Source of the DNA: a virus
DNA: 38,876 bases
Virus record (IMG/VR): IMGVR_UViG_3300033997_000186
Span: 1-38,876 of that record
Reading direction: 5' to 3' (one strand)
In this document: positions 1 through 38,876 of the stretch, piece by piece
Numbering within the stretch: position 1 is the first letter of the stretch
Layout of the letters: every line of letters starts with the position of its first letter
Notes under the pieces: generated by a model
What the model saw: the letters and a program-made list of their open reading frames with translations, nothing else
Told to the model about the DNA's origin: nothing
Databases searched by the model: none
Program-made: the position numbers and the translations under genes

Positions 1-127
1 TTCTGGTTGAGGCGGTAGCGCTTCGACCGCTCGGCCGACAGGCGCTTGGCGCGGTCTTCTTTCGACTCGCCTGGCACCGCGTAGAAATGGTCGCGCAGGG
101 CCTCTTTCGATTTCGGGATAGGGTCGC
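1..127. repeat. Terminal overlap: bases 1-127 are identical to 38750-38876 (circular-assembly overlap, unique length 38749 bp)
   Basis: Direct comparison of the first and last 127 nt shows an exact match. The length equals a common de Bruijn k-mer size. Confidence 0.95.
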
Positions 128-167
128 TTTTGTCCGAGGAGTGGACCAGGCGCAGCGCAGCACTCAT
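1..167 (-). CDS. 5' part of an early ORF that spans the circular junction (continues from 38749 down to 38452; about 154 aa in total)
   Basis: An in-frame ATG at 165-167 (minus strand) overlaps the TGA of the upstream gene (ATGA coupling). The frame stays open through base 1 into the 38452..38826 ORF once the overlap is collapsed. Confidence 0.6.
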   Translation of the reverse strand, partial: MSAALRLVHSSDKSDPIPKSKEALRDHFYAVPGESKEDRAKRLSAERSKRYRLNQ

Positions 168-763
168 AGGGTTTCACCGTTCAACTTGGCCAGGAGCAAC
201 AGCGGCAGCGGGCGACCGGTGCCAGTCGACAAGGCCACCAGCTCGTTGAACATCGCGGCGATAGCCTCGGCGCCCTCTGTGAGCATTTCGTCGACCTGGT
301 CCGGGTCGTCGGTGTGGTCGTACTTGCCGTCGTGCGCCGGGGCGCTGGCGGCGAGGAAGTCACCAACCGCCTGCGTGACTTCACCCAAGCGAGCACGCGC
401 GGCAGGAACACCTACCAGGCCAACGAGCTCATGGATTCGGACGTCGAAACAGCCAGCCATGGCCAACAGCTCGGAGCGGGCGGCCTTCTGGTAGTCCTCG
501 GGCAGGCAGGAGAGCCAGGCCCATTTCCATTCCAGGGGGAACGGCTGGGTTTCGTGGAAAATGCGGGATACACGCTGCGCCCACGCCTTGCGGGTGCGCT
601 GGTAGGCCTCGATATCGGCTGGCTCCTCCATGGGGTCAATCAACCCCGCGGCCGCCAGTGCTGGCGCCAAGCGCTCGCTTGCGAAGCGCTCTAGTGACCA
701 GTCCGAATGGGCAAACCATCGGCTAGTCTGATCGACAACCACGTCGCGTTCTGTCCGAGTCAT
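164..763 (-). CDS. First gene of the leftward early operon, divergent from cI. Hypothetical; possibly a CII/YdaT-like regulator.
   Basis: ORF track 164..808. I prefer the ATG at 763, which is preceded by GGAAAGG. There is a weak by-eye resemblance to the YdaT / 186 CII pattern (W..R....ET.P.P.E....L.LPED). No Cro-sized ORF is present. Confidence 0.6.
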   Translation of the reverse strand: MTRTERDVVVDQTSRWFAHSDWSLERFASERLAPALAAAGLIDPMEEPADIEAYQRTRKAWAQRVSRIFHETQPFPLEWKWAWLSCLPEDYQKAARSELLAMAGCFDVRIHELVGLVGVPAARARLGEVTQAVGDFLAASAPAHDGKYDHTDDPDQVDEMLTEGAEAIAAMFNELVALSTGTGRPLPLLLLAKLNGETL

Positions 764-811
764 ATAGCACCTTTCCCTGAAAAATGGGTCGCATGTATCC
801 CTGCCCACATT

Positions 812-856
812 CTCTATATATCGAGCAAAAACGCAAATAAATTCTTATATATCGAG
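812..856. promoter_or_regulatory. Candidate repressor operators in the cI / early-operon divergent region
   Basis: CTCTATATATCGAG (812-825) is a 14-bp near-palindrome. TCTTATATATCGAG (843-856) shares an identical 11-mer, TATATATCGAG, 31 bp away. Both are AT-rich in a GC-rich genome. Confidence 0.5.
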
Positions 857-911
857 TGGTGCCGCTAGGCATTCCGAGGGGAAAATAATGCTTAGAAAAG
901 GAGAGGGAACC

Positions 912-1577
912 ATGCAACGCGATTTCACAATCGGCACCGCAATACGGACGCGGCGGCAAGCCCTTGGATGGTCGCTGCAGCGCCTGATCGACGCCTCGAA
1001 TTTGGAGATGTCGACCGGCCACCTAGCGACCCTAGAAACGAAGGACGTCGCCCCGAGCGTCTATGTCGCCGACGCACTGGCGAAAGGCCTGGGGACGACC
1101 GTCGACATACTGCTCAAAGAGGCGAGGAATCCGAATGGATTCACAGCGCCCAGCGAGCACGCCCAGCGCGTGCCTGTCATACCGTGGGCGCTGGCAGCCG
1201 AATGGGTGAAGAACCCCGACCCTACAAGGCTTCCAGCCGGTACAGCATGGGTGATGCCGCCCGAGTCGCCAGCGGGCCGGGTGTTCGCTATGACAGTGCG
1301 CGATGAAGGCATGCAGGCGCCGACCGGTGTCAGCTTCCCGCCTGGCTATACGATTTTCGTCGACCCTGCTCGAAAGCCGGTTGCCAATGATTTCCTGGTC
1401 GCTCACCTGAGCGACCAGGCCGCGCCCGTGTTCAAAAAACTGACACTCGACGGTTCGGCGTACTATTTGCGCGCACTAAACCCGCAGTTCCCCATGGTCC
1501 AGGTCGGTGATACATTCGAGAGCATTGGTGTCGTCGTCGGCCTGCGTGCTGGCTTCGACAAAGGGGGGATTCTATAA
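912..1577 (+). CDS. cI: Lambda-CI-type prophage repressor (XRE HTH plus S24/LexA-like C-terminal domain; nucleophile Ser replaced by Gly)
   Basis: The C-terminal half aligns by eye to lambda CI: VRDEGMQAPTG..FPPGYTIFVDP...FKKL...LNPQFPM versus VEGNSMTAPTG..FPDGMLILVDP...FKKL...LNPQYPM. There is an alternative ATG at 888. Confidence 0.9.
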   Translation: MQRDFTIGTAIRTRRQALGWSLQRLIDASNLEMSTGHLATLETKDVAPSVYVADALAKGLGTTVDILLKEARNPNGFTAPSEHAQRVPVIPWALAAEWVKNPDPTRLPAGTAWVMPPESPAGRVFAMTVRDEGMQAPTGVSFPPGYTIFVDPARKPVANDFLVAHLSDQAAPVFKKLTLDGSAYYLRALNPQFPMVQVGDTFESIGVVVGLRAGFDKGGIL

Positions 1578-1664
1578 AAAGAGTGCGCCAGTCTTCTAAA
1601 TATAGAGAGGACGACGTAAAGTAGCGGGGCTACCCGCTAACGAGCTGTATTTTTTCAAAAGTGA

Positions 1665-1706
1665 GAAAGACAAAAGGCCGGGAGGCTTTAGCAACCCCCC
1701 GGCCTT
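1665..1706 (-). terminator. Orphan rho-independent-type terminator oriented on the minus strand in the cI-repA spacer
   Basis: A 9-bp stem (AAGGCCGGG 1674-1682 / CCCGGCCTT 1698-1706) is followed on the minus strand by TTTTGTCTTTCTC. No minus-strand CDS lies upstream of it. Confidence 0.35.
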
Positions 1707-1840
1707 CGCGATAGACGCACACCTTGCGGTGCCAAATCTGAGCAATCGGTTATCTGTTTTAGCGGGCAGACGACACGATCAAAACCACGAACTTCGACGT
1801 TCAGTGCTCAGTTTAGGCCCATGCGCACCCGCGTCAATCG

Positions 1841-1910
1841 TTTGTACTTTTTTACTTTTGTACTTTTGACCAAAGGGACAAAATGACAAACGTACAAAAG
1901 GACAAGGGCC
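1841..1910. repeat. Array A of 8-bp units (4 x TTTTGTAC-type then 5 x AAAAGGAC-type), overlapping the repA RBS and start codon
   Basis: tttgtac ttttttac ttttgtac ttttgacc aaagggac aaaatgac aaacgtac aaaaggac aagggcc, with a strict 8-bp register. Confidence 0.7.
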
Positions 1911-4900
1911 TGGCCGGCTTTTACGAGGAGCGGTTTAACTCCGACCCGTACAGCCTCATGGCTTACTTCGACGCTCAGATCAGCGCTGCAGCTGCTGACG
2001 TCTCTCTAAAGTGGTCTTCCGTCTCCAGCGCCGTGCGCCTCAACGGCAAGCCGCTGGCCAAGTATTCAAAAACCAAACCTGTTGCCCTCGAAACCCGTTA
2101 CCACGGGAAGGTGATGGTTTGGGGCGAGGTGAAGGAGACCGCCGCCAAGGACGACCTGGCCGAATTTGAATACCCGTTCCTCACCTTCTCGAACAACGTC
2201 ACCGGGTCGAGCACCTGGTCAGGCTTTACTGCGCTCCTCGAACTTTACAAGGATTCCCGCGGTGTCGTCTCTGACGATCGCCACCGCAAATGGCAGGCCG
2301 AGCAGGAAAAGCGGCGCGCCGAGCGTGAAGCCAAGCGCGAGGCCGAAGAAGCGGCCGAGCGCATTCGTGCCGAGCGCGTGGAAAAAGAGCTGGCGGCGTA
2401 CAAGCACGCTTGGCTGACCGGCGAGCGCGGCGAATTCGACTACGAAGGCACCAGCCGCGGCCGCGCCTACATCGGGCGCGGGTTTGTCGAGGTCCTGGGC
2501 GAGGAGGACGGCAGCTCTCCTTACTTGCAGGCGAAACAGATTTCTGACGTAGCGTCACGCTTCAAAATGTTGAAAATGCGTGACCGTCACGGTGAATTCA
2601 CCGCCGTTCCTCTCTACGATGCCTATCGAAATTTCCTCGGCCTGCAGCGCCTCTATGCTGACAAAAAGCTGCAGGGGACCGGCGTCAAGATGGCTGGCGC
2701 CCATTGCATCCTGGGCGACCTGGAAACCGCGCAGGTCCGTTTCGCGGTCGAAGGTTTCGCAACCGGCGCCAGCATCTACCTGGCAGAGCTCGAGGCCGGC
2801 CGTAACGTTGCGGTCGTCGTGACCTTCAACGTCGACAACCTGGTAAAGGTGCTGCATGTCTATGACAAGCTGTATCCGGCCTGGCGCTTCTGGAATGGCG
2901 CCGACAATGACCAGTGGAAGACCTCAGGCAATGCCGGCTTGCTGGCGGCCCTGGAAGTGCATAAAGAGCTGCAGCACCCTGGCATCGTTCCGCAGTTCAA
3001 GCTGACCGAGGAGCAGATCGCCGAGGCCAAGGCCACCGGCAAAGGTCCGACCGACTGGAACGACTTCCACGTCCTCTACGGCCTGAAAGCCACAGCCAAG
3101 GCTCTGCATGCCCGCGCCAGCGTGTTTCACGCCCAAAAAGACTGGTTCAGCTACTGCCTGCAGCGCGTCGAGCGCAGCGGGCGTTTCGCCGAGAAGGCCG
3201 CGAAAATGGCGATCAGCGGCGGCATGAACCTGGTCCCGATCAAGTACAGCACCGACGACGTCATTCGAGCGGTGCTCGAGGTGCTTCCCGCCGTGGCACC
3301 GGTCGAGCTGCGCACGAAGCTGCGTAGCCTGGCCTTGTGGATCGCCAACCAGCGCCGCAACCAGGCCCAGCAGCTGCGCAGCTTCTCGCCTGACGCCTTG
3401 AACAAGCCATATGTGCAGTACATGCCTATCGCTGCAGTGCCGCACCCGGAGCACGGCAGCCCGATGCTTCCTGGCCACCTGGCCGACCTGGTCGAGAGCC
3501 TCGAGGGGACCATCATCGTTCGCGCCCCAATGGGCAGCGGCAAAACCGAGGACCTGATCGCACCCGTACTGCAGGCGTCGACCAAAGGCGCTTATATCGC
3601 CCACCGAATTTCCCTGATGGATGATGCCACCGCCCGCTTGAACCTGGACCGCGAAGGCAACCAGGTCGACGCCAAAGTCGAGCATTACCAGCTGGTCAAC
3701 GCCTGGCAGATGCCCTACGTCTCGCACCTGACCTGCTGCGTCAACAGCCTGACCAACAAGAAATTTTACAACGCCGAGGACCGCAGCTGGTTTACCACTC
3801 TCGAAACCATCTGCATCGACGAAGCGAGCCAGGTTCTGCGCCATGTCACCTCAGGCCCGGTAGAGGGCCGCGTGCGCGTCATGGACGCACTGATCGAGGC
3901 CGTCAGCTCGGCCAAGCGCGTCGTACTGTGCGACGCCGACGCCAATGACTCGGTTATCGAGTTCTGTGCCTTGGCGCGTCCTGGTCAGATCATCACCGTT
4001 ATCGATATCCAGGGGCAGAACAAGCAAATTCGCGTCGACCACGGCGACGACGAAAGCGTCTGGCAGCTGGCGATCGACAAGATCAGCGAAGGCCGTCGGG
4101 TGATGGTTGCCAACGACTCGGCCGAGAGTGCAAAGAAAATGGCGGCCCTCATTGAGCAGATGGTCGAAGCCGGCGAAATGCCCGAGCGGCGAATGCTCCT
4201 GGTACACGCTGACAGCAAGGCCGACCCGGACGTCGAGGCGTTCCTCAGCGACCCGAAAAGCGAGGCCCTCAAGTATGACGTGCTGATCTACTCGCCCGCT
4301 ATTTCGTCGGGCGTCTCGATGAATCAGGCGCATTTCGAGTGCCATTTCGGCCTGTTCAGTGGCAACTCTGTCGGGCCATCCGACGCCCTGCAGATGCTTC
4401 GCCGCGATCGGACGGCAACCCACTACATCATCGGCATCGGCCACAGCTCGAGCCAGCGGGAAACGAACCCCGAGGTTATGTATCGGGGCATGATGGTGCT
4501 CGAGGAGCTGGCCTGCCAGATCGAGAACACCCCCGAGGAATTTCGCGTCGTGCGCAAAAAGACTGCATTCGACAAGGTCTATCTGTCGACTGTGACCTCT
4601 GAGAACCGCGCCCGCGCCAACTTTGCCAACAACCTGCTGCTGATGCTCGAGGCCGAGGGCTACCTAGTCCAGCGGCTCGACCTGCAGGGCGCCGAGGAGG
4701 AGCTCGCCGAGCTGTCCAGGATCAATCGCAAGTTCGCCGCCGAGCTGGTTTTCAGCAAGCGTATGGACTTGATCGAAAGCGTAACCACCCCCGACGAAGC
4801 CGAATTCTTGCGCCTCAACCGCCAGGAAGTGCGCAGCGAGGCCGAGAGTGCCCGCGTCGATCGCTACCACATTGAGCACCAGCTCTGCGTGGACGATATC

Positions 4901-5731
4901 AGCGCCACCGACGTCGCTTTCTACGATGATCGCGGTATCGACAAGGTGCGCGCCCTGGAGCTGCTGCAGTCCACTGCCGAGCAGGCCAAGGGTTACGACC
5001 TCGCCCAACGCAAGGCGCGGTCGGTCCTCACGCAGCATCGATTCAAGGCAGCTCCTCGCGCCATGCTCGAGGAGATTTTCGCCATCCTGACCCTGGACCG
5101 CATGACAGGCCTCGGGGAGTTCAACAGCGACCAGTGCCGCGAGGTCCGGGACCTGATCAAGTCCGACCAGGACACGCTGGATATCTACAATACCCTCAAG
5201 CTCGGCCGCTACATCCCGACGCTGGCCTCTAAGGTCTGCGCCACCACGCTTGTGAAATCGATCCTCGACCGCCTGGGCCTCACCACGAAAAAGCGTAAGA
5301 CGAACGGCCAGAACCTTTACCAGCTCAACATGGATAATTGGCACTTCGTTATGGGCTACTTACAGCGCCGCGCTGCCCGAAACGTCCACTCCCTGGCTGC
5401 CCATGAGCATGAAACCACGCACCAGCCCCTGCTGGCCCCTGAGGAGCCCGCAGATGCACCTGCGTATGTGTTCGCTGAAAGCAGGGACACTTTGCATTGT
5501 GAGGGTGTAAGCACAGATGAAAAGTATCCCTTGGAGGTAATCGAGCGGATTTGTGCTGTTGCTTCGCTTTGCGAGCTCCCCCCCGGTATCTCTGTTGCCC
5601 GCCTGGTGGGGGCGCTCAGCCCGGACCTGGTCAACCAGGTGACGGGGCCGAACGCGGACATGGCGGCCGCCAAGTGGACGTTGGATTATGCGGCGCGATT
5701 ACTTAGCCAGGAGACGCGGTATACTGTATGA
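1883..5731 (+). CDS. repA: RepA-like replication protein (Toprim primase domain plus helicase/NTPase), N15 RepA type
   Basis: 1282 aa. Toprim-like motifs EGFATGAS and ADND. Walker A (APMGSGKTE) and Walker B (ICIDEASQ). Position next to cI and telN matches other telomere phages. Confidence 0.85.
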   Translation: MTNVQKDKGLAGFYEERFNSDPYSLMAYFDAQISAAAADVSLKWSSVSSAVRLNGKPLAKYSKTKPVALETRYHGKVMVWGEVKETAAKDDLAEFEYPFLTFSNNVTGSSTWSGFTALLELYKDSRGVVSDDRHRKWQAEQEKRRAEREAKREAEEAAERIRAERVEKELAAYKHAWLTGERGEFDYEGTSRGRAYIGRGFVEVLGEEDGSSPYLQAKQISDVASRFKMLKMRDRHGEFTAVPLYDAYRNFLGLQRLYADKKLQGTGVKMAGAHCILGDLETAQVRFAVEGFATGASIYLAELEAGRNVAVVVTFNVDNLVKVLHVYDKLYPAWRFWNGADNDQWKTSGNAGLLAALEVHKELQHPGIVPQFKLTEEQIAEAKATGKGPTDWNDFHVLYGLKATAKALHARASVFHAQKDWFSYCLQRVERSGRFAEKAAKMAISGGMNLVPIKYSTDDVIRAVLEVLPAVAPVELRTKLRSLALWIANQRRNQAQQLRSFSPDALNKPYVQYMPIAAVPHPEHGSPMLPGHLADLVESLEGTIIVRAPMGSGKTEDLIAPVLQASTKGAYIAHRISLMDDATARLNLDREGNQVDAKVEHYQLVNAWQMPYVSHLTCCVNSLTNKKFYNAEDRSWFTTLETICIDEASQVLRHVTSGPVEGRVRVMDALIEAVSSAKRVVLCDADANDSVIEFCALARPGQIITVIDIQGQNKQIRVDHGDDESVWQLAIDKISEGRRVMVANDSAESAKKMAALIEQMVEAGEMPERRMLLVHADSKADPDVEAFLSDPKSEALKYDVLIYSPAISSGVSMNQAHFECHFGLFSGNSVGPSDALQMLRRDRTATHYIIGIGHSSSQRETNPEVMYRGMMVLEELACQIENTPEEFRVVRKKTAFDKVYLSTVTSENRARANFANNLLLMLEAEGYLVQRLDLQGAEEELAELSRINRKFAAELVFSKRMDLIESVTTPDEAEFLRLNRQEVRSEAESARVDRYHIEHQLCVDDISATDVAFYDDRGIDKVRALELLQSTAEQAKGYDLAQRKARSVLTQHRFKAAPRAMLEEIFAILTLDRMTGLGEFNSDQCREVRDLIKSDQDTLDIYNTLKLGRYIPTLASKVCATTLVKSILDRLGLTTKKRKTNGQNLYQLNMDNWHFVMGYLQRRAARNVHSLAAHEHETTHQPLLAPEEPADAPAYVFAESRDTLHCEGVSTDEKYPLEVIERICAVASLCELPPGISVARLVGALSPDLVNQVTGPNADMAAAKWTLDYAARLLSQETRYTV

Positions 5732-5741
5732 AAGTACAGTA
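5722..5741. promoter_or_regulatory. LexA (SOS) box TACTGTATGAAAGTACAGTA
   Basis: CTGT-N8-ACAG with flanking TA...TA. It matches 16/20 positions of the E. coli-type consensus TACTGTATATATATACAGTA. It overlaps the repA stop codon and lies 34 nt upstream of the SD of ORF 5775..6059. Confidence 0.8.
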
Positions 5742-5774
5742 GTGGCTTTTTAACACTAAGGGGAGGGATTCACC

Positions 5775-6059
5775 TTGCAGTGCCAGGAAAAAATGGACCG
5801 AGCGTCCGAGCAACTCAGTCGCGCCAAGTCGGCGCTTAGTTTGGCCATGAAGGCCGGTATGGAAGCAACACGAGGTGAACTGCTGGACGTTATCGCCGCG
5901 GTATTCGAGAGGGTGGAGGGAGCAGAGACGGCACTGCGAGCAGGAGAAAACAAGGATGCCCAGCCGGGGCAGTTGACCCCAGCTGGTTCGAGAACTGATG
6001 CGGTGCAAAATCAGTTGCGGGTTGTTCCTTTCGCCGCCAGCGCCAGCAGCGCGTCATAA
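5775..6059 (+). CDS. Small ORF between repA and telN; candidate SOS-controlled antirepressor / induction factor
   Basis: A strong SD (AAGGGGAGGG, 5759-5768) sits 6 nt before a TTG at 5775, with an in-frame ATG at 5793. Predicted to be helical and acidic. The 3' end overlaps the telN 3' end convergently. Confidence 0.5.
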   Translation: MQCQEKMDRASEQLSRAKSALSLAMKAGMEATRGELLDVIAAVFERVEGAETALRAGENKDAQPGQLTPAGSRTDAVQNQLRVVPFAASASSAS

Positions 6060-7645
6060 GCACCCGCTTTGCTGTCACCGTCCGCCCTGGCGATTTCCAC
6101 GCCATTGAGTCGGGCGACAGCGACCCAGCGGCCAGCGTCCTCTGTCACCGAGATACGCGGCTTAGCATTGACCACCTCTGCCGGAACAGCCGGCGCGACC
6201 GCTCGACTTGAGCGGTTCGGGGTCGCCAGGGCTTCACTGGCCATAGCCAGGTAGTCCTTGATCGCTTGCCGGTGGCTGCCTACGTTCACAGAGATTGCTT
6301 TCTGCGAGATAAGGACGTCAGGCGAGGCGGCCACAGCTTGTTTCACCCATGCGTGAATACGCTGCGAAGCAACACCGCCCGCGGCTTGTTCGTCGAGCGC
6401 CTCGAGCGCCTCGAGCCGGCTGCCGTACTTGCTTTCGGGCTCGGCCGGGACGTCGTTGGTGTAAGTGATCTTGAAAGCCTTGTAGCTCTCCTGGGTGTCC
6501 ATGTCTTCATGGCCCAGCATTTCCCGCCAGAACACCGTTTCGTTGACGCTTTTCCAGCGTGCATCCCGCGTGAAATGAGTCTCGAAAACGATCCTCGCCC
6601 ATATCGCCCGGCTGTCCTTGAACACGCGATCGGGGCTGCCCAGCACCCGCTTGGCCACGGTGTTTAGGGTCTTGGCCACACGCCGGTTTACCTCGATGTT
6701 GTCCAGGTGCTGCAGCTCCAGGACTTCGGGCAGCACCCGCAGGCGCTCGAGCGCCTCGAGCACCAGGTCAGCCTTGAGCAGGGTGTAGATGCGGTAGCTC
6801 GAGCCGTAATCGACCCCGTTCCGGCGCTTGGCCTGTCCGCTGAATTCGAGCTCATACTCGCCGGCCTTCTCGAAGCGGCCGAGCTTGAGCACCTCGATTT
6901 CACGGCGGCCCGTGACCATCGCCAGCCCCATCGCCAGCGACGAGAAGCGCTGCACCGGCTCGCCGTTGGCGCCGATTTCAGCGTCGGTCAGCAGGCGCTG
7001 CGCGGTGTCGACATACTGGTAATAGTTGACCTCGACAGTATTGGTCGCGCGCTCCTCAAGGGTGGCCGTGGCCATGGTGGCCAGCTCGGCCTTTGTGACC
7101 GCGGGCAGCACCAGATGCCGCATGATTTCGTGGTCCAGCTTCATCGCCTGGATAGCCTCGAAAGCGTCGTGGTCGCGGTCCTGGCGGATCTGCGCCAGCA
7201 GCTCGCGGTGCGCGAGCCGCAGCTCGGTGATGTTGTCCAGGTCGACCAGGGCGAGCAGCTGCTCGGCGTACCGCGGGTGATGCTTAGCCAGGCGCCTGGC
7301 CGACTCCTCAATGCCATGGTGGCGCCAGTTCTGCGCGGTCACGGCCTTGCGGACGAGGGTCAGGTAGCGGCGATAGCTCGACGGGCGCAGCTTGTCGTCG
7401 TCCTTGCGGCGCTTGTCCTCATACAGGCGCTTTTTCAGGCTCTCAGCGATGCGCGTGATGCGCTTCGTCTTCTCGCTGCGCGACATGTGCGGGTCGCTGT
7501 CCACCAGCCTGACGTCCTGCAGCATTTTGTCGATCATGGGCTGCAGCTCGACCTTTTGCCGAGTAGCCCCGCCGTAGTTGCCAAAGCTGGCGCGCTCCTG
7601 GTCCTGTCCCATCGCCTCATCACCCTTCGTCAGTTCGTCGCTCAT
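6011..7645 (-). CDS. telN: Protelomerase (telomere resolvase)
   Basis: Matches remembered N15 TelN blocks: TGRREIEV / SGRRMIEI, FSGQAKRR / FSGQAKKR, IYTL, VFKDSRAIWARIVFE / VYKDSRAIYARIAYE, RWK.V.E.VF..EMLGHEDMDTQESYKAFK / RWKNVDEDVFFMEILGHDDENTQLHYKQFK. I prefer the ATG at 7645 over the TTG at 7711. Confidence 0.95.
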   Translation of the reverse strand: MSDELTKGDEAMGQDQERASFGNYGGATRQKVELQPMIDKMLQDVRLVDSDPHMSRSEKTKRITRIAESLKKRLYEDKRRKDDDKLRPSSYRRYLTLVRKAVTAQNWRHHGIEESARRLAKHHPRYAEQLLALVDLDNITELRLAHRELLAQIRQDRDHDAFEAIQAMKLDHEIMRHLVLPAVTKAELATMATATLEERATNTVEVNYYQYVDTAQRLLTDAEIGANGEPVQRFSSLAMGLAMVTGRREIEVLKLGRFEKAGEYELEFSGQAKRRNGVDYGSSYRIYTLLKADLVLEALERLRVLPEVLELQHLDNIEVNRRVAKTLNTVAKRVLGSPDRVFKDSRAIWARIVFETHFTRDARWKSVNETVFWREMLGHEDMDTQESYKAFKITYTNDVPAEPESKYGSRLEALEALDEQAAGGVASQRIHAWVKQAVAASPDVLISQKAISVNVGSHRQAIKDYLAMASEALATPNRSSRAVAPAVPAEVVNAKPRISVTEDAGRWVAVARLNGVEIARADGDSKAGAYDALLALAAKGTTRN

Positions 7646-7647
7646 AC

Positions 7648-7982
7648 ATACACCCTTTGCCCTAGTGAAAGATAGCAGGCTATTGCCATACACCCATAGC
7701 CCGCGTGTCAATAAGCATCATTGTACACCCATTGCCAGTGCATGTATACACCCATTACCCAATCTCACCTAATATACACCCATAGCCCAATATACATGGC
7801 TTAGTGCGCTCTATATTGGGCAAAGGGTGTATACACCGATCCCCCATTCTATACGTATAGAATGGGGGATCGGTGTATACACCCTTTGCCCTATGACTAT
7901 TTAGGGGTATGGGTGTATACAGGTACGGGCTATGGGTGCATGGGGATAGAGGGCTATGGGTGTACATATACACCCATAGCCC
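7648..7982. repeat. Array of about 11 copies of a 16-mer family, TAYACACCC(A/T)T(A/T)GCCC, arranged symmetrically around the tel palindrome
   Basis: Forward copies start near 7648, 7687, 7722, 7744, 7772 and 7877. Inverted copies start near 7818, 7905, 7928 and 7951, with one more forward copy at 7968. A 32-bp near-palindrome lies at 7951-7982. Confidence 0.8.
7818..7891. other. Telomere resolution site (telRL-like): 74-bp perfect palindrome centred between 7854 and 7855
   Basis: GGGCAAAGGGTGTATACACCGATCCCCCATTCTATACGTATAGAATGGGGGATCGGTGTATACACCCTTTGCCC, with every pair checked by hand. The core CCATTCTATACGTATAGAATGG resembles N15 telO, CCATTATACGCGCGTATAATGG. Confidence 0.9.
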
Positions 7983-8232
7983 TATGTCATAATGCCATTT
8001 GCCAAGGGTGATAGCTTGCGGGGGACTAATAGCGGAATGAGCCTGGTTGATGGCCAACAGGCCATAAAGGAGCGTCAAGCGCCTATACACCCCAAGGACC
8101 AGGCAGGGTCCTTTCTACAGGGCTATAGCGCCTAACCCGCATGCAGCAAGGGCTGCAGCGCTAAGGGGTAAGGACAGCGCTCGGCGCGGGGGCAGAGTGA
8201 CGGATAATGTGGCGCTTCGCGCCGCTGTTTGT

Positions 8233-8278
8233 TTGTACCTTTGACCTTTAGGCCTATTGTACAAAGGTACATTTGTAC
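8233..8278. promoter_or_regulatory. Array B of 7-8-bp TTTGTACC-type units upstream of parA (candidate par operator/centromere)
   Basis: ttgtacc tttgacc tttaggcc tattgtac aaaggtac atttgtac, lying 38 bp upstream of the parA ATG. Confidence 0.65.
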
Positions 8279-8315
8279 GTATATTGAGGGCCTCACCAAC
8301 TGCGAGGCCTTCGAC

Positions 8316-8963
8316 ATGGCAGCAAGAGTCTGGACAATACAGAACCAAAAGGGCGGCACGACAAAGACCACGACCGCAACCAATATCGCGTGCTGCCTGG
8401 CTGACAAGCACGGCAAAAGCGTGCTCCTGGTCGACCTGGACGGCCGCCAAGGCTCGGCAACCGACTGGGCAACCTCCCGCGCTGACAGCGCTACGCTGAT
8501 CCCCTGCGTCATCATGCGCGAAACCCTAAAGCGCGACCTGCCGCGTATCTCGAGCGGTTACGACTACGTGATCATCGACGGGATACCGCAAATCAGCACC
8601 CTTACCTCTGACGCCGTTAAGGCCTCTGACCTGGTCGTCATCCCCGTGCAGCCAAGCCAGTACGACATATGGGCGACCGCCGACATGGTGCAGCTCGTAA
8701 AGGACCGCCAGGAGATTACCGGGGGCACGCCAAAGGCCGTGCTGATGATCGCCAGGGCCATCGCCGGCACCCTCCTCGAGCGCGACGCGCAGCAGGCGCT
8801 GCTCAACTACGAAATGCCGATCACCGCCACCCAAACGCACCAGCGCGTCGCCTACGGCAAGGGCATCGCCCAGGGCAATAGCGTTATGGACCTACCACCG
8901 TCCGACGACGCCCGCCTCGAGATTGAAGCGCTGACCGCCGAGCTGCTGGAGCTTGATAAATGA
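8316..8963 (+). CDS. parA: ParA partition ATPase (small type Ib, no N-terminal HTH)
   Basis: Deviant Walker A QNQKGGTTKTT, then VLLVDLD and YVIIDG. GAGG lies 8 nt upstream of the ATG at 8316. Confidence 0.9.
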   Translation: MAARVWTIQNQKGGTTKTTTATNIACCLADKHGKSVLLVDLDGRQGSATDWATSRADSATLIPCVIMRETLKRDLPRISSGYDYVIIDGIPQISTLTSDAVKASDLVVIPVQPSQYDIWATADMVQLVKDRQEITGGTPKAVLMIARAIAGTLLERDAQQALLNYEMPITATQTHQRVAYGKGIAQGNSVMDLPPSDDARLEIEALTAELLELDK

Positions 8964-9271
8964 CCACCTCGAAAATCACCACCGCCCGCCCAAGCCGCGC
9001 CGTCGCGTCTGGCATTGAGCCGCATGTCGAGAAGGCCCGCCGCGCCGTTGTGAGCGACGCTGTCGAGGAGAAGCAGCTAAAAGCGATCGTGCCGACGAAG
9101 TACCACAAGGGCACCACCGACATTAAAAACATGTCGCTCGACAACGTGCCTGTTAAGTACCTGATCATCGAGGCGCTCGACGACCTTTTCAGGAAGTACG
9201 AGCAAGGGGAGGGGCATTACAGCATCGAGGACCAGGAGGAGCTGGCGCGTCGATTGAAGTCATTGAAGTGA
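8960..9271 (+). CDS. Small centromere-binding protein, ParG/omega-like ribbon-helix-helix (predicted)
   Basis: 103 aa, ATGA-coupled to parA. Disordered basic N-terminus, then a beta-helix-helix pattern (KQLKAIVPTKYHKG...VKYLIIEALDDLFRKY). Confidence 0.65.
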   Translation: MTTSKITTARPSRAVASGIEPHVEKARRAVVSDAVEEKQLKAIVPTKYHKGTTDIKNMSLDNVPVKYLIIEALDDLFRKYEQGEGHYSIEDQEELARRLKSLK

Positions 9272-9337
9272 TAGAGACGCCCGGCAGCGGCTGCAACCGC
9301 TAACCGGGCAAGGACCGATAGACCTAGGGGGTTAACC

Positions 9338-9493
9338 ATGTCCAACCGCGACTATACCACAGTGCGCAGCATGAGCCTGCGCGATGCAGTAGACCCAGCC
9401 AATCGCGCCCTGGTGCGCGCCTACTTCGCGCAAGAGTGCTGCCTGATCGCCTGGCACGGCTTCCTGCGCTCGATCGGGGAGGCTGCCCAGTGA
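9338..9493 (+). CDS. Small ORF (51 aa), first gene of the accessory operon
   Basis: Not in the ORF track (under 60 aa). ATG preceded by AGGGGG. High GC3. Its stop overlaps the next start (GTGA). Confidence 0.45.
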   Translation: MSNRDYTTVRSMSLRDAVDPANRALVRAYFAQECCLIAWHGFLRSIGEAAQ

Positions 9494-9642
9494 AGCGCAC
9501 CGACGACCCGACCGGCCTGCAGTTCCTGTTTACCGGCATCGTGGCCATTGCTCTCGGCCTGCAGCTGGCGTGGGTATTCCTGCACCGCCTCTACACCCAG
9601 CGTTTCGACCACCAGGAAACCAACAAGGACGACCAACCATGA
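9490..9642 (+). CDS. Small single-pass membrane peptide (50 aa, GTG start)
   Basis: In frame with track ORF 9436..9642. GGGGAGG lies 8 nt upstream. Hydrophobic core LQFLFTGIVAIALGLQLAWVFL. ATGA-coupled to the next gene. Confidence 0.45.
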   Translation: MKRTDDPTGLQFLFTGIVAIALGLQLAWVFLHRLYTQRFDHQETNKDDQP

Positions 9643-9983
9643 AATTCCCTGCAGCTGCACTCCTGGTCGCGCTGGCGATCGCCGCCACCGCGCCGGCACA
9701 CGCCCGCGACTGCGACATAGACCGCGACGGGCGCAAAGACGCTACGTGCGGCGGACCTGACCGCGACCTCGACAACGACGGGCGCACCGACGCCAGGTTC
9801 GGCGGCCCCGACCGTGATATCGACAACGACGGCCGCACCGACGCCAAGTTCGGCGGGCCTGACCGGGACCGCGACAACGACGGGCGAACCGACGCGACGT
9901 TCGGCGGCCCCGATCGCGACCTCGACAACGACGGGCGCACCGACCGCCGATTCGGCGGCCCAGACGACCGCTGGGGGCGCTGA
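9639..9983 (+). CDS. Secreted protein with 17-aa DxDxDG calcium-binding-type (thrombospondin type 3-like) tandem repeats
   Basis: Signal peptide MKFPAAALLVALAIAATAPAHA, then 4.5 copies of GGPDRDxDNDGRTDAxF. Confidence 0.75.
   Translation: MKFPAAALLVALAIAATAPAHARDCDIDRDGRKDATCGGPDRDLDNDGRTDARFGGPDRDIDNDGRTDAKFGGPDRDRDNDGRTDATFGGPDRDLDNDGRTDRRFGGPDDRWGR
9750..9953. repeat. Four tandem 51-bp repeats (coding repeats of the 9639..9983 gene)
   Basis: GGCGG(A/C/G)CC recurs at 9750, 9801, 9852, 9903 and 9954, a period of exactly 51 bp. Confidence 0.9.
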
Positions 9984-9984
9984 C

Positions 9985-10197
9985 ATGGCCATTACCATCA
10001 AGGTGCGCATGAGCTGCAGCGCCTACCAGGCGCGAGCCATGCGCCTTGGCGTGACTGCCAGCAGCGCCGAGAGTGCCAAGGCCGCAGCCATGGCCGTATG
10101 CCGCAAGCTGGGCGCCGATCCCGAGCTGCTCGAGCAGATTCCCGGCGACCCAATGACGACCACCTACACCCATCCGCACCAGGAGCAACCGGCATGA
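9985..10197 (+). CDS. Hypothetical protein (70 aa)
   Basis: ATG 2 nt after the upstream stop. ATGA-coupled to the following gene. High GC3. Confidence 0.55.
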   Translation: MAITIKVRMSCSAYQARAMRLGVTASSAESAKAAAMAVCRKLGADPELLEQIPGDPMTTTYTHPHQEQPA

Positions 10198-10628
10198 CCA
10201 CCACCGACCCCCGCGACGCTCTCGCGCCCTGCCCCTGGTGCGGCGAGCAAGCAACGCGCGTAATGCTGACCCACCCCGAGCCAGAGTGCGGCGAAATCCT
10301 GCGCCAGGAGGATTACGGCGACGGCGTCGACGGTGACGCGCAAGCCTTCTGCCACATGTGCGGCGCACGGCCGGCAGCCGTCGGCGTGACGCTCTACACC
10401 GCCGAGGACTACGACGAAGCGATCGCGCTGGCTGTCAGCTCCTGGAACGACCGCAAGGGCGCCGAGGTGGCCGACGCGGCGATCAGGGCGGACGCCAGGC
10501 GCTATCGCCGCCTCCTGCACGAAGGGCTGCGCTTCATGGCTGGCGGCAAGCTGCACCAGACCAAGGCCGAAACCGACGCAGCGATCGACGCCCTAGAGCC
10601 CGCCCCTGCATCAGCGTCGCGCATGTAG
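10194..10628 (+). CDS. Lar-family (restriction alleviation-like) zinc-ribbon protein with a C-terminal extension
   Basis: PCPWCG ... CHMCGA ... EAIALAVSSWNDR matches the Lar-family pattern (CPFCG...CG...A..AWN.R). AGGAG lies upstream of the ATG at 10194. Confidence 0.6.
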   Translation: MTTTDPRDALAPCPWCGEQATRVMLTHPEPECGEILRQEDYGDGVDGDAQAFCHMCGARPAAVGVTLYTAEDYDEAIALAVSSWNDRKGAEVADAAIRADARRYRRLLHEGLRFMAGGKLHQTKAETDAAIDALEPAPASASRM

Positions 10629-10639
10629 CGCGCCCCACA

Positions 10640-10665
10640 AGCCCGCCCACTCGGCGGGCTTTTTG
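10640..10665 (+). terminator. Rho-independent terminator ending the 9338-10628 operon
   Basis: An 8-bp stem (AGCCCGCC / GGCGGGCT) with loop CACTC, followed by TTTTTG. Confidence 0.75.
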
Positions 10666-10704
10666 TTACCCTGCGCGCCATCACGCAATGGAGATACGCG
10701 CAGC

Positions 10705-11058
10705 ATGAAAGCAAAGCCCCTTCTGATCGGCCTCGGCGTCGCCGTCCTGGTCATCCTCGGATTCAACGACCTGGCCAACAAGGACGCCAACGCGCTCGAG
10801 CGCGTGAGCGACCGCGTCGGCCTGCAGGTCAATTGCAGCGTGGACAAGTTCGACGGCCAGCGCTGGGGCGTGTGCCACTACCAGAACGGCGCGCCGGCAA
10901 GCGCCTGGCTCGACCGGGACGGCACCTGGATTGCCGGCAACGGCGGCGCGATCAAGGTCGTCGACCGCCTGGCCAACGTCAGCGATCTGCAGGGGCTACC
11001 GCCTGTAATGCGCGACTACGTGAAGCCGCCCGCCATGCCCGCCGCACTGTTCGAGTAG
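10705..11058 (+). CDS. Secreted or membrane-anchored hypothetical protein (117 aa)
   Basis: N-terminal MKAKPLLIGLGVAVLVILGF. It has its own SD (GGAGA) and lies between two terminators. Confidence 0.6.
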   Translation: MKAKPLLIGLGVAVLVILGFNDLANKDANALERVSDRVGLQVNCSVDKFDGQRWGVCHYQNGAPASAWLDRDGTWIAGNGGAIKVVDRLANVSDLQGLPPVMRDYVKPPAMPAALFE

Positions 11059-11073
11059 CGAGCACCAGGAACG

Positions 11074-11112
11074 AAAAAAGCCCCCACCGCCGCGAGGCAG
11101 TGGGGGCTTTTT
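11074..11112. terminator. Bidirectional terminator between the convergent plus and minus gene blocks
   Basis: AAAAAAGCCCCCAC...GTGGGGGCTTTTT: an 8-bp GC stem with an A-tract and a T-tract on either side. Confidence 0.8.
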
Positions 11113-12122
11113 CATTCCAGCGGCACAGATGCCTCAATCGTGCAGCGGTAGCTCTGTCCTCGGCTGCCACGCTCTGTAACCTTGTCGATCGACCACTGCT
11201 GGCGCATGAAGCTGGGCCAGCTGTCATCGAGCACGACCAGGCCCTCGGCGCCGTAGCCAGGATTACCAGGGCAATCAATCTGCACCTTGTACGCGCTGCG
11301 CTTGATCTTGCGCAGTTCACCCTCGCCGGCATCCTTTGCCTCGGCTTCGTTCTGGTAGCGCTGGCGCACCTTTTTGAAAGGCTTCTCGCCAGTTTCGACC
11401 ACCTTTTCCTTGCCGGTCGCCGCGTCCCACCAGGTCGTGCGCGTGCCCTTGAACTTGGCGCGGCTGTCGTCGTCCAGGGACGCCTGGATAAACGCTGAAT
11501 CCCCCGGCCTGTTGTCGTTCGTGAGCGAGATAGTCATCACCGGCAGGGTTTTGCCCGACAGCGACTTGAGCTGGCCGCGGCGAGCCATGACATACAGCTC
11601 GTTTACCGGCTTCGTGACGGCGTCGTACTGGCGCGCGATCCTGGTCAAGAACCCCATGTCAGTCTCGTTCGACTGGTCGACGTGCTCGATCTTGATCGCG
11701 TCCAGCTCGGGCGCGATCCGCGGCGAGAAGCCGTGACGGCCAGCCAGCTCGCGGAACACCGCGCCCAAGGTCGTCGGGCCATAGCTGGCCGAGCGACGCG
11801 CCTTGAATTCCGTCTCGTCGGCGACCTTGAACGGCGCGGCCGTGGCCACAATCTGCAGCTGCGACGGGAACAGTTGCGGTGTTACGCGCGTAACGACGAA
11901 CTGGCCAGCGTCGACCAGGCCGGATTCCTTGTAGCCGCGCCGAAAGCCGATTTTCTCGTCGACGCTTGGCAGTCCCTCGATGCCCTCAGTGCTCACCGTC
12001 AACCTGAGGGTGTCCGACTGGACCCCCGCCGCGTCGACGTACTCCCAGTCGATTAACCGGGAGTTGATCAGCCCAGCATTTGCGCCCGTCACCTCGACGG
12101 CCGGCGTGTACCCCAACGACAT
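11112..12122 (-). CDS. P2 gpD-like tail protein (late control D family)
   Basis: 336 aa. Last gene of the tail block, following gpU/gpX-like genes. The sequence pattern is typical of gpD. Confidence 0.75.
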   Translation of the reverse strand: MSLGYTPAVEVTGANAGLINSRLIDWEYVDAAGVQSDTLRLTVSTEGIEGLPSVDEKIGFRRGYKESGLVDAGQFVVTRVTPQLFPSQLQIVATAAPFKVADETEFKARRSASYGPTTLGAVFRELAGRHGFSPRIAPELDAIKIEHVDQSNETDMGFLTRIARQYDAVTKPVNELYVMARRGQLKSLSGKTLPVMTISLTNDNRPGDSAFIQASLDDDSRAKFKGTRTTWWDAATGKEKVVETGEKPFKKVRQRYQNEAEAKDAGEGELRKIKRSAYKVQIDCPGNPGYGAEGLVVLDDSWPSFMRQQWSIDKVTERGSRGQSYRCTIEASVPLE

Positions 12123-12131
12123 AAATCCCCC

Positions 12132-12344
12132 TTAATCCCAGGCCCGGACCGGTGCAGCGTTCGCTGGCGCCGCCTCGAGCTCGGGCAATAGCACCCACAG
12201 CCCCGAAGGCAGCACCGGCCCGTGCTCGGCCAGCGTTTTGTTGAGCAGCCAGAAAGCCTCCTCGGCCGCGTCATCCGACCGGCCGAGCTCGCGGTAAAGC
12301 AGGACGTTGGCCGAGTCCCCCGCGATGGTTCGGACCCTACGCAT
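12132..12344 (-). CDS. P2 gpX-like tail protein
   Basis: About 70 aa from the ATG at 12344. Its position between gpU-like and gpD-like genes matches P2. Confidence 0.55.
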   Translation of the reverse strand: MRRVRTIAGDSANVLLYRELGRSDDAAEEAFWLLNKTLAEHGPVLPSGLWVLLPELEAAPANAAPVRAWD

Positions 12345-12720
12345 TGACGAACTCCTGCAGCTCGAGCGACCACTCGAGCAAGGTCGCGGTGCCGTCGTCC
12401 AGGACGCGCTTTTGGTTCTCGCTGACGTCATCGATACGCCAGCGGCCCCACACGCGGCCCACGCCGTCGACCAGCGGGTAAGGCTTGCGGGCGTCGGCCA
12501 TGGCGCGCAGCTCGTCGAGCTTGGCCATGCCTTCCGCCCATTGCGCCTTACCCGTCAGCCTCAGCGTTTCCAGGCCCTGCCCGGTGTTGTGCGACTTGGG
12601 CTTGCTGCTGATGATATCCAGGCTCACCCAGCCGCCCGAAGTCTTGCGGTCGAGCGTCTCATAGGGAAAGTTGGTGGCCAGGCCGAAAATGAACTCCCCA
12701 AGCGCCATTTGCTGCGCCAT
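12337..12720 (-). CDS. P2 gpU-like tail protein
   Basis: Begins MAQQMALGEFIFG...; position after the tape measure; GGGAG SD before the ATG at 12720. Confidence 0.7.
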   Translation of the reverse strand: MAQQMALGEFIFGLATNFPYETLDRKTSGGWVSLDIISSKPKSHNTGQGLETLRLTGKAQWAEGMAKLDELRAMADARKPYPLVDGVGRVWGRWRIDDVSENQKRVLDDGTATLLEWSLELQEFVNA

Positions 12721-12722
12721 GC

Positions 12723-15700
12723 TCAATCACTCCCATCGGTCAAAGACGAACTGCGTCGCACCGCCAGCTGATCGGCGCCGCCAAGCATCGGCAGCAACTC
12801 GGCCTTGAGCCTGGCGATAATCTTGTCGGCCTGCATCTGGTCGTAGGCCGGGTCGCCGCTTGGCTGCAGGGTGATGCTCGGCGAGAAGTTGATTTCCTTG
12901 CGCTCCTCGCTGCTTTTCACCACCGCCGCGGCCGTTTCCTCAGGCGATTTCAGCTTGTCGGCCACGGTGCCCACTGCGCTGCCGAGCTTGTCGCCAATCC
13001 ACGAACCGAGCTCACTGCCGGCAATGCCGCCAATGAGGCCGCCGACGGCCGTGCCGATGCCCGGCAAAATCATCGTGCCGATCGCTGCGCCGGCAGCCGC
13101 TCCGCCCCAGCCACCCGCCATCCCGCCGACGGCGCCGCCGACTTGGCCAGCGTCGCCTTTCTGGATGCCATCGGCGGCCTCTGCGATCCCGCTCAAGAGC
13201 ATGAGCGGCGTCGCTGCCTTGCCCAGCAGCTTTACCGCGCCGCCGCCAAGCCCCGCAGCCTTGCCGAGCGCGCCGGGCGCCTTCTCAGCGACAGCGGCCG
13301 CCGACAGCGCAGCACCAGGTGCAGCGAGAGGCGCTGCGCCGGCAGCGGCTGGCACAAGCGACAGCGCCGGCTTGAGCGCACCAGGTGCACCAGGTACTGC
13401 AACCGGCGCCACGCCGGCAGCCTTCGGCACAAGCGAGAGGGCTGGTTTTGCCGCCCCTGCAGGCGTTCCTGGTGCTGCACCAGGAACAACCGGGCCGACG
13501 ATGGTTAGCGCCTTGCCCGCGATGGCCGCTGGCGGCGCTGCAGGCCTCAGGAACTCGCCAGGCTTGGCGCTGATCGGCTTTGCCGCAGAAGGCGCTGCAG
13601 GCGCCGGCATGGCAACCTCAGCGAACCCCGCAAGGGCCAGCAGCGGCCCCAGGAGCTTGCCGCCCGCGCTCGAGAGCCTGGCCAGGCGTCCGCCCTTGGC
13701 CACCGTTGCTGGGCCGCCCCTGCCCGCCGCAGCGCCGCCTCGGCCTGCAGCTGCACCAGGACCGCCGCCAAGCCCGCCAATCGAGGCATTGAGCCGCGCC
13801 ACAGCAGCGTTTGCCACTGTCGCCGTTTGCGCCGTCCTGGCGTCCAGCTTGGCCCTGGCCAGCGCGCCGCGGTTGGCACCCTGGCCGAACATCAGGCCGA
13901 CATACTTCATGCCAATGGCGCCGAGCTTGAGCGCCGTCAGGCCGGCAGCGGCGACGGCGATGGCGCCGGTGATGCCGGGGAACGTCTCAGCGGCCCAGCT
14001 CAGGCCGTCGACCATGGCGCCGAGCGGCGTCAGCACCGCATTGAGCGCCGGCAGCATGGCATTGCCCACCAGCGTAGAGAGCCTGGTCAGCTTGGCCGTG
14101 AACGAGTTCCAGCCGGTGCGCGAGGTGTTCGCTACCTCGGCCGCCTCCTGCATCATCGAGCCTTGTTCGCCGATCGCAGACGTCGCGTATTTGCTCTTGT
14201 CCTTGACCATGTCGAAGGCGCGTTGCACTTCGCCCAGGTTCTGCAGCAGCGGCTGGATAGCGCCGATCGATTCCGAGCCGAAAAGCTGGGTAGCGACCGC
14301 CGCCTGCTCCTCGACGGGCTCGGCGCGAATCGCCTCGAGCACCTTCATAATCGTTTCTGGCGCGTTGCCCTGCATGTCCTTGGCCAGGTCCTCAGGCGTG
14401 AACCCGAGCTTTTCCCAAACCTCCTTTTGCCCCTTGGTCGCCGCCTCGCCCTTGGTCAGCGCCGCGGTGAAGTTCTTAAAGCCGGTGCCGGCGATTTCCT
14501 TCTCGGTGCCAGGGTTGAGGAAAGCCGCCGACAGCGCCGCCGACTGCTCAGGCGTCAAGCCCGAGGCCTTACCGACCGCGCCGTAACGCTTGACCACCGA
14601 CGCAATATCGGCGGCCGTGGCGTTGAAGTTGTTCCCGAGGTAGTTGGTCGAGTCCGCAAGGTCGAGCGTCTGCGTCCGGTCGAGCCCCATCGAGGCCCGC
14701 CAGCCGGCCATGGTTTCGCCGGCCGTCTGCGCGTCGATATCGAACGCCGAGCCCATGATCGCGGCGTCGCGGGTGAAATCCATAATCGCCCGCTCTTTCG
14801 CCGCGGGGTCGACCTTGCCGTCCTTGTCTTTCTGGTCGTTACCGATGCCCGATTGACCCGCGGCATATTCGATCTTTGCCAGGTCAACCGCCGTCATCCC
14901 CGAGGAAGCGATCAGGCGATCGCTCGCCATCTTGAGGTTTGCCGCGGCCATTTTCTCGCGGCCGCCCTCCTCGAAGTTGATCACCTTCCCGACGTCGGCC
15001 ATAGCTGTTTCCAGCTCCATGGCCTGGTTGATCGGCCGGCTCGCCACGTAGGCAAGCGCCGCCGTTTCGACCATCTGCCCGCGCAGGTCCGCGCGCTTGT
15101 TGCGGTTCTCCTCGATGCGCCCCTGCGCACCCTTCACCGCCTCCAGCTTGGCCCGCTGGGAAGCCAGCGCGGCGTTGGCCGATGTGGTCGCAGCCTCGAG
15201 GCGTTTCTGCTCGCTGGCGAGCTTGCCAGTGTCGACGCCGGCCGCGGTTAGAGTCGCCTGCAGCCTGCTCAGCTCGTTGCGCTGGGTGCGCTGCGCAGCC
15301 CCGAGCGTGCGAACGCTGGCCGTAGCCTTGTCCTGCGTGGTGTTGAGCTTGGCGACGCTCGATTCGGCCGATTTGAGCTCGGCGGCGAGCCTGGCCTCCT
15401 CGGCGCGAGCCTTGCGAACCTGGCCCGCCGTGGCCTCAGTCGACGACGCAAGCGCCCGGTGCGCAGACGCGGCCTTTTCGTGCGCCATGGTCAATTGCTC
15501 GACCTTGGCCAGCGCGACCTGGTGCTCGCGGCCGAGCTTCACCTGCTCGACCCTGGCCTCCTGCAGCGCCGTTTTCGTGCCCGTCAGCTTTTCCGAGAGC
15601 TTGCCGTATCCGTCGAGCGTCCGCGCCTCGCGGTTGAGCTTCTGCAGCGCGGCCTGCTGGGCCTTGATCCCATCCTCGAGGGCGGCCCCTTTCTTCGTAA

Positions 15701-15767
15701 AGTCGCCGAAGGTACTCGAATAGGCATCGACCGCGGCTAAGCGCAGCGAATACTTTGATTCGGCCAT
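12723..15767 (-). CDS. Tail tape measure protein
   Basis: 1014 aa. Coiled-coil N-terminus, conserved TMP core, and a long Ala/Gly/Pro-rich and Gly-zipper region. It lies downstream of the frameshifted chaperone genes. Confidence 0.9.
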   Translation of the reverse strand: MAESKYSLRLAAVDAYSSTFGDFTKKGAALEDGIKAQQAALQKLNREARTLDGYGKLSEKLTGTKTALQEARVEQVKLGREHQVALAKVEQLTMAHEKAASAHRALASSTEATAGQVRKARAEEARLAAELKSAESSVAKLNTTQDKATASVRTLGAAQRTQRNELSRLQATLTAAGVDTGKLASEQKRLEAATTSANAALASQRAKLEAVKGAQGRIEENRNKRADLRGQMVETAALAYVASRPINQAMELETAMADVGKVINFEEGGREKMAAANLKMASDRLIASSGMTAVDLAKIEYAAGQSGIGNDQKDKDGKVDPAAKERAIMDFTRDAAIMGSAFDIDAQTAGETMAGWRASMGLDRTQTLDLADSTNYLGNNFNATAADIASVVKRYGAVGKASGLTPEQSAALSAAFLNPGTEKEIAGTGFKNFTAALTKGEAATKGQKEVWEKLGFTPEDLAKDMQGNAPETIMKVLEAIRAEPVEEQAAVATQLFGSESIGAIQPLLQNLGEVQRAFDMVKDKSKYATSAIGEQGSMMQEAAEVANTSRTGWNSFTAKLTRLSTLVGNAMLPALNAVLTPLGAMVDGLSWAAETFPGITGAIAVAAAGLTALKLGAIGMKYVGLMFGQGANRGALARAKLDARTAQTATVANAAVARLNASIGGLGGGPGAAAGRGGAAAGRGGPATVAKGGRLARLSSAGGKLLGPLLALAGFAEVAMPAPAAPSAAKPISAKPGEFLRPAAPPAAIAGKALTIVGPVVPGAAPGTPAGAAKPALSLVPKAAGVAPVAVPGAPGALKPALSLVPAAAGAAPLAAPGAALSAAAVAEKAPGALGKAAGLGGGAVKLLGKAATPLMLLSGIAEAADGIQKGDAGQVGGAVGGMAGGWGGAAAGAAIGTMILPGIGTAVGGLIGGIAGSELGSWIGDKLGSAVGTVADKLKSPEETAAAVVKSSEERKEINFSPSITLQPSGDPAYDQMQADKIIARLKAELLPMLGGADQLAVRRSSSLTDGSD

Positions 15768-15769
15768 GC

Positions 15770-16482
15770 CTACTCCCTTTTCACCTTGAGACGCGCGATC
15801 GCCAGCTCATAGCGGCGCATCGCCTTCTCGGCGTTCCACTCCAGTATTTCCGCCTCGCCTACGTGGTAGACCAGGGGCACAACGTCACAAATGACGTCGA
15901 CGTCGTTTACTGAAAGAAGTCCGCCGGTTTGTTCAAAAAATTGTGCAGGCGCTCCTGCAGCTGGTTCCAATCGGGAATGCTCAGGCTCTGCACCTCGGGC
16001 ACCGACAGACCAGTGCAGGCCGAGGTGCAGAAGTCCGCGCGCTCGGCGTCGGTCTTCAACTTGCGCATGGCCTTGGTGACTTTCAAGGTCGGCACCTGCA
16101 GCTGCAGGCTGTCGAGCATCTGGCCACCGAAACGCTTGATCGGGATCAGCAGGGGCGCGTCGTCAGGGTCCTTAGGCTTGGCGCCCAGGAAGTACGACGC
16201 CGGCAACGAAATGTATTCGTGAATCAGCCCGACCAACGACATGTAGTCGGGGCGCTTGAGCTCGTCGATAACGGCCTGCTCGAGGCCGCTGGACAAGCGC
16301 AACAGCGCCTCGAAACGATCGTCCTCGTCGGTGCCGGCCTCCTCGATCGCGGCGCGATGCTCGGCGACGCTGAAAGGACGGAGCGCGACGGCGGTCACTT
16401 GGCCACCGGCCGCCAGGCTGACCGGGAAACGCAGGGTGTGGCCGGGCATCTGCCAAGGCTGTTTTTCTTGCATGGGAGGCAT
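15770..16482 (-). CDS. Frameshift-extended tail chaperone (gpE+E' analogue, -1 shift at 15934-15940)
   Basis: The zero frame reads AAT TTT TTG. After a -1 slip the sequence joins the 15770..15970 frame (FFEQTGGLLSVNDVDV...). Confidence 0.7.
15907..16482 (-). CDS. Tail assembly chaperone (P2 gpE analogue; apparently a duplicated domain)
   Basis: Located immediately upstream of the TMP and ends just after the slippery site. The likely start is the ATG at 16473 (AAGGA 9 nt upstream). Confidence 0.75.
   Translation of the reverse strand: MPPMQEKQPWQMPGHTLRFPVSLAAGGQVTAVALRPFSVAEHRAAIEEAGTDEDDRFEALLRLSSGLEQAVIDELKRPDYMSLVGLIHEYISLPASYFLGAKPKDPDDAPLLIPIKRFGGQMLDSLQLQVPTLKVTKAMRKLKTDAERADFCTSACTGLSVPEVQSLSIPDWNQLQERLHNFLNKPADFFQ
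15934..15940 (-). other. Programmed -1 ribosomal frameshift heptamer T TTT TTG
   Basis: The same heptamer as the P2 E/E' site, in the correct X XXY YYZ register. Confidence 0.75.
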
Positions 16483-16544
16483 TCCTTACAGGCAACAAAA
16501 AGCCGCCTCGAGGGCGGCGATTTGGATCAGGGAGAGGAGGACGA

Positions 16545-17054
16545 TCAGTTCGACAGCGCGACCAGGCGGCGAGCGCCCTTGAGCAGGTCGCGGCCGTTGA
16601 CGACCACCTTCTGCGTGCGGGTGTCGATATCAGTCATCAGCGCGCCATTCTCGAGGCGCATGTAGCTGCGCAGCATGATTTCCAGGATGGTGACGGGCTT
16701 GTCTTTCATCTTGAGGGTTTTCTCCTCGAAGACTTTCAACTTGCCGCTGCAGATGTAGTAGGCGAACCACTCGTTATCGTCCTGGTCGACGCCGGCCTCC
16801 TGGACAGTGAGCATCACCTCGTCGCCGCCAGTGACGCCGAGCGCGGTCATGATCGGCAGGCCAATGCCGTTGAGCGTCAGTTTCGCGCTCAGCGACTTCA
16901 TGCCGACGGCCATTTCCTCGGAAATGAAGCGGCCGCCGCGCATTTCCTCGACTTCCATTTCGATCTTGGGAGGCTCGAATTCCTCGATGGTTGCCATCAG
17001 CGGCAAGCCCTGCAGCGTCGCGGTGATCAGCTGCCTTACGCGGTTGGTGAACAT
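16545..17054 (-). CDS. Contractile tail tube protein (P2 FII-like)
   Basis: 169 aa, directly after the sheath gene. Confidence 0.8.
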   Translation of the reverse strand: MFTNRVRQLITATLQGLPLMATIEEFEPPKIEMEVEEMRGGRFISEEMAVGMKSLSAKLTLNGIGLPIMTALGVTGGDEVMLTVQEAGVDQDDNEWFAYYICSGKLKVFEEKTLKMKDKPVTILEIMLRSYMRLENGALMTDIDTRTQKVVVNGRDLLKGARRLVALSN

Positions 17055-18221
17055 TTACAGTACCTCTCCCAGGAATTCCTCGATGATCGAATCGTCGGCG
17101 TTGAGCTGGTAAACCATGTGCTCGTTCGGCGCGTAGCGGCCGTAGTTGATGCACAAGTACCAGGTGCCGTTTTTGTACTTCTCGATGCTGTTCAGCTCGG
17201 GGTGCAGGAAGACGCGACCGCCCGGAATGGTGCCGTCAGCGACCAGCGTCTGCAGCCACAGGTCAATGCGCTTGACCTCCTGCTCCATGAAGTCCTTGGT
17301 CAGGTTCTTGGCCATGACCTTTTGCGCGGCGCCCACCAGCTTGCGAGCGACAGCGTCCTCGAGGCCTACGTAGCTGATGAATTTGCCGGTGATGGTGCGG
17401 TTGCCGATCAGCGAGAAGCCGCCCAAGGTCGTGCGGGCGTAGTAGCTGATCCCGTAACGGTTGAGCAGGTCGCCGTCAGTGGTCTTGTCGAGAATGTTGT
17501 ACTCGACCATGCGCGAGACGTCGGCCGCATACGTGACCTGGTTGCCGGGGCTCTCCCACTGCTTGACCGAGGCGAGCGCGGCGATCGCCAGGCTCGACGG
17601 CGGCAAGAACACGTTTTCTTGCGCCGCTTTCGAGTAGACGGCGGGCATCTGGTGCACCAGGTAGCAGCGGTCATAACCGAGCGAGGCGCCGCCAATCGCT
17701 TCGCTGTTCTCAACCTGGCCGGTGACGCCAGTGTCCTTGCCGTCCAGGACAACGCGAGCGCGAATGCGCTTACCGATCGAAGCCAGCTCGCTGTGCACCG
17801 ACTGCTCGGACGAGAAGCCAGGCGCGCCGATGATGGTCGGCTCTTCCTTGCACAGGGCCAGCGCCTGCAGGCCGAGCTTTTGCCCGGTGACGGGGTCCTC
17901 GCCGCCAATGACGTTATTGATCGTCTCGGCCGGGGTGGCGCCCTTCTCGACCACGACGACATAGATCGCAACCTGCGTGACCTTGAGAATCGCCTTGACG
18001 ACGTTGATCAGGGTCCCCGACTCGGCGCCGGTAGGGTCCAGCTGCTCGGCCAGGGTCAGGCCGTTGATGCGGAAAGGGGAGTTGAGCGGGATGGTCGCGG
18101 CGCGGTTTGGCGCGGTGCCGACGATGGCGACGACGTTGTCGCCAATCCCGCCCATCGACTCGGGCGGTTCGGTCGCCTCGAGGGAGACGCCGTTGTGTTC
18201 AAAGTTCGTTACCAGGGCCAT
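17055..18221 (-). CDS. Contractile tail sheath protein (P2 FI-like)
   Basis: 388 aa with a sheath-family sequence pattern, followed by the tube gene. Confidence 0.85.
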   Translation of the reverse strand: MALVTNFEHNGVSLEATEPPESMGGIGDNVVAIVGTAPNRAATIPLNSPFRINGLTLAEQLDPTGAESGTLINVVKAILKVTQVAIYVVVVEKGATPAETINNVIGGEDPVTGQKLGLQALALCKEEPTIIGAPGFSSEQSVHSELASIGKRIRARVVLDGKDTGVTGQVENSEAIGGASLGYDRCYLVHQMPAVYSKAAQENVFLPPSSLAIAALASVKQWESPGNQVTYAADVSRMVEYNILDKTTDGDLLNRYGISYYARTTLGGFSLIGNRTITGKFISYVGLEDAVARKLVGAAQKVMAKNLTKDFMEQEVKRIDLWLQTLVADGTIPGGRVFLHPELNSIEKYKNGTWYLCINYGRYAPNEHMVYQLNADDSIIEEFLGEVL

Positions 18222-18224
18222 CGC

Positions 18225-18437
18225 TTAGGCTTCCTTCGCAGAGGTTTTCTTTGCCGGGGTAGCCGCTGCAGCAGCCTCTGCCTCGGCCTTGATGGTGGCG
18301 GTCAGCTTGATGCGGCCGACGGCCTCGAGCTGCTGGGCCTGTACGTCCAGGAGCTCGAGCTCCTGGCCCGCGGTCGACCAGTGACCCCCGGCCATCGGGA
18401 AGGGGATCAGGACGGTGTATTTCTGGCGTTGAGCCAT
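18225..18437 (-). CDS. Small hypothetical protein preceding the sheath gene (Mu gp38/DUF2635-like?)
   Basis: ATG at 18437. Ala/Lys-rich C-terminus. Confidence 0.5.
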   Translation of the reverse strand: MAQRQKYTVLIPFPMAGGHWSTAGQELELLDVQAQQLEAVGRIKLTATIKAEAEAAAAATPAKKTSAKEA

Positions 18438-18454
18438 GGGCTTTTCTCCGGGCA

Positions 18455-18477
18455 CAAAAAAGGCCGCATCAGCGGCC
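18455..18477 (-). terminator. Rho-independent terminator downstream of the membrane moron
   Basis: GGCCGC-ATCA-GCGGCC stem-loop followed on the minus strand by TTTTTTG. Confidence 0.7.
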
Positions 18478-18487
18478 GGGAGGAGGG

Positions 18488-19162
18488 TCAAATTTCTTTC
18501 CAGGGGTTGAGCTTGAACGTCAGCCCCTTGGCCGGCTCGCTCGAGCCGGCATGCTCAGGCCTGATCTTGAAGCCCAGGCGAATAACGAAAGCGCGCGTGT
18601 CGGTCAGCTGGCGCACCAGGTAGAAGCCACACCAGAGGTTCCACCGGCCGGGCCGCTTGGCGACCACGAACTGCCAGCCGCCTGCGCCCGGCTTGTCCTC
18701 GACCAGGACCTGCCCGAGGCAGCCGATCAGGCACTCACTCACCGGGCAGCTGAATAGGGCCAACTGGCGCATGTTGTTGGCCGGGTTGCGCACCGCAGCC
18801 CACCAGAAGCGCGCGAGCCAGCTGGTAACTGGCAGCGCCGGCAACGGCAGGCCGAGGCGCCGCAGGAGCGGCAGCAGCCCGAACAGCACCAGGGCGTCGC
18901 AGTTGTCGGCCCACCAGTTGCGCTTATCGCCGTCGAGGCCGTCGAAGTCATTGCCCCACAGCCACGCCCAGCGGCGCAGGTTGACGATTGGCCGGCCATC
19001 GCTGACCGATACCGCGGCGACCGGGAAGAACGCCGCCAGCGCCACGACAGGCAGCCCAGCGACGATCGCAGCCAGGCGCGCGACCACCAGCACCGCCCAT
19101 TGCACCAGGGCGAACAGCATCGCCAGCAGCCACAAGGCAGCCGGCAGGATTTTCTCGAGCAT
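18488..19162 (-). CDS. Multi-pass membrane protein of unknown function (moron inside the tail module)
   Basis: 224 aa with 3-4 hydrophobic segments and a WGNDFDGLDGDKRNWW motif. Flanked by terminators on both sides. Confidence 0.7.
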   Translation of the reverse strand: MLEKILPAALWLLAMLFALVQWAVLVVARLAAIVAGLPVVALAAFFPVAAVSVSDGRPIVNLRRWAWLWGNDFDGLDGDKRNWWADNCDALVLFGLLPLLRRLGLPLPALPVTSWLARFWWAAVRNPANNMRQLALFSCPVSECLIGCLGQVLVEDKPGAGGWQFVVAKRPGRWNLWCGFYLVRQLTDTRAFVIRLGFKIRPEHAGSSEPAKGLTFKLNPWKEI

Positions 19163-19184
19163 TGGGAACCCTCAGAAACGCGAA

Positions 19185-19202
19185 AGCCCCCAAGCGGGGG
19201 CT
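19185..19202 (-). terminator. Terminator-like hairpin downstream of the tail-fibre assembly gene
   Basis: GCCCCC-AAGC-GGGGGC stem-loop followed on the minus strand by TTTCGCGTTTCTG. Confidence 0.5.
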
Positions 19203-19237
19203 TATCCAGGACGAAAAAAACCGCTATCGCGACTCGG

Positions 19238-19537
19238 TTAGTCGAGAGCCGGTGAAACCGGCCAGTCAACATCGGCAGGACTGACGTAGGTCTGCGGGAT
19301 ATCACGCAGCGCTTGACGATACGTTGCAAACGCGAGGCGCCGCTCCTCGGTCAGCGGCGAGTCTGGCGCCTGCGTATGATCGGTCAGTGCAATACGACGA
19401 TCACGCTCAGCGCGCACCAGGTCCCAAGCCTGCACATTGATAGCAGCGGTCAGCACCTCTTTCGGAATACCCAACCCCCCACCATCTAGCGGAATATTAA
19501 AGTAGTCACTACCGCCATAACTTACCTTGTTAATCAT
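19238..19537 (-). CDS. Tail fibre assembly chaperone
   Basis: The C-terminal pattern R..L..TD......P........YRQALRDIP....P..V.WP is typical of tail-fibre assembly proteins. Confidence 0.7.
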   Translation of the reverse strand: MINKVSYGGSDYFNIPLDGGGLGIPKEVLTAAINVQAWDLVRAERDRRIALTDHTQAPDSPLTEERRLAFATYRQALRDIPQTYVSPADVDWPVSPALD

Positions 19538-19545
19538 AACTCCCC

Positions 19546-20370
19546 CTAGATTGTCATATTGGTCAAATAGTTACTGCCAACTTTCGGCGGCAAGATAGCT
19601 GCCCAGCCGCCAGAAATCCCAACAAGCTGAACGGTACTCCCCTCGATTCGAACAGTCGGCGCGGTGCCATTTAGATTTTTAAGCAGCGCCGCACCAGATT
19701 CACTACCAGGCTTGATAGAAATCGAAACCGCCGACATATAAAGGTCGCGCGCGGAATAACCTGAATACATACCAGCAAATGGAATATTCCCGAGAGTAAT
19801 TTCCGAGCGATGGATAGTCACGGACAAGTGCGAATCAATGTATCGGATGAAAGACGAGTCGTTTTTCATCGGCAGCGCACTCGGAATATCCGCGTAAAGG
19901 TTCACGTCATAGAAAAAGATTTGTCCAGACGCGACACTTGGACCCGACGCATATTGCCAACCATCATAGATAGGCCCCAATACGGGGCGCAGCAAAGGCC
20001 GATCCGAGCTTTGCAGAGTCCCGGTATACCCATAAGGTGCGATGAACAATCGCCCTACCCGCAATACAAAATCCACATCATGGGCTTGGCGAATTTTAAA
20101 GTAGAGCGAAACCTGCGACCCACTAACTACTCTCGACTCAGCGGCCTTTGCAGTTTTCAGCGGTGTAGCCGAAGTAAGCCCATCATTCGAATCTTTACCA
20201 TCGACTGCGTCAATGAAAAATGACTGCGACGACAACCCCCGAATAATCGCAGGCACTGCGTCAGTGGCAGCCTTTACCTTGTCATCGATTTGCTTGATCT
20301 TTCCAGAAACGGCAGAAGTTAGATTGTTCGATGCTTCTACCAGGCTGGCGACTGTAGATTCCAAGCTCAT
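19546..20370 (-). CDS. Distal tail fibre / receptor-binding protein (low-GC cassette)
   Basis: 274 aa. Position between the fibre shaft and the assembly chaperone. Local GC is about 48% against roughly 63% for the genome. Confidence 0.65.
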   Translation of the reverse strand: MSLESTVASLVEASNNLTSAVSGKIKQIDDKVKAATDAVPAIIRGLSSQSFFIDAVDGKDSNDGLTSATPLKTAKAAESRVVSGSQVSLYFKIRQAHDVDFVLRVGRLFIAPYGYTGTLQSSDRPLLRPVLGPIYDGWQYASGPSVASGQIFFYDVNLYADIPSALPMKNDSSFIRYIDSHLSVTIHRSEITLGNIPFAGMYSGYSARDLYMSAVSISIKPGSESGAALLKNLNGTAPTVRIEGSTVQLVGISGGWAAILPPKVGSNYLTNMTI

Positions 20371-20373
20371 ATT

Positions 20374-21036
20374 TCAAGTACCTATGCTGTTTATTTTATT
20401 GGCGCCACTCACGAATGCCGCCGCTAAACGAGTGAAGGCATCGGCCGTCGCACCTTCGAGAGAAGTAACAGACGCTGCTGATGCAAAGTAATTAGGTGCA
20501 TTACCGCCAAGCTTTGCAGAGTCAGCTGCCTGCGATGTTTTAAGTAAAAACTTACCGTCAGCCTGTACGATTGTGTAAGTAGTTGCCTTGTCTGCCTTCG
20601 CACCCAACTTCGTCAACATAGTGTTGGCAAAGTCCGGGTCTTCGCCCAAGGCGCGAGCAAACTCCTCAAGCTGATTCAGCGCCTCAGGCGCGGCGCCGAT
20701 AATCTCGTGCAGCCGCGCCTCAAGCTGGGCAGGCGTTACCGTGTCCGAAGCCTCGGCCTTGCTGGCCAGTCCTGGCACACTGACCTGCATCGTCACATTG
20801 CCCGATCCGTCAAAGCCGATTTCGCCCACGGCTTGACCGGCGAGCGCAATTGTTCGCAGCACCTTTAGCCGGGACGCTGTCGCAGTATTTGCGCCAAGGG
20901 TTCGATTCGGGTCGTCAATTTCCGACTTGCTGTATACGTCCGACCTGTCCGCCTTGTTACGGAGCTTTCCGTCAATCACGCCCATGACGTTGTTGACCGA
21001 GTCGAGCAGCGTCTCAAGCGAGCTCAATAGCCCCAT
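20374..21036 (-). CDS. Tail fibre shaft protein
   Basis: Contains the common fibre motif AAPEALNQLEEFARALGEDPDFANT. Confidence 0.7.
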   Translation of the reverse strand: MGLLSSLETLLDSVNNVMGVIDGKLRNKADRSDVYSKSEIDDPNRTLGANTATASRLKVLRTIALAGQAVGEIGFDGSGNVTMQVSVPGLASKAEASDTVTPAQLEARLHEIIGAAPEALNQLEEFARALGEDPDFANTMLTKLGAKADKATTYTIVQADGKFLLKTSQAADSAKLGGNAPNYFASAASVTSLEGATADAFTRLAAAFVSGANKINSIGT

Positions 21037-21038
21037 AG

Positions 21039-21347
21039 CTAGCCCTCCTGCGCGGAGATAACCCCCGCGTGATAAGTAAATGCCCCCTGCAGGTCCTCCA
21101 GTAGCGCCGCCAGAGTGGCGTCAGCCCCCTGCGCCAGAGCCAAGGCCCTACCTGCGTCGCGCTCGGCCTGCAGGGTGCGCTGCAGCACGTTCTCGGCCAG
21201 GGCGCCGACTGGCCCCTGCAGCCCGATAGAAACGACACTCAGCCTCGGCGCCAGAACCTGGCGCACTTCGACAGTGCCGCCCCCCTGCTTGACCGTGACG
21301 ATTCGCTCGACGCCCTTGGTGATCACTACCGTCGGCGCGCCGTTCAT
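21039..21347 (-). CDS. Hypothetical tail/fibre-associated protein
   Basis: ATGA-coupled to the upstream gene (ATG at 21347). Confidence 0.5.
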   Translation of the reverse strand: MNGAPTVVITKGVERIVTVKQGGGTVEVRQVLAPRLSVVSIGLQGPVGALAENVLQRTLQAERDAGRALALAQGADATLAALLEDLQGAFTYHAGVISAQEG

Positions 21348-21700
21348 TCGATCACCGCTGGAGTCAGTCGAGCCTGCCCGCGCACAAGGCTGTAAACGTC
21401 CCCGCTGGGGTAGGTGACACGCAGCTCGTAGCGAGCGCCAAGCCACAAAGCGCCGCTGGTGCCCGCCGTCTTCTCAGGCGCCAGGCGCACCGATAGCTGC
21501 CCCTTGTCCGGGCCTATCGTGATACCCCCGTCCTCAGTCGAGCATTCCGCGAGCGCCTGGCTACTGGTCGCAGGGCAGATGCGGAAAACCGCGGCACAGC
21601 CATCGATATCGATCGGTGCCCGAGGCGCCCCGCTATCCTCCCAGGTCACGCCAAAGCCGAAGGTTGTCCCCTCGATGATGATCAGTTCTGGCCCGTTCAT
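21344..21700 (-). CDS. Hypothetical tail/fibre-associated protein (beta-rich)
   Basis: 118 aa ORF in the fibre cluster. Confidence 0.5.
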   Translation of the reverse strand: MNGPELIIIEGTTFGFGVTWEDSGAPRAPIDIDGCAAVFRICPATSSQALAECSTEDGGITIGPDKGQLSVRLAPEKTAGTSGALWLGARYELRVTYPSGDVYSLVRGQARLTPAVIE

Positions 21701-21709
21701 GGCTGCCCC

Positions 21710-22237
21710 TTACTTCGCTTCCAGGTCCATAACCCGGAACAGCAACCCGAGATGGCGCGCCATGTTGTCGACGCTGGCAGCTGCCAGCTTGGCCAGCTCA
21801 TCAGCCACCAGGACACTGAGATTTTCGGAGCCGATAACGACGGTCACGCTGTCCGCTGGCAACGCCGAAATGTTCAGTGTGAAGCGCTGTAGAATCCGGG
21901 CAGCCGCGGCCTTGTACGTCTGCAGCACGCCGGCCTGCGAATACACGCCGAGCAAGGTGCCCGTGGACAGGAAGAAACCGAATTCGCCGACTTCGTACTC
22001 GAGGTCGCCGTCGAACAGCGCAGCAATGCGCAGACTGCCCGCGCCGAGGTCTTCGTAGTCGCCGACCGCGACCCGCTGTTTTTCTGCCTTGAGCGCAGTC
22101 TCGGCGCCGGTTGGGTTATAGCGCGCGGCGCCCGCGGCAACATGCGTGATTTCGCCTTTCAGGCCCTGATTTTTCGCCTGCACCAGCTCGGCCAGGCCGG
22201 CGCTGGTGAAGCGAATCAGGCGCGTAATGTCTGTCAT
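21710..22237 (-). CDS. Tail fibre N-terminal (baseplate-attachment, tail-collar fibre/DUF3751-like) protein as a separate ORF
   Basis: Resembles the N-terminus of P2 gpH (I..T.AG...L..A.......I.H.A.G.......TAL..E..RV). Confidence 0.6.
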   Translation of the reverse strand: MTDITRLIRFTSAGLAELVQAKNQGLKGEITHVAAGAARYNPTGAETALKAEKQRVAVGDYEDLGAGSLRIAALFDGDLEYEVGEFGFFLSTGTLLGVYSQAGVLQTYKAAAARILQRFTLNISALPADSVTVVIGSENLSVLVADELAKLAAASVDNMARHLGLLFRVMDLEAK

Positions 22238-22956
22238 ACCTGCCCCTCGAGGTCATAGTCGTTTGTCGTGTAGGTCTGCGCGGCCGTGGTGCTGATCAGG
22301 TCGCCGCGCAGCTCGACGTCGGGCAGGACCCCGTCGAGGAACAACTCCTCATCAGCCAACGGCGTATGCCCGGCGCTGGCCACCGCCAGGCCGCCCTGCA
22401 GGACCACCTCGGGCAACTCGCCGTGATAGTCCGGCTCGCCCAGGCCGAGCCCGTAGCCGGCAGCGCCTGCGATCCCGAGGCCGCCGCTTGTTTCGTGAAC
22501 GAGCGTGATCGACATGTCGTCGCGCTCGCTCTTTGCCGCATGCAACCGGCGAAACAGCCGGTTGTGATCACCGGTCGACCAAGGCCGGCTGATGATTGCT
22601 TGTACGTCGAAGCTGTACGGCTCACCGACGGGAACCGCGGCATACCAGGGCGTCACCTTGGGCGTGAAGCCCATCGACTCGACGGCGTATTTCAGGGCCT
22701 TGTCAGTGCCAGCCTGGCGCTGGATAGACCAGGACAGGGCTACCGTGAGCCGCTTCTCCTCCTCGCTGGCCTTGGCGTTCCATTCCGAGACGCCGCGGTC
22801 TGCAGCCAGGTATGGCAGGAACGCGACCGGCGTCTGCTGGGGGTCCATGAGCTCGGGGAATGGCGGGGTGATGCGCTCGACCAGCTTCCCGAGCGCAAGG
22901 TCTAGACCCTGCTCCAGGAGCGAGCTGTTAGCCGGTAGCAGGGTGTAGTCGGTCAT
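22234..22956 (-). CDS. Baseplate protein, P2 gpI-like
   Basis: LLP.NSS.LE...D............L..P...P..FLPYLA...VS.W pattern, following the gpJ-like gene. Confidence 0.75.
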   Translation of the reverse strand: MTDYTLLPANSSLLEQGLDLALGKLVERITPPFPELMDPQQTPVAFLPYLAADRGVSEWNAKASEEEKRLTVALSWSIQRQAGTDKALKYAVESMGFTPKVTPWYAAVPVGEPYSFDVQAIISRPWSTGDHNRLFRRLHAAKSERDDMSITLVHETSGGLGIAGAAGYGLGLGEPDYHGELPEVVLQGGLAVASAGHTPLADEELFLDGVLPDVELRGDLISTTAAQTYTTNDYDLEGQV

Positions 22957-23951
22957 AAGGTCCTGACCTCAATCTCGATCGCTTCACAGTACGGCGCCTG
23001 GTGCGCGGCCGCCTCGATCGGGGCCAGCGGCTCGAGCCGCTGCAGGCGCTCGGCGCCGGCCGTGATCAGGCCCGCATCGATCCAGGCTGGATCGACATAA
23101 CCCTCGAGCCGGTGCCGCGCCGTTGCGTAGGCCTGCATGGCTGCGACCGCCGCCGTTTCAGTGAGCCCCGAGTCAGGGCCGGGATTGATCCAGGCGACTG
23201 CGCGAATCCGGTAGCGCAGAATTTGCGCCGGCTGCACCGTGACCTGGTCGGTTTCGGGCCGAACGTCATCGCGGGCGAAATGCTTCCGGGTAGCCTCGAG
23301 CAGCTCGGCGCTCGGGGTGCCGTCGCCGTCGCGGCCGAGCACCGTAACCGTAACCTTGCCCGGCTCAGTAAACCGGCCGTTGGCGTCCTTGACCTGCGCC
23401 GCGAAAGCGTCCTCGGTGAAGGTGTACGTCACGACCACCTGCCCAGCGTTGGGCGCCTCTACCGTCACGTTGGCACGCTCGCCAAGGGTCAGGGCCTCGC
23501 GCCGGTACTGCAGGCGCGAGCCCGCGGCCGGTGCATGCGGCGCCAGGTAGTAGCGCAGCCGCAGGTCGTCGTCGGACTCCTCCACGGCCGGGACAGGCGG
23601 GAAGGCGTTCGGGTCGCCCTCGGAAATGACCCGCCGCTCGAGCCCCATGTCGGCCGCGCGGGCGTTGAGGTTCGACCCCTCGGCCCACCAGGCCAGCATT
23701 TGCTTGATGCGGGCATTCCATTTGCGTTCGTGGGCCTGGATTCGCAGGGTAAACGCCTGCATGGCCATGACCAGGAGCTCGCCGTCGCTCTCCATCGTCT
23801 CGGCCAGGCGCGCGGCCTTGGCCGGGTCCCTGGCCGAAACGAAGGCGAGCACCTCGGCCTTGAACTCCTCGAGCAGCGGCTCGAACTCTTCGACCTTGAC
23901 GATTTCAGGCTCGGCCAGCTGGTTGAGGCCGGGGATCAGCATCGTACTCAA
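22953..23951 (-). CDS. Baseplate protein, P2 gpJ-like
   Basis: 332 aa, between the gpW-like and gpI-like genes. Confidence 0.75.
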   Translation of the reverse strand: MSTMLIPGLNQLAEPEIVKVEEFEPLLEEFKAEVLAFVSARDPAKAARLAETMESDGELLVMAMQAFTLRIQAHERKWNARIKQMLAWWAEGSNLNARAADMGLERRVISEGDPNAFPPVPAVEESDDDLRLRYYLAPHAPAAGSRLQYRREALTLGERANVTVEAPNAGQVVVTYTFTEDAFAAQVKDANGRFTEPGKVTVTVLGRDGDGTPSAELLEATRKHFARDDVRPETDQVTVQPAQILRYRIRAVAWINPGPDSGLTETAAVAAMQAYATARHRLEGYVDPAWIDAGLITAGAERLQRLEPLAPIEAAAHQAPYCEAIEIEVRTL

Positions 23952-24280
23952 GTGGCCACCTCAAACGTCATTTTGCGATTGCGCCAGGTGCCCGTCAGAC
24001 GCAGGCGAAGGCCCGCGCCTTCGCGCTCGGCGACGATCGTGTCTGGCTCAAAGTCGCCGATGCCGTTGGCTTCGTTGTAAAAGGCCTCGGCGGCGTCGGA
24101 CTGGGCCAGCAGCAGCAGCTGCCCGCCAAGGTTCTGCGACAACCTGGTCACGAGTTTCGCGCCGTAGAGGGGGCGTTTCTGGCGGGTGCCGAGGGGCGTC
24201 GATAGCGCACGGGTGGCGCGCTGTACGAACTGGGGCCAGTCGTCGACCGTCGCCCCGGTGTCTCTGTCAATTCCGATCAT
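23948..24280 (-). CDS. Baseplate protein, gpW/gp25-like
   Basis: 110 aa with a GPW_gp25-type pattern and matching position. Confidence 0.7.
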   Translation of the reverse strand: MIGIDRDTGATVDDWPQFVQRATRALSTPLGTRQKRPLYGAKLVTRLSQNLGGQLLLLAQSDAAEAFYNEANGIGDFEPDTIVAEREGAGLRLRLTGTWRNRKMTFEVAT

Positions 24281-24288
24281 GGCGAGGC

Positions 24289-24897
24289 CTATCCGGTGCT
24301 GATGGTTCGCCCGTTGTGCGTGATCACCGGGCCGGTGAAGTGAATCCCGCCCGGCTCGAGCTGGGCGCTGACTTCGCCAATCGTCAGCAGCGCCGTTTCA
24401 GGGGTCATCGTGAGTTTGGCCGCGCCGATCATCAGCTCGAGGAGCTCCTGCGACGCGGTTACAGCCGTGGCGCCGTTCTTCCAGGCGAGGACATGGCTGT
24501 CGTGGTCATAGCTGCTCTCGGTGCCGTCCGGGTACGTTCGGCGGTGCAGCTGGGGCTCGACCGAGGCAGGCGGGAAAGCGTCCGACGTCAGGCCTCGCAG
24601 CGCGACCGTGTGGGCGCCGCCATCGCCGCCCCCGTAATTGATCAGCACGCACTGCTCACCGACCGACGGAATCAGCGTCTCGGCGACCTTGCCGGCGCTC
24701 GGGTTAAACCACTTGATGCCCGGCGTCATCAGGTCGCCATGGCTGACCTTGCACAGGCCCGCGGGGTCGACCTCAGTGATAACGCCGATACGCGCGTGAT
24801 TCTCCGATCGGCGCCGCAAGTCCTCGAGCTCGCTCTCGAGCTCGGCCAGGCGCTCCACCAGGGGCGCCAGGTGTCGGCGTATCAGTTCGTCAAACAT
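24289..24897 (-). CDS. Baseplate assembly / spike protein, P2 gpV-like
   Basis: Position and size. I prefer the ATG at 24897. Confidence 0.65.
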   Translation of the reverse strand: MFDELIRRHLAPLVERLAELESELEDLRRRSENHARIGVITEVDPAGLCKVSHGDLMTPGIKWFNPSAGKVAETLIPSVGEQCVLINYGGGDGGAHTVALRGLTSDAFPPASVEPQLHRRTYPDGTESSYDHDSHVLAWKNGATAVTASQELLELMIGAAKLTMTPETALLTIGEVSAQLEPGGIHFTGPVITHNGRTISTG

Positions 24898-25438
24898 CGC
24901 GGGCCTCGAGGGGGCTGTATCGATCAGGGTCGTCATTGTCCTCGACCCTCCAGGACACAAGCGGCATGCCGCTTATCACCGGGTTTTCCGGCAGCCGATC
25001 AGGACCAGGTGCAATGCCCTGGCGGAACGTCACGCCCCAAGCGTCATAGCCGTCGGAGCCCTTCTGAAAGATCGAGGGGCCGCTATGCAACTCCTGAGGC
25101 AGGTCGCACTGGCGACCGGAGAAGCCCCAGCGGTTGCAGTCGGCCAGACGCTCCAGCGCCGTAGCCAGGTTGACCGCCTCCAGCGCAGGAAACTTGCGAA
25201 AGCGTCCGACCACTGCGTGCAGGGTCACAGTCATTACGTGCACGTAGCGCCCGTCGTTCTGGCGAGTACCTGGTGCAGTGCGCTCGAGCTCGATCAGCAC
25301 GCAAGCGTCGCCGACCTTGCCGTCGAATTCGTCGTAGTTGGCGACGTCGACGCCCAGGCCGGCAGCATGGATCGCGTCGCCGATCGCAAAGAACAGGTCA
25401 GACGGCACGTTGAACGGCCGTTTAGCTGCTGAAGACAT
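24890..25438 (-). CDS. Tail terminator/completion protein (gpU / DUF1834-like, uncertain)
   Basis: Position after the gpZ-like gene. Weak by-eye similarity only. Confidence 0.45.
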   Translation of the reverse strand: MSSAAKRPFNVPSDLFFAIGDAIHAAGLGVDVANYDEFDGKVGDACVLIELERTAPGTRQNDGRYVHVMTVTLHAVVGRFRKFPALEAVNLATALERLADCNRWGFSGRQCDLPQELHSGPSIFQKGSDGYDAWGVTFRQGIAPGPDRLPENPVISGMPLVSWRVEDNDDPDRYSPLEARDV

Positions 25439-25943
25439 GCCGCGCCTCTTTCTCAAATTGCTCTGTGAAGTGGTTCAGCGCGCGTTTCTCCCAGCGCTCA
25501 AGCGCGCTCATTGCCGGGCCTTCCCAGTCCTCGCGCACCAGCTTGATAGGCAGCCGCTCGCGGCCCTTACGCTGGAACACCAGGCGTTGGCTGGACTTCA
25601 TGGGGGAGATAAAGGCGCCGTCATACTGCCGATGGCCAACCGACACGCCGTCGGGGGTCTGCTTTGGCGTGCCCAGGTAGTGAACGCCGATAGGCTGCAG
25701 ACCTACCCAAAGCTTGACCTCGTTGGCGGTCGATTGGCTGTAGATGTTGTAGCGGTGCCGAATGGGGCTCTGCGCGATTCGCAGCTCCCTGGCCACCTCT
25801 TTAGAACTGTGCGTGCGCAGCCACTGGGCCGTGCGACGTAGCGCTCGAGCGGCGGCCAGGTCCAGCTTTTTGCCGGCCTGCCCCACCTTCGCCTCTACGT
25901 CGACCCAGCCGCTCGCCTGCAGGTTTAGTTGGAAGCCCGCCAT
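25422..25943 (-). CDS. Lambda gpZ-like tail completion protein
   Basis: The pattern of basic residues and G..PI...LG...Q...GV.VG.R.Y.GAFI resembles lambda gpZ. Confidence 0.55.
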   Translation of the reverse strand: MAGFQLNLQASGWVDVEAKVGQAGKKLDLAAARALRRTAQWLRTHSSKEVARELRIAQSPIRHRYNIYSQSTANEVKLWVGLQPIGVHYLGTPKQTPDGVSVGHRQYDGAFISPMKSSQRLVFQRKGRERLPIKLVREDWEGPAMSALERWEKRALNHFTEQFEKEARHVFSS

Positions 25944-26305
25944 TTGCCACGCTCCACCGGCTGCGCCTCGCGGTCGCCGTAGGGGATCAGGGTCAACAGG
26001 GACCGTAGCCGGCCAAGTGGCTCGACTTCGGTGATCGAATACTCGACGCCGTCCGAAACGACCTTCGTCGCCTTCCAGGAGGCCGGAACCTCGCGGGTTG
26101 GCAACTGCAGGTGCTCTTTCAGGGGCCGCGCCCTGGTCTGCGCTGCACCAGGATCGATGCCGGCGCGATACAGCGCGCCAGTCTGTCCAGGCTTGCCGAA
26201 CATGCCGGCCACCTGGCGCGCATCGCGACCAGGCTCGATCAGCACAACCAGGCTGCCAAAGTCAGCGGGGTCGAAGAACGTCGAAAAATCGTCGTCCCCG
26301 ATCAC
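25925..26305 (-). CDS. Head-tail joining protein (FII-like position)
   Basis: Gene order only. Confidence 0.45.
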   Translation of the reverse strand: MIGDDDFSTFFDPADFGSLVVLIEPGRDARQVAGMFGKPGQTGALYRAGIDPGAAQTRARPLKEHLQLPTREVPASWKATKVVSDGVEYSITEVEPLGRLRSLLTLIPYGDREAQPVERGKWRASN

Positions 26306-26553
26306 TTGGTGCCCTTCTTCGCTTCTGCAGCGGCTGCCTTGGCCTCCTCGGCCGCGGCCTCTGCCTCGGCGGCGCGGTAGGCCTCGATTTCTTCGTCAGT
26401 TGCGTCGCGGGCCAGTTTCGAGCCGATCCAGTCGTTACGCAGCGGACGGTCAACCGCCAGGGCCTCGCCTTTCGGCACCAGGTCGCCAGCGATCCAGAGG
26501 TCATCGAGCAGCACAACGACGAAGCCGCTCGGGAGTGAGCTTGTAGCTGTCAT
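26302..26553 (-). CDS. Small head-associated hypothetical protein
   Basis: Follows the capsid gene. Ala/Glu-rich tail. Confidence 0.45.
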   Translation of the reverse strand: MTATSSLPSGFVVVLLDDLWIAGDLVPKGEALAVDRPLRNDWIGSKLARDATDEEIEAYRAAEAEAAAEEAKAAAAEAKKGTK

Positions 26554-26585
26554 GGTGAATACCTTGTGTGAGGGGTGAATAGAGA

Positions 26586-26608
26586 CAAAAAAGGGGGCTT
26601 TCGCCCCC
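26586..26608 (-). terminator. Terminator/attenuator after the capsid gene
   Basis: GGGGGC-TTTC-GCCCCC stem-loop followed on the minus strand by TTTTTTG. Confidence 0.7.
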
Positions 26609-26634
26609 GTACCTGCCCGCTATTTCAGGTTCGG

Positions 26635-28530
26635 TTACTGCGACGCTTTCTTGGCGATGCAGAACGATTCTTTGCGACGGTTGACGACGTCGACGTCCTG
26701 GAACGCACGCAGCACCAGGCCGTCGCTGGCGGCCAGCTTGGCGGCGTCGACCTTGAGGTCCAGGACGCCCCACAGGCCGCATACCAGCTGCGAGAAGTCG
26801 CCGAAAATCCAGGTGTCAGCCTCGACCTGGTTGGTCGCCTCGGCGCGGTGGCCGTTGACCTTGTCGTTTTCCCAGATGCAGCCACCGATGCCCTCGAATT
26901 TGAGGGTTTGCATGGCGGCGCCACGCTCGATGATGCCGGTCAGGTAGGCCAGCGCGCCGCGGTCGGCGTTGTAGGTGCCGATCTTGGTCAGCATGTCGAC
27001 CAGCTTGCCGAAGGTGATGCCGGTCGCTGGATAGGTCAGACCAGGCACGCCGACGTCTTTCAGCAGGCCCAGCGGGGCCTTGCCACCAGGGCCGGCCAGC
27101 ATGGCGTAGTCGATTGCTACGCCCATACCGTCCAGCAGGTCCTTGATGATCAGCGCCTCGATCGAGCGCGACGCCTGCTTACGCAGCTTGCGAGTGACCG
27201 GGATCGCGCCGGCGATGGTCTTCGGCGTCATGTTCAGAGTGGTGAAGTCGAACGAGCTGTCCTGCGCGTCCTCACCCTCACCCAGCCACACGAACGACGA
27301 GCCGCTGGTTTTCTTCGGCAGGTCGACGTCGCCGTCGAGCCCGGTCAGCATGACCATGCCTAGCTGCGCCATCACCGTCTTGTTGCGCAAGACGTCGGCG
27401 AACTGGTCGAGCAGCAGGTCGGTAGTGACCAGCTCTCCGCCCTTGCCAGGCTCACCTTTGGACAGGCCGCGCATGAGGATATCGTGCGGCACGTAGAAGC
27501 CGCGCGCGTCCTTCTTCATGGTCGTGGCCGCGGCGATGTTGATTTCACGCTCCAGGCCAGCCTTGCTCCAGTCGCCGGTTGCCGCTGCGTTGAGCGCTCG
27601 CATCAGCGAGTAGCGTTTCTGTTCCTTCTCGGAGACGCCCAGGCCGCGGGCGCTGACGTCGTGCTGCAGGAAGCCCGGCAGGTCGCGCTCGCCTTCCTTC
27701 GGCGCCGCTGGGGTCGCGGCCGGCTTTTGGGTAGGCGCTTGGCGCTCCAGGAGCACGCCGCGGAACTGCTCCAGGGTCTGACCGGAGGTGATGGCCTCGT
27801 TAGCCAGGTCGCGCTGGTTGAAGCGCTCGCCCAGGGCGAGCAGGTCAGAAACGCGGGTGCGCTCGATGCTGATCGGGTCGGCCGGGTTGGCGATTGGCGG
27901 CACAACTGCAGAGCGCTGGCCGTCGACTTGGGTTTGCTCAGGGGGCATTTCGATACCTCGAATGTTGATGGTGTTGGTTGTGTCGCTTGAACGCCCCACC
28001 CCGACGGTCGGGTCTGCAGGCACGGAAACGAGGGAAGCCTCGTAAGGCTCCCAGGAGATAACGCGGTAGTGGTCGACCCCCTCGACGGTGCGCTCGAGCA
28101 CCATGTCGTGAATGAGGTAACCGCAAGAAATGTTGCGGCGGACGCCGTCGACGACGTCCTGCCAGATAGGCTCGACAGCTGGGTCGCGAGAGAAGCGCAC
28201 CAAGGCGCGCAACTTGCGATCACCGTCGAGCCAGGCCCGCTCGATCACACCGATTTGTTGCGAGCCGCGGTGCTCCATGAGCAGCGGCGCGCCGAGCAGG
28301 AAGCGAGTCAGGTCGACGCAGTCGCTCGAGTGGTCGAGCACCTCGAAGCCGAAATAACGGCGCACGGGGTACTCACTCGAAACCGCGACCTCGACCGTTC
28401 GCTCCTCGAGGTTGATGGTCGACTTGTCGACCGAAAGCGCACGCGAGAGGACCTGCCCCTGGATCGTGCGCAGCACCGGCAACGGCGCAGGCTTATTCGT
28501 CGTCATCGACGGCGTCGGACTTGGCGGCAT
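26635..28530 (-). CDS. Fused prohead protease, scaffold/delta region and HK97-fold major capsid protein
   Basis: 631 aa. The N-terminal ~170 aa look like a prohead serine protease. The remainder looks like an HK97-family MCP with a delta-like linker. An alternative ATG lies at 28506. Confidence 0.75.
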   Translation of the reverse strand: MPPSPTPSMTTNKPAPLPVLRTIQGQVLSRALSVDKSTINLEERTVEVAVSSEYPVRRYFGFEVLDHSSDCVDLTRFLLGAPLLMEHRGSQQIGVIERAWLDGDRKLRALVRFSRDPAVEPIWQDVVDGVRRNISCGYLIHDMVLERTVEGVDHYRVISWEPYEASLVSVPADPTVGVGRSSDTTNTINIRGIEMPPEQTQVDGQRSAVVPPIANPADPISIERTRVSDLLALGERFNQRDLANEAITSGQTLEQFRGVLLERQAPTQKPAATPAAPKEGERDLPGFLQHDVSARGLGVSEKEQKRYSLMRALNAAATGDWSKAGLEREINIAAATTMKKDARGFYVPHDILMRGLSKGEPGKGGELVTTDLLLDQFADVLRNKTVMAQLGMVMLTGLDGDVDLPKKTSGSSFVWLGEGEDAQDSSFDFTTLNMTPKTIAGAIPVTRKLRKQASRSIEALIIKDLLDGMGVAIDYAMLAGPGGKAPLGLLKDVGVPGLTYPATGITFGKLVDMLTKIGTYNADRGALAYLTGIIERGAAMQTLKFEGIGGCIWENDKVNGHRAEATNQVEADTWIFGDFSQLVCGLWGVLDLKVDAAKLAASDGLVLRAFQDVDVVNRRKESFCIAKKASQ

Positions 28531-30001
28531 TGGTGTCTTCCGTTGGGGTTGATGGCTCAGGCATCAGCCCAAGCGATTTGAGGAGGGCCTCCTCGGCGGC
28601 AATCTCGGCAAAAATCTGCTCGGGGTCGTCGCCGTTCGCGCGGATGTATTCCGAGCGCGATTTCGTGCGGTTCTTGATGCTCTCGGTTGCCGCCTTGGCG
28701 TCCTTGTAGGGGTCGACCCAGTCCCAGCCGCGCGGCTGCCAGACAATCTCGCTGCAGCGCTCGATATCGCGGGGAGCGATCGGCAGGGCGCCAGTGAGCA
28801 GCGAGCAGTCGAACCAGGTTTGCCCGAGGCGATCGAGTAGCTCGGTGATGGCCAGCTCTTGCGCGGTCTTGTAGAAATCGCGCTCGTCGAGCTCGCCGGA
28901 ACGCAGAGAGGAGAAGCTCACCCCCTCCAGGTCGTGCGCGAGGCGGTTGTAGCTGGGACCAAGCCCCCCGGCAGCGCCGCGCAGGGTGTCTTTCACGAAT
29001 GGCGCGTAGTCCGCACCAGGTGACGCCGTCTGGTGCTGCTTGTAGCTCAGGCCGTAGGGCAGCACGCGAGCGGTACCGGCCTCGACGACCTCTGATACGT
29101 CTTCGTCCTTGCCGTCCTCGGGCGGGTCCAGCCACTCGGGGTTTTGCTCATAGAAACCGGTGATCTTGGCCGACTGCTCAGCCTTGACGCGGGTCGCGCT
29201 GCGAAACTCCTCAAGGTGATGGATATCGAGCGCCGCCGAGTGCGTCCAGGTGAAGCCGCGGGCCTGGTGCGGGCGCCACGGGTCGAAGGTGTGAATCAGG
29301 TCCTCGGCCGGTACGCGCTCGTACTTGTCTTCGGGGCGCTGGTAGACGTCGCCCGGATGGCTGCGCAGCAGCCAATAGGCGACCGGACGCTCGAAGTCGT
29401 CGAGCTCGACGCCCATCCGAATGCGGTTGCCGTTGGTCAATAGGGTGTTGAGGTTCAGGTCAAGCCGATCGGCCTCGAGGATCTGCACCGCGAAGCCCCA
29501 GCGGTTCGCCCAGTTGCGATGCAGGCGCACCAGGACCTCACCGTCGCGCGCGAGCGTCTCGATCCACAGCCACATGAACGCGACGTAGGAGTAACGCCCG
29601 GTGACGTCAAACTTCCCCTTTTTGGCGAACTTCTCCCATTCCTTTTCGATCAGGCGGCGCCTGATCCGGTCTGGCGTGCCGTCGCGCAGCGTTGCTTTCG
29701 ACTGCAGGCGGATACCGTAGGGGCCGACCACGTTCTGCCGCAGGAGGCGATAGAAGCGCTTGAGCACCGACGTATTGATCGACTGCTCGCGAGCCCGCTG
29801 TCGCAGGGTTTCGTGATCGCCGTAAATGGCCTGGTTCGCATCTGCCGCGGTCGAACGGCCCGTCCAGGAGGAAGTTAGCCGGGACTTGTGGGCCATCTTG
29901 AACCCGCCGCGGCGCCCGACCGTGGGCTCGCGGCGGGCGTCGACGGCAGGCGAGCGCTTGCCACCCCAGCGAAGCCAGGAAAAGGCGCCTGATAGGTTCA
30001 T
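28493..30001 (-). CDS. Portal protein (lambda gpB family)
   Basis: 502 aa, positioned between the gpW-like and capsid genes, with lambda-portal-like sequence. Confidence 0.85.
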   Translation of the reverse strand: MNLSGAFSWLRWGGKRSPAVDARREPTVGRRGGFKMAHKSRLTSSWTGRSTAADANQAIYGDHETLRQRAREQSINTSVLKRFYRLLRQNVVGPYGIRLQSKATLRDGTPDRIRRRLIEKEWEKFAKKGKFDVTGRYSYVAFMWLWIETLARDGEVLVRLHRNWANRWGFAVQILEADRLDLNLNTLLTNGNRIRMGVELDDFERPVAYWLLRSHPGDVYQRPEDKYERVPAEDLIHTFDPWRPHQARGFTWTHSAALDIHHLEEFRSATRVKAEQSAKITGFYEQNPEWLDPPEDGKDEDVSEVVEAGTARVLPYGLSYKQHQTASPGADYAPFVKDTLRGAAGGLGPSYNRLAHDLEGVSFSSLRSGELDERDFYKTAQELAITELLDRLGQTWFDCSLLTGALPIAPRDIERCSEIVWQPRGWDWVDPYKDAKAATESIKNRTKSRSEYIRANGDDPEQIFAEIAAEEALLKSLGLMPEPSTPTEDTNAAKSDAVDDDE

Positions 30002-30005
30002 TGGC

Positions 30006-30521
30006 TTATCTCAGGTTGAATTTCACGCGGCGCCCGAACGGCGAGCGGCTGGCGCTCTGTCGCTGCAGCTCGCGCAGGTACTTGGTGCGAAGGCTGTCGA
30101 GCCGCTCGATCGGAATCCGGTCGAGGCGCATGCCGTCGATTTCGTAGCTCTGCTGGTCCTTGGGGATGCGCTTCTCGAGCGCAGCCTCGATCAGCTCGAG
30201 CATTCGGCGCGCATGGCTGCGTGCGTCGATCGGCTCGGCCGTTTCAAGGTTCGGCGATACCTCGAGCGTGCCGGTGGCCACCGTCAGGCGCTGATCACCG
30301 CGAAACGCCAGGGCGACCCAGCGGTAAAGCCCTGGCGCCCAGGTCGCCGTTACGTCAGCGCCCAGCTCGACCTGGTAGGGCGTGGTCAACTGCGCGTCGA
30401 CCGTGTGCCGGTCGGGGCCGTTGAACACGTAGCGCAGCCCCCAGCCAGCAGACGCTGGGCGATCGGGCACGGCGCGCGACCAGGCTGCAGAGTCGCCCGC
30501 GTGTAGTTGTGTCGGTTCCAT
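30006..30521 (-). CDS. Head-tail joining protein with a gpW-like C-terminal domain and an extra N-terminal domain
   Basis: The C-terminal ~70 aa align by eye with lambda gpW. Located between terL and the portal gene. Confidence 0.6.
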   Translation of the reverse strand: MEPTQLHAGDSAAWSRAVPDRPASAGWGLRYVFNGPDRHTVDAQLTTPYQVELGADVTATWAPGLYRWVALAFRGDQRLTVATGTLEVSPNLETAEPIDARSHARRMLELIEAALEKRIPKDQQSYEIDGMRLDRIPIERLDSLRTKYLRELQRQSASRSPFGRRVKFNLR

Positions 30522-30554
30522 TGGCTCACTCGGCGCCGCCAGGGCGCCGGGGCG

Positions 30555-32699
30555 CTACCTGGTCGGCCTCTTGATGATGTTGAAGCGAGAACGGCCTTTA
30601 GCCGGGGCTGCGTCAGCCCTTCGCTGGCGAGCAGCTGGCTTTTCGGCCTCAGTTGGTGGCGGCGGCGCCGGCACAGGGGCCGGGACTACCGGGGCGGGCG
30701 TGTCGTCATCGTCCAGCGGCTCGGCGCCTTCCTGGATCGGCCCATTTTTGACCGCTTCGGCCAGCTGGGCCTTGGTCAGGGCGCCGACCTTGCGGCGCTG
30801 CAGCTTGTCGCGCAGCGCCATGATGTATTGCATCGCCTCGCAGTCGAGGTAGTGGTTTTCGCCGACCTGGTGAAACTTCCCCTCGGCCTCGCCCCACTCC
30901 TCACCCACGATTTCCTTGCAGTACAGGTCCGTCACCTGCTGGTGCAGCAACCACCAGCCCCCGCGGTCATCCGGGCGCCCAAACCGGCTATGCACCCAGC
31001 GTTTCGCGAAAGGCGAGTCGAAGGCCCAGCGAGCATCGCCGCGCTTGCGCGTCTTACCCTTGCGGTCGACCTCTACCATTTCCTTGCGAAATGGCTTGTC
31101 GAGGCGCTCGCGGCCGCGCAGGGCGATGGCCCTGGCCTTGTGGTCGTTGATGAACTTGTAGACCTGGTCGTCGCGATAACCGATATCGATGCCGGTTACG
31201 TTGATCGGGTGGCCACCGTACTCGGTGTCGATCAAGTCGCTCAGCTGGTCCCATACGGCGTCCTGGTCGGTGTCGCCCCACAGGTCGCCATGCTCCAGGA
31301 GCATCGAGCCCATGCCGGCGTACCAGGCGCGCACCACGTACACCAGGCGGCGCTTTTGCACGTCGACCGTGCAGTAAATTTTCAGCGGCTCCAGGAGCAG
31401 CTGGCCGGCAGCGTAGCCCCAGCACATAGAGCGGACCTGTTCCCAGGTCGGGACGTCACCGGCCTGCGCGTAGCACTCACCGAAACCGGTGTTGTACACG
31501 GCCAGCAGGTCAGCCGGGTCGCCGCTTTGCTGGGCGGACAACAGGTCCTTGGCCAGCGCGCCATAGCTCTTTTTCGAGGAAAACGAGCACAGGCCGGATA
31601 CCGCGTAGGTGAAGTGGGTCGAGCCCGCCGTTTCAGCCTCGCCACTGACCTCGCCGTCGCGGCTGATCGACTGGCCAGGCGCGACAGGCCGGCCCCGCTC
31701 ATTCATCCAGGAGCGATATTTGTTCTCGATCTGGCAGCCGTTGCTCGGGCAGGTCAACCGGGCGTGCCGCTGGGCTTCGTCTGGCGTGCATTCCTTCTCG
31801 CTGCCTTTGCCAGGCCACCAGAGCAGCCCTGACCAGGGAATGAAATACTCGCCGCACTCGGGGCACGGCACCGCCCATTCATGGCGGGTGCCCGACTGCC
31901 AGAGCTTCCAGATGGCCGAGCCCAGCGCCTTAACCTGCGCCACTTCCCAGTGCCAGAGACCCGAAACAGGATGCTTTCGCTTGGCCACTCGCCCATGCGT
32001 CGGCGTCGCGGTGTAGAGGATTTTCGACCCGTCGTAGGCATCGCCTCGACGCTCGACAATGACCATCGTCGAGCCTTCGCCCGTGTTGACGATCCGGTCA
32101 ACCTCGTCGACCAGGATCAGGCCGACCGAGTCTGCAGACAAACCCGACGGCGAGCCGGCCCACACGAACCGCAGTTTCGTGCCGGCAATCCATTTGACGA
32201 ACGTCGAGGACTTGCGAACGTTGAGCTTGGCGCTCAGCGACTCGCATTCGCTGATCATGTCGTCGAATTTCGGGACCACGGCGTCTTTCAGCAGCGGCGC
32301 CGTTGGCGCGACGTACATGATCGGCGTCGGGTCTTCGTCCAGCCGGTGCCCGATGATGTTCTCGAACGTGACCGATTTGCCCATTTGCGTCGCGGTGATC
32401 ACCGTCTCGCGGTCATAGCACGGCTGCGCCGCGGCCCAGGCTGCAGGCCGCATGTATGGATTGACGTCAGGGTCGAAGTTACCAGGGCGCGGCGAGCTGG
32501 GCGGCATGACCCGCTTGTCGCGCGCCCATTCGTCACTCGTCCTCGCTGGCGGCGCCTTGACCAGCTTCGCCGCTGCCAAGATCGACTTGATCAAGGCTCG
32601 AAGTGAGCTCATGTGCTCGACGCTCGAGGCGGTCAGCTGTAGCTGCTCGGACTGTCCGCGTTTCTTTAAATAATCGATCTCGGATAAGAGCAGGGTCAT
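30555..32699 (-). CDS. Terminase large subunit (lambda gpA family)
   Basis: About 714 aa with gpA-like blocks including the zinc-ribbon-like CPECGE. The start is uncertain (32699 or 32612). Confidence 0.85.
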   Translation of the reverse strand: MTLLLSEIDYLKKRGQSEQLQLTASSVEHMSSLRALIKSILAAAKLVKAPPARTSDEWARDKRVMPPSSPRPGNFDPDVNPYMRPAAWAAAQPCYDRETVITATQMGKSVTFENIIGHRLDEDPTPIMYVAPTAPLLKDAVVPKFDDMISECESLSAKLNVRKSSTFVKWIAGTKLRFVWAGSPSGLSADSVGLILVDEVDRIVNTGEGSTMVIVERRGDAYDGSKILYTATPTHGRVAKRKHPVSGLWHWEVAQVKALGSAIWKLWQSGTRHEWAVPCPECGEYFIPWSGLLWWPGKGSEKECTPDEAQRHARLTCPSNGCQIENKYRSWMNERGRPVAPGQSISRDGEVSGEAETAGSTHFTYAVSGLCSFSSKKSYGALAKDLLSAQQSGDPADLLAVYNTGFGECYAQAGDVPTWEQVRSMCWGYAAGQLLLEPLKIYCTVDVQKRRLVYVVRAWYAGMGSMLLEHGDLWGDTDQDAVWDQLSDLIDTEYGGHPINVTGIDIGYRDDQVYKFINDHKARAIALRGRERLDKPFRKEMVEVDRKGKTRKRGDARWAFDSPFAKRWVHSRFGRPDDRGGWWLLHQQVTDLYCKEIVGEEWGEAEGKFHQVGENHYLDCEAMQYIMALRDKLQRRKVGALTKAQLAEAVKNGPIQEGAEPLDDDDTPAPVVPAPVPAPPPPTEAEKPAARQRRADAAPAKGRSRFNIIKRPTR

Positions 32700-33105
32700 C
32701 GATAATCGCCAAGTCGGCGGCGCAGCGGCTCGGCAGTGCGTCGAGCTGGGTCGCATAGATCGCCGCGATTGAGGTAATCAGGGCGACGAACACCTCATTC
32801 GGAATGAGGCGCCCGCGCACCTGGTCGATTTCGAGCTGCAGCTTTTCCCGCCGCGCCCGCTTGAGCAGCCGATCCTCTGCCGAGGCCGAGCTAAGGCCCT
32901 CCTCGTCGTCGCCTTCGTCGCCGATTTCTCGGCGCACTTCGCGCAGGATCAGCCACTCAATCGCCGCCTGGCTGTCGATCTGGACAGCCACACCGCGGCC
33001 ACCGCCGCCCTGCGTGGGTAGCCCCTCCTCGATCAACTTGGAAACCCAGCGCTCGGACTTGCCCAGCAAGTCGGCCAGGTCTTTTTTACTGATGGTTCTG
33101 CCCAT
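32533..33105 (-). CDS. Terminase small subunit (Nu1-like, winged-HTH N-terminus)
   Basis: MGRTISKKDLADLLGKSERWVSKLIEEGLP resembles the Nu1 N-terminus. It overlaps the 5' end of terL. Confidence 0.75.
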   Translation of the reverse strand: MGRTISKKDLADLLGKSERWVSKLIEEGLPTQGGGGRGVAVQIDSQAAIEWLILREVRREIGDEGDDEEGLSSASAEDRLLKRARREKLQLEIDQVRGRLIPNEVFVALITSIAAIYATQLDALPSRCAADLAIIDDPALIRDRLFKETRTVRAATADRLERRAHELTSSLDQVDLGSGEAGQGAASEDE

Positions 33106-33109
33106 GGGA

Positions 33110-33183
33110 GAAAGGACCAAATGGGAAAAGTGGCAAAAGGACAAAGGTACAAAGGTCCTTTGTTACCTTTGTCCTTTTGGCAC
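33110..33183. repeat. Array C of 8-bp units (6 x AAAGGAC/AAAGGTAC-type then 3 x TTTGTCC-type), forming a ~50-bp imperfect palindrome 5 nt upstream of terS
   Basis: gaaaggac caaatggg aaaagtgg caaaaggac aaaggtac aaaggtcc tttgttacc tttgtcc ttttggcac. Confidence 0.7.
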
Positions 33184-33365
33184 TCGAAAATTTAGGTTGA
33201 GGCCCCGCCGCGCCTGGCCGAGCGGTCAGGCTGGCGATGCAGGCCGGGGGGCCTCAAGTTCGGAAGTAAGGACTGGACTTTCGGAAAGTCACACGCGCGA
33301 GGCCCGCGCCGTTACCGCCCGTGACTGGGGAGGGGGCCGGGGAGGACCCAAAAGTCGACCGGGGG

Positions 33366-33848
33366 TCAGGCCTGAGGGGCACGGACCAGCGCGACAGAGG
33401 TCGTGCATGGCTGCCCAGGCTTTTCGCAGGCGCAGTACGCCGCGGCCATGTCGCCGACGAACACCGCGTCCACGGGAATGTTGTCGTCGATATAGAACTG
33501 CAGGCCGGCCAGCAAGCCGTTGTTGGCCGCTTGAGCAATGTTCTGCTTGAGGCGATAGCCTTCAAACTCCCACAGCTTGTTACGCGCCACAGCCTTGACC
33601 TTGGCAATCGCGGCATTGCGACCCAGCGACTCGTTGAAGTTCTCAGCGCTGACAGCGCCTGCCTTGTCGAGCGCTACCACGAAACCGTGCTGGTCAATGG
33701 CCGCGGCGACAGTCGTGGTCGTGCCCGGAATCACGTAAGTGTGATAGTTGAGCTTCTCGACCAGGGCGTCGACCTGGTCAGGGGTGATCCGCGGCGCGGT
33801 CAGGCCGAGCGCAGTGATTTGCTGCTCGAGCGATTGGCTGTTGCTCAT
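33366..33848 (-). CDS. Gp49-like (N4 gp49 / Sf6 gp66 family) protein with a C-terminal extension
   Basis: ITPDQVDALV....YHV.PGTT.TV......GF.V........SAENF....G...A...A...LWEFEGY.L matches the remembered family pattern. Confidence 0.6.
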   Translation of the reverse strand: MSNSQSLEQQITALGLTAPRITPDQVDALVEKLNYHTYVIPGTTTTVAAAIDQHGFVVALDKAGAVSAENFNESLGRNAAIAKVKAVARNKLWEFEGYRLKQNIAQAANNGLLAGLQFYIDDNIPVDAVFVGDMAAAYCACEKPGQPCTTSVALVRAPQA

Positions 33849-33924
33849 TGAGCGATTCCTATCAAGTGGGGGTGATGCTGCCCTAGTTGTTATAACGGCC
33901 GAGTTTTATTTCTCCACCTGGTGC

Positions 33925-34428
33925 TCAAGGCGGCGCGCGCCCCTCCTGCTGGGCCTGGTACTGGCGCACCAGCTCCTGCAGCTGCGTCAGCTGCTCGGCG
34001 TTGGCGTTGCAGGCTGCGTAGTTGGCGGCAGTGGTGGCGCCGACGGCAGAGAGTGCAATGCCCGCGGGGGCGTCATCAGCAGCGCCGGAGGGCTCAGGGG
34101 CTGGCAGAGCGAGCGCGGCTGCGTCGTGCAGGCGGACAAAGCCAGCGTTAACAGTGCAAGCGGCATCAGCCTTGGCAGAAACATAAACGGGCACCTTCTG
34201 GATAATGGTTTTGCCGCGCTCGGTGATCACCTGGACGCGGTCGACGTACTCGGTGACGATCTTGTCGCGCACCGTTCCCAGCGCCTGGCCCTGCTCGAAG
34301 GCCTGGCGCAGCTGCTCGGCAGCGACTTGCTGCGCGTCCCGCGTTTCGTACCAGGAGCCGACCAGGCAGCCGGCGCAAAAGATCAGGCCGGCGCAAATGA
34401 GGCCGACCAGCCAGTTATTGAGCTTCAT
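33925..34428 (-). CDS. i-spanin (Rz-like)
   Basis: N-terminal TM segment, coiled-coil periplasmic domain, ATGA-coupled to the endolysin gene. Confidence 0.75.
   Translation of the reverse strand: MKLNNWLVGLICAGLIFCAGCLVGSWYETRDAQQVAAEQLRQAFEQGQALGTVRDKIVTEYVDRVQVITERGKTIIQKVPVYVSAKADAACTVNAGFVRLHDAAALALPAPEPSGAADDAPAGIALSAVGATTAANYAACNANAEQLTQLQELVRQYQAQQEGRAPP
33987..34166 (-). CDS. o-spanin (Rz1-like), embedded in the +1 frame of Rz
   Basis: Lipobox LALSAC followed by a proline-rich mature region. It lies entirely inside the Rz-like gene. Confidence 0.7.
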   Translation of the reverse strand: MPLALLTLALSACTTQPRSLCQPLSPPALLMTPPRALHSLPSAPPLPPTTQPATPTPSS

Positions 34429-34976
34429 TGGCCCACCATAAATAGAGAGCGCTGCACTTCGCGGCGCTTGGGGATGCCCTGGCACTTGTTGGCCGGGATT
34501 CGGCAGTCGAGGCCCGCCACGTAGACCCAGCGGCCGAACTGGTCAGCCGCCGCGCGCCACTGCTCAGCCTTGGCCAGCTTGTAAAGCGTGGACTTGAGCA
34601 AGGCCGTCGCGCCGAGGTTGTAGACGAAATCGGCCAGCGCGATCTTTTGCCAGATGGTCGCCATCGGGAAATGGCGCATGACGAAGTCCACCGCGCCGCC
34701 CAGGTCGCCCTGCAGGTACGCAGCGCACTGCTCAGGCGTGGCCACGTCGCCGCGGCGCACTCCCAGCGTATGCCCCGTGCAGATGGTCCAGACGCCGCCC
34801 GTGTCGGGGTACGCGGTGTAAACCGTGCCCTCCATTTCCGGCGTAAGGATCATCAGGCCGGCCATGATGGCCGCCCGCTCAACCGGCGCCGGCAGGCCCG
34901 TCTCGTTGACCGTGAAGCCCGCGGCTGCGAGCGAGAGCGTCACCGCGGCAATGATCCGGCTAATCAGACTTTTCAT
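34425..34976 (-). CDS. SAR endolysin (GH24 lysozyme, E-8aa-D-5aa-T triad)
   Basis: EGTVYTAYPDTGGVWT contains the catalytic triad spacing. The weakly hydrophobic Ala/Gly-rich N-terminus IIAAVTLSLAAAGF fits a signal-arrest-release domain. Confidence 0.85.
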   Translation of the reverse strand: MKSLISRIIAAVTLSLAAAGFTVNETGLPAPVERAAIMAGLMILTPEMEGTVYTAYPDTGGVWTICTGHTLGVRRGDVATPEQCAAYLQGDLGGAVDFVMRHFPMATIWQKIALADFVYNLGATALLKSTLYKLAKAEQWRAAADQFGRWVYVAGLDCRIPANKCQGIPKRREVQRSLFMVGQ

Positions 34977-35193
34977 TGGCCACCCCGCGACGTTTCCAGG
35001 CCAGGCGAATCAGCGGAATCAACCAGCGCCGCCCGACCAGGTCCAGGAACAAACAGGCCGCATACAGGCAGCCGAAAACGAGCGTCCACTCCTGCAGGGT
35101 CAACCCCCACAGCACCAGGGACGCGCCAAAGGGGGCCGCCTTGGCCGCCTCGATCTTGAGTGCGCCGGCAAGCGCGACATTGTCGGCATCCAT
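34960..35193 (-). CDS. Holin (two TM domains, pinholin-like)
   Basis: 77 aa from the ATG at 35193 (GGAGG 8 nt upstream). Two hydrophobic segments and a basic C-terminus. It precedes the SAR endolysin. Confidence 0.7.
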   Translation of the reverse strand: MDADNVALAGALKIEAAKAAPFGASLVLWGLTLQEWTLVFGCLYAACLFLDLVGRRWLIPLIRLAWKRRGVANEKSD

Positions 35194-35331
35194 GCGGGCG
35201 CCTCCATAACGGAAAAGCCCGCACGCGGCGGGACAGGAATAGGCCAAAGCCTGAGGGGGGGGGAATGAGTGGCCGCGGGATGCGGCCGGGGAGGGCTTAC
35301 TACCTGCCTCCAGGTGCGATCGCCAGAAACG

Positions 35332-35356
35332 AAAAAGCCCGCTCAGTGGCGGGCTT
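35332..35356 (-). terminator. Rho-independent terminator between the candidate late promoter and the lysis genes (tR'-like)
   Basis: AAGCCCGCC-ACTGA-GCGGGCTT stem-loop followed on the minus strand by TTTTTCGTTTCTG. Confidence 0.8.
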
Positions 35357-35380
35357 GGTCGTATGTATCGCAGAGTGGGT

Positions 35381-35410
35381 AAATTACCCGTTTTCGCGTC
35401 ACTTTTGCAA
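35381..35410 (-). promoter_or_regulatory. Candidate late promoter (-35 TTGCAA, 18-bp spacer, -10 TAATTT) overlapping a 13-bp perfect palindrome GGGTAAATTACCC (35377-35389)
   Basis: Read on the minus strand. It sits between array D and the terminator, in a lambdoid PR'-tR' style arrangement. Confidence 0.4.
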
Positions 35411-35422
35411 GGGCCTTTTTAA

Positions 35423-35471
35423 CTTTTTGCCTTTTGTACCCTTTGCCTTTTTGCCCTTTGTACCTTTGTAC
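35423..35471. repeat. Array D of six direct 7-9-bp TTTGTACC / TTTGCC units upstream of the candidate late promoter
   Basis: ctttttgcc ttttgtacc ctttgcc tttttgcc ctttgtacc tttgtac. Confidence 0.7.
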
Positions 35472-35827
35472 TATCCAGCAGCGCAGCGGCGGCCATATCG
35501 TTTAGCCCACAATTCCGCCTGGACCTGCAGATAGGCGCGCACCTCATTTGCCAGCGCGACCGGAATCCGGTCAGGGAAACTCAGCTCAACCCGCACCAGG
35601 TCGCAGCATTCTACTTCTGGCTCAGGCGTAGGCGCGGTCATTGTCGCGAGCGCAGGCACAACCTCGACCAGCTCGGCGTCAGGCGTCTTGATGATGTTCA
35701 CATACCCCGACGGCTCGCGGGTTATGAATTCGTCGCGGTCGTGGCCTAGGAACTTGACCACTTCGCCAATCTTGTCGGCGTACCAGTACGAGCTGTTACT
35801 GCAGCCCGTGATCAGCAGCATTTTCAT
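35471..35827 (-). CDS. Hypothetical protein (118 aa), last gene of the early operon
   Basis: ATG at 35827, 2 nt after the upstream stop. Confidence 0.55.
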   Translation of the reverse strand: MKMLLITGCSNSSYWYADKIGEVVKFLGHDRDEFITREPSGYVNIIKTPDAELVEVVPALATMTAPTPEPEVECCDLVRVELSFPDRIPVALANEVRAYLQVQAELWAKRYGRRCAAG

Positions 35828-35829
35828 TG

Positions 35830-36147
35830 TCACCTCACAGCCCGGGCCCAGCCGGCTCGAGCACCTTCGATTGTTGCGTAACCATGATCGACAAAGTCGC
35901 AGCCGGCGCACCGGGAGCCCCATTGCCCACCACTGGAAAAGAACCGGGCGACGCCGTTGGCCTTGCAGGCATGCGCGGGCATTTCAGCGTCGTTGACCAG
36001 GCTCCAGGAGGACAGAGCCCTGGCCTCTACCGGGTGCGCCTCGCCGCGGTTGTTGCACACCGGACAAATCCACATGACTCGACCGGAGTCGACCTGGTGG
36101 CGACGCTCAGGAGCGACGCCGCAGTGCAGGCAGGGCAGGGCCGACAT
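35830..36147 (-). CDS. Cys-rich protein with one complete and one partial Lar-like zinc-ribbon unit
   Basis: CLHCG...CPVCN...ALSSW, then C....RCAGC...ARAGW. Confidence 0.5.
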   Translation of the reverse strand: MSALPCLHCGVAPERRHQVDSGRVMWICPVCNNRGEAHPVEARALSSWSLVNDAEMPAHACKANGVARFFSSGGQWGSRCAGCDFVDHGYATIEGARAGWARAVR

Positions 36148-36149
36148 GA

Positions 36150-36554
36150 TCAGTAGCTCGAGTCGGAGCTGCTCGAGCTGCCGCTCGAGTCGCTGCTGCT
36201 GTAGCTGCCCGAGTCGAACCCGCTGCAGCCGCTCGAGGAGCTCGAGCGACTCCAGGAATCGTCAGAGACGCTCGGTGCGCACTGGGCCACCGGCTCAGGG
36301 TCGCGACGAGGCGCCTCGGCGTAGTAGATCGCCGGCTGATTCATCGGGTTGAGTGGGTGCAGAGGGTGCAGCGGGTCGTGCACGCTGCTGGCGCTCGAGC
36401 TCGAGGAGCTGCTCGAGGAGGCGCGGCCAGAAGGCAGCACAGCAGAACGACCAGGAACAGGCACGGCGACCGACAGGCGATCGCGCAACCCCTGGCGCGC
36501 CTGCTCAGCGACCGCCAAGCGGGTGGCGCGGCGACGCTTGAACCATCCGAACAT
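36150..36554 (-). CDS. Serine-rich low-complexity protein (134 aa)
   Basis: MFGWFKRRR..., an S9 run, HPLHPL, and a C-terminal SGSYSSSDSSGSSSSSDSSY. High GC3 and tight coupling to the flanking genes support a real gene. Confidence 0.55.
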   Translation of the reverse strand: MFGWFKRRRATRLAVAEQARQGLRDRLSVAVPVPGRSAVLPSGRASSSSSSSSSASSVHDPLHPLHPLNPMNQPAIYYAEAPRRDPEPVAQCAPSVSDDSWSRSSSSSGCSGFDSGSYSSSDSSGSSSSSDSSY

Positions 36555-36564
36555 AGAGCTACCC

Positions 36565-36717
36565 CTATTTCTTGCCAACCATCAGCACCGCCAGCAGCAA
36601 AGCGACGATCACCAGGTCAGCACACATCGAGAGGAGTCGACTTGCAGAATCGACCAGGACAACGGCGCCGGCCAGCCCGAAGGCCAGCCAGTTCCGAGCA
36701 GAGGAGAGCCAGGTCAA
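36565..36717 (-). CDS. Possible 50-aa membrane peptide (TTG start overlapping the TerB-like stop)
   Basis: Hand translation gives LTWLSSARNWLAFGLAGAVVLVDSASRLLSMCADLVIVALLLAVLMVGKK. Not in the ORF track. Confidence 0.3.
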   Translation of the reverse strand: MTWLSSARNWLAFGLAGAVVLVDSASRLLSMCADLVIVALLLAVLMVGKK

Positions 36718-37151
36718 GCCGTGACCCCGAAGTCTTTCAGGCGCAGGCCGAGCTCGTTGGCGATTTCTTCCAGGACTTTCAGTTCGTCCGGGCTGATACT
36801 GCCGTCACCCTCGGCAACGGTCAGCATGTTGACGAGCACCTCCTCGGCGTCGGCCGGGCTGTCCTTGATATCGCGAATCTCGCGCATGATGTTCATGCGG
36901 CCGAGACGGAAACCGGCCTGCAGCTGCTCGGTGAACAGGTTCACTTGCTTGGTGATTTCCGGGCCGAAGTGCTCCAGCGCCTTGTTGGCACGAATCTGGA
37001 TATCGATTTGCGCCGCTTCAGCCTTGCTGATTTCACCGTCAGCCGCGGCAACCAGGAGGCAGCCCCCGACGATCGCCTGCATCAGGTCGCGGTTTTCGAG
37101 TTTCTTGATGCTACGGCCAGCGCCAAACAGCTTTTTCTTGAGTCCTAACAT
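36714..37151 (-). CDS. TerB-family (tellurite-resistance TerB-like) protein
   Basis: 145 aa. AADGEISKAE and AEGDGSISPDELKVLEEIA resemble the two TerB DG-S-EE motifs. Confidence 0.6.
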   Translation of the reverse strand: MLGLKKKLFGAGRSIKKLENRDLMQAIVGGCLLVAAADGEISKAEAAQIDIQIRANKALEHFGPEITKQVNLFTEQLQAGFRLGRMNIMREIRDIKDSPADAEEVLVNMLTVAEGDGSISPDELKVLEEIANELGLRLKDFGVTA

Positions 37152-37162
37152 GGGGGCTTTCC

Positions 37163-38008
37163 TCAGGGTTTACGTTGGTTGAATTCTTTCCAGAGCGCCT
37201 CGAGCGCTTCGGTGTCGAGGCCGTCCAGGACGCTTTGCATCGCATCCCAGCGAGCACGCCAGTGCTCGCGAAAATTGCTGTCCTTGATGCCCAGCAGGCG
37301 AGCCAGGGCCGGGCCGTCGTAGCGCTGTAGGCCGGTGTTCTTGACGAATTTGTGTTCCTGCACCGCCAGGTGCGCGAGGCCCTTGGCACGCTGCAGAGAC
37401 TTGCCCTGCAGCTTGCCCAGCTGGGGCAGCACGCGATCCCACAGCACCACCACGCAGCCCGCTTCGTCGTCCCACTCGCGGGAATCGCCGTAGGCGTAGC
37501 GAATCCACCGGCTCAGCTCAGGCGCGAGCGTGCCGACGGTGCGCACCAGGTGCGCGTCCTCGAAGGCCGTCGAGCCGAGAGGAATGCTGCTTTTCTTCTT
37601 TGGCCGCGTCTCGCTGCAGGTCACTCGCGTGGTATCCCTGGCCAGGCTGGCCACGTAATCAAATGGAAGCCGTCCAGGGGCCTCGGCGCCCTCGAGCGGG
37701 CACTCGCCCAGCTCAGCGGCGCGGCCGCGAGGGAAGGCGTCGCGCAGCGGCTTGCGCTCCTCGACCGCCACCCACGTAGGCACCGGCTCGGGGCCTTCGG
37801 GCTCCCGGTAGCCGGTCGGCGCCAGGTAGGCGAACAGCAGGCGATCACGAAGCCAGACCAGGTCCTGCGCCGTTGCGCCAGTTGGCGCTTTGGCTTTCTT
37901 GGCCTGCAGCTGGCGCGGCGCCAGGTCAGGCAGAAGCACCCAGCACTCAGCACCAGGTGCTGCTCCAGGGTGGCGAATTTCGAGGGTGAAGGGCTGGCGG
38001 GCAGTCAT
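37163..38008 (-). CDS. Hypothetical protein; its C-terminal half is possibly a Q-type late-gene antiterminator/activator
   Basis: RWIRYAYGDS and ALARLLGIKDSNFREHWRARWDAMQSVLDGL weakly resemble the 82/QuuD-type Q pattern. Its position upstream of the promoter-terminator-lysis arrangement is consistent. Confidence 0.35.
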   Translation of the reverse strand: MTARQPFTLEIRHPGAAPGAECWVLLPDLAPRQLQAKKAKAPTGATAQDLVWLRDRLLFAYLAPTGYREPEGPEPVPTWVAVEERKPLRDAFPRGRAAELGECPLEGAEAPGRLPFDYVASLARDTTRVTCSETRPKKKSSIPLGSTAFEDAHLVRTVGTLAPELSRWIRYAYGDSREWDDEAGCVVVLWDRVLPQLGKLQGKSLQRAKGLAHLAVQEHKFVKNTGLQRYDGPALARLLGIKDSNFREHWRARWDAMQSVLDGLDTEALEALWKEFNQRKP

Positions 38009-38220
38009 GCGCAGCACCTCATGGCCTGCAGGCTGCTGATGCAGCTGGTGCACCTGGTCGCCCACGAACAGGCAGCCAGGCGCGGCGGGTCGATCCGCTC
38101 GCCACAGATGCGGCACGACAGCACGCTCGCGACTTCGCGCAGCGACTGATCGGTCTGGAACTCCTTTTCTATGGCGTCGTCGGCACGGAGCTCGAGCCCG
38201 CCAAGTACATCAGTGGACAC
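38005..38220 (-). CDS. TraR/DksA-family C4 zinc-finger protein
   Basis: CRICGERIDPPRLAA....TRCTSC. GTG start. Confidence 0.6.
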   Translation of the reverse strand: MSTDVLGGLELRADDAIEKEFQTDQSLREVASVLSCRICGERIDPPRLAACSWATRCTSCISSLQAMRCCA

Positions 38221-38455
38221 GCGCTGGCTCCCGCTGACTCAGGGCGCTGGCTACGGCGTAGCTCGCGTTCCGCTGGCTGAAACCGTCCACGAAGCCCTTG
38301 CAGGCATCAGGCTCGGCGAAATAGTAGTTGTGCACCTGGTGGCCGGTCGCCGCTTTCACCACGACGCAGGCCTCGGACAGGCCGCCACGGGCAGGCAGCT
38401 CGACCACCAGGGCGCCCTGGCCACCTGCTACGCGAAAGTATCGGATGGCTTTCAT
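38210..38455 (-). CDS. Hypothetical early protein (81 aa)
   Basis: ATGA-coupled to the upstream gene. Confidence 0.5.
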   Translation of the reverse strand: MKAIRYFRVAGGQGALVVELPARGGLSEACVVVKAATGHQVHNYYFAEPDACKGFVDGFSQRNASYAVASALSQREPARVH

Positions 38456-38876
38456 TCGGCCACCTCGGAGCGTGACGGAGGCGTTACCAGCAGCGCGAAA
38501 GCGTCAGCGTCACGCTTGGCCAGGTCGGCGCCGGCAATTGCCAGCGCAGCCAGTACCGGCGCGAAGAACTGGGCGAACGCCTCAGGGTCTTTCTTGGCCA
38601 GCTCGGCCGAGCCGTGGGCGAGCAGCGTCAACGCCTCGGCGTGCTCCTCGAACCCGCCAGCCTTGCAGACGTCAGCAAACGCCTGCGCGGTGCCACCGTA
38701 GAAGGTCATGGCCGGCAGCTTGAGCTGGTTGGCCTGCAGCGCGGCCTTTTTCTGGTTGAGGCGGTAGCGCTTCGACCGCTCGGCCGACAGGCGCTTGGCG
38801 CGGTCTTCTTTCGACTCGCCTGGCACCGCGTAGAAATGGTCGCGCAGGGCCTCTTTCGATTTCGGGATAGGGTCGC
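38452..38876 (-). CDS. 3' part of the junction-spanning early ORF (5' end at window position 167 after collapsing the overlap)
   Basis: The frame is open from 38452 to the window end. See feature 1..167. Confidence 0.6.
   Translation of the reverse strand, partial: DPIPKSKEALRDHFYAVPGESKEDRAKRLSAERSKRYRLNQKKAALQANQLKLPAMTFYGGTAQAFADVCKAGGFEEHAEALTLLAHGSAELAKKDPEAFAQFFAPVLAALAIAGADLAKRDADAFALLVTPPSRSEVAE
38750..38876. repeat. Second copy of the 127-bp terminal overlap
   Basis: Identical to 1-127. Confidence 0.95.

Follow-up and report, generated by a model that had tools for sequence, protein, structure and literature searches.

The cI repressor of the virus studied here retains, in prediction, the S24 fold of self-cleaving phage repressors, and it very probably does not cleave itself. 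Glycine occupies the place of the catalytic serine, and the scissile Ala-Gly pair reads Ala-Ala. We propose that induction proceeds indirectly through the host SOS response: a putative LexA box would control a small ORF between the replication gene repA and the protelomerase gene telN, and the product of this ORF would act as an antirepressor of cI. This is the best explanation of the sequence data, and we lean towards it with some confidence.

The DNA analysed, referred to as the window, is 38.9 kb long and, by its gene content, represents all or nearly all of a telomere (linear-plasmid) phage of the VP882/phiHAP-1 type from Pseudomonas. This identity rests on the presence of repA, a convergent protelomerase gene, a palindrome followed by parA, matches to plasmids, and a gene order like that of VP882. 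The main features are as follows.

Positions 164 to 808, minus strand: cII-like activator gene (PHROG 4834, E 8.5e-54).
Positions 812 to 858: candidate cI operators, two copies of TATATATCGAG (815-825 and 846-856) within near-palindromes.
Positions 912 to 1577, plus strand: cI prophage repressor, 221 aa, with an N-terminal HTH domain and a catalytically degenerate C-terminal S24-fold domain.
Positions 1883 to 5731, plus strand: repA, linear plasmid prophage primase-helicase replication gene (PHROG 4913, E 6e-286).
Positions 6011 to 7711, minus strand: telN protelomerase, convergent with repA (Pfam ResT-TelK_cat, E 4e-30, and TelK_stirrup).
Positions 7815 to 7894: palindrome of 80 bp, perfect-type, with arms of 40 nt that are 98% complementary.
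Positions 8229 to 8963: parA, beyond the 80-bp palindrome.
Positions 37163 to 38116, minus strand: Q-like gene (PHROG 304 and Pfam PF06323).

The gene order, namely cII-like (minus), cI (plus), repA (plus), a short gap and telN (minus), is that of VP882. The cII-like gene is the first in a divergent operon that runs across the window ends to Q, a layout equal to that of VP882 gp60-gp62. The cI gene is divergent from this cII-like/Q lytic operon and lies directly 5' of repA. The TATATATCGAG repeats are located in the divergent promoter region between cI and the cII-like gene and are candidate cI operators, a function suggested by their position. Similarly, the 80-bp palindrome between telN and parA is a candidate telomere resolution site. 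RepA shares 45-63% identity with its counterparts in VP882, phiHAP-1 and Pseudomonas relatives. The first 7.9 kb of the window match, in a plasmid collection, the P. monteilii plasmid pSTW0522-72-1 (AP022474.1) and the P. aeruginosa plasmid pPHPALO418 (CP075795.1) with 95% identity. A megablast search of the window against a phage collection gave nothing beyond a 36-nt match to phiHAP-1, and an Rfam scan of positions 1-12000 gave no match. All genes in the matching region of AP022474.1 and CP075795.1 are annotated as hypothetical or in generic terms.

The cI start at position 912 is preceded by the Shine-Dalgarno sequence GGAGAGGG 6 nt upstream, and the relatives share the same starting methionine. 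The protein matches Pfam Peptidase_S24 (PF00717) with E 6e-12 and 45.7 bits against a cut-off of 23.3, and the transcriptional repressor family PHROG 4 with E 2e-25. Residues 111-210 match the crystal sequences of the lambda CI C-terminal domain with E 3e-12 (phmmer against PDB sequences). The matches to HTH families fall below the cut-off (HTH_3, 21.8 bits versus 23; HTH_31, 22.7 versus 27). The AF2 model (pLDDT 82) contains five helices within residues 8-72, which form the N-terminal domain, and a Foldseek search with the model retrieved full-length lambda repressor together with the HTH domains of ClgR and DdrO. The predicted C-terminal domain superposes on that of lambda CI (1f39) with a TM score of 0.84 and an rmsd of 1.5 A over 95 columns. 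Thus, the retention of the S24 fold, which had been claimed in a preliminary description of this DNA, is borne out by the Pfam score and, at the level of prediction, by this superposition. Judged by its sequence, the C-terminal domain is homologous to the S24 autoproteases but is not itself a peptidase. Its fold and its lysine are probably kept for dimerisation and stability.

Three short elements define the state of the active site and of the former cleavage site.

Positions 1194 to 1199 (GCA GCC), plus strand: former cleavage site Ala95-Ala96; Ala-Gly in lambda CI, LexA and VP882 cI.
Positions 1302 to 1313, plus strand: D131-E132-G133-M134, the degenerate G-x-S-M motif, with G133 (1308-1310) in the nucleophile column.
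Positions 1434 to 1436 (AAA), plus strand: Lys175 in the general-base column, aligned with lambda K192, LexA K156 and VP882 K172.

In the phmmer alignment, vrdeGmqaptg of cI lies opposite vegnSmtaptg of lambda CI with high posterior probability. A MAFFT alignment that includes E. coli LexA places Gly133 (codon GGC) in the same column as lambda S149 and VP882 S130. This assignment is common to phmmer, to MAFFT with lambda CI, LexA and VP882 cI, and to MAFFT alignments of 49 and 44 sequences. The replacement of the nucleophile by glycine, first noticed by eye against lambda CI, therefore stands, and the alignments give Gly133 where a serine would have overturned it. The further observations that the general-base lysine (Lys175) and the LNPQ(F/Y)PM block are conserved also hold, the latter being present as LNPQFPM. 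Two changes had been overlooked in the first reading. The glycine of G-x-S-M is replaced by Asp131, which is invariant, and the context of the cleavage site is WALAAEW compared with HVQAGMF. Another Ala-Gly pair, A109-G110 in LPAGT, was considered as an alternative cut site and rejected, as it is unconserved in the relatives and the protein in any case has no nucleophile.

Could Gly133 be an artefact of alignment or annotation, with cI being an ordinary self-cleaving CI? The Pfam match does begin at profile position 20, leaving the cleavage-site region outside the profile match, and beyond this we found nothing in favour of such a reading. Conversely, phmmer and three MAFFT alignments concur, the context V-x-x-x-[S]-M-Q-A-P-x-G is unambiguous, the raw codon is GGC, and independent assemblies show glycine there as well. 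We regard an artefact as extremely improbable.

The consequence of these substitutions can be judged from VP882, whose cI cleavage site (A91-G92) and catalytic dyad (S130/K172) were assigned by homology (bioRxiv 10.1101/2019.12.16.877910). Each of the mutations S130A, K172A and G92D abolishes RecA*-dependent autoproteolysis of VP882 cI (bioRxiv 10.1101/2019.12.16.877910). The cI described here is naturally altered at two of these three positions. With the nucleophile serine changed to glycine and the scissile Ala-Gly to Ala-Ala, RecA-stimulated self-cleavage of cI would be ruled out. The earlier proposal that such cleavage is not the induction route is thus supported by Gly133, by Ala96 and by the behaviour of the S130A and G92D mutants, and we consider it very likely that the protein lacks self-cleavage altogether.

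The loss extends beyond this phage. A search of 5.8 billion proteins provided 46 relatives of cI with 46-95% identity; those that carry a name are from Pseudomonas, and many are encoded on contigs of 36-39.7 kb. Among 47 relatives, the nucleophile column contains glycine in 15, serine in 15, leucine in 11, alanine in 3, threonine in 2 and glutamine in 1. The cleavage-site pair is Ala-Ala in 33, Ala-Ser in 9, Ala-Gly in 2, and Ala-Thr, Val-Ser and Ala-Asn in one each, so that the P1' residue is serine in 10 of the 47. The general-base lysine is invariant in this Pseudomonas-type clade. Serine and Ala-Gly occur together in none of the 47 relatives, because both Ala-Gly proteins have leucine in the nucleophile column, and in none of 41 distinct locus-encoded cI sequences. 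The glycine equivalent to Gly133 is also found in the 95%-identical P. aeruginosa and P. monteilii records; its occurrence in 15 of the 47 relatives, from independent assemblies, allows a sequencing quirk to be dismissed. As far as sequences can tell, lost catalysis is a property of the whole clade.

Among the 41 distinct locus-encoded sequences, the nucleophile column has an entropy of 1.99 bits (rank 18 of 137 C-terminal-domain columns), while it is flanked by the invariant D131 and M134. The serines in this column are encoded by AGC as well as by TCG/TCA codons. This variability and the mixed serine codons indicate that the nucleophile position is freed from catalytic constraint and drifts freely across the clade. 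Simple decay does not explain the invariance of Lys175 and of Asp131. The degenerate lineages have decayed in different ways, as seen in a survey of loci anchored on RepA, and the P1' glycine is missing in all of them: cI lineages of the Halomonas/phiHAP-1 type kept the serine and changed the lysine to arginine, whereas those of the Pseudomonas type kept the lysine and vary in the serine column.

These patterns also bear on the possibility that cI is removed by proteolysis after all, either in trans by an S24 protein or by a host protease, or through residual self-cleavage. A host protease such as Lon or ClpXP could act, perhaps with the small ORF product as an adaptor, and those relatives that carry serine or threonine could be cut at a non-canonical site. 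The invariant Lys175, the well-conserved S24 pocket residues, and the presence of serine in 15 of 47 relatives and of threonine in some are compatible with a proteolytic route, and UmuD, in work cited in bioRxiv 10.1101/2019.12.16.877910, is capable of intermolecular cleavage. However, Gly133 is incapable of acting as a nucleophile, the site lacks Ala-Gly, and the free drift at the nucleophile column speaks against catalytic constraint. In VP882, moreover, cI cleavage is exclusively intramolecular, and the wild-type protein leaves S130A uncut in trans (bioRxiv 10.1101/2019.12.16.877910). Removal by proteolysis therefore appears quite improbable.

A repressor of this kind would require a separate inducer, as the preliminary description had anticipated, and a candidate is found in the gap between repA and telN.

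Positions 5720 to 5739, plus strand: -10-like TATACT (5720-5725) overlapping the putative LexA (SOS) box CTGTATGAAAGTACAG (5724-5739); the box straddles the repA stop codon.
Positions 5775 to 6059, plus strand: small ORF of 94 aa, candidate SOS-controlled antirepressor, with a TTG start and the Shine-Dalgarno sequence GGGGAGGG 7 nt upstream.

The motif CTGT-N8-ACAG is recognised by LexA in most beta- and gamma-proteobacteria, and the sites usually overlap that of RNA polymerase (PMC3323433). A strict search of the window for this motif returned two sites, at 5724-5739 and at 32972. The core of the latter is G+C-rich; we take this site for a probable chance match and rejected it as a LexA box. 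With 8 of 10 core positions being A or T, CTGTATGAAAGTACAG alone among the CTG-N10-CAG sites of the window has an A+T-rich core. Together with its flanks it shares 16 of 20 positions with the extended E. coli consensus TACTGTATATATATACAGTA, and the mismatches are confined to central, less critical positions. The -35 element upstream of the small ORF is poor, and a sigma-70 promoter scan of positions 5500-6300 found no canonical promoter at the scan threshold. We infer from the overlap with the -10-like element that CTGTATGAAAGTACAG is a putative LexA-binding site within the small-ORF promoter.

The arrangement recurs in related loci. All 29 of the listed loci with a complete repA end carry a CTG-N10-CAG box with an A+T-rich core at about 20 nt or less from the repA stop, whereas the chance expectation, from the background rate, is 0.03 per site. 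In the relatives, (T/G)ATA stands before the box and a small ORF after it, and the boxes represent 27 distinct 24-mers.

Downstream of the box in the window, 36 nt on, GGGGAGGG is followed by the TTG-initiated small ORF. The ORF lies between the convergent repA (stop at 5731) and telN (stop at 6011), and it overlaps the 3' end of telN by its final 16 codons. The 279-bp gap holds no transcription-factor ORF; it carries the host LexA box instead. In CP075795.1 the small ORF is without annotation. Its homologues comprise 30 protein clusters predicted by gene callers, none of which is named or has a Pfam domain. The N-terminal 45 residues are strongly conserved and the tail is variable, and dN/dS is 0.09-0.25 in the eight of nine relatives for which it could be computed (pS was saturated in the ninth). 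Because it is predicted in 30 clusters, with a conserved N-terminus and low dN/dS, the small ORF looks like a real gene under purifying selection.

AF2 models the product as two helices forming a hairpin (H2-26 and H33-55), followed by a disordered tail. The tail is rich in proline and glycine, and in it the motif PG-x-x-(A/T)-P-A(G), which often includes Ala-Gly, is conserved. Searches against Pfam and PHROGs gave no family match; hhalign comparisons of the family with the N15 LexA-box ORF, phiHAP-1 ORF35 and Qtip gave probabilities of 1% or less; and Foldseek against the PDB returned generic helical hairpins alone, with E above 0.6. As there is no detectable similarity to these three proteins and no informative fold match, the proposed role of the small ORF rests on its position, its regulation and the need for an inducer. 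A scan of ten small early and accessory ORFs found no antirepressor of the Ant, KilAC or Bro families and no protease of the ImmA/IrrE type.

The pairing of the box with the state of cI was examined in the RepA-anchored survey, which was anchored on RepA instead of cI and in which distinct cI sequences were the unit. Degenerate cI sequences had the LexA box in 36 cases and lacked it in one, and canonical cI sequences (Ala-Gly, Ser, Lys) had it in none and lacked it in four, although this table overstates independence, since the loci are phylogenetically related and amount to roughly 6-8 lineages by motif types. The four canonical repressors are VP882-like, and their gap carries instead an ORF of 233-235 aa for a vqmA-like transcription factor. 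The lone degenerate cI without a box belongs to the L133/L135 lineage. Within the loci surveyed, the box and small ORF are tightly paired with degenerate cI and missing from the canonical-cI relatives.

We propose the following sequence of events. In the lysogen, host LexA would occupy the box at 5724-5739, which overlaps the -10 of the small-ORF promoter. DNA damage would lead to self-cleavage of LexA, and the 94-aa helical-hairpin protein would be made. This small protein would bind cI and take it off its operators with no proteolysis, and the removal of cI would release the cII-like and Q lytic operon. DNA damage would thus probably still be the trigger, acting indirectly through cleavage of host LexA and not through cleavage of cI. 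The antirepressor activity and the binding to cI are suggested by the position of the gene: in VP882 and other linear plasmid phages, small antirepressor genes sit in the repA-telN gap (PMC10432266).

It is possible, though we consider it rather unlikely, that cI is a dead protease and the LexA-controlled small ORF is not an antirepressor. In that case another phage or host factor would inactivate cI, or induction would be spontaneous or independent of SOS. The small ORF might then modulate replication, telomere resolution or host division at the time of the SOS response, or be a DinI/SulA-like protein or an anti-defence factor. Its lack of homology to characterised antirepressors fits such a role, as does the one degenerate-cI lineage (L133/L135) that has no box, and its location between repA and telN, overlapping telN, makes a link to replication or telomere resolution conceivable. 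On the other hand, the box and small ORF accompany degenerate and not canonical cI, the same gap in related phages holds proven antirepressor small ORFs (PMC10432266), and the scanned genes show no other antirepressor or protease family. These observations argue for the antirepressor role of the small ORF.

A variant of this role concerns the two invariant residues left unexplained above. The S24 domain may have been repurposed, with Lys175, Asp131 and the intact cleft docking the tail of the small ORF product as a pseudo-substrate in trans. We regard this as unlikely. If it were true, the old protease pocket would be a receptor that reads the SOS signal, the repA-telN gap would be a swappable sensor slot carrying a LexA box or a quorum-sensing transcription factor according to lineage, and the small antirepressor of each slot would suit the condition of the cI C-terminal domain in its phage.

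Among characterised homologues, the cI of Vibrio phage VP882, studied by Silpe and Bassler, is nearest to that of the window (36% identity over 97% of the length), and VP882 has the identical order of cII-like gene, cI, repA, small ORF and telN. The VP882 repressor is intact (A91-G92, S130, K172) and self-cleaves with RecA*, whereas the window cI is degenerate. In VP882 the gap encodes Qtip, a small antirepressor that binds the cI N-terminal domain without proteolysis (bioRxiv 10.1101/2019.12.16.877910). Qtip and the window small ORF are unrelated in sequence. The qtip gene is driven by the phage quorum-sensing transcription factor (VqmA-phage), and an SOS box is absent at the repA end of VP882.

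The nearest parallel is N15, which is likewise a telomere (linear-plasmid) phage. Its CB repressor, like the window cI, combines an HTH with a Pfam-detectable S24 domain (35.9 bits) from which the catalytic residues are gone. In CB both residues are lost (VGNQI, Ser to Gln; ITIQRL, Lys to Gln), whereas the window cI retains the lysine. CB has been shown to be non-proteolytic (PMC10432266). Induction of N15 goes through the antirepressor AntC, which belongs to the SOS regulon and is controlled by LexA (Mardanov and Ravin 2007, cited in PMC3121763 and PMC10432266). As in the window, a small unannotated helical ORF follows a LexA box, CTGTGTTTATATACAG. However, the box and ORF of N15 are far from repA-telN (record position 39.5 kb), while those of the window are inside the gap; the small proteins share no sequence similarity, the repressors come from different clades, and an immA anti-immunity system is present in N15 in addition.

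Halomonas phage phiHAP-1 shares the genus-level architecture of the window. In its repressor, ORF37, the cleavage site is Ala-Ala and the dyad is degenerate (FVAAANP, DDDSM, LFRQL), and a LexA box, CTGTATACTTGAACAG, separates the repA stop from the 95-aa ORF35, which overlaps telN. phiHAP-1 kept the serine and changed the lysine to arginine, whereas the window cI kept the lysine and changed the serine to glycine. ORF35 showed no significant similarity to the window small ORF by hhalign. As far as we could find, neither ORF37 nor ORF35 has been characterised in the literature. In work by Mobberley et al. from 2008, phiHAP-1 was reportedly obtained by mitomycin C induction. As context for the proposed circuit, HMP1, with 92% ANI to phiHAP-1, is inducible by mitomycin C, although it differs from phiHAP-1 in the prophage-repressor region (PMC9170930).

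Antirepressors that act on non-cleavable repressors, with genes directly repressed by host LexA, are known from coliphage 186 (Tum), N15 (AntC) and the Salmonella Gifsy phages (GfoA/GfhA; PMC3121763). The logic of CI/Tum in 186 and of GfoR/GfoA and GfhR/GfhA in Gifsy is shared with the circuit proposed here. By sequence criteria, the window cI appears non-cleaving, as in these LexA-controlled antirepressor systems, and the putative box similarly overlaps a -10-like element before a small gene outside the immunity region. The repressors of 186 and Gifsy have no S24 domain (those of Gifsy are about 136 aa, and 186 CI has another fold), unlike the window cI, and these phages are integrated prophages, whereas the window is a telomere phage.

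Silpe et al. 2023 divided 271 cI proteins of linear-plasmid phages into 61 predicted to be autoproteolytic and 210 described as "putatively non-autoproteolytic". The 210 were explicitly left unstudied, and the panel includes AP022474.1, the near-twin of the window. In view of this sorting and of the precedents of 186, N15 and Gifsy, the class is already known: a non-cleavable repressor with a LexA-controlled antirepressor is an established concept, and no new principle is claimed. We could not find in the literature a description of the specific circuit, in which a Lys-retaining dead S24 cI goes together with a LexA box and an orphan small ORF that occupies the place of qtip.

If the proposal is correct, it would define an induction circuit for the linear-plasmid prophages of Pseudomonas, including P. 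aeruginosa. DNA-damaging antibiotics of the ciprofloxacin type would induce these prophages through LexA and a new family of small antirepressors, and not through repressor cleavage. It also throws light on the group left aside by Silpe et al. 2023. Within one lineage, the same slot holds either a quorum-sensing transcription factor with its small ORF, where the cI protease is live, or a LexA-box small ORF, where it is dead. The piecemeal loss of the active site across the cI lineages provides a clean natural case of pseudoenzyme evolution, and the circuit is directly testable in Pseudomonas telomere prophages.

Three repeat structures lie in and around the lysogeny and replication genes:

815-825 and 846-856: TATATATCGAG occurring twice without mismatch, 31 bp apart, inside near-palindromes in the 103-bp divergent region between the repressor gene cI and the cII-like gene
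1841-1867: three copies of TTTGTACTTTT at 8-bp spacing, directly upstream of the repA start codon
7815-7894: an 80-bp palindrome with 40-nt arms that are 98% complementary, between the protelomerase gene telN and parA

The two TATATATCGAG copies are candidate cI operators, and the TTTGTACTTTT copies are possibly iterons or, alternatively, repA regulatory repeats. Telomere resolution presumably takes place at the palindrome. On both sides of it (flanks 7720-7995) a TATACACCCATAGCCC-like motif recurs in many inverted copies, presumably as accessory TelN-binding repeats. The record of the related Pseudomonas monteilii plasmid (NZ_AP022474.1) has a length of 79,236 bp, roughly double that of the phage genome, and the query aligns to it at 7 sites. 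The record may represent a head-to-head dimer; alternatively, it may be an artefact that arose in assembling a linear replicon with hairpin ends.

At the nucleotide level, the window shares a single match with Halomonas phage phiHAP-1, the genomes having diverged elsewhere. This 36-nt segment (11076-11111) is 100% identical to phiHAP-1 positions 23278-23313, where it is unannotated, and 91% identical to two P. aeruginosa plasmids, each of about 76 kb. It forms a G+C-rich hairpin with an A-run and a T-run at its sides, resembling a bidirectional terminator.

The window also carries the following genes:

9570-9983 (+): ORF with five tandem GGPDRD-x-DNDGRTDA repeats and a signal-peptide-like N-terminus
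10098-10628 (+): one of two Lar-like restriction-alleviation genes
35830-36147 (-): the other Lar-like gene
36714-37151 (-): TerB-like (tellurite resistance) protein (PHROG 632, E 2e-52; Pfam TerB)

The repeats of the first ORF are weakly similar to thrombospondin type 3 calcium-binding repeats, and its product is possibly a secreted moron protein. The TerB-like gene lies downstream of Q, as part of the early-left operon.

In phage N15, a LexA box, CTGTGTTTATATACAG, is found at record position 39564, followed by an ORF of about 75 aa that has no annotation in RefSeq (17565-17832 of the N15 locus L080). This ORF is presumably antC, the gene of the LexA-controlled antirepressor. The N15 repressor CB is labeled "LexA family", yet both its Ser and its Lys are replaced by Gln.

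Two outlier lineages were observed among the viral contigs. The cI of L133/L135 has G-E-S, with Arg in place of the Lys and Ala-Glu at the cleavage site, and the repA-telN gap in these contigs is 1 kb long, without a LexA box. The cI of L142 has both G-D-S and the Lys, with Leu-Asn at the cleavage site, and a box is located 57 nt past repA. In these two lineages the switch may be in an intermediate state, or in an alternative one.

Follow-up and report, generated by a model that had tools for sequence, protein, structure and literature searches.

How do phiHAP-1-like telomere phages, which have repressors that apparently do not cleave themselves, sense DNA damage? The question is raised by the junction between the replication gene repA and the protelomerase gene telN in one such phage, where a palindrome resembling an SOS operator precedes a small open reading frame (ORF). 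We analysed this locus in IMG/VR record IMGVR_UViG_3300033997_000186 (38,876 nt, the whole stretch being referred to below as the window) and in related phages. An earlier note, made from the sequence of the window, had proposed that the small ORF is an antirepressor gene controlled by the SOS response. The analysis yields a testable answer: the small gene is probably the switch by which the phage is awakened upon DNA damage. The phages concerned infect Pseudomonas (P. aeruginosa included), Stutzerimonas and Halomonas.

The phage and the repA-telN junction

The window holds the complete genome of a Pseudomonas telomere (linear-plasmid) phage belonging to the phiHAP-1-like branch of the hapunaviruses. 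The traits of HAP-1-like hapunaviruses are all present in it, namely a protelomerase, a large RepA, a cI-repA operon and myovirus tail genes. The telomere palindrome adjoins telN, the product of which is 55% identical to TelN of phiHAP-1, and repA is syntenic with ORF36 of phiHAP-1 and gp57 of VP882. The features used in this study are listed below in the coordinates of the window.

912..1577, plus strand: CI-type prophage repressor with a helix-turn-helix (HTH) and a degenerate S24 domain (Pfam and PHROG matches)
1883..5731, plus strand: repA, replication protein of 1282 aa, the TGA stop codon of which (5729-5731) is inside the LexA box
5720..5725, plus strand: TATACT, candidate -10 hexamer of a putative promoter, extending into the left arm of the box
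5722..5741, no strand: LexA (SOS) box TACTGTATGAAAGTACAGTA, a predicted palindromic CTGT-N8-ACAG operator (sequence, matrix score, conservation)
5758..5767, plus strand: Shine-Dalgarno sequence AAGGGGAGGG, 7 nt before the TTG at 5775
5775..6059, plus strand: small ORF of 94 codons with a TTG start and an in-frame ATG at 5793
6011..7711, minus strand: telN, protelomerase with the Pfam ResT/TelK catalytic domain (ResT-TelK_cat, E 3.8e-30) and the TelK stirrup domain

The interval from the repA stop codon to the telN stop codon is 279 nt long, and the small ORF is its sole content. It is convergent with telN, the 3' end of which shares the last 49 nt of the small ORF.

Identification of the LexA box

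LexA proteins of gammaproteobacteria recognize the palindrome CTGT-N8-ACAG. The site at the end of repA has this palindrome together with the A/T-rich spacer of the gammaproteobacterial operator: six of the eight spacer positions in the core CTGTATGAAAGTACAG (5724-5739) are A or T, and the flanks are TA on the left and TA on the right. The description given in the earlier note was reproduced in full. Positions 5722-5741 read exactly TACTGTATGAAAGTACAGTA, this sequence matches the consensus TACTGTATATATATACAGTA at 16 of 20 positions with all four mismatches in the central spacer, and the repA stop codon at 5729-5731 falls within the box.

The weight matrix for LexA sites was built from E. coli sites known from the literature, and it is approximate. 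The score of the box is 26.9 bits (14.9-32.7 bits for the training sites) and its heterology-index-like value is 5.1 (2.1-11.8 for the training sites), so that by both measures proposed in the earlier note it lies in the range of known sites. The second-best site in the 38.9-kb window scores 9.9 bits, and TACTGTATGAAAGTACAGTA is the only LexA-type site there. In 200 shuffles, the per-shuffle maximum averaged 10.2 bits, the highest value being 17.2 bits. The motif TACTGT-N8-ACAGTA with at most two mismatches occurs once in the window, as an exact match, compared to the shuffle mean of 0.18, which agrees with the view that such a site is very unlikely to arise by chance. One other CTGT-N8-ACAG was found in the window, at 32972; its spacer is GC-rich, and it is outside the top ten of the matrix scan.

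Conservation of the box in related phages

The comparison set contained 47 related IMG/VR loci (371 kb), 42 with short repA-telN junctions and five VP882-like ones. A box scoring at least 15 bits was found at the repA stop codon in 41 of the 42 short-junction loci; the remaining locus has a score of 14.9 bits. All 41 matrix matches at or above 15 bits are located at the repA stop codon, and there are none elsewhere in the 371 kb. In each of the 42 short-junction relatives, the small ORF stands alone between the stop codons of repA and telN. Hence the check for homologues at the same junction, suggested in the earlier note, gave a clear result, both the small ORF and the box being retained there in 41-42 of 42 short-junction relatives. 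In the five VP882-like junctions, which contain a transcription factor and a small ORF, the matrix scan detected no LexA box (0 of 5).

The same placement of the box is seen in named Pseudomonas, Stutzerimonas and Halomonas genomes and in phiHAP-1, and the hosts of the box-bearing phages are all gammaproteobacteria. In all loci the box is located at the repA stop codon or directly beside it. The distance from the box to the start of the small ORF is 24-46 nt, and the offset of the box relative to the repA stop codon ranges from -9 to +38. SOS control of the small gene is well supported by these comparisons; LexA presumably binds the box, and the adjoining promoter is presumably used, as judged from the sequence.

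The small gene and its product

The small ORF had been described as a 94-aa frame without a recognizable domain; indeed, 5775..6059 contains 94 codons, and no match was found in Pfam, PHROG or NCBIfam. Thirty homologues were collected, with identities of 51-98%, and in a set of 1.84 billion proteins clustered at 50% identity the family accounts for just four clusters. The frame of the small ORF is the only one open in all eight relatives compared (8/8). The pN/pS ratio equals 0.28 in this frame and exceeds 1.1 in the frames without a shared wobble position. By these measures of sequence evolution, the small ORF is genuine and under purifying selection.

Two ORFs on the minus strand (5703..6008 and 5756..5953) were considered as antisense genes and rejected: none of the frames of that strand stays open throughout the relatives, and the pN/pS of 0.36 in one antisense frame is the usual artefact of a shared wobble position.

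The box could in principle be a chance palindrome beside a spurious ORF, given that long spurious ORFs are common in a genome with 63% GC and that no database family includes the small ORF. However, the box is the only one of its kind, scores high and is retained among phages with TelN identity of just 53-81%, and the small ORF combines a low pN/pS with a frame open in all relatives. The comparative data effectively refute this explanation, and we regard it as hardly credible.

The small ORFs constitute one family over most of the clade (hhalign between subgroups: 97%, E 3e-10). In the AlphaFold2 model, the protein is a helical hairpin (residues 2-27 and 33-55) followed by a disordered tail with a PG-x-PA motif. 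The tail motif P-G-x(1-3)-P-A, often ...APAG, occurs in 31 of the 38 unique members of the family, and the helices are about 25% identical. A Foldseek search of BFVD with this model returned generic helical matches alone (E at least 0.4), and a tblastn search of deposited phages gave no match. The family is apparently new and undescribed.

Candidate promoter and ribosome-binding site

The strong Shine-Dalgarno sequence reported in the earlier note was found at 5758-5767, 7 nt ahead of the start codon. In the Pseudomonas family, GGGGAGGGA is invariant and lies 7 nt 5' of a conserved TTG. The candidate -10 hexamer TATACT is unchanged throughout the alignment of nine junction sequences, and the clade-wide register is nATACT. 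In the Halomonas group, a promoter-like pair TTGACC-16 nt-AATACT overlaps the box. A strict sigma-70 promoter scan of positions 5500-6200 gave no match, and there is no good -35 box in the window.

These observations bear on the suggestion that the box mainly governs the convergence of repA and telN, either as a LexA roadblock to read-through from repA or as a gate on SOS-induced antisense transcription into telN, the protein being secondary. Such a role would fit the position of the box on or directly beside the repA stop codon in all loci, the lack of a clear -35 box in the window, and the finding that terminator-like sites are absent both upstream of the small ORF, on the side of repA, and downstream of it, ahead of the antisense run into telN. 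It does not fit the purifying selection on the protein or the conservation of the strong ribosome-binding site and start codon. Further, the spacing between the box and the start codon is held whereas the offset to the repA stop codon varies, the VP882-like phages share the repA-telN convergence but have no box, and the promoter-like pair of the Halomonas group overlaps the box. We consider this role improbable.

In a lysogen, transcription of repA could also continue into the small ORF; this possibility and the missing -35 box both count against the reading put forward below.

The CI repressor

The window CI contains a Peptidase_S24 domain (E 6.5e-12). The earlier note called this repressor serine-less, and a Gly is indeed aligned with Ser149 of lambda CI and Ser119 of LexA. 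The sequence reads DEGMQ where G-x-S-M is expected and LAAEW where Q-A-G is expected; an Ala-Gly cleavage site is lacking, and FKKL retains the catalytic Lys. Thus the set that defines autoproteolytic S24 proteins, a Ser-Lys dyad with an Ala-Gly or Cys-Gly site, is incomplete in the window CI. It appears to have kept the fold of LexA and lambda CI and to have lost the chemistry of self-cleavage.

The S24 catalytic set is degenerate in CI of every box-bearing phage. The Ser column is occupied by G, L, S, T or A, the catalytic Lys is replaced by Arg in the Halomonas group, and among the box-bearing loci Ala-Gly is present in CI of L037 only. In CI of the VP882 type, Ala-Gly, Ser and Lys are all kept. 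Some family members (L003 and L007) still have the CI Ser; therefore, the loss of cleavage is deduced from the absent Ala-Gly rather than from the Ser alone.

Proposed role of the small protein

We lean towards the reading in which the small gene encodes a LexA-repressed antirepressor of CI, located in the slot of VP882 Qtip and following the logic of N15 AntC and 186 Tum. With the self-cleavage chemistry of CI lost, RecA* would be unable to inactivate CI directly, and DNA damage would be sensed via the host instead of CI. In a lysogen, LexA would be bound to the one SOS box, where repA ends, and would cover the -10-like TATACT together with the probable start of transcription of the small gene. 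Upon DNA damage, self-cleavage of LexA would allow the 94-aa helical-hairpin protein to be produced from its strong ribosome-binding site. The protein would then inactivate CI without cutting it (antirepression), and the lytic programme would follow. Both the choice of CI as the target and the antirepressor function are predictions. The HAP-1-like phage HMP1 is inducible by mitomycin C (PMC9170930), and therefore some SOS input must exist; the box is the only LexA site present.

Divergence of the small ORF correlates with that of the CI N-domain (r 0.89), as tightly as with the divergence of the immediate neighbours, and the partial correlation after controlling for RepA and TelN is 0.61. As shared ancestry confounds such comparisons, this co-divergence is weak evidence for pairing. 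Two natural swaps of the repressor (immunity) were observed. RepA, TelN and the small ORF of L044 are almost the same as those of phiHAP-1, whereas the CI of the two differ by 47-63%. Between L028 and the L030 group, the swap is confined to the CI N-domain, and the small ORF is the same. A strictly cognate antirepressor is expected to co-vary with its repressor, and hence the swaps, as read from these sequences, argue against a strict or tightly specific pairing of the small protein with CI.

The swaps are also among the observations favoring an SOS-controlled gene with a product acting on some target other than CI. This might be RepA, TelN or partition, the linear plasmid being driven into lytic or runaway replication. 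It might also be a host target, for example modulation of RecA or LexA (as by DinI or GIL01 gp7), cell division or a defence system. The gene is squeezed into the repA-telN junction with its 3' end inside telN, it stays constant when CI is swapped, its divergence retains partial correlations of 0.56 with RepA and 0.61 with TelN after controlling for CI, and the helical hairpin is a generic fold. On the other hand, the correlations with RepA and TelN are expected from physical linkage alone, proven antirepressors occupy the same slot in VP882 and phage 72, and a mitomycin-inducible group with non-cleavable CI would be left without a visible SOS input to the lysis switch. We regard a target other than CI as possible but rather unlikely.

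A more speculative form of the antirepressor reading is that CI of this clade is a pseudo-peptidase in which self-cleavage was traded for ligand sensing. The P-G-x(1-3)-P-A tail of the small protein would dock in the degenerate S24 cleft as a pseudo-substrate, and the LexA-driven small ORF would be the ancestral occupant of the slot, with Qtip-type modules of a transcription factor and a small ORF (TF-smORF) as its replacements. If so, the tail would mimic the lost Ala-Gly loop and lock CI in a state unable to bind DNA or dimerize, which would explain the tolerance of swaps of the CI DNA-binding domain such as that between L028 and the L030 group. We consider this version a long shot.

Comparison with known systems

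LexA-controlled antirepression is established for AntC of N15 and Tum of coliphage 186, and GfoA and GftA of the Gifsy phages are likewise small LexA-repressed antirepressors, acting on non-cleavable repressors (PMC3121763). The layout of the window is the same, a small gene directly behind the box and a phage CI that is non-cleaving by sequence. The predicted likeness comprises a single host LexA box driving a small gene, a non-self-cleaving repressor, and a group of phages inducible by DNA damage.

N15, the precedent named in the earlier note, is also a telomere phage, and its LexA box precedes a small unannotated ORF of 75 aa. However, that box is a right-arm element, flanked by genes 47 and 48, and there is none at the N15 repA-telN junction; no relationship between the small ORF and the N15 LexA-box ORF was detected (hhalign E 0.1). 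The N15 repressor has neither the serine, the lysine nor the RecA cleavage site (PMC4997575), whereas the window CI retains a degenerate S24 domain and the Lys. Hence the precedent stands for the regulatory logic but not for the location, and N15 AntC is an analogue in logic only.

Qtip of VP882 and smORF72 of phage 72 are proven antirepressors (Silpe et al. 2023, PMC10432266). As the earlier note stated, the vqmA_Phi-qtip module occupies the equivalent place: it is found between repA and telN, and qtip has the strand of the small ORF and adjoins telN. The small ORF of the window shares with the TF-smORF modules its position after repA, the repA strand, the 3' end abutting or overlapping convergent telN, the size range (79-98 aa) and the hapunavirus lineage. 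In contrast, the divergent transcription factor that activates the adjacent small ORF in the Qtip class is absent from the window and from its 42 short-junction relatives, and the junction is about 300 nt long instead of about 1.1 kb in the VP882 type. The input of the TF-smORF modules is a phage activator, independent of SOS and combined with an autoproteolytic cI, while in the window it is predicted to be host LexA and SOS-dependent. No sequence similarity to Qtip was found. Therefore, of the proposal that the small ORF is a new Qtip-class member wired to SOS, the slot, the orientation and the LexA box are retained, whereas the adjacent transcription factor and the autoproteolytic cI are lacking.

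A counterpart in a named phage is the hypothetical protein ORF35 of phiHAP-1 (YP_001686771), matching in location, orientation, size (95 aa) and the way it overlaps telN, with TACTGTATACTTGAACAGTA directly after the repA stop codon and a collinear helix-hairpin-like sequence pattern. The nearest subgroup gave an hhalign E of 6.6e-4 with 27% probability, and BLASTP gave no match, so that homology of the two proteins is only suggestive. CI of phiHAP-1 differs from the window CI in keeping the Ser and having Arg at the catalytic Lys.

Phages with non-proteolytic CI were explicitly set aside in the 2023 Nature study (PMC10432266), and HAP-1-like phages were described as having no TF-smORF module in a 2025 survey (PMC12802170). 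The family defined here fills this gap in the small-protein modules of the repA-telN junction, and it is likely to offer a means of inducing these elements, or of curing them, in Pseudomonas from clinical and environmental sources. One slot appears to have two wirings, host LexA with a peptidase-dead CI, and a phage transcription factor with an active-peptidase CI, and this alternation offers a clean natural setting in which to study the exchange of induction inputs.

The LexA box and the surrounding locus

The locus was re-read in the window, and its features are listed below.

Features of the locus in the window
164..808, divergent, adjoining the CI gene: cII-like gene (PHROG 4834, E 8.5e-54)
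912..1577, + strand: CI-type repressor upstream of repA, HTH and Peptidase_S24 domains (E 6.5e-12)
1883..5731, + strand: repA, 1282-codon ORF, stop codon TGA (5729-5731) inside the box
5720-5725, + strand: candidate −10 box TATACT, overlapping the left arm of the LexA-type box
5722-5741: LexA-type box TACTGTATGAAAGTACAGTA, sequence read directly
5758-5767, + strand: ribosome-binding site AAGGGGAGGG, 7 nt ahead of TTG 5775
5775..6059, + strand: small ORF, 94 codons, TTG start; second possible start ATG 5793, in frame
5964-5990, + strand: P-G-x(1-3)-P-A motif, residues ~64-72, in the predicted disordered tail
6011..7711, − strand: protelomerase telN, 566-codon ORF, Pfam ResT/TelK catalytic domain (E 3.8e-30)

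The box, its overlap with the repA stop codon, the ribosome-binding site and the 94-codon ORF are all present as the earlier note described them. The telN ORF shares 49 nt with the 3'-end of the small ORF.

Gammaproteobacterial LexA recognises CTGT-N8-ACAG. With up to two mismatches allowed, the pattern TACTGT-N8-ACAGTA has one match in the window, which is exact; the shuffled window yields 0.18 matches on average. The sites were also scored with an approximate LexA weight matrix, built from E. coli sites of the literature. With this matrix the box scores 26.9 bits (training sites span 14.9–32.7) and the runner-up in the window 9.9 bits, and the best sites of 200 shuffles reach 10.2 bits on average and 17.2 bits at maximum. 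The box is the sole LexA-like site of this phage genome and stands above chance, as had been claimed. The second- and third-tier matches stem from an imperfect 19+19-nt palindrome (TGTACCTTTGACCTTTAGG / CCTATTGTACAAAGGTACA) at 8234-8271, at the start of ORF 8229..8963, which occupies the position of parA in relatives. This palindrome possibly serves in partition or as an operator.

Identity of the element

Among deposited phages the window comes closest to Vibrio VP882 and to Halomonas phiHAP-1, which it matches in places, at about 69% nucleotide identity. About 95% identity is shared with a P. monteilii plasmid and with pPHPALO418, a "plasmid" of P. aeruginosa PaLo418 (CP075795, 38,390 bp, recorded as circular), for which the PLSDB gene table omits the small ORF. 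Just upstream of the telN start lies a 40+40-nt palindrome without a spacer (7815-7894), described as perfect (98% complementary), flanked by a TATACACCCATAGCCC-like repeat that occurs more than 10 times, in either orientation (7672-7995). This is likely a telRL-type telomere-resolution site. The contigs of relatives stop about 200 bp beyond telN, and the breaks in plasmid records fall at about 7854-7895; therefore the window contains the unresolved telomere junction. Given its phage relatives, the plasmid matches and the telomere-like palindrome, the window is a complete Pseudomonas telomere phage from the HAP-1-like hapunavirus branch. Four Pseudomonas "plasmid" records of 75-79 kb are about double the phage size, and in three of them (NZ_AP022474, NZ_CP102178 and NZ_CP096940) the small ORF is matched twice. 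In these records the assembly has probably joined two copies of a linear 38-kb element with hairpin ends, head to head.

Conservation of the box among relatives

Public data contain 30 homologues of the small ORF at 51-98% identity. Every homologue located has the same synteny: leftward Q and cII-like genes, rightward cI, repA and the small ORF, and convergent telN. In phiHAP-1, TACTGTATACTTGAACAGTA lies directly 3' of the repA stop, ahead of ORF35 (function unannotated). The same arrangement is found in Pseudomonas frederiksbergensis, P. entomophila, P. cuatrocienegasensis, Pseudomonas sp. HS-2, Stutzerimonas kunmingensis and two Halomonas genomes; all these hosts are gammaproteobacteria. When nine junctions are aligned, little or no variation is seen in the box arms, in TATACT over the left arm, in the ribosome-binding site or in the TTG, whereas the flanks diverge.

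A TelN profile search of IMG/VR retrieved 51 loci (TelN identity 44-81%), 47 of which were usable and were analysed. All 41 matches of at least 15 bits to the LexA matrix in these 371 kb fall between −30 and +60 nt relative to the repA stop, and none lies elsewhere. Short junctions (about 260-330 nt) carry such a box in 41 of 42 loci, the remaining locus scoring 14.9. At the same threshold the box is absent from all five VP882-like loci, whose junctions of 1.06-1.18 kb hold a transcription factor and a small ORF (the TF-smORF module).

In loci L004, L008 and L017, at the equivalent of window ~5720, an 11-bp insertion places a second TACTGTA half-site immediately ahead of the box (TACTGTACAAnnGCTGTAnAGATAAACAG), leaving the downstream CTGT-N8-ACAG intact. 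A complete HAP-1-like telomere phage with the Halomonas-type box and small ORF was also found in a cyanobacterial assembly, "Spirulina subsalsa FACHB-351" (NZ_JAIHOM010000047); it most likely derives from a co-cultured gammaproteobacterium.

The small ORF and its protein

In eight relatives, the first 58 codons give a pN/pS of 0.28 in the small-ORF frame, 0.36 in the antisense frame sharing its wobble position, and above 1.1 in the remaining frames. Codon positions 1, 2 and 3 account for 17, 17 and 42 variable columns, respectively, and this frame is the only one open throughout the relatives. Judged by these substitution patterns, the small ORF is a genuine gene.

Its product has no match among Pfam, PHROG or NCBIfam models, in agreement with the earlier reading that it lacks a recognisable domain. 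Among 1.84 billion representative proteins a profile search matched only four clusters, and therefore the family is narrow and fast-evolving. Of 46 unique small ORFs surveyed, 38 form a single BLAST-linked family, within which the profiles of the subgroups match with a probability of 97% (E 3e-10); the collinear alignment of the seven phiHAP-1-type proteins to it is suggestive only (E 6.6e-4, 27%). In the AlphaFold2 prediction, made from the family alignment, residues 2-27 and 33-55 each form a helix (block pLDDT 70-88) and the tail is disordered from residue 62; a Foldseek search of this model against viral models gave no informative match. Directly after helix 2, the motif P-G-x(1-3)-P-A is kept in 31 of the 38 family members, whereas helix identity between subgroups is only about 25%; in the Halomonas group K-G-P-A stands at this position. 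It is a possible docking motif. In three homologues (P0005, P0021 and P0022; L010 4724-5065) of 113-123 aa, a hydrophobic C-terminal extension (…GLANCQKIVVGLLLAASFTPSNLYSV) replaces the usual short Ala/Ser-rich end.

The CI repressor

The window CI had been called serine-less, and indeed Gly is aligned with lambda Ser149 and LexA Ser119 (DEGMQ vs GNSMT and GMSMK). At the cleavage site it has LAAEW where the cleavable proteins have QAG or AAG; its catalytic Lys is kept. Over all box-bearing loci the Ser column holds G, L, S, T or A, a looseness to be expected if selection for catalysis has ceased. In the Halomonas group Ser is kept and the Lys position holds Arg, and Ala-Gly is absent from CI of every box-bearing locus but one. 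VP882-type CI retains Ser, Lys and Ala-Gly. So the LexA-box small ORF pairs with a dead-peptidase CI, and the TF-smORF module with a live-peptidase CI. Mitomycin C induces the HAP-1-like phage HMP1 (PMC9170930); the group must therefore have an SOS input.

Proposed mechanism

LexA bound at 5722-5741 would occlude a promoter whose −10 box, TATACT, overlaps the site; upon DNA damage LexA would be removed and the small protein made, which would then inactivate CI without proteolysis. No recognisable −35 box was found in the window ahead of TATACT; in the Halomonas relatives TTGACC-16-AATACT spans the box. Read-through from repA into the small ORF may also occur.

That a genuine small gene is under SOS control, as the first half of the model says, is very likely; the complete model, with CI as the target, is slightly favoured. 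CI is a plausible target because the slot is equivalent to that of Qtip and smORF72, proven antirepressors of VP882 and phage 72, because AntC, Tum and the Gifsy proteins provide precedent, because a non-cleavable CI needs some SOS route, and because divergence of the small ORF tracks that of the CI N-domain, with r 0.89 and, once RepA and TelN are controlled for, a partial r of 0.61, a signal weakened by shared ancestry. Two natural repressor swaps that left the small ORF untouched count against it. Between L044 and phiHAP-1 CI differs by 47-63% and the small ORF by 2%, RepA and TelN being nearly identical; between L028 and L030-L038 only the N-terminal DNA-binding domain of CI is exchanged (C-domain 92-95% identical) and the small ORF is unchanged. 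Either the small protein tolerates diverse repressors, as the Gifsy antirepressors do, perhaps via the C-terminal domain of CI, or it acts on another target. The earlier proposal of an SOS-controlled antirepressor is very likely right as to the control of a conserved small gene and is plausible as to its target.

Comparison with known systems

Silpe et al. 2023 explicitly left out phages with non-proteolytic repressors (PMC10432266). A 2025 survey states that the TF-smORF module is absent from HAP-1-like phages (PMC12802170). A 2025 paper notes Pseudomonas and Stutzerimonas telomere phages, with LexA unmentioned. In the literature searched on LexA together with phiHAP-1, protelomerase, antirepressor or smORF, the original phiHAP-1 and AntC papers apart, no description was found of the module, which would be of the known LexA-gated small-antirepressor kind and is apparently undescribed. 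The box and small ORF are confirmed to be present, and the comparative data strengthen this observation considerably; the LexA-gated antirepressor interpretation is plausible and partly supported. The pair is the default state of one whole branch of telomere phages and makes a directly testable system.

The likeness to N15 AntC, 186 Tum and Gifsy GfoA/GftA lies in the predicted regulatory logic, a LexA-gated small gene with a non-cleavable repressor. In N15 (NC_001901 ~39563-39831; L072 6563-6832) an unannotated ORF of 75-79 aa comes after the LexA box CCCTGTGTTTATATACAGTA; it is presumably antC, missing from the RefSeq feature table. The window small ORF is not homologous to it, and the N15 box is placed between genes 47 and 48, whereas that of the window is at the repA-telN junction, where N15 has no LexA box. 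TF-smORF modules, in contrast to the window module, have a phage transcription factor, an SOS-independent input and an autoproteolytic cI, and Qtip has no sequence similarity to the window small ORF. The likeness here is one of position: the small ORF is their counterpart, and the VP882 vqmA_Phi-qtip module lies at the corresponding telN-repA junction, as the earlier note had it.

Follow-up and report, generated by a model that had tools for sequence, protein, structure and literature searches.

A protelomerase and its telomere site in a temperate Pseudomonas myovirus predicted to lysogenise as a hairpin-ended linear plasmid

Relationship to the described telomere phages

The biology of telomere phages is established through the characterised phages N15, phiKO2, PY54, phiHAP-1 and VP882, and the gene order ParA, telomere site, tel and RepA is common to phiHAP-1, VP882, N15 and phiKO2. 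Restriction mapping showed the phiHAP-1-like HMP1 to be a linear plasmid that carries an inverted repeat between parA and telN (PMC9170930), and relatives of phiHAP-1 and VP882 in Pseudomonas were already reported in 2025 (PMC12042878). The DNA analysed here is the IMG/VR record IMGVR_UViG_3300033997_000186, the whole 38,876-nucleotide stretch of which is referred to as the window. The window is a circular assembly with a 127-bp terminal overlap, which gives a true length of 38,749 bp, and its GC content is 63.3%, in agreement with the roughly 63% given in a sequence-only reading of the same DNA. Every ORF of at least 300 aa was assigned a function. These assignments bear out the P2-like tail and lambda-like head described in that reading, as the tail is P2-type and the terminase and portal are lambda-type. 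An integrase, which had not been seen previously either, was found neither among the assigned ORFs of at least 300 aa nor in domain searches of the window. The telomere-phage gene set is complete, comprising a protelomerase gene (tel), its target site (telRL), a RepA-type replication protein and a partition system, with integrase absent. The window is almost certainly the complete genome of a temperate myovirus that infects Pseudomonas and belongs to the hapunavirus-like (phiHAP-1/VP882) lineage of telomere phages, and its prophage is predicted to be a linear plasmid with hairpin ends. The host is Pseudomonas, and both near-identical copies and the phage type are already present in public databases. 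This is a clean identification of a telomere phage in Pseudomonas, to which clinical P. aeruginosa also belongs.

The Halomonas phage phiHAP-1 (Hapunavirus HAP1) is colinear with the window from terS to CII, and 33 of its 46 proteins are matched at 29–62% amino acid identity. Both genomes have the order ParA, palindrome, tel, small ORF and RepA, and neither has an integrase. The phiHAP-1 Tel is 56.4% identical to that of the window and has the same domain set, including a truncated muzzle, and its telomere site likewise has TACGTA at the centre. In contrast to the window, the phiHAP-1 palindrome is 92 bp rather than 74 bp, core position 7 from the dyad is A rather than T, and there are about 4 copies of its own arm box in place of a 13-copy 16-bp array. 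The accessory genes also differ, and the window belongs to a Pseudomonas host (GC 63%). A megablast search with 20 kb of the window gave no nucleotide similarity to phiHAP-1 beyond a 36-bp exact match at 11076-11111, which is a shared bidirectional terminator. In ICTV practice, members of a genus have about 70% nucleotide similarity across the genome. The window shares the gene order and orthologous core genes of Hapunavirus but falls below genus-level nucleotide similarity, and the phage is hapunavirus-like but probably in a separate genus.

The Vibrio phage VP882 also shares the gene order, has a Tel that is 48.2% identical to that of the window, and carries the same core as phiHAP-1. Unlike the window, VP882 has a perfect palindrome of only 24 bp with asymmetric outer arms, and it possesses a VqmA-phi/Qtip quorum-sensing module. 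In the window, the Qtip position holds no more than a small, doubtful ORF (5775-6059) that is unrelated: it showed no homology to phiHAP-1 ORF35 or VP882 Qtip and no match in Pfam, NCBIfam or PHROG.

N15 TelN, phiKO2 TelK and PY54 Tel belong to the same enzyme family as the window Tel and have the same catalytic residues, at 27–34% amino acid identity. Their sites have the same core pattern, a location upstream of tel and flanking arm-box repeats. They differ from the window in that the enzymes possess a complete muzzle domain of 118 aa and C-terminal linkers that are long and acidic, the central hexamer is CGCGCG rather than TACGTA, and the tail is of the siphovirus rather than the myovirus type. 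The phage had been placed nearer to a PhiHAP-1/VP882/VHML type than to N15. This placement stands for phiHAP-1 and VP882, with Tel identities of 56% and 48% versus 27% for N15, but not for VHML, as the protelomerases of VHML type (vB_VpaM_MAR, VP585) stand no nearer to that of the window than N15 does (24% identity over 56% of the protein).

The protelomerase, its target site and the plasmid genes

The features of the tel locus are listed below.

6011..7645, minus strand: tel, protelomerase (telomere resolvase) gene, 544 aa from ATG, assigned from Pfam, the TelK structure in the PDB, identity to phiHAP-1/VP882 and catalytic alignment
-35 at 7748-7743 and -10 at 7725-7720, minus strand: candidate tel promoter from a promoter scan
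7818..7891, no strand: telRL, the protelomerase target, a perfect 74-bp palindrome with its dyad at 7854/7855, positioned as in phiHAP-1, N15 and phiKO2
7843..7866, no strand: conserved 24-bp core CCCATTCTATACGTATAGAATGGG (dyad between the two halves), the telO equivalent, with 11/12 bases per half-site as in phiHAP-1/VP882
7852-7857, no strand: central hexamer TACGTA, putative 6-bp stagger by comparison with TelK/TelN
7826..7837 (mirror 7872-7883), no strand: box 2 GGTGTATACACC of the arm on the tel side, a sub-palindrome of alternating Py/Pu located 18-29 nt from the dyad
7818-7824 (mirror 7885-7891), no strand: box 3 GGGCAAA, outer palindrome arm

The mechanical ORF for tel extends on to a TTG at 7711, while the 544-aa form is that called on five other metagenome contigs and annotated in NZ_AP022474.1. 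A PDB search with Tel returned the TelK structure 2v6e (E=7.5e-54), and Tel matches the Pfam families PF16684 (3.5e-30, 105.3 bits, cutoff 27) and PF20818, the stirrup (5.6e-8, 33.2 bits, cutoff 27). The protelomerase identity proposed earlier from the letters alone is borne out by this homology. The protein comprises a TelK_N-like domain at the N-terminus, a truncated muzzle and the catalytic domain (aa 202-390), with the stirrup at aa 409-474 and, at the C-terminus, a small conserved domain (aa ~495-540). The residues R247, K273, R346, H379 and Y388 are invariant in a six-protein alignment of Tel, TelK, TelN and the PY54, phiHAP-1 and VP882 enzymes. The tyrosine motif recognised previously as TQ.SYKAFK reads TQESYKAFK in Tel, and its Y388 is the nucleophile, aligned with TelK Y425. 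Judged by these matches and the alignment, the ORF is a protelomerase whose active site, the family set R-K-(Y/F)-R-H and the tyrosine nucleophile, is complete and intact. The presence of F342, a Tyr in TelK and TelN, was considered as a possible active-site defect and rejected, as Phe also stands at this position in the phiHAP-1 and VP882 enzymes and in PY54 Tel, whose activity is known from experiment.

The palindrome at 7818-7891 is perfect over its 74 bp, as had been claimed, and the first arm mismatch occurs at arm position 38. From the start codon of tel it is 172 nt to the near edge of the palindrome (about 170 bp in the sequence-only reading) and 209 nt to the dyad. Among the zero-spacer palindromes of the window, the runner-up has a half of 10 nt; the maximum in 30 shuffles was 11, and the analytic chance expectation for a 37-nt half is 2e-18. 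The location of telRL between ParA and tel is the same as that of the annotated repeat_region of phiHAP-1 and of telRL in N15 and phiKO2. The 24-bp core differs from that of phiHAP-1/VP882 by a single base change per arm, and it is identical in more than 10 relatives: in 12 of 21 other aligned sites as well as in further truncated relatives. A 22-bp core pattern, NCATNNTANNCGNNTANNATGN, fits the window, N15, phiKO2, PY54, phiHAP-1 and VP882, consistent with the earlier remark that the core echoes N15 telO. Over the whole half-site, 33 of 43 positions are identical to phiHAP-1 in a gap-free alignment (core 11/12). Contrary to the earlier impression, the site is therefore not very distinct, given its likeness to phiHAP-1/VP882 and its identical core in the relatives. 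By comparison with TelK and TelN, the top strand would be cut after 7851 and the bottom strand at the symmetrical position, which would give the cuts about 3 bp either side of the dyad predicted in the sequence-only reading.

The half-site module is kept in 22 relatives, in which the spacer between the core and box 2 varies with both arms changing together. Across these relatives, 30 of 46 symmetric positions are altered on both sides (0/500 shuffles), and the paired arm changes are complementary in 86.7% of cases versus 23–47% when the arms are slid. On the evidence of this comparison, the symmetry of the tel site is under selection, as the arms co-vary. The tel site of the lineage is defined to the nucleotide, including the modular half-site and the TACGTA centre, and Tel together with its site offers a further orthogonal pair for making closed linear DNA.

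The genes for replication, partition and lysogeny are listed below.

164-808, minus strand: CII-like gene, divergent from the repressor, homologous to the phiHAP-1 CII-like protein
888..1577, plus strand: CI/LexA-type prophage repressor (HTH and S24 peptidase; Pfam Peptidase_S24 6.5e-12, HTH)
1883..5731, plus strand: RepA, multifunctional replication protein (CyRepA1 1.1e-104, NCBIfam; 47% identity to the phiHAP-1 replication protein)
8232..8278, no strand: AAAGG-rich palindrome just upstream of parA, candidate partition or operator site
8316..8963, plus strand: ParA partition ATPase (NF041546 ParA_partition 2.3e-64; 48% identity to phiHAP-1 ParA)
8960..9271, plus strand: small ParA partner of 103 aa, putatively centromere-binding and possibly RHH, overlapping the parA stop codon

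ParA matches the NCBIfam equivalog NF041546 with 216.7 bits (cutoff 180); its ORF opens at TTG 8229, and the likely start is ATG 8316 (MAARVWTIQNQKGG...). RepA contains a primase at about aa 208-417 and a helicase/origin-binding part at about aa 542-1138, and matches phrog_4913 'replication' (6e-286) in addition to primase and helicase PHROGs. The repressor is homologous to that of phiHAP-1. The ParA and RepA genes named in the sequence-only reading are thus retained. The ParG-like label given there to the ORF at 8960-9271 could not be confirmed, as its basis is position, homology to phiHAP-1 ORF32 (37.5% identity) and a sub-threshold RHH match; the ORF also matches phrog_15913 (3e-21, function unknown), and a centromere-binding role is suggested for it. 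Sites related to the AAAGG-rich palindrome are located at 33128-33180 (upstream of terS) and 35459-35472, and these AAAGG-rich sites are candidate partition/operator sites, distinct from the motif that flanks tel.

Fold-back records and the form of the prophage

Deposited 'circular plasmid' records from Pseudomonas provide the strongest evidence. Two of these records, P. monteilii pSTW0522-72-1 (NZ_AP022474.1) and P. aeruginosa pPHPALO418 (CP075795.1), represent essentially the same phage as the window, with Tel identities of 98.9% and 99.3% and aligned parts that are 93–95% identical in nucleotide sequence (47–62% of a 25-kb query covered). The core is identical wherever the palindrome is present. 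Both records were deposited as circular plasmids, the first at double length and the second without the palindrome, and no description of either as a telomere phage was found in accessible papers.

The pSTW0522-72-1 record is 79,236 bp, or 2 x 39,618 bp, and contains two divergent tel copies and two parA copies, with a tel region that is 96.3% identical to the window in nucleotide sequence. The sequence folds back without a mismatch at the R-R' junction (2377/2377 nt) and with 99.96% identity over 2742 nt at the L-L' junction, both junctions being centred on CCCATTCTATACGTATAGAATGGG; its L and R arms differ at two positions, whereas the arms of the window are perfect. Plasmid records from P. 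corrugata and P. aeruginosa NY5520 (Tel ~72% identical) are also double length with a perfect fold-back at the same dyad, and the same perfect fold-back is observed in an IMG/VR contig (L013, the same as L015). In total, four independent Pseudomonas records or contigs turn back exactly at the dyad, and the turnaround predicted earlier at 7854/7855 is thereby matched in near-identical and related records that fold back on the same core. Reading a linear plasmid with hairpin ends through those ends would give just such double-length fold-back records. Head-to-head dimers in circular form, which arise during replication by the same mechanism, are another possible origin. Several 'circular' Pseudomonas plasmids of 75–79 kb are most probably double-length readings of ~38–40 kb hairpin-ended linear phage-plasmids. 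Such misread double-length records, and a record without its telomere palindrome, matter for plasmid databases and for finding replicons of this kind.

The following life cycle is proposed. The phage genome would circularise after infection, and a protelomerase dimer would bind telRL (7818-7891), make staggered cuts around 7854/7855 and reseal each strand onto its complement. The prophage produced would be a linear plasmid, covalently closed by a hairpin at each end, in which tel would lie 209 bp from the telL tip and parA about 460 bp from the telR tip. The plasmid would be replicated by RepA, with the replicated L-L' and R-R' junctions resolved by Tel, while segregation would depend on ParA and its small partner and lysogeny would be kept by the CI/LexA-type repressor. 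The linear plasmid prophage put forward in the sequence-only reading is supported by Tel, the site, ParA/RepA, the absent integrase and the fold-back records of near-identical replicons.

In the window itself telRL is uncut and the assembly is circular. This fits DNA from virions, replicating DNA or a mixture of forms, but hairpins are not visible in the assembly itself. Assembly as a circle through an intact palindrome would also be seen if the element were kept as a circular plasmid or phage, with the palindrome acting as an operator, origin or cruciform and tel being a relic or only occasionally used. The deposition of CP075795.1 as circular is compatible with such a state, as is L056 (ERZ27245855), a metagenome contig of the same phage from which the core is missing through a deletion of 86 bp, although the flanks are intact and the tel gene is identical. 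However, CP075795.1, the closest deposited record, is simply without the palindrome at its ends: about 86 bp holding it (+46/-40 from the dyad) are missing, and this gap resembles a break in the assembly more than a sign of a circular molecule. Furthermore, Tel has a fully conserved active site, the 22 relatives show an invariant core and co-varying arms, and the fold-back at the dyad in four Pseudomonas records or contigs is impossible for a circular monomer, all of which make a circular element very improbable. Integration into the chromosome, with the window as the excised or induced form, is a generic expectation for a temperate phage with nothing specific in its favour. It is given hardly any credence, as no integrase, tRNA or att-like feature was found in the window and the relatives occur as self-contained 36–40 kb contigs or plasmid records in isolate genomes.

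Contigs from five metagenomes end near the dyad, where the palindrome exceeds many assembler k-mers. The ends of L057, L058 and L060 are at +18, -7 and +27 nt relative to the dyad, and those of L011, L024, L033, L036, L051 and L054 are within 6–35 nt of it. These ends were rejected as proof of natural hairpins, as a perfect palindrome longer than the k-mer breaks contigs under any topology.

The repeat array flanking the telomere site

A 16-bp motif, GGGCWAWGGGTGTATA, occurs in 13 copies in the window, all inside 7647-7982, where 0.09 would be expected. The flanking copies are located as follows.

7647..7788, minus strand: five copies of the motif on the tel side, identified by motif count versus expectation
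7904..7982, three copies on the plus strand and the fourth (7967-7982) on the minus strand: four copies on the ParA side, identified by motif search

The motif has the same sequence as the outer palindrome arm (boxes 2 and 3), with the distal arm copies being family members. The tel-side copies overlap the candidate tel promoter, and the copy at 7647-7662 overlaps the tel ribosome-binding site. The minus-strand copy at 7967-7982 and the copy at 7951-7966 together make up a palindrome of 32 bp. The offsets of the flanking copies are conserved in two related contigs (L008 and L009). The large array is restricted to a single sub-clade, phiHAP-1 does not have it, and no description of it was found in the accessible literature on such phages.

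In N15, Tel stays on the hairpins and blocks SbcCD. The 13 flanking repeats may be extra Tel-occupancy sites that form a tos-like platform, which could cap the telomeres and autoregulate tel. It is tentatively suggested that the tel site of the sub-clade has grown into a subtelomeric platform of ~340 bp, in which the Tel-bound array would serve both as telomere cap and as feedback control of tel dosage. If true, this end structure would be more elaborate, shelterin-like, than known for any phage telomere. With its copies over the tel promoter, the sub-clade-specific array makes telomere capping and the autoregulation of tel accessible to experiment.

It is also possible, though doubtful, that the repeats at 7647-7982 are a partition centromere or operator for the ParA partner (8960-9271) or for another phage regulator, and not protelomerase sites. 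Type Ib partition systems often have iterated sites between such genes, and the repeats occupy this usual place between tel and parA. The confinement of the large array to one sub-clade is consistent with such a role, as is the processing of the P840 site by PY54 Tel, for which flanking repeats are dispensable (PMC10612081). In contrast, the sequence that the repeats share with boxes 2 and 3 argues for protelomerase sites, and a separate candidate for partition is provided by the AAAGG-rich palindrome directly upstream of parA, which recurs at two dispersed sites like the N15 partition sites. In N15, too, telRL is flanked by repeats of the arm box.

The protelomerase and its telomere site

The ORF at 6011-7645, here called tel, encodes a protein that its sequence identifies as a protelomerase, as the sequence-only reading had claimed, and a palindrome, telRL, lies upstream of it as the cognate site.

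Features of the telomere region
5775-6059 (+): 94-aa ORF, convergent with tel, overlapping its 3' end by 49 nt
6011-7645 (-): tel, 544 aa counted from the ATG
7748-7743 and 7725-7720: -35 and -10 of a candidate sigma-70 promoter
7818-7891: telRL, perfect 74-bp palindrome GGGCAAAGGGTGTATACACCGATCCCCCATTCTATAC/GTATAGAATGGGGGATCGGTGTATACACCCTTTGCCC, dyad (slash) between 7854 and 7855
8232-8278 (upstream of parA), 33128-33180 (upstream of terS), 35459-35472: AAAGG-rich palindromes (TGTACCTTTG.../...CAAAGGTACA)

The Pfam profiles ResT-TelK_cat (3.5e-30) and TelK_stirrup (5.6e-8) both exceed their gathering scores, and residues 26-474 match the solved TelK structure 2v6e (7.5e-54). The active site is intact, as the columns of R247, K273, R346, H379 and Y388 are invariant in an alignment with the phiHAP-1, VP882, TelK, TelN and PY54 enzymes. 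By the 2v6e match and the TelK literature, these residues are equivalent to R275, K300, R386, H416 and Y425 in TelK. TelK and TelN have a Tyr at position 342, whereas the window, phiHAP-1, VP882 and active PY54 enzymes have a Phe. Similar to the phiHAP-1 and VP882 enzymes, the protein comprises an N-terminal domain, a truncated muzzle, a catalytic domain and a stirrup; the 118-aa muzzle profile matches those two enzymes over its first half only, and the window protein falls below detection. A C-terminal domain of ~45 aa (aa ~495-540, window 6011-~6160; KPR...dG.W...G...A....AM.AAW) is kept in all six aligned proteins, with very different linkers. The N15 C-terminal domains are reported to be dispensable for resolution and telomere protection (2025 paper).

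The closest characterised enzymes are those of phiHAP-1 (56.4% identity, 1e-135) and VP882 (48.2%), compared with 26.9% for N15. The proposed placement nearer PhiHAP-1 and VP882 than N15 therefore stands, but its extension to VHML does not, as VHML-like MAR/VP585 enzymes share 24.1% over about half of the protein. The identical 544-aa protein occurs on contigs of five other metagenomes.

The tel start codon is 172 nt from the near edge of telRL and 209 nt from its dyad, in agreement with the perfect palindrome noted earlier ~170 bp upstream. Arm position 38 is the first to mismatch. This palindrome is far beyond chance: the next-longest zero-spacer palindrome of the window has a 10-nt half, the maximum in 30 shuffles is 11, and the analytic expectation is 2e-18. 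Known sites were taken as palindromes from the public records of phiHAP-1, VP882, N15, phiKO2 and PY54.

Core half-sites (slash, dyad)
Window: CCCATTCTATAC/GTATAGAATGGG
phiHAP-1 and VP882: CCCATACTATAC/GTATAGTATGGG; 11/12 per half against the window
N15 and phiKO2: CCCATTATACGC/GCGTATAATGG(G/A); third G in phiKO2 only
PY54: AGCATACTACGC/GCGTAGTATGCT

A 22-bp pattern for tel cores, NCATNNTANNCGNNTANNATGN, was tested and fits 6/6 sites (window, phiHAP-1, VP882, N15, phiKO2, PY54). The central hexamer is TACGTA in the hapunavirus-like group, as opposed to CGCGCG. The whole window half-site aligns with that of phiHAP-1 without gaps (33/43), from an outer TATATTGGGC common to both. Given this alignment and the core agreement, the two sites are homologous; the window site is not very distinct, contrary to the earlier claim.

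Symmetry and repeats around the site

Relatives carrying tel comprise 40 IMG/VR loci and 9 loci of species-representative genomes, with Pseudomonas frederiksbergensis, Pseudomonas sp. HS-2, P. cuatrocienegasensis, Stutzerimonas kunmingensis and Halomonas spp. as hosts. In all loci keeping the upstream region, tel is preceded at 160-325 nt by a palindrome that shares the core. In each half-site the invariant core is followed by ~6 nt of variable spacer, then by a sub-palindrome of alternating Py/Pu (GGTGTATACACC, GGTGCATGCACC or TATGTATGCAC) and lastly by TAGGGCC. When the palindromes of 22 sites were compared at 46 pairs of symmetric positions, 30/46 pairs had changes on both sides, and 86.7% of cells were complementary versus 23-47% with a slid register; 0/500 shuffles reached any observed symmetry measure. 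The sequence therefore drifts but stays symmetric, the behaviour expected of a site that a dimer recognises and that is turned into hairpins.

At the P. monteilii NZ_AP022474.1 junctions (L061, L062+L063), two positions distinguish the L arm from the R arm (GGGCAAGGGG...GATCCCCC vs GGGCAAAGGG...GATTCCCC), so that the telRL of this element would be an imperfect palindrome, in contrast to the window arms, which match perfectly for 37 nt. Over evolutionary time the arms are kept symmetric, but this is not enforced each generation. A contig of the same phage (L056, ENA ERZ27245855 k141_775454; Tel identical, flanks 100% identical) is without 86 bp (window ~7825-7921) between 11-bp direct repeats GGGTGTATACA at 7825-7835 and 7911-7921, which removes the tel core and one arm. 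This contig represents either a naturally occurring tel-less variant, such as palindrome instability would be expected to produce, or a misassembly.

The motif GGGCWAWGGGTGTATA has 13 copies (<=3 mismatches) in the window, all inside 7647-7982, versus 0.09 expected: five on the tel side (-), two per arm and four on the ParA side, the last two of which form a 32-bp palindrome. The tel-side copies overlap the candidate promoter, and the copy at 7647-7662 overlaps the tel ribosome-binding site. The array (10-14 copies, offsets conserved) is common only to the closest relatives, L008 and L009 (Tel identity 81-82%), and is reduced to two arm copies in distant relatives. N15 follows the same principle in reduced form, with two arm boxes and two degenerate flanking copies; a review describes additional repeats flanking the 56-bp core in the N15 system (PMC12624138). 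The AAAGG-rich palindromes recall the dispersed N15 partition sites and are candidate dispersed partition/operator sites of a small ParA partner. Because the array repeats the sequence of the arms, and the palindrome upstream of parA that recurs at the two other sites is a different, AAAGG-rich one, we infer that extra Tel occupancy is a more likely role for the array than that of a centromere.

Double-length plasmid records and hairpin ends

PLSDB was searched for plasmids with Tel, and Pseudomonas records were found. P. monteilii pSTW0522-72-1 (NZ_AP022474.1) encodes a Tel 98.9% identical to that of the window, with a tel region 96.3% identical in nucleotides. Deposited as "circular", it measures 79,236 bp (2 x 39,618 bp), with two divergent tel copies, 37415-39049 (-) and 39469-41103 (+), and two parA copies face to face across the record origin. 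Its R-R' junction (right ends joined to their mirror copy; dyad 78876/78877) is a perfect palindrome over the 2377/2377 nt compared, and its L-L' junction (dyad 39259/39260) is 99.96% palindromic over 2742 nt, with one homopolymer indel. Both centre on the window's core half-sites. P. corrugata pPcorr-B21-055 (75,476 bp), P. aeruginosa pNY5520-NR (77,056 bp) and IMG/VR contig UViG_2713897325_000002 (L013 = L015) fold back perfectly at the same core. Four "circular" Pseudomonas plasmids of 75-79 kb contain two tel copies (NZ_AP022474.1, NZ_CP102178.1, NZ_CP096940.1, NZ_CP115281.1); three of the four were examined, and all three are inverted duplications of ~38-40 kb phage-plasmids joined at the tel dyad.

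When both ends of a duplex are covalently sealed, its two strands form a single self-complementary circle twice as long as the duplex, so such records are exactly what a hairpin-ended plasmid should yield on long-read assembly. A circular head-to-head dimer would be the only other explanation, and this is itself the replication intermediate of a hairpin-ended plasmid. The predicted turnaround at the dyad is found in near-identical replicons. Several public "circular" plasmid records can now be recognised as double-length readings of hairpin-ended linear replicons, and the tel site is defined to the nucleotide together with its repeat array. P. aeruginosa pPHPALO418 (CP075795.1, 38,390 bp, labelled circular; Tel 99.3%) ends at +46/-40 from the dyad, so ~86 bp with the palindrome are simply missing. 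Many Klebsiella and E. coli tel-bearing records likewise have two tel places, which suggests that the same artefact is widespread.

The fold-back evidence concerns these other replicons; the window's own molecule is a closed circle with uncut telRL, which fits virion DNA, replicating DNA or mixed forms. A 127-bp exact direct repeat at its termini (1-127 and 38750-38876), typical of circular de Bruijn assembly at k=127, shows that the window was assembled as a circle whose true length is 38,749 bp, and the break is arbitrary because it lies inside a CII-like gene. Assembly through the 74-bp palindrome at k=127 implies uncut telRL molecules in the sample.

By analogy with the TelK structure, the cuts would be 6 bp apart around the dyad. 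Following the N15, TelK and PY54 literature (PMC10612081, PMC3540006, PMC12624138), the genome would circularise after injection, staggered cuts would leave self-complementary overhangs that fold back and are then sealed, replicated L-L' and R-R' junctions would be resolved, and bound Tel may protect the hairpins. The prophage would begin with a hairpin at 7854 and extend leftwards over tel, repA and the immunity region; beyond the assembly junction would follow the lysis, head and tail genes and then parA, with a second hairpin at 7855 as the other end.

Genome content and relationships

The window (63.3% GC) has 33 colinear tblastn matches from 46 annotated phiHAP-1 proteins (29-62% identity, inverted orientation). 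The matches begin with terS/terL, the portal and the capsid, continue over the P2-type tail and take in ParA, Tel, RepA, the repressor, CII, Q and Lar. Pfam matches to a lambda-type gpA terminase and portal, an HK97-type capsid and P2-type tube, gpD, J and V proteins bear out the proposed lambda-like head and P2-like tail, and the repressor is CI/LexA-like. Plasmid-maintenance genes are present and integrase is absent, as proposed: RepA matches NCBIfam CyRepA1 (1.1e-104) with primase and helicase/origin-binding segments, ParA is above its NCBIfam equivalog cutoff, and no integrase was found in the window, in which all ORFs >=300 aa are assigned. No tRNAs were found in the window.

Previous work counted 213 Pseudomonas linear-plasmid-phage sequences and defined a HAP-1-like cluster (mBio 2025, PMC12802170). 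A banana-virome study reported a phage similar to pSTW0522-72-1, with no mention of protelomerase, telomere or linear plasmid (PMC10288200). In view of these counts and the deposited relatives, the window is a correctly identified further telomere phage of a kind already known. It probably represents a genus separate from Hapunavirus, because nucleotide similarity to the latter is wanting.

The 94-aa ORF at the tel 3' end occupies the place held by Qtip in VP882 and ORF35 in phiHAP-1; it is called by gene callers on all metagenome contigs, has a low GC3 (0.61), and no homologue or family was detectable. Accessory and regulatory ORFs (36714-37151 (-), 10098-10628 (+), 35830-36147 (-), 37163-38116 (-)) encode a TerB-domain protein, two restriction-alleviation proteins similar to Lar and a Q-like antiterminator of 317 aa, with the Q domain confined to residues 170-308. 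In the accessory region beside the partition genes, a 137-aa ORF without phiHAP-1 counterpart (9570-9983 (+)) begins with a signal-like segment and contains an Asp-rich repeat (GGPDRDxDNDGRTDA) five times in tandem, with a weak match to thrombospondin type-3 (calcium-binding). The only megablast-level match to phiHAP-1 is a 100% identical 36-bp segment, AAAAGCCCCCACCGCCGCGAGGCAGTGGGGGCTTTT (window 11076-11111, NC_010342 23278-23313), between the convergent gene blocks of ORF 10663-11058 (+) and gpD 11112-12122 (-). It looks like a bidirectional intrinsic terminator, as it forms a GC-rich hairpin with A and T runs on either side.

Follow-up and report, generated by a model that had tools for sequence, protein, structure and literature searches.

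A conserved array of short repeat units around the tel palindrome of a Hapunavirus-like telomere phage

The telN-tel-parA locus

The window, i.e. the whole stretch of 38,876 bp analysed here, is a Hapunavirus-like telomere phage. Its genes follow the order repA, telN (on the minus strand), tel, parA and parG-like, and a cI-like repressor and a cII-like gene are found left of telN. The nearest named phages, Halomonas phage phiHAP-1 and Vibrio phage VP882, share the order repA, telN, tel, parA and exhibit ~69% nucleotide identity over telN. The locus comprises the following features:

1883-5731: repA-like gene, left of telN
5775-6059: conserved ORF of 94 aa, next to telN on every contig with the exact TelN that reaches this position
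6011..7645, minus strand: telN, protelomerase of 544 aa, the start ATG reading CAT at 7643-7645 on the plus strand
7815..7894, no strand: tel palindrome of 80 bp without spacer, its two 40-nt arms 98% complementary
8316, start with MAARVWTIQNQKGGTTKTT: parA (PHROG ParA, 4e-47)
8960-9271: ParG-like protein of 103 aa, conserved in all relatives, with a weak ribbon-helix-helix match (Pfam, E=0.007)

Pfam analysis of TelN reports the ResT/TelK catalytic domain (3.5e-30) and the TelK stirrup domain (5.6e-8), and comparison with the TelK structure 2V6E returns E=7.5e-54 over residues 26-474. The best IMG/VR relative of TelN is 84% identical, from residue 1. The ribbon-helix-helix assignment of the ParG-like protein combines the weak Pfam match with a conserved sequence pattern. 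Searches of the 94-aa ORF against Pfam and PHROGs returned no DNA-binding signature, and an Rfam scan of the whole window at gathering thresholds returned nothing.

The tel palindrome is centred 209 bp upstream of telN, with its dyad at 7854/7855 and TACGTA as its central six bases (7852-7857). Its core, CCCATWCTATAC/GTATAGWATGGG, is kept in 24 of 40 IMG/VR loci, those in which a palindrome was detected, and is also present in VP882 and, as a bacterial genome scan reports, in Pseudomonas, Stutzerimonas and Halomonas/Vreelandella genomes. Assemblies provide indirect evidence that tel is the physical end of a linear prophage. Six metagenome contigs encode a TelN identical to that of the window, and three contigs in which both TelN and the upstream DNA are identical (L054, L055 and L056) end +18, -7 and -44 nt from the dyad, respectively. 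Among the 40 IMG/VR relatives, at least eight contigs (L022, L023, L025, L028, L029, L032, L020 and L007) stop -5 to +35 nt from their own dyad, and the contig L009/L011 displays a perfect 334-nt fold-back centred on the dyad. Contig ends at the dyad are the assembly outcome expected of a hairpin-ended linear prophage. The sequence data thus support tel as a true telomere resolution site adjoining a true protelomerase gene. All protelomerases studied cut with a stagger of 6 bp (PMC3558466), and we assume by homology that a 6-bp staggered cleavage about the tel dyad would likewise give covalently closed hairpins.

The repeat units and the telN promoter

Searching the window for TACACCCWTWGCC with up to 2 mismatches returns 12 matches. 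Eleven of these have at most 1 mismatch and all lie within 7649-7981, seven in plus orientation (starts 7649, 7689, 7724, 7747, 7775, 7878 and 7969) and four in minus orientation (starts 7819, 7905, 7928 and 7952), while the twelfth, at 35435, has 2 mismatches. In shuffled versions of the window, the same search yields 1.36 matches on average and 5 at most, and none of 100 shuffles reaches 12. Near-perfect repeats are therefore found around tel only, with an enrichment far above chance, and the array reported in the preliminary description is real (11 units with at most 1 mismatch in 7649-7981 versus ~1.4 matches expected window-wide). Coordinates and orientations of the units, checked by script against a 14-nt consensus, are as follows:

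7649..7662, plus strand: unit L5, TACACCCTTTGCCC; the 15-mer at 7648-7662 begins 2 nt from the telN ATG
7689..7702, plus strand: unit L4, TACACCCATAGCCC, 14/14 to consensus, a conserved island in alignment A1
7724..7737, plus strand: unit L3, TACACCCATTGCCA, its head forming the predicted telN -10 hexamer
7747..7760, plus strand: unit L2, TACACCCATTACCC, its head forming the predicted telN -35 hexamer
7775..7788, plus strand: unit L1, TACACCCATAGCCC, 14/14, its position relative to the tel centre conserved in relatives
7818..7831, minus strand: outer-left unit, GGGCAAAGGGTGTA, facing outward from the dyad, its head adjoining that of the inner-left unit
7832..7845, plus strand: inner-left unit, TACACCGATCCCCC, 11/14 to consensus, the distal part of the core half-site
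7864..7877, minus strand: inner-right unit, GGGGGATCGGTGTA, 11/14 to consensus
7878..7891, plus strand: outer-right unit, TACACCCTTTGCCC, within the right tel arm
7904..7917, minus strand: unit R1, GGGGTATGGGTGTA, 13/14 to consensus
7927..7940, minus strand: unit R2, GGGCTATGGGTGCA, 13/14 to consensus
7951..7964, minus strand: unit R3, GGGCTATGGGTGTA, 14/14 to consensus
7969..7982, plus strand: unit R4, TACACCCATAGCCC, 14/14, head-to-head with R3
8086..8099, plus strand: distal degenerate unit, TACACCCCAAGGAC, 10/14, a clade-specific head fused to a conserved AAGGAC

The family was first counted as about 11 copies of a 16-mer. This number holds for the near-perfect copies, but the family comprises 13-14 units once the two degenerate inner copies and the distal copy at 8086-8099 are added, and two of the 16-mer starts, 7744 and 7772, had been placed one base early. 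Three further elements of that description stand: the 15-mer ATACACCCTTTGCCC at 7648-7662 recurs identically at 7877-7891 and is the exact complement of 7818-7832; as the telN start codon is CAT 7643-7645, a gap of 2 nt separates it from the unit L5 15-mer; and the 32-bp near-palindrome at 7951-7982 has perfect arms of 14 nt separated by 4 nt that are not palindromic.

Each unit is built from a TACACC head, ~5 loosely constrained bases and GCCC. The flank units are oriented as the inner unit of their side, i.e. plus in 5/5 cases on the left and minus in 3/4 cases on the right, and units of the same orientation are spaced by 23-40 bp on the telN side and by 23-24 bp on the parA side. The outer and inner units together make a local dyad, GGTGTA/TACACC, whereas the flank units are single and devoid of such a dyad. 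The inner unit is the most divergent member of the family (11/14): flank and outer units agree with the inner core half-site at only 11 of 14 positions, and, past GCCC, the units run into WAT and the core into ATTC. The G+C content of the array region is below that of its surroundings. A contig from sample ERZ27245855 (L053), which encodes the identical TelN, matches the window perfectly on both sides but lacks exactly 86 bp, the whole tel core, with an apparent crossover in the 11 nt TGTATACACCC common to unit R1 and the outer-left unit.

On the telN side, a consensus scan reports a single sigma-70-like match, which is made of the heads of units L2 and L3:

7720..7748, minus strand: predicted sigma-70-like telN promoter, with -35 TATACA (7748-7743), a 17-nt spacer and -10 TACAAT (7725-7720)

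Both predicted hexamers are kept in the relatives L003, L004 and L005, the -10 reading TATAGT in the latter two, and a plausible putative telN promoter, TTGACG-17-TATAAA, can be recognized by eye in phiHAP-1. A TTGACA at 7706-7711 was also considered as a telN promoter element and was dropped, as even the closest relatives do not share it. The AAGGG bases that resemble a Shine-Dalgarno sequence on the telN sense strand, and that probably serve as one judging from the sequence, come from unit L5; a unit abutting the telN start is also present in L004 and L005. In total, about a third of the 209 bp between the telN ATG and the hairpin tip is flank-unit sequence.

Conservation, co-variation and inheritance of the array

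The array is conserved in related elements. Relatives were anchored on the dyad, a complete intergenic region being required, and all 19 of those retained, whose TelN are 53-82% identical and which represent about five independent clades, possess the array (19/19), phiHAP-1 and VP882 included. Unit offsets and orientations relative to the dyad are conserved and nearly equal in all 19, with offsets in the closest relatives of ~69, 97 and 120 bp on the telN side and ~64, 87, 111 and 125 bp on the parA side. The units stand out as conserved islands in the four-way alignment A1. Within the clade of the window, identity to the window amounts to 74% in unit columns and 46% in spacer columns, a difference that none of 2,000 circular shifts of the unit mask reaches (p below 0.0005). 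The relatives L004 and L005 possess one additional unit of 23 bp, which indicates that the array changes by whole units.

The units also co-evolve with the tel arms. While the unit tail GCCC(W)A is nearly invariant across clades, the heads are clade-specific (TACACC, TGCACC, CATACAT, GACATAG and GTACAG) and the tel arms vary in parallel, a pattern that points to a shared reader. Motif models built from the flanks only score the tel arm of their own locus at 7-22 bits in 19/19 loci, as compared with at most 9 bits for control windows inside telN. Across loci, the matrix of flank-model scores is block-diagonal by clade, but the own arm comes first in only 7 of 19 rows and the L026, L041, L024 group scores poorly; since close relatives share motifs, the matrix serves here for the control comparison and the clade blocks only.

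The array is inherited with telN and not with par, as illustrated by the natural recombinants L004 and L014. Their ParA are 100% and their ParG-like proteins 97% identical, whereas their TelN are only 69% identical. Nucleotide identity between them is 38-80% from telN across both flank arrays up to about +240 to +300, and 88-98% from +300 onward, through parA and the ParG-like gene. As the identity jumps only at ~+300, even the parA-side flank was inherited with telN. What this pair shows is a link between the array and the telN side; it does not distinguish TelN from the other genes located there.

The par module possesses repeats of its own, tandem and inverted 8-bp units of the TTGTAC/AAGGTAC type (TTTGTACC, AAAGGTAC and similar), which are located at 8231-8285 directly before parA, are present in every relative and overlap the predicted parA promoter (8258-8285). 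A second cluster of such par-type units is observed at 33,130-33,180. A stretch of 240 nt separates the right array from the parA operator. It is non-coding and conserved, and in it lie three AAGGAC elements, whose offsets are conserved as well, together with GC-rich stem-loops and a hairpin that resembles a terminator. A composite of a clade-specific head and AAGGAC, as in the distal unit of the window, is found at about +225 to +245 in most relatives. The AAGGAC element itself was rejected as a part of the 16-mer family since it does not vary between clades and looks like the 8-bp units of the par type.

Candidate readers of the array

In N15, as in the window, parA/sopA, tel and telN succeed one another with divergent transcription, a palindrome is cut by an enzyme of the TelK/TelN family, and the target is far larger than the minimal substrate. 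The natural N15 target, as PMC12624138 recounts it from Deneke 2000 and 2002, covers ~310 bp, in which the L3/R3 motif recurs in degenerate form as L1/L2 and R1/R2. Analysis of the N15 sequence confirms these flank copies and their orientation, the same as that of the core motif on each side, but returns two extra copies only, both differing from the motif at 3 of 13 positions, a match equalled in 11 of 200 shuffles. As compared with these ~2 degenerate extra copies, the window displays 11 near-perfect and 2-3 degenerate ones; its symmetric arms measure 40 nt instead of 28 nt, each arm bears one more unit, the inverted outer one, and a unit adjoins the start codon of telN. The array is the Hapunavirus counterpart of N15 L1-L3/R1-R3, the same kind of feature in a different genus. 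The initial view that it is far more extensive than the N15 site holds in that it is more regular and copy-rich, but the contrast is weaker than first thought, the N15 target spanning ~310 bp with flank copies of its own.

Other telomere phages also possess extra symmetric sequence outside the minimal palindrome. The telRL sites of PY54 and vB_YenS_P840 have one flanking inverted repeat of 10-15 bp, for which a role in in vivo processing has been suggested in PY54, while that of P840 is not required for processing (PMC10612081); in contrast with the window, this is a single inverted repeat and not an array. Among Hapunavirus phages, the 99-bp repeat_region of phiHAP-1 and the 120-bp inverted repeat of HMP1 belong to the same family and locus. 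The public phiHAP-1 annotation and the HMP1 paper describe the central inverted repeat only, not the flank arrays, the original phiHAP-1, VP882 and Vp58.5 papers being outside our search, and PMC12042878 and PMC11054321 make no mention of tel-site repeats.

We estimate at roughly 60% the probability that additional TelN binds the units as copies of the distal tel half-site that it cannot cleave, with formation of a subtelomeric complex on each hairpin end and repression of telN; TelN as the binder, end protection and telN repression are all what we infer from sequence comparison. In position, the inner unit of the left arm, TACACCGATCCCCC, probably corresponds to L3 and the telO edge of N15 (CACACAATTGCCC). 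The part of the N15 substrate that holds L3 and the telO edge is required by TelN (PMC12624138), and on this ground the flank units would be paralogues of the distal half-site. As they are devoid of the cleavage-proximal ATTCTATAC and of a dyad partner, they could bind TelN and yet stay uncut. Once TelN has resolved tel at 7854/7855, both hairpin ends would retain the core half-site and an inverted outer unit, together with five flank units on the telN side and four on the parA side, directed to the tip in 5/5 and 3/4 cases, respectively. If we assume that TelN remains on its product, filled units would give rise to a subtelomeric nucleoprotein complex ~130-210 bp long, which would concentrate TelN at the ends, shield them from nucleases of the SbcCD/Mre11-Rad50 type and favour prompt resolution of replicated junctions. 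Unit occupancy may also repress telN, since the predicted -35 and -10 hexamers are located in units L2 and L3, respectively, and the ribosome-binding region of telN in unit L5. Repression would be expected all the more as the telN promoter of the linear prophage must fit in the 209 bp, of which about a third is made of flank units. The autoregulation and the telomere-proximal complex put forward in the preliminary description are therefore reasonable in view of the conservation, the linkage to telN and the overlap of the telN-side units with the predicted promoter and ribosome-binding region, and both stay putative. By contrast, no evidence was found in this analysis for the roles in replication initiation or pairing suggested along with them.

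Work on N15 bears on this reading in both directions. The N15 TelN stays on its hairpin products and confers sequence-specific protection from Mre11-Rad50; in a 2025 study, the flanking L1/L2 and R1/R2 copies were proposed to recruit more TelN into a multi-TelN protective assembly, a speculative idea (PMC12624138). The array of the window fits this recruitment idea far better than N15 does. However, the C-terminal domains of N15 TelN, the proposed readers of the repeats, are dispensable for end protection, and no strong cooperativity was seen between the two core sites (PMC12624138). Both results speak against the TelN model, as does the dispensability of the P840 flanking repeat for processing. 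A further point against the model is that, of all family members, the inner unit is the least typical, and the predicted telN promoter was assigned by consensus match only.

Uncleaved sites that flank a core or cover a chromosome end are familiar from the lambda attP arm sites, Tn3 res II/III and cer as accessory sites, and from Rap1 at yeast telomeres. The proteins involved are unrelated to those discussed here, so the likeness is an analogy only, and no evidence for synapsis, topological selectivity or a recruited inhibitor was found in this array. A bolder version of the TelN model, in which each end is a multi-protein telomere capped by ~6-7 TelN in the manner of Rap1/shelterin, and, with the telN-side units as an operator, free TelN represses telN only when every telomeric unit of the cell is filled, is doubtful, though not far-fetched.

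The reader could instead be another DNA-binding protein encoded on the telN/repA side, i.e. the product of the 94-aa ORF (5775-6059) or RepA, which would occupy the outer and flank units while TelN contacts only the inner ~28 bp of each arm. The outer units could indeed belong to a different protein, because the symmetric arms reach 40 nt, past the 28-nt half of the N15-type substrate. The local dyad formed by the outer and inner units and the divergence of the inner unit (11/14) fit this idea; moreover, the link of the array revealed by L004 and L014 is to the telN side and not to TelN itself, and the 94-aa ORF adjoins telN on every exact-TelN contig that reaches its position. However, the flank units are single and have no local dyad, the 94-aa ORF is without a Pfam or PHROGs DNA-binding signature, the units and the core half-site share the head-plus-GCCC layout and co-vary across clades, and N15 offers a simpler precedent (PMC12624138). 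We regard such a second protein as unlikely.

Still less probable is that the units have no dedicated binder and are products of duplication or gene conversion, kept for promoter elements, DNA bending or recombination homology. Such an origin would account for the shifts of copy number by whole units (the 23-bp insertion/deletion in L004 and L005), for the apparent recombination between two units that deleted the tel core in L053, and for the unit heads that supply the predicted -35 and -10 hexamers. It is difficult to reconcile with units whose position, orientation and sequence are conserved across TelN 53-82% identical while the spacers decay, with parA-side units that have no adjacent promoter to serve, and with the parallel variation of unit heads and tel arms, which suggests a shared reader.

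Type Ib centromeres, such as those of TP228 (parH/ParG) and pB171 (parC), consist of short repeats arrayed in front of a small parA and a gene for a small DNA-binding protein. The 16-mer units, lying between telN and parA, might by this likeness be the centromere of a type Ib-like partition system bound by the ParG-like protein (8960-9271), a conserved protein of 103 aa with a weak ribbon-helix-helix match. However, it is the 8-bp TTGTAC/AAGGTAC array at 8231-8285, overlapping the predicted parA promoter in every relative, that resembles such a centromere, and a second cluster of this type is present at 33.13-33.18 kb. The 16-mer array shows neither direct proximity to parA nor co-inheritance with par: 334 bp separate the end of the closest main-array unit (7982) from the start of parA (8316), and in the L004/L014 pair the par genes are near-identical, yet the 16-mer arrays have diverged about as much as telN. 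Furthermore, five units lie beyond the telomere as seen from parA and thus land at the opposite end of the linear prophage. Binding of the units by the ParG-like protein, earlier considered as a candidate, is unlikely since the par module carries its own repeats, and the centromere reading as a whole is very improbable. The layout shared with the tel half-site, the inheritance and the separate repeats of the par module all favour the tel/TelN system over the ParG-like protein. Finally, replication-origin iterons bound by RepA, a reading that the regular spacing of same-orientation units (23-40 bp on the telN side, 23-24 bp on the parA side) and the lower G+C of the region might evoke, are hardly credible: such an origin would have tandem repeats next to the rep gene together with an AT-rich unwinding element, whereas the array is mirror-symmetric about tel and separated from repA by telN, its units are paralogues of the tel half-site, the cumulative GC skew has no turning point near 7.8 kb, and the N15 origin is inside repA.

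Hapunavirus-type phages, whose hosts are Pseudomonas, Halomonas and Vibrio, carry a much clearer array than N15, one that bears on how bacterial hairpin telomeres are protected. With 13-14 defined units at conserved positions, clade variants and natural recombinants at hand, the idea that the units recruit TelN is testable by unit mutants, and the clade variants offer matched sets of TelN and sites for the engineering of linear replicons. If the telN-side units function as an operator, the supply of TelN would be coupled to telomere occupancy; should the ends indeed be filled by TelN as in the bolder version of the model, this supply would track the number of prophage ends.

Contig ends and tel cores

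Among the related loci L003-L042, many contigs stop no more than a few nucleotides from the dyad, and the related loci L009/L011 (IMG/VR 2713897325_000002) form a perfect 334-nt fold-back that is centred on tel and carries telN on both sides. Hairpin-ended prophage assemblies therefore mark the position of the telomere. The 24-bp tel core palindrome also occurs inside two large bacterial chromosomal contigs, of Pseudomonas japonica (L052, 342 kb) and Vreelandella arcis (L047, 312 kb), where it is devoid of flanking unit arrays. The left arm in P. japonica, GGGCTAAAGCTGTATCCACGGAAGCCCCATTCTATAC, remains tel-like, and another similar small palindrome lies ~120 bp from this core. These two tel cores could be telomere-phage remnants or unrelated operator sites.

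Repeats and non-coding sequence on the parA side of tel

Between the right array and the repeats that precede parA, positions 7985-8228 are non-coding and conserved. This stretch contains three AAGGAC elements whose offsets from the dyad are kept across clades, the second and third being ~74 bp apart and the second being joined to a clade-specific unit head (8084-8099). Further features on this side of tel, together with a distant repeat cluster, are as follows:

8094-8113, GC-rich stem-loops
8209-8235, terminator-like hairpin with a T-run
8231-8285, tandem and inverted 8-bp units (TTTGTACC, TTTGACC, TATTGTAC, AAAGGTAC, ATTTGTAC), at the same position in all relatives
33100-33180, second cluster of 8-bp units of this type (AAAAGGAC AAAGGTAC AAAGGTCC TTTGTTAC CTTTGTCC), a near-palindrome in an intergenic region

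An Rfam scan of the whole window at gathering thresholds returned no match. The stretch 7985-8228 could harbour a small RNA gene or additional protein-binding sites. Over the whole window, AAGGAC is over-represented, with 35 copies against 13.4 expected.

The 8-bp units at 8231-8285 overlap the predicted parA promoter (-35 element from 8258, -10 element to 8285). The relatives possess three to six such units before parA, as illustrated by the related locus L026 with five copies of TTTTGTTC. Downstream, the conserved 103-aa ParG-like protein (8960-9271) looks like a ribbon-helix-helix protein. The 8-bp units likely constitute the operator or the centromere of the ParA/ParG-like module. Regarding the second cluster, a minus-strand start codon at 33105 adjoins it, and it may serve as a second par site or as an operator. 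The N15 centromeres are dispersed, an arrangement that this distant cluster recalls.

The ORF between repA and telN

One further ORF accompanies telN on every contig that encodes an identical TelN and whose locus extends that far:

5775-6059, plus strand, 94-aa ORF between repA and telN, overlapping the telN 3' end

It has no match in Pfam or PHROG, and ORF35 of phiHAP-1 occupies the equivalent position. Other linear plasmid phages carry small lysis-lysogeny modules at this location (PMC10432266).

Recombination and divergence around tel

The metagenomic contig L053 (ENA ERZ27245855, contig k141_775454) encodes a TelN identical to that of the window, and both of its flanks match the window perfectly. 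In the part that corresponds to window 7818-7921, exactly 86 bp are absent, and with them the whole tel core. The crossover falls inside 11 nt, TGTATACACCC, common to the first parA-side unit (R1, 7904-7917, minus strand) and the outer-left unit (7818-7831, minus strand); the k-mer sizes usual for assemblers exceed this overlap. L053 may be a natural tel-less derivative, presumably circular, produced by unit-to-unit recombination, or else an assembly artefact.

The related loci L026 and L024 share 99% identical TelN proteins and 96-100% identical surroundings. They differ by 22% only at -120 to -1 relative to the centre of tel, a segment that comprises the left arm and the region of unit L1; spacer bases are changed there and unit heads are mostly retained. 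Because of this divergence, the L024 palindrome is perfect for just 13 nt per arm. Between two other related loci, L004 and L014, nucleotide identity rises from 38-80% to 88-98% at about +240 to +300 relative to the centre of tel (equivalent to window 8095-8155), and their proteins are 69% (TelN), 100% (ParA), and 97% (ParG-like) identical. This jump is a recombination breakpoint that separates the telN/tel module from the par module.

Follow-up and report, generated by a model that had tools for sequence, protein, structure and literature searches.

The RK2/RP4 protein KorB, a member of the ParB family, is a partition protein that, through 12 dispersed OB operators, also acts globally on replication, maintenance and other operons. 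N15 reportedly has four scattered centromere-like sites, some of them in the late region, and its Sop system is said to facilitate late gene expression. In TP228, the parH/OF region consists of 4-bp boxes and 4-bp AT spacers, with boxes in both orientations and one ParG dimer bound per box (PMC3130281). The omega protein of pSM19035 binds heptad arrays at three promoters, including that for copy control (PMC5016525). No description of segregation or partition sites turned up in the searchable literature for phages of the hapunavirus type, linear phage-plasmids among which are VP882, a model of quorum sensing in phages, and elements from clinical Pseudomonas aeruginosa.

The window, a stretch of 38,876 nucleotides (positions 1 to 38,876 of IMG/VR record IMGVR_UViG_3300033997_000186), is a Pseudomonas linear telomere phage-plasmid, kin of phiHAP-1 and VP882. 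Its telomere and par region contains the following features.

6011-7711: protelomerase gene
7815-7894, no strand: tel palindrome, the telomere resolution site, centred at 7854/7855
8316-8963, plus strand: parA, encoding a 215-aa Walker ATPase of type Ib size without an N-terminal DNA-binding domain
8960-9271, plus strand: gene for a 103-aa candidate centromere-binding protein and regulator, its start codon overlapping the parA stop (ATGA)

Related plasmid records end or mirror at the tel palindrome. ParA matches the Pfam AAA_31/CbiA and PHROG 164 profiles and scores 216.7 bits against NCBIfam NF041546 (cutoff 180); its best solved relative is ParF of TP228 (4dzz, E 2.5e-20, full length). It belongs with the small Walker ParA proteins of type Ib systems (about 200-220 aa, no N-terminal DNA-binding domain). 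A small partner is encoded directly downstream in the par operon, as is usual for type Ib, and this arrangement is kept in all relatives: the 103-aa gene always stands behind a small ParA in telomere-phage contexts, and here it is translationally coupled to the ParF-like parA. Upstream of the operon, one of the arrays described below (array B) provides a candidate operator of short direct and inverted repeats. The locus does not have the characters of type Ia (N15/F SopABC), as ParA has 215 aa and is ParF-like, the 103-aa partner has no ParB domain, and the sites are arrays of units. The system is a variant of the type Ib partition-regulator systems, to be compared with TP228 ParG, pSM19035 omega and the dispersed N15 centromeres.

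The sequence-only reading had placed arrays of an 8-bp unit at four dispersed loci, and all four were recovered there, with orientations that differ by site as it had claimed.

1841-1903, plus strand: array A, TTTGTACT TTTTTACT TTTGTACT TTTGACC, then AAAGGGAC AAAATGAC AAACGTAC AAAAGGAC; four forward units followed by four reverse ones (convergent)
8229-8279, plus strand: array B, TTTG TTTGTACC TTTGACC TTTAGGCC TATTGTAC AAAGGTAC ATTTGTAC; about six units in mixed orientation
33110-33183, no strand: array C, six reverse units followed by three forward ones (divergent)
35416-35471, plus strand: array D, seven direct units

The arrays lie 0.4, 25.3, 27.6 and 32.9 kb from the tel end. The repeated unit is real, but its length is not fixed at 8 bp: it ranges from 7 to 9 bp and comprises a T3-4 spacer and a 4-bp box. 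Box and AT spacer recur in direct and inverted copies as in TP228 parH/OF, in agreement with the earlier assignment of the sites to the type bound by ribbon-helix-helix (RHH) proteins. Counting the unit against shuffled controls, a check proposed at the outset, gave 11 copies of TTTGTAC on the two strands against 1.14 +/- 1.12 expected; 0 of 100 dinucleotide shuffles reached 11, and 10 of the 11 copies are inside the four arrays. Clusters of matches to a position weight matrix are confined to the arrays and a weak three-unit cluster at 1650-1674, although clustering at the arrays is circular, since the matrix was trained on them. In an unbiased scan for dense A3/T3 tracts, the four arrays rank top with 6-8 tracts per 56 bp, and no units are present at the two other hits (15880 and 18442). 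The cluster at 1650-1674 is a possible fifth mini-site. Because the units vary in length and sequence, most arrays escaped autocorrelation (lags 6-12) and strict chaining at spacings of 7-9 bp; the position weight matrix and lineage-specific k-mer clusters were used in their place. A variant of the unit had also been seen in the arms of the tel palindrome. The CCTTTGCC there was rejected, as it comes from another family of repeats, TATACACCC(A/T)T(A/T)GCCC, of which other copies read CCCATAGCCC.

Each array is placed at a control region. Beside array A are two elements of a leftward transcript.

1837 to 1810, minus strand: leftward promoter-like site, TTGACG-16-TAAACT
1707 to 1673, minus strand: terminator of the leftward transcript

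Array A covers, as first read, the repA Shine-Dalgarno sequence and the ATG (at 1883); it spans the first seven codons, and its left edge is 3 bp from the -35 of the conserved leftward promoter. Between cI and repA, this promoter and the terminator would delimit a putative RNA some 100 nt long. The three-unit cluster at 1650-1674 overlaps the tail of this terminator. Array A is conserved in at least 58 RepA-related loci with lineage-specific boxes, and the GTCAA and CAGTTTAG blocks beside it are conserved in all lineages. An alignment-based search retrieved these loci after a single-protein search had found none; a crude tract count near repA could not score arrays in AT-rich genomes, and distant loci were scored visually. 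The operators of cI carry a different motif, TATATATCGAG, and cI was rejected as a binder of the arrays. The position of tel places array B, a candidate operator and centromere, some 375 bp from an end of the linear prophage. The parA promoter is inside it (-35 TTGTAC/TGTACA at 8257-8263, -10 TATATT at 8280-8285), the array overlapping the -35 and the spacer, and the same layout with lineage-specific units precedes parA in at least 20 relatives.

Array D is next to the late promoter.

35410-35381, minus strand: late promoter, TTGCAA (35410-35405), an 18-bp spacer and TAATTT (35386-35381)
35356-35335, minus strand: tR'-like terminator, following the late promoter
37163-38116: Q gene

The late promoter reads the minus strand, and array D ends 6 bp upstream of its -35. 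Promoter and terminator form the PR'/tR' arrangement of lambda, upstream of holin-like, lysozyme and Rz-like genes; the array earlier located upstream of a candidate late promoter is directly upstream of the -35 of a promoter of the PR'/tR' type. Arrays of lineage-specific units are also found between Q and the holin gene in L037, L039, L046, L050 and L063.

The surroundings of array C are those of a packaging site, and one of its motifs recurs near parA.

33326-33302, minus strand: candidate cos end, GGGCGGTAACGGCGCGGGCCTCGCG, resembling the lambda left end and the start of the VP882 record
33277-33267, minus strand: R3-like motif, GTCCTTACTTC, in the region 33262-33326
8093-8176, no strand: AGAAAGGAC-type motifs between tel and parA, with an exact copy at 8108-8116 (minus strand) and TAAGGAC at 8169-8176

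Array C lies between cos and terS and ends 5 nt before the terS ATG (33105, minus strand). The sequence-only reading had placed it on a packaging control region, 5 nt upstream of terS. Its position at the terS start is confirmed, but it is more than a control region of terS: the array is interleaved with lambda-like R motifs of cosB at 33108-33119 (GGTCCTTTCTCC, minus strand) and 33154-33163 (inverted). A Nu1-family protein (PF07471), TerS has an N-terminal wHTH 41% identical to that of gpNu1, and comparison of the sequences identifies R-like motifs between the candidate cos end and terS, as in a cosB of the lambda type. The motif at the candidate cos/R3 region is conserved in all lineages.

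Arrays occupy the same four positions in every hapunavirus-like lineage examined, among phages of Pseudomonas, Halomonas and Vibrio and IMG/VR lineages. The 4-bp box is GTAC, GTGC, GTTC or GCGT according to lineage, and within a genome it changes together at the repA, parA and terS sites; the clearest case is L006, with TTTTGTGC at repA and at parA. Box overlap across sites is 0.297 within genomes versus 0.084 between genomes, and 0 of 10,000 label permutations attained the observed value (p about 1e-4). Since the boxes change in step at all sites, one sequence-specific factor appears to co-evolve with its sites, and sites fixed in position whose unit co-evolves in each genome are what a single phage-encoded binder predicts. 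We infer that the four arrays are the sites of one phage-encoded sequence-specific protein, most likely the 103-aa protein encoded after ParA, and assign this reading a probability of roughly 0.6.

The composition of the arrays could also suit a host nucleoid protein (MvaT/MvaU in Pseudomonas, H-NS in Vibrio and Halomonas, or IHF/Fis) that silences or shapes key promoters and cosB. Few places in a genome of 63% GC are as rich in AT and as dense in tracts as the arrays, which also occur in related phages of several gammaproteobacterial genera, and array C holds the place of the IHF site in lambda cosB. However, a generic preference for AT leaves unexplained both the uniform GC-containing 4-bp box of each genome and the concerted switch between GTAC, GTGC and GCGT among lineages of similar GC (0.62-0.65). 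To our knowledge, none of the array units fits the consensus of IHF, Fis or DnaA, and a nucleoid protein is an improbable occupant of the arrays.

The constraint on the box likewise bears on whether any dedicated protein is needed. As UP-element-like or curved DNA, phased T-tracts might in themselves boost adjacent promoters and bend cosB: arrays A and D begin 3-6 bp upstream of a -35, the proximal part of array D (AAAAAGTTAAAAAGG) resembles an UP element, and array C is placed between inverted R sites, where lambda needs a bend. Box identity would be unconstrained in such a model, yet the boxes are uniform per genome and co-vary across sites. In addition, units repeated every 8 bp do not stay in phase with the helix, and parH of TP228, whose layout is identical, has no intrinsic bend (PMC3130281). 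With array A reaching into the codons of repA and array B lying across the parA promoter, occlusion is suggested rather than activation, and action of the DNA alone is very improbable.

The identity of the phage-encoded binder is best approached through ParA. A type Ib ParA has no DNA-specific domain, and its partner must therefore bind near the par promoter, where the repeats are the arrays themselves. The 103-aa protein is encoded in 16 of the 16 assessable hapunavirus-like loci with arrays. Neither the protein nor arrays are present in L076, a distant RepA relative with a type Ia ParA of 386 aa. The protein corresponds to PHROG 15913, annotated as of unknown function, and no Pfam or NCBIfam model exists for the family, which accounts for only 24 of the clusters made at 50% identity from 1.84 billion proteins. 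In that collection and in the locus searches, it was never seen outside the hapunavirus-type phage group; because it is confined to this group, the protein and the arrays are inseparable from the other genes that these phages share.

Modelling with AF2 from 18 close homologues was poor (pLDDT 58), and a 29-sequence alignment including distant members yielded a good model. Residues 40-100 are predicted with pLDDT above 90 and follow a disordered N-terminal tail (pLDDT about 50), in which R10-P11 is conserved (R/K-P at positions 10-11 across the family alignment). A candidate beta-strand at about 38-45, left extended (32-45) in the monomer model, precedes helices at 46-58, 65-81 and 92-102, and the predicted secondary structure matches the strand-helix-helix order of the RHH domain. 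Profile matches point the same way at low significance: Antitox_RHH is matched by 23 of 31 family members and RHH_3 by 3 of 31, all below the gathering threshold. The family profile gave only sub-threshold matches to PDB sequences, the top one being a CopG-family regulator (7by2, E 0.21) aligned in register. Alignment of the family with 20 ParG sequences by hhalign is also in register with the ParG RHH (probability 11.6%). None of the 31 members matches the ParG family PF09274 at E up to 1, and the protein is not a member of it. A Foldseek search of PDB and BFVD was uninformative for the monomer model with the tail, and returned no significant RHH match (best RHH Reg576, E 9.1). The RHH-like pattern first noticed in the sequence persists as a pattern, with weak profile matches and an extended-helix-helix topology, but is not joined by a significant fold match; structure prediction, put forward as a check on it, delivered a confident extended-helix-helix monomer and fell short at the Foldseek step. 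The protein may form an RHH dimer.

The strand expected to read the DNA varies with the box: QLKAIVP is found with GTAC, RFTVHAP and RLPVYAR with GTGC, KIPLLAP with GTTC and RVYFTGP with GCGT, strand class and box class being confounded with phylogeny. VP882 and phiHAP-1 have boxes of the GTAC type, yet their strands are unlike the Pseudomonas one. A Mantel-type test of box-profile similarity against the identity of ten phage proteins gave r from -0.08 to 0.33 (Spearman r was 0.19 with the 103-aa protein, compared with 0.26 with Q and 0.33 with TerL), and is non-discriminating, so that it neither supports nor opposes any binder.

Concerted evolution indicates a co-evolving factor, not which one. 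Lambda CII acts on several dispersed promoters via direct repeats, and it is conceivable that the arrays are bound by another co-evolving phage protein, such as the 214-aa cII-like protein, the N-terminal domain of RepA on iteron-like repeats, or Q, and that the 103-aa protein binds elsewhere, for example at the AGAAAGGAC motifs. The cII-like protein has no Pfam or PDB relative, arrays A and D adjoin -35 elements, a position typical of activators, every lineage has AGAAAGGAC motifs 50-250 bp upstream of parA, and the Mantel-type test showed no preference for the 103-aa protein. On the other hand, the repeats of HTH activators and iteron-binding Rep proteins are normally 10-22 bp long, and RHH proteins (ParG, MetJ) typically use adjoining 8-bp units that may point either way, as the array units do. 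Together with the overlap between arrays and par promoter, this makes a different phage binder unlikely.

The AGAAAGGAC motifs deserve separate consideration, as those upstream of parA could be the true centromere in place of the arrays. One to three copies, 50-75 bp apart, occur there in every lineage, and AGAAAGGAC constitutes a second, invariant motif near parA and terS, the same from Vibrio to Pseudomonas phages and overlooked in the sequence-only reading. In the window alone, 7 matches were counted where 5.7 were expected, which is no enrichment, and its significance stems from its conserved position across lineages rather than from its count. Against its being the site of the 103-aa protein, it is invariant while the candidate reading strand of that protein varies, and it matches the lambda R sites, TerS being Nu1-like. 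Given this match and the conserved wHTH of TerS, the invariant motif fits TerS and the variable units fit a variable reader.

With the 103-aa protein as the binder, its RHH dimers would coat the 8-bp units (a 4-bp GYRC box and a T3-4 spacer), one dimer per unit. The complex at array B would repress the parA promoter and serve as partition complex, where the basic, disordered N-terminal tail may recruit and stimulate ParA. At array A, the complex would occlude the repA ribosome-binding region and adjoin the divergent small-RNA promoter, which would tie the level of the partition protein to replication control. At the Q-dependent late promoter, the complex on array D would span roughly -41 to -96, and the complex on array C would fill the part of cosB between the R sites of terminase, which lambda gives to IHF. 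Jointly, the arrays would act as several dispersed centromere-like sites on the linear plasmid, with maintenance tied to lytic functions.

A broader proposition is possible, though rather doubtful as a whole: a previously undescribed family of small RHH partition proteins, limited to the telomere phages of the hapunavirus type, may use the arrays as centromeres, parA operator, repA brake, upstream element of the late promoter and architectural element of cosB. One protein would then couple segregation, copy control, late transcription and packaging, an arrangement whose origin would be separate from that of the type Ia Sop system in N15. If the inference on the binder holds, the centromere-binding protein and its sites would be identified for the whole hapunavirus-type group, and a ready specificity series (GTAC, GTGC, GTTC and GCGT with differing beta-strands) would be available for the study of DNA reading by RHH proteins. 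It would also be a second, independent case, after N15, of partition sites scattered over replication, late-gene and packaging controls. The placement of an array inside cosB suggests a testable cross-talk between partition protein and terminase.

Among the closest known systems, ParF-ParG of TP228 shares with the present one a small ParA of the ParF type, a small partner, encoded immediately downstream, whose N-terminal tail is disordered and basic and whose C-terminal domain has the RHH pattern, and an array of boxes and AT spacers upstream of and overlapping the par promoter. Unlike in TP228, the partner is outside the ParG family, the box is GYRC rather than ACTC, the four array sites are dispersed beyond the par locus, and the replicon is a linear telomere phage. 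The delta/omega system of pSM19035 has in common the inferred logic of one small RHH protein at several promoters: omega binds contiguous heptads, varying in number and orientation, at promoters including those of copS and delta (the parA homologue), and each site has centromere activity. However, the omega unit is 7 bp compared with 8 bp here, no sequence relationship was detected between the two systems, and the phage genes form one operon. Moreover, all omega sites are promoters for plasmid maintenance, whereas two of the four arrays are at lytic functions (late promoter and cosB).

KorB differs in being a large HTH protein of the ParB family that acts on single 13-bp palindromes instead of arrays of short units. 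In lambda cosB (R3-I1-R2-R1; gpNu1 and IHF), the likeness extends to the Nu1-family TerS and to GTCCTTTCT/AGAAAGGAC, which resemble R1 and R2 (CGTTTCCTTTCT, AGAAAGGAAACG) and are placed as they are, between the cos end and the start of terS. The phage nevertheless has 8-bp units between the R-like sites in place of the IHF site, and R-like motifs also beside tel and parA, for which lambda has no counterpart. N15, finally, is likewise a linear telomere phage-plasmid with four dispersed sites, but its system is type Ia, with a large HTH ParA, an HTH ParB and single inverted-repeat sites, and L076, the sole N15-like relative sampled, encodes a ParA of 386 aa and lacks unit arrays. A function common to N15 and the present system would represent convergence.

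A complete telomere phage-plasmid makes up the window; it comes from Pseudomonas, is of the phiHAP-1/VP882 (Hapunavirus-like) type and, over its first 7.9 kb, is ~95% identical to P. monteilii and P. aeruginosa plasmids. A 36-bp bidirectional intrinsic terminator, AAAAAAGCCCCCACCGCCGCGAGGCAGTGGGGGCTTTTT, lies between convergent genes at 11076-11111; it is 100% identical to phiHAP-1 23278-23313, the sole megablast match there of a 5-kb query (7000-12000), and 91% identical in P. aeruginosa plasmids.

Genes of the window (position, strand, product)
164-808, minus, cII-like protein
888-1577, plus, cI (S24 repressor)
1883-5731, plus, RepA
6011-7711, minus, protelomerase
8316-8963, plus, ParA
8960-9271, plus, 103-aa ORF
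10098-10628, plus, Lar-like restriction-alleviation protein, accessory gene downstream of the par operon
32533-33105, minus, TerS, Nu1 family
34425-34976, minus, lysozyme
36714-37151, minus, TerB-domain protein, accessory gene between Q and the late promoter
37163-38116, minus, Q

Arrays of 8-bp units (position, name, composition)
1841-1903, array A (repA start), 4 forward then 4 reverse units
8229-8279, array B (parA promoter), ~6 units of mixed orientation
33110-33183, array C (terS/cosB), 6 reverse then 3 forward units, ending 5 nt before the terS ATG
35416-35471, array D (late promoter), 7 direct units

The units are 7-9 bp long and consist of a T3-4 spacer and, after it, a 4-bp box, mostly GTAC. 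All four arrays proposed in the sequence-only reading are recovered: there are 11 copies of TTTGTAC where 1.14 ± 1.12 are expected (0 of 100 shuffles reached 11), 10 of these copies fall in arrays, and an unbiased tract-density scan ranks arrays A-D at the top, its two further hits lacking units. The claim that arrays are confined to these places holds for the main position weight matrix clusters, but a weak three-unit cluster also lies at 1650-1674. In the linear prophage (38.9 kb), the arrays are 0.4, 25.3, 27.6 and 32.9 kb from the parA-side end at tel, the telomere resolution site. This site is an 80-bp palindrome (7815-7894, centre 7854/7855) at which related plasmid records stop or mirror exactly. 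At least eight copies of TATACACCC(A/T)T(A/T)GCCC surround it in both orientations (7644-7995), presumably as accessory protelomerase sites; the tel-arm CCTTTGCC, earlier taken for a unit variant, belongs to this separate TATACACCC...GCCC family.

Array A covers the repA ribosome-binding region and ATG, including the Shine-Dalgarno sequence (SD) and first seven codons. At 3 bp from the array lies the -35 of a promoter-like, leftward-reading site, TTGACG-16-TAAACT (1837 to 1810, minus strand), whose GTCAA and CAGTTTAG blocks are kept beside the array in all lineages; a strong terminator (1707-1673) would close a ~100-nt RNA between cI and repA (1673-1837, minus strand), which may regulate replication or immunity. 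The parA promoter lies inside array B (-35 TTGTAC 8257-8262, 17-bp spacer, -10 TATATT 8280-8285), a layout also found in relatives. Array D comes within 6 bp of the -35 of the minus-strand late promoter, on its upstream side (TTGCAA 35410-35405, 18-bp spacer, TAATTT 35386-35381), and the promoter is followed by an intrinsic terminator (35356-35335). With Q before them and the lysis genes after them, promoter and terminator are arranged as PR' and tR' are in lambda; phiHAP-1 and VP882 share this arrangement.

Array C sits within a lambda-like cosB. A candidate cohesive-end site, GGGCGGTAACGGCGCGGGCCTCGCG (minus strand 33326-33302, within 33295-33326), lies ~215 bp upstream of terS and resembles the left end of lambda (GGGCGGCGACCTCGCGGG) as well as the opening bases of the VP882 record (GGCGGCAAACCCGCGGGC). 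GTCCTTTCT/AGAAAGGAC motifs occur directly before the terS ATG, ~44 bp upstream (inverted) and ~157 bp upstream. They resemble the lambda gpNu1 sites R1 (CGTTTCCTTTCT) and R2 (AGAAAGGAAACG), and form R1-, R2- and R3-like positions beside terS (33108-33277), with 8-bp units occupying the DNA between and beside them. The N-terminal wHTH of TerS, conserved across lineages (41% identity to gpNu1), is the likely reader of the 9-bp AGAAAGGAC/GTCCTTTCT motif, itself invariant from Vibrio to Pseudomonas phages (L001-L006, L037, L039, L058 and other related loci). As terS has no SD and the R1-like GGTCCTTTCTCC(C) lies directly 5' of its ATG in most lineages (33093-33119), terminase binding and translation initiation may overlap; phiHAP-1-type loci and L058 have ~10 further nt between the two.

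An alignment-based RepA search of IMG/VR returned 68 loci. All hapunavirus-like lineages carry an array where repA begins, with a box that differs by lineage.

Box of the repA-start array by lineage
GTAC: Pseudomonas group
GTGC: L006, L058
GTTC/GTGC/GCGY: L023-L034, L038, L054
GCGT/ACGC: L036, L037, L039-L046
ATGTAC/TTATAC: VP882 type
GTAC/GTGC: phiHAP-1 type
ATGTGC: L053, L061, L063

In each genome the lineage-specific box matches that of the parA-upstream array, and the terS-upstream arrays, like those lying between Q and the holin gene, also use their own lineage's box. Across 11 representative genomes, box-profile overlap is 0.297 between sites within a genome and 0.084 between genomes (0 of 10,000 label permutations reached the within-genome value), so that sites within a genome are more alike than the same site across lineages. 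This likeness bears the signature of a single reader that acts in trans and co-evolves with the sites; it argues against a purely structural reading of the DNA and against binding by a generic AT-preferring host protein. The probability that a factor encoded by the phage has its sites in the arrays and co-evolves with them is put at roughly 85%. Some lineages have five or six arrays, two or three of them between Q and the holin gene (L046 1664-5974; L037 5723-6034), and site number is thus not fixed at four.

Among phage proteins, cI was rejected as the binder, its operators being TATATATCGAG repeats unlike the units. Two direct TATATATCGAG copies lie in the 80-bp divergent region between the cI and cII-like genes (812-860), likely as cI/cro operators unrelated to the 8-bp unit. 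The 103-aa protein, whose ORF start overlaps the parA stop codon, occurs together with arrays in all of the 16 hapunavirus-like loci whose flanks are long enough. Among distant RepA relatives, the assessable one, L076, lacks both unit arrays and a 103-aa homologue, and its 386-aa ParA is of type Ia. ParA of the window is a full-length relative of TP228 ParF and passes NCBIfam ParA_partition. Homologues of the 103-aa protein are found in VHML, VP882, phiHAP-1, VP585, MAR and five Pseudomonas plasmids; the family is small (1.84 billion proteins yield 24 clusters at 50% identity), and every context retrieved is a telomere-phage genome in which the protein comes after a small ParA.

In the family alignment the N-terminal tail varies but keeps an R/K-P at positions 10-11; after it come a middle part reading K-x-hydrophobic-x-hydrophobic-x-x-P then Y-H-x-x-L-x-x-I-K, and a strongly conserved helix, V-P-V-K-x-L-I-I-E-A-L-D-D-L-F-x-K-Y. 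This gives the strand-helix-helix order of ribbon-helix-helix (RHH) proteins, in agreement with the pattern noted earlier. Pfam matches are all below threshold (Antitox_RHH in 23 of 31 members, RHH_3 in 3 of 31), the top PDB sequence match is a CopG-family regulator (E 0.21, spanning the strand and both helices), and hhalign aligns the RHH with that of ParG in register at 11.6% probability. With a deeper alignment, AF2 (pLDDT above 90 for residues 40-100) predicts an extended segment (32-45) and helices at 46-58, 65-81 and 92-102; this model has the extended-helix-helix order expected of an RHH, but a Foldseek search with it gave no significant match. Taken together, the protein is probably an RHH but, by sequence, does not belong to the ParG family. 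From one box class to another its candidate beta-strand changes, a difference that is confounded with phylogeny and fits the 103-aa protein as binder; a Mantel-type test does not discriminate among phage proteins in this role. It is judged somewhat better than an even bet that the 103-aa protein is the co-evolving factor and works as a centromere-binding regulator of type Ib.

A different centromere is possible, as every lineage also has AGAAAGGAC motifs in the stretch from tel to parA, with no such counterpart in lambda; they number 1-3 and are spaced at 50-75 bp (in the window, within 8093-8176, an exact copy at 8108-8116 and a partial one at 8169-8176) and might serve instead of the arrays. 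AGAAAGGAC and the TerS wHTH are conserved, whereas the units and the 103-aa beta-strand vary by lineage. With the arrays as sites of the 103-aa protein, its dimers would coat them, one per 8-bp unit; the complex at array B would repress parA and build the partition complex, and the remaining arrays would be further centromere-like or regulatory sites. The model for such coating is ParG, which covers the 4-bp box and 4-bp spacer arrays of parH/OF with flexible box orientation (PMC3130281). The extra arrays have a parallel in pSM19035, whose omega protein binds arrays of heptads at three promoters, those of copy control, delta and omega (PMC5016525). The searchable literature, several key subscription papers being outside its scope, yielded no account of partition sites in hapunavirus-type phages or of their 103-aa protein. 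New here are the family to which this protein belongs, the GYRC unit of 8 bp, a four-site layout that is conserved and whose specificity co-evolves, and the placement of arrays inside cosB and against PR'. Partition-regulator logic is already known from ParG, omega, KorB and N15 SopB, and the new features are variants of it.

Follow-up and report, generated by a model that had tools for sequence, protein, structure and literature searches.

The window analysed here is the whole of the 38,876-nt IMG/VR record IMGVR_UViG_3300033997_000186, which belongs to a Pseudomonas Hapunavirus-like telomere phage. It encodes homologs of cI, gp60, the DksA/TraR-like gp41 of phiHAP-1 and the antiterminator Q, and an architecture running from PR to qisA-traR-q has been described for phage VP882 (bioRxiv 10.64898/2026.07.27.740977). 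The Q-like gene (37163..38116, minus strand; Pfam PF06323, E 2e-14; phrog_304, E 8e-37) encodes a protein that shares 40% identity with Q of phiHAP-1 and of VP882; these coordinates describe the longest ORF, and relatives are called from an internal Met at ~38008, giving 281 aa. Four ORFs follow on the minus strand in tight succession, with 11 nt between Q and the gene for a TerB-domain protein, a 4-nt overlap between this gene and that of a 50-aa peptide, 10 nt to a gene for a Ser-rich protein, 2 nt to a gene for a Lar-like protein and 2 nt to the next ORF. The region probably represents the promoter-distal tail of a repressor-controlled early (PR-type) operon. A megablast search of the cluster region against deposited phages returned no match, and no homolog of the QtiQ-like antisense gene of VP882 was found among the long plus-strand ORFs that overlap Q and the TerB gene. 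One of the plus-strand ORFs, of 277 aa, was set aside as a high-GC shadow ORF, since coordinate arithmetic places its third-codon positions in common with those of the TerB gene.

A previous sequence-only reading had placed four coupled ORFs between the Q-like gene and a late promoter, and had described their products as a TerB-family protein, a possible 50-aa membrane peptide starting at a TTG that overlaps the TerB stop codon, a 134-aa Ser-rich protein with an S9 run, HPLHPL and a C-terminal SGSYSSSDSSGSSSSSDSSY, and a Cys-rich tandem Lar-like protein. Coordinates, strand and packing were all confirmed, and each of the descriptions holds on the evidence given below. All four ORFs are genuine genes under purifying selection, beyond what chance would produce, because GC3 is high in each of the four called frames (0.74-0.82), dN/dS against relatives is mostly 0.1-0.5 and comparable to that of an endolysin control (0.16-0.37), and the TTG start codon is retained.

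The first gene (tciA, 36714..37151, minus strand) encodes a 145-aa protein with an N-terminal MLGLKKKLFG motif, and residues 26-141 align to positions 3-113 of the 118-position Pfam TerB profile (PF05099, E 4e-14, 53.3 bits against a gathering cutoff of 24.4). It also matches phrog_632 (E 2e-52) and the solved Klebsiella TerB structure 2JXU_A (E 5.7e-10, query 13-143 against chain 20-151), while dN/dS is 0.09-0.23 against relatives. Homologs were found in 132 phage records, including P1 tciA and P7 terB. TciA also weakly matches DjlA (NCBIfam DjlA, E 2e-6) in its membrane-proximal TerB-like domain; in that protein, the TerB domain adjoins the transmembrane (TM) helix (bioRxiv 10.1101/2024.08.29.610257).

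The second gene (tciB, 36565..36717, minus strand) begins with a TTG within the sequence TTGA, which also contains the tciA stop codon, and this overlap and start codon are kept in all five of the Pseudomonas-phage tciB copies. Its 50-aa product matches phrog_1470, annotated as TciB-like (E 1.3e-10), and has two hydrophobic peaks (residues 10-22 and 31-47) and a C-terminus closed by basic residues. The motif VLVDxxSRxLSxxAD is common to this peptide and the TciB proteins of P1, P7, JLK-2012, SP-076 and LIET2, and its core is shared across an alignment that also includes PPyecE. A tblastn search of the peptide against deposited phages, with the low-complexity filter on, gave nothing useful; dN/dS is 0.15-0.21, and 0.81 in one comparison of 49 codons. 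These two genes, for TerB and for the TTG-started peptide, constitute the tciA-tciB pair known from the annotations of P1 and P7.

When the window was aligned with a relative that lacks both genes (L024), tciA-tciB proved to be a 597-bp cassette whose insertion point falls precisely between the stop codon of Q and the start codon that comes next. Its edges are sharp and bordered by ATGTT(A/C)GGA direct repeats, the left copy ATGTTAGGA lying at the start of tciA (37143..37151, minus strand) and the right copy ATGTTCGGA at the start of the Ser-rich gene (36546..36554, minus strand); in the cassette-less phage, GGGAAGCTCT-ATGTTCGGATGG directly follows the Q stop codon. In a survey of 14 related Pseudomonas lineages, which started from the Ser-rich and Lar-like proteins and therefore gives biased frequencies, TerB and TciB were both present in five and both absent from nine, and neither ever occurred alone. 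Among relatives, TerB is 84-92% identical where Q is only 63-70% and the Ser-rich protein 46-56% identical. Variable presence has a parallel in P1-like phage-plasmids, where tciABC has been lost in about half of subgroup 1 (PMC9603915). In this lineage, nearly isogenic phages that carry or lack the cleanly bounded 597-bp cassette occur naturally, which makes its function directly testable.

The tandem Lar-like gene (35830..36147, minus strand) encodes a 105-aa zinc-ribbon protein with two units whose key residues are invariant across 19 sequences: C6, C9, C28 and C31 followed by E41..W48 in the first, and H59, C61, C80 and C83 followed by E94..W100 in the second (dN/dS 0.17-0.29). It matches phrog_6795 (E 6e-8) and is 45% identical to phiHAP-1 gp43 over the full length (E 2e-26, 105 of 101 aa) and 29% identical to VP882 gp65 (E 2e-14); it is a clear ortholog of both proteins, which are likewise encoded after Q. 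The Lar family, known from Rac prophage restriction alleviation, shares the CxxC...CxxC zinc ribbon followed by an E-A-x-x-W helix, whereas the window protein doubles this unit in tandem and has H-x-C in place of the first CxxC in the second copy. The match to TIGR03655 (E 2.5e-4, 21.3 bits) falls below the cutoff of 39.6, and Pfam Lar (PF14354) was not reported even at E <= 10. The AlphaFold2 model consists of two hairpin-plus-helix halves. A Foldseek search of this model returned nothing at E <= 0.001; its top matches, which are suggestive only, were Rpb9, with two zinc ribbons, and short 'restriction alleviation' proteins, including one of 56 aa with a probability of 0.97 and a TM score of 0.74, but an E-value of 0.4. 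The predicted fold resembles that of restriction-alleviation proteins.

A fifth coupled ORF of 118 aa (35471..35827, minus strand; GC3 0.72), missing from the sequence-only reading, is part of the same gene string. Its N-terminal ~56 residues are conserved and its C-terminus is variable; tblastn located the N-terminal domain in 13 of the same 14 lineages, subject to the same seeding bias, and always after the Lar-like gene. Beyond it, just upstream of the holin gene, lies a late-promoter-like element followed by an intrinsic terminator (35326..35410, minus strand), as the proposed position of the cluster between Q and a late promoter implied. The promoter-like element comprises a -35 hexamer TTGCAA (35410-35405), an 18-nt spacer and a -10 hexamer TAATTT (35386-35381), with a TTGCAA-18-TAnTTT consensus among relatives, and the terminator consists of a hairpin (35356-35335) and a T-run, with a predicted RNA fold of -31.6 kcal/mol (z = -3.6). 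In 10 of 12 relatives, with flanking genes just 40-70% identical, nearly every base of this arrangement is conserved. An Rfam search gave just a sub-threshold Trp-leader match, located on the terminator. The sole sigma-70-like match within the cluster (36578-36550) was rejected as a promoter for the Ser-rich gene, since it overlaps the ATG of that gene.

The Ser-rich gene (36150..36554, minus strand) encodes 134 residues, 38 of which are Ser (28%), with the S9 run, HPLHPL and C-terminal SGSYSSSDSSGSSSSSDSSY all present, an N-terminal MFGWFKRRR, a PLHPLHPLNP motif and a Ser/Asp/Tyr tail. That this ORF is a low-complexity artefact, an untranslated and repeat-rich spacer, is barely plausible. The Ser content does derive largely from palindromic TCGAGC/CTCGAG repeats, no Pfam or NCBIfam family was matched, one gene caller skipped the gene in a relative (L036), and the protein is predicted to be disordered, with an AlphaFold2 pLDDT of 51 and a single helix at residues 15-27. 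However, GC3 is 0.82 in frame, dN/dS is 0.16-0.48 across 11 comparisons, and MFG..KRR, PLHPLNP, PEP, SDDSWSR, two Cys residues and the terminal Tyr, all of them non-repetitive, are invariant in alignments down to 48% identity. Homologs form 26 clusters, and a profile search recovered 43 representatives of the same architecture and length. Remote relatives are encoded in the early (nin-like) regions of other phages that lack TerB or the Lar-like gene there. The protein itself matches PHROG families 13684, 14209 and 36151, all of unknown function, weakly, and its remote relatives do so down to E 6e-10; the likeness lies in length, an NPLNPLSPL motif and the Ser/Asp/Tyr tail. A tblastn search of the protein and two remote relatives against deposited phages, with the low-complexity filter on, gave no match, and a scan of species-representative genomes found the gene in just one genome. 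The protein is a member of an uncharacterised phage family that is recurrent and conserved in early regions.

The sequence-only reading had proposed that the four ORFs could act together as one anti-defence or host-takeover module and knew of no described phage system with this combination. The second point does not apply to the core pair, which is the tciA-tciB of P1 and P7, known also from the lambdoid Q-to-holin slot, and a Lar-like gene after Q is backbone in phiHAP-1 and VP882. What can be observed directly is that the genes are real, that they have the homologies listed above, that their presence and absence are modular, and that they lie upstream of a conserved late promoter; on this basis, the region is, on balance, probably a mosaic of three separable accessory units (tciA-tciB, the Ser-rich gene and the Lar-like gene) within an early operon. 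In the survey of relatives, the cluster genes proved to be conserved, and the units assort independently. A single co-functional module of four or five coupled genes is improbable, even though the genes lie close together and probably share a transcript and are coupled in translation, all five occur in the same order in the distant relatives L009, L013 and L017, TerB, TciB and the Lar-like protein all fall into the PHROGs category 'moron, auxiliary metabolic gene and host takeover', and TciA and the Ser-rich protein have an N-terminal MFGxFK[KR][KR] motif in common. Against such a module, the nine lineages without TerB-TciB keep the other genes, relatives of the Ser-rich protein exist without TerB or a Lar-like gene, and phiHAP-1, VP882 (neither of which has a TerB gene after Q) and L034 have a Lar-like gene but no Ser-rich gene; in L034, the Lar-like gene also follows Q and a different, 104-aa MFGW protein occupies the Ser-rich slot. 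Nor did a PADLOC-DB scan of the cluster proteins match any defence-system model, with one sub-threshold match at E 0.039. The main value of the analysis is this correction, from a novel four-gene system to a mosaic of known-type accessory units, and it does not overturn current understanding.

For the tciA-tciB unit of this mosaic, TciA may be a cytoplasmic TerB-domain protein for which TciB, translationally coupled and with two hydrophobic segments, would serve as a tether or partner in the form of a hairpin in the inner membrane. Together they would form a two-chain version of the arrangement in DjlA, a TM helix plus a TerB domain, acting at the inner membrane during lytic growth. We infer membrane anchoring because of the hydrophobic peaks and basic C-terminus of TciB and the adjacency of TerB domain and TM helix in DjlA; physical interaction between TciA and TciB, and any phenotype, are put forward with the same reserve. 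Conditioning of the envelope against stress, or exclusion of superinfecting phages and pore-forming toxins, are tentative suggestions for the role of the pair, favoured because these phenotypes have historically been tied to ter operons. Competition in superinfection has similarly been proposed as the role of phage Ter genes in a review of jumbo phages (PMC7824862). Alternatively, the pair could be a membrane complex that modulates holins or lysis timing by tuning the proton-motive force or holin triggering. Holins and antiholins are small membrane peptides, as is TciB, and the stretch from Q to the lysis cassette houses the pair in E. coli lambdoid phages and Klebsiella LV-2017 as well as in the window. 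This is unlikely, however, given that in P1 and P7 the pair belongs to the ban operon, distant from the lysis genes, that N4-like, Pantoea and jumbo phages carry it among replication or unrelated genes, and that the lambdoid Q-to-S slot receives morons in general, such as stx genes, tRNAs and nanS-p. A lysogenic-conversion trait that makes the host resistant to tellurite, colicins or phages, as plasmid ter operons do, would agree with the homology to TerB of these operons and with the historical annotation of P1, and TerB domains have also been found in the defence system Shango (PMC10250203). We consider it decidedly unlikely: tciA lies in a repressor-controlled early operon and should be silent in lysogens, the 11 nt after Q leave no room for a separate promoter, the only promoter-like match overlaps the start of the Ser-rich gene, and the operon has no TerC, TerD or TerE partner, none of which was matched among the nine scanned products from Q to spanin.

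The MFGxFK[KR][KR] motif common to TciA and the Ser-rich protein may be a shared docking motif for the membrane or a partner; an amphipathic helix at the MFGWFKRRR N-terminus found no support, as the hydrophobic moment is low. A speculative extension, to which we give a small chance, is that this one motif brings both proteins to one and the same host partner or place on the inner membrane. The family with Ser/Asp/Tyr/Cys/His-rich tails (NPLNPLSPL, a terminal aromatic residue, at least 43 representatives) would then represent early phage effectors of a new class, which might act at the membrane as, for example, polyanionic decoys dependent on phosphorylation or metal, and TciA-TciB could be a general membrane-level superinfection or anti-defence device.

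TciA-TciB is among the most widely scattered phage accessory pairs, found in P1-type phage-plasmids, lambdoid prophages of pathogenic E. coli, and N4-like, jumbo and telomere phages. The order TerB then TciB, with the TciB start touching or overlapping the TerB gene, is found again in P1 and P7 (1-nt overlap), and the lambdoid phages JLK-2012 and PPyecE carry the pair between Q and holin, with a 4-nt overlap and a GTG start. It is also present in Klebsiella LV-2017, where it is unannotated, in N4-like Salmonella SP-076, in Pantoea LIET2 and in an Erwinia jumbo phage. TerB occurs without TciB in PMBT3 and Cygsa01, with another small membrane protein in AF and Ebordelon, and with TerC in Vibrio MS02, so TciB is not obligatory for TerB function. 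The authors of the PMBT3 study considered a lone TerB unlikely to confer tellurite resistance (PMC8421299). In P1, CRISPRi showed tciABC to be non-essential for plaque formation (PMC10695390), and the annotation is 'by homology' only; our search of the literature found no functional test of TciA-TciB and no reported phenotype for either protein.

Among known systems, the TerB proteins of plasmid and chromosomal ter operons, such as Klebsiella TerB (PDB 2JXU), are homologous to TciA over the full length, whereas the TerZ, A, C, D, E or F partners are missing from the phage operon. DjlA differs in having a J-domain, which TciA lacks, and any membrane anchor of TciA would come in trans from TciB. 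The closest known systems are tciA-tciB(-tciC) of P1 and P7 and the pair in E. coli lambdoid phages (JLK-2012, PPyecE_EH1910 and the CP-933 family), which share with the window a TerB-domain protein of ~145 aa with an N-terminus of the MFGxFKKK type, followed by a hydrophobic peptide of 50-55 aa with the core (V/I)D(F/S)xS(R/T)xxSxx(A/S)D. In all of them, the start of the peptide gene abuts or overlaps the TerB stop codon and the pair is dispensable and variably present; the E. coli lambdoid phages have it in the same Q-to-holin slot. The window TciA is 34% identical to P1 TciA and 62% identical to P7 TerB, and its tciB starts with TTG in place of the ATG or GTG used in the other phages. P1 has a third gene, tciC, for a 35-aa TM peptide, with no homolog in the window or in JLK-2012; its position is taken in the window by the 134-aa Ser-rich gene, which by eye has only a faint M-[FG]-[FG]-W motif in common with P1 TciC. 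Finally, the pair belongs to an early operon in the window, ahead of the late promoter, and to the C1-controlled ban operon in P1, whereas in E. coli lambdoid phages the gap between Q and tciA, 11 nt in the window, extends from ~0.5 kb (JLK-2012, three tRNA genes) to ~2.7 kb (PPyecE, several genes), which leaves room for a late promoter there.

Four minus-strand ORFs lie at 35830-37151 exactly as the sequence-only reading had claimed, and coordinates, GC3 and dN/dS confirm them: a TerB-like protein of 145 aa (TciA, 37151..36714), a hydrophobic 50-aa peptide (TciB, 36717..36565), a Ser-rich protein of 134 aa (36554..36150) and a Cys-rich, Lar-like protein of 105 aa (36147..35830). A fifth ORF on the same strand (118 aa, 35827..35471) extends the string after the Lar-like gene. 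The Q-like antiterminator gene and the TerB gene are separated by 11 nt, so no promoter is possible between Q and tciA, and the following spacings are -4 (TerB-TciB), 10 (TciB-Ser-rich), 2 (Ser-rich-Lar-like) and 2 nt (Lar-like-118-aa ORF). The TciB start codon is a TTG within a TTGA that also holds the TerB stop codon. GC3 of the called frames is 0.72-0.82, and comparisons with relatives put dN/dS at 0.09-0.23 (TerB), 0.15-0.21 (TciB, apart from one comparison over 49 codons at 0.81), 0.16-0.48 (Ser-rich protein) and 0.17-0.29 (Cys-rich protein); the endolysin, as a control, gave 0.16-0.37. The ORF frames are thus supported by GC3 and by purifying selection against relatives. Only the ~56 N-terminal residues of the 118-aa ORF (MKMLLITGCSNSSYWYADKIGEVV...) are conserved across relatives, while its C-terminal part is swapped between lineages, and no family match was found for it. 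Plus-strand ORFs at 36349-37182 (277 aa) and 37352-38149 (265 aa) run antisense to tciA/tciB and to Q, respectively; the former shares third-codon positions with tciA, as high-GC shadow ORFs typically do. VP882 has an antisense gene, qtiQ (gp63), of which no homolog was found in the window.

Judged by its gene content, the window is a Hapunavirus-like telomere phage of Pseudomonas, because it encodes a protelomerase (6011-7711, minus strand; PF16684, E 4e-30), a 1282-aa RepA-like protein (1883-5731, plus), a cI-type S24 repressor homologous to VP882 cI (888-1577, plus), homologs of VP882 gp60/QisA (164-808, minus) and of the phiHAP-1 DksA/TraR-like gp41 (38005-38220, minus), and a Q-like protein matching Pfam PF06323 and phrog_304, whose nearest relatives are the Q proteins of Halomonas phage phiHAP-1 and Vibrio phage VP882. 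In VP882, a repressor-controlled PR drives qisA-traR-q, and Q activates the lysis genes (bioRxiv 10.64898/2026.07.27.740977). Relatives were located in P. aeruginosa, P. monteilii and P. frederiksbergensis records, and a DNA-level search of deposited phages with 35400-38300 gave no match. The genome looks complete and circularly permuted, as a telomere (linear plasmid) phage, and the XhoI site CTCGAG occurs 68 times in its 38.9 kb vs ~13 expected, as estimated from base composition.

That the cluster lies between the Q gene and the late promoter was also supported. The 220-nt gap from the 118-aa ORF to the holin gene contains TTGCAA, an 18-nt spacer and TAATTT, with a strong hairpin terminator ~25 nt beyond. 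Ten of 12 relatives keep this element with almost no base changes, although the adjacent proteins are just 40-70% identical, and it resembles a lambdoid pR'/tR' unit. The -35 box is directly preceded by A-rich direct repeats (GGTACAAAGG / GGCAAAAAGG / AGTTAAAAAG; 35411-35470, minus), also kept in relatives, which could serve as an UP element or as a binding site for Q or another regulator.

Database matches identify the first two genes as tciA-tciB. The TerB-like protein scores above the Pfam threshold, matches phrog_632 (E 2e-52) and gives a full-length alignment to the solved structure of Klebsiella TerB (2JXU); the peptide matches phrog_1470 'TciB-like' (E 1.3e-10). In P1 and P7, tciA (terB; in P1 labelled 'by homology') overlaps the next gene, tciB, by 1 nt, and tciC comes after them, all within the C1-controlled ban operon, and in the E. 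coli lambdoid phages JLK-2012 and PPyecE_EH1910 tciA-tciB is sited between Q and the holin gene. TerB homologs are present in 132 deposited phage records (tblastn). TciB-type peptides also follow TerB in Klebsiella phage 1 LV-2017 (unannotated, downstream of Q), N4-like Salmonella FSL SP-076, Pantoea LIET2 and an Erwinia jumbo phage, and their common layout places (V/I)D(F/S)xS(R/T)xxSxx(A/S)D between two hydrophobic stretches, themselves flanked by a basic N-terminus and a basic tail. TerB lacks the partner peptide in PMBT3, whose authors doubted that TerB alone confers tellurite resistance (PMC8421299), and in Cygsa01. In the Pseudomonas phages AF (3423-3700 of its locus) and Ebordelon (1643-1846), it is partnered by a different, 67-aa membrane protein downstream, with one TM segment and a conserved YGWQTERETKYxxFVGCMV segment, unannotated in AF. 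In Vibrio phage vB_VpaP-MS02 (locus positions 69-1617), a TerC/Alx-family membrane protein directly upstream of the TerB homolog is another way of giving a phage TerB a membrane partner.

The tciA-tciB cassette is modular. Searches seeded with the Ser-rich and Lar-like proteins gathered 14 related Pseudomonas-phage lineages. Five of them have TerB and TciB together (the window, L009, L013, L017 and L019-22), nine lack both, and neither ever occurs singly. Where present, TerB is 84-92% identical, compared with 63-70% for Q and 46-56% for the Ser-rich protein. When the window is aligned with L024, a cassette-less close relative (Q 93% identical), the two differ by a clean indel of 597 bp. In L024, GGGAAGCTCT-ATGTTCGGATGG, with which the Ser-rich gene begins, comes after the Q stop codon; the window cassette is bounded by ATGTTAGGA (tciA start, 37143-37151) and ATGTTCGGA (Ser-rich start, 36546-36554), a 9-nt direct repeat that arises because TciA and the Ser-rich protein both start MFG/MLG. 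In P1-like phage-plasmids, tciABC is likewise a variable region, which roughly half of subgroup 1 has lost (PMC9603915). A 50.9-kb contig, IMGVR_UViG_3300044878_000188, carries two diverged Q-to-lysis regions (L017 and L018), one with tciA-tciB and one without, which could reflect a tandem arrangement or an assembly join of two related phages.

The Ser-rich protein has 38 serines in 134 aa, including the S9 run, HPLHPL and C-terminal SGSYSSSDSSGSSSSSDSSY noted in the sequence-only reading. Its 26 close-to-moderate homolog clusters share the invariant non-repetitive motifs MFG..KRR, PLHPLNP, PEP, a Cys, SDDSWSR, CS and a terminal Tyr. When 1.84 billion representative sequences were searched with a profile, 43 proteins of 120-155 aa matched at E <= 1e-3, with a single architecture: an aromatic-basic N-terminus (MFGWFKRRR or MWPFDIFxKRR), a charged helix, [DN]PL[HN]PLNPLSPL and a Ser/Asp/Tyr/Cys/His-rich tail, mostly with an aromatic final residue. 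These match PHROGs 13684, 14209 and 36151, each without assigned function. AlphaFold2 (pLDDT 51) gave only one helix, residues 15-27. The protein is real, conserved and predicted to be largely disordered. A different protein, of 104 aa, occupies this slot in one P. aeruginosa relative and retains only the MFGW..RRR N-terminus. Phage TciA from all lineages (L001-L042) starts MFG[ILW]FK[KR][KR], an N-terminus that TciA proteins from highly diverse phages have in common with the Ser-rich family, to which they are unrelated. The motif's score does not indicate an amphipathic helix. P1 TciC (35 aa) begins MGFWDF. The 405-bp gene has eight CTCGAG sites, because TCGAGC repeats code for its Ser runs. 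In the relative L036, the source's gene caller missed the gene (3597-3998), leaving an apparent 428-nt gap after Q, and the family may often be overlooked by automated annotation.

The designation 'Lar-like' denotes a fold-level resemblance rather than an established family membership. The N-terminal half matches TIGR03655 (Lar family; E 2.5e-4) with a score under the cutoff, phrog_6795 is matched by the C-terminal half, and a Pfam search gave no Lar match. Two repeats stand out when 19 homologs are aligned: C6, C9, C28, C31 then E41-x-RA-x3-W48, and H59, C61, C80, C83 then E94-x-ARA-x-W100. The AlphaFold2 model (pLDDT 69) has two hairpin-plus-helix halves; Foldseek returned no significant match, the top hits being short 'restriction alleviation' proteins and Rpb9, with its two zinc ribbons. 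Sequence comparison makes phiHAP-1 gp43 (45%, E 2e-26) and VP882 gp65 (29%, E 2e-14), both encoded directly downstream of Q, clear orthologs of the Lar-like protein, whose gene is a backbone accessory gene of the Hapunavirus-like group.

The distal early operon was thus shown to hold three separable units. The proposal that the four genes form a single module, conceivably for anti-defence or host takeover, fits their contiguity but not their distribution: TerB-TciB occurs in only 5/14 lineages, and remote Ser-rich relatives lie in nin-like regions of other temperate phages, beside NinG and a NinI-type phosphatase, where TerB, TciB and Lar-like genes were sought and are absent. For the cassette, TciB would form a two-helix inner-membrane hairpin partnering the TerB-domain protein TciA, an arrangement that may mirror the TM helix plus TerB domain of DjlA (bioRxiv 10.1101/2024.08.29.610257). 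In all known contexts (P1 ban operon, lambdoid post-Q and the early operon here) tciA-tciB is under lytic-cycle control, and a role in the envelope of the infected cell is therefore favoured over lysis timing or lysogenic conversion, against each of which there is specific evidence. Such a role, in stress protection or in exclusion of superinfecting phages and toxins, is a tentative proposal that we consider rather doubtful as it stands; exclusion would fit a suggestion made for phage Ter genes (PMC7824862). A CRISPRi screen found P1 tciABC non-essential (PMC10695390), and we found no functional test of TciA or TciB in the literature. The clean natural cassette-plus and cassette-minus phages described here offer a means of testing TciA-TciB at last. 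The sequence-only reading knew of no phage system with this combination; the cluster members instead belong to kinds already described, if functionally uncharacterised so far, with TerB-TciB corresponding to the tciA-tciB of P1/P7 and lambdoid phages, and the Lar-like gene to that following Q in phiHAP-1 and VP882.
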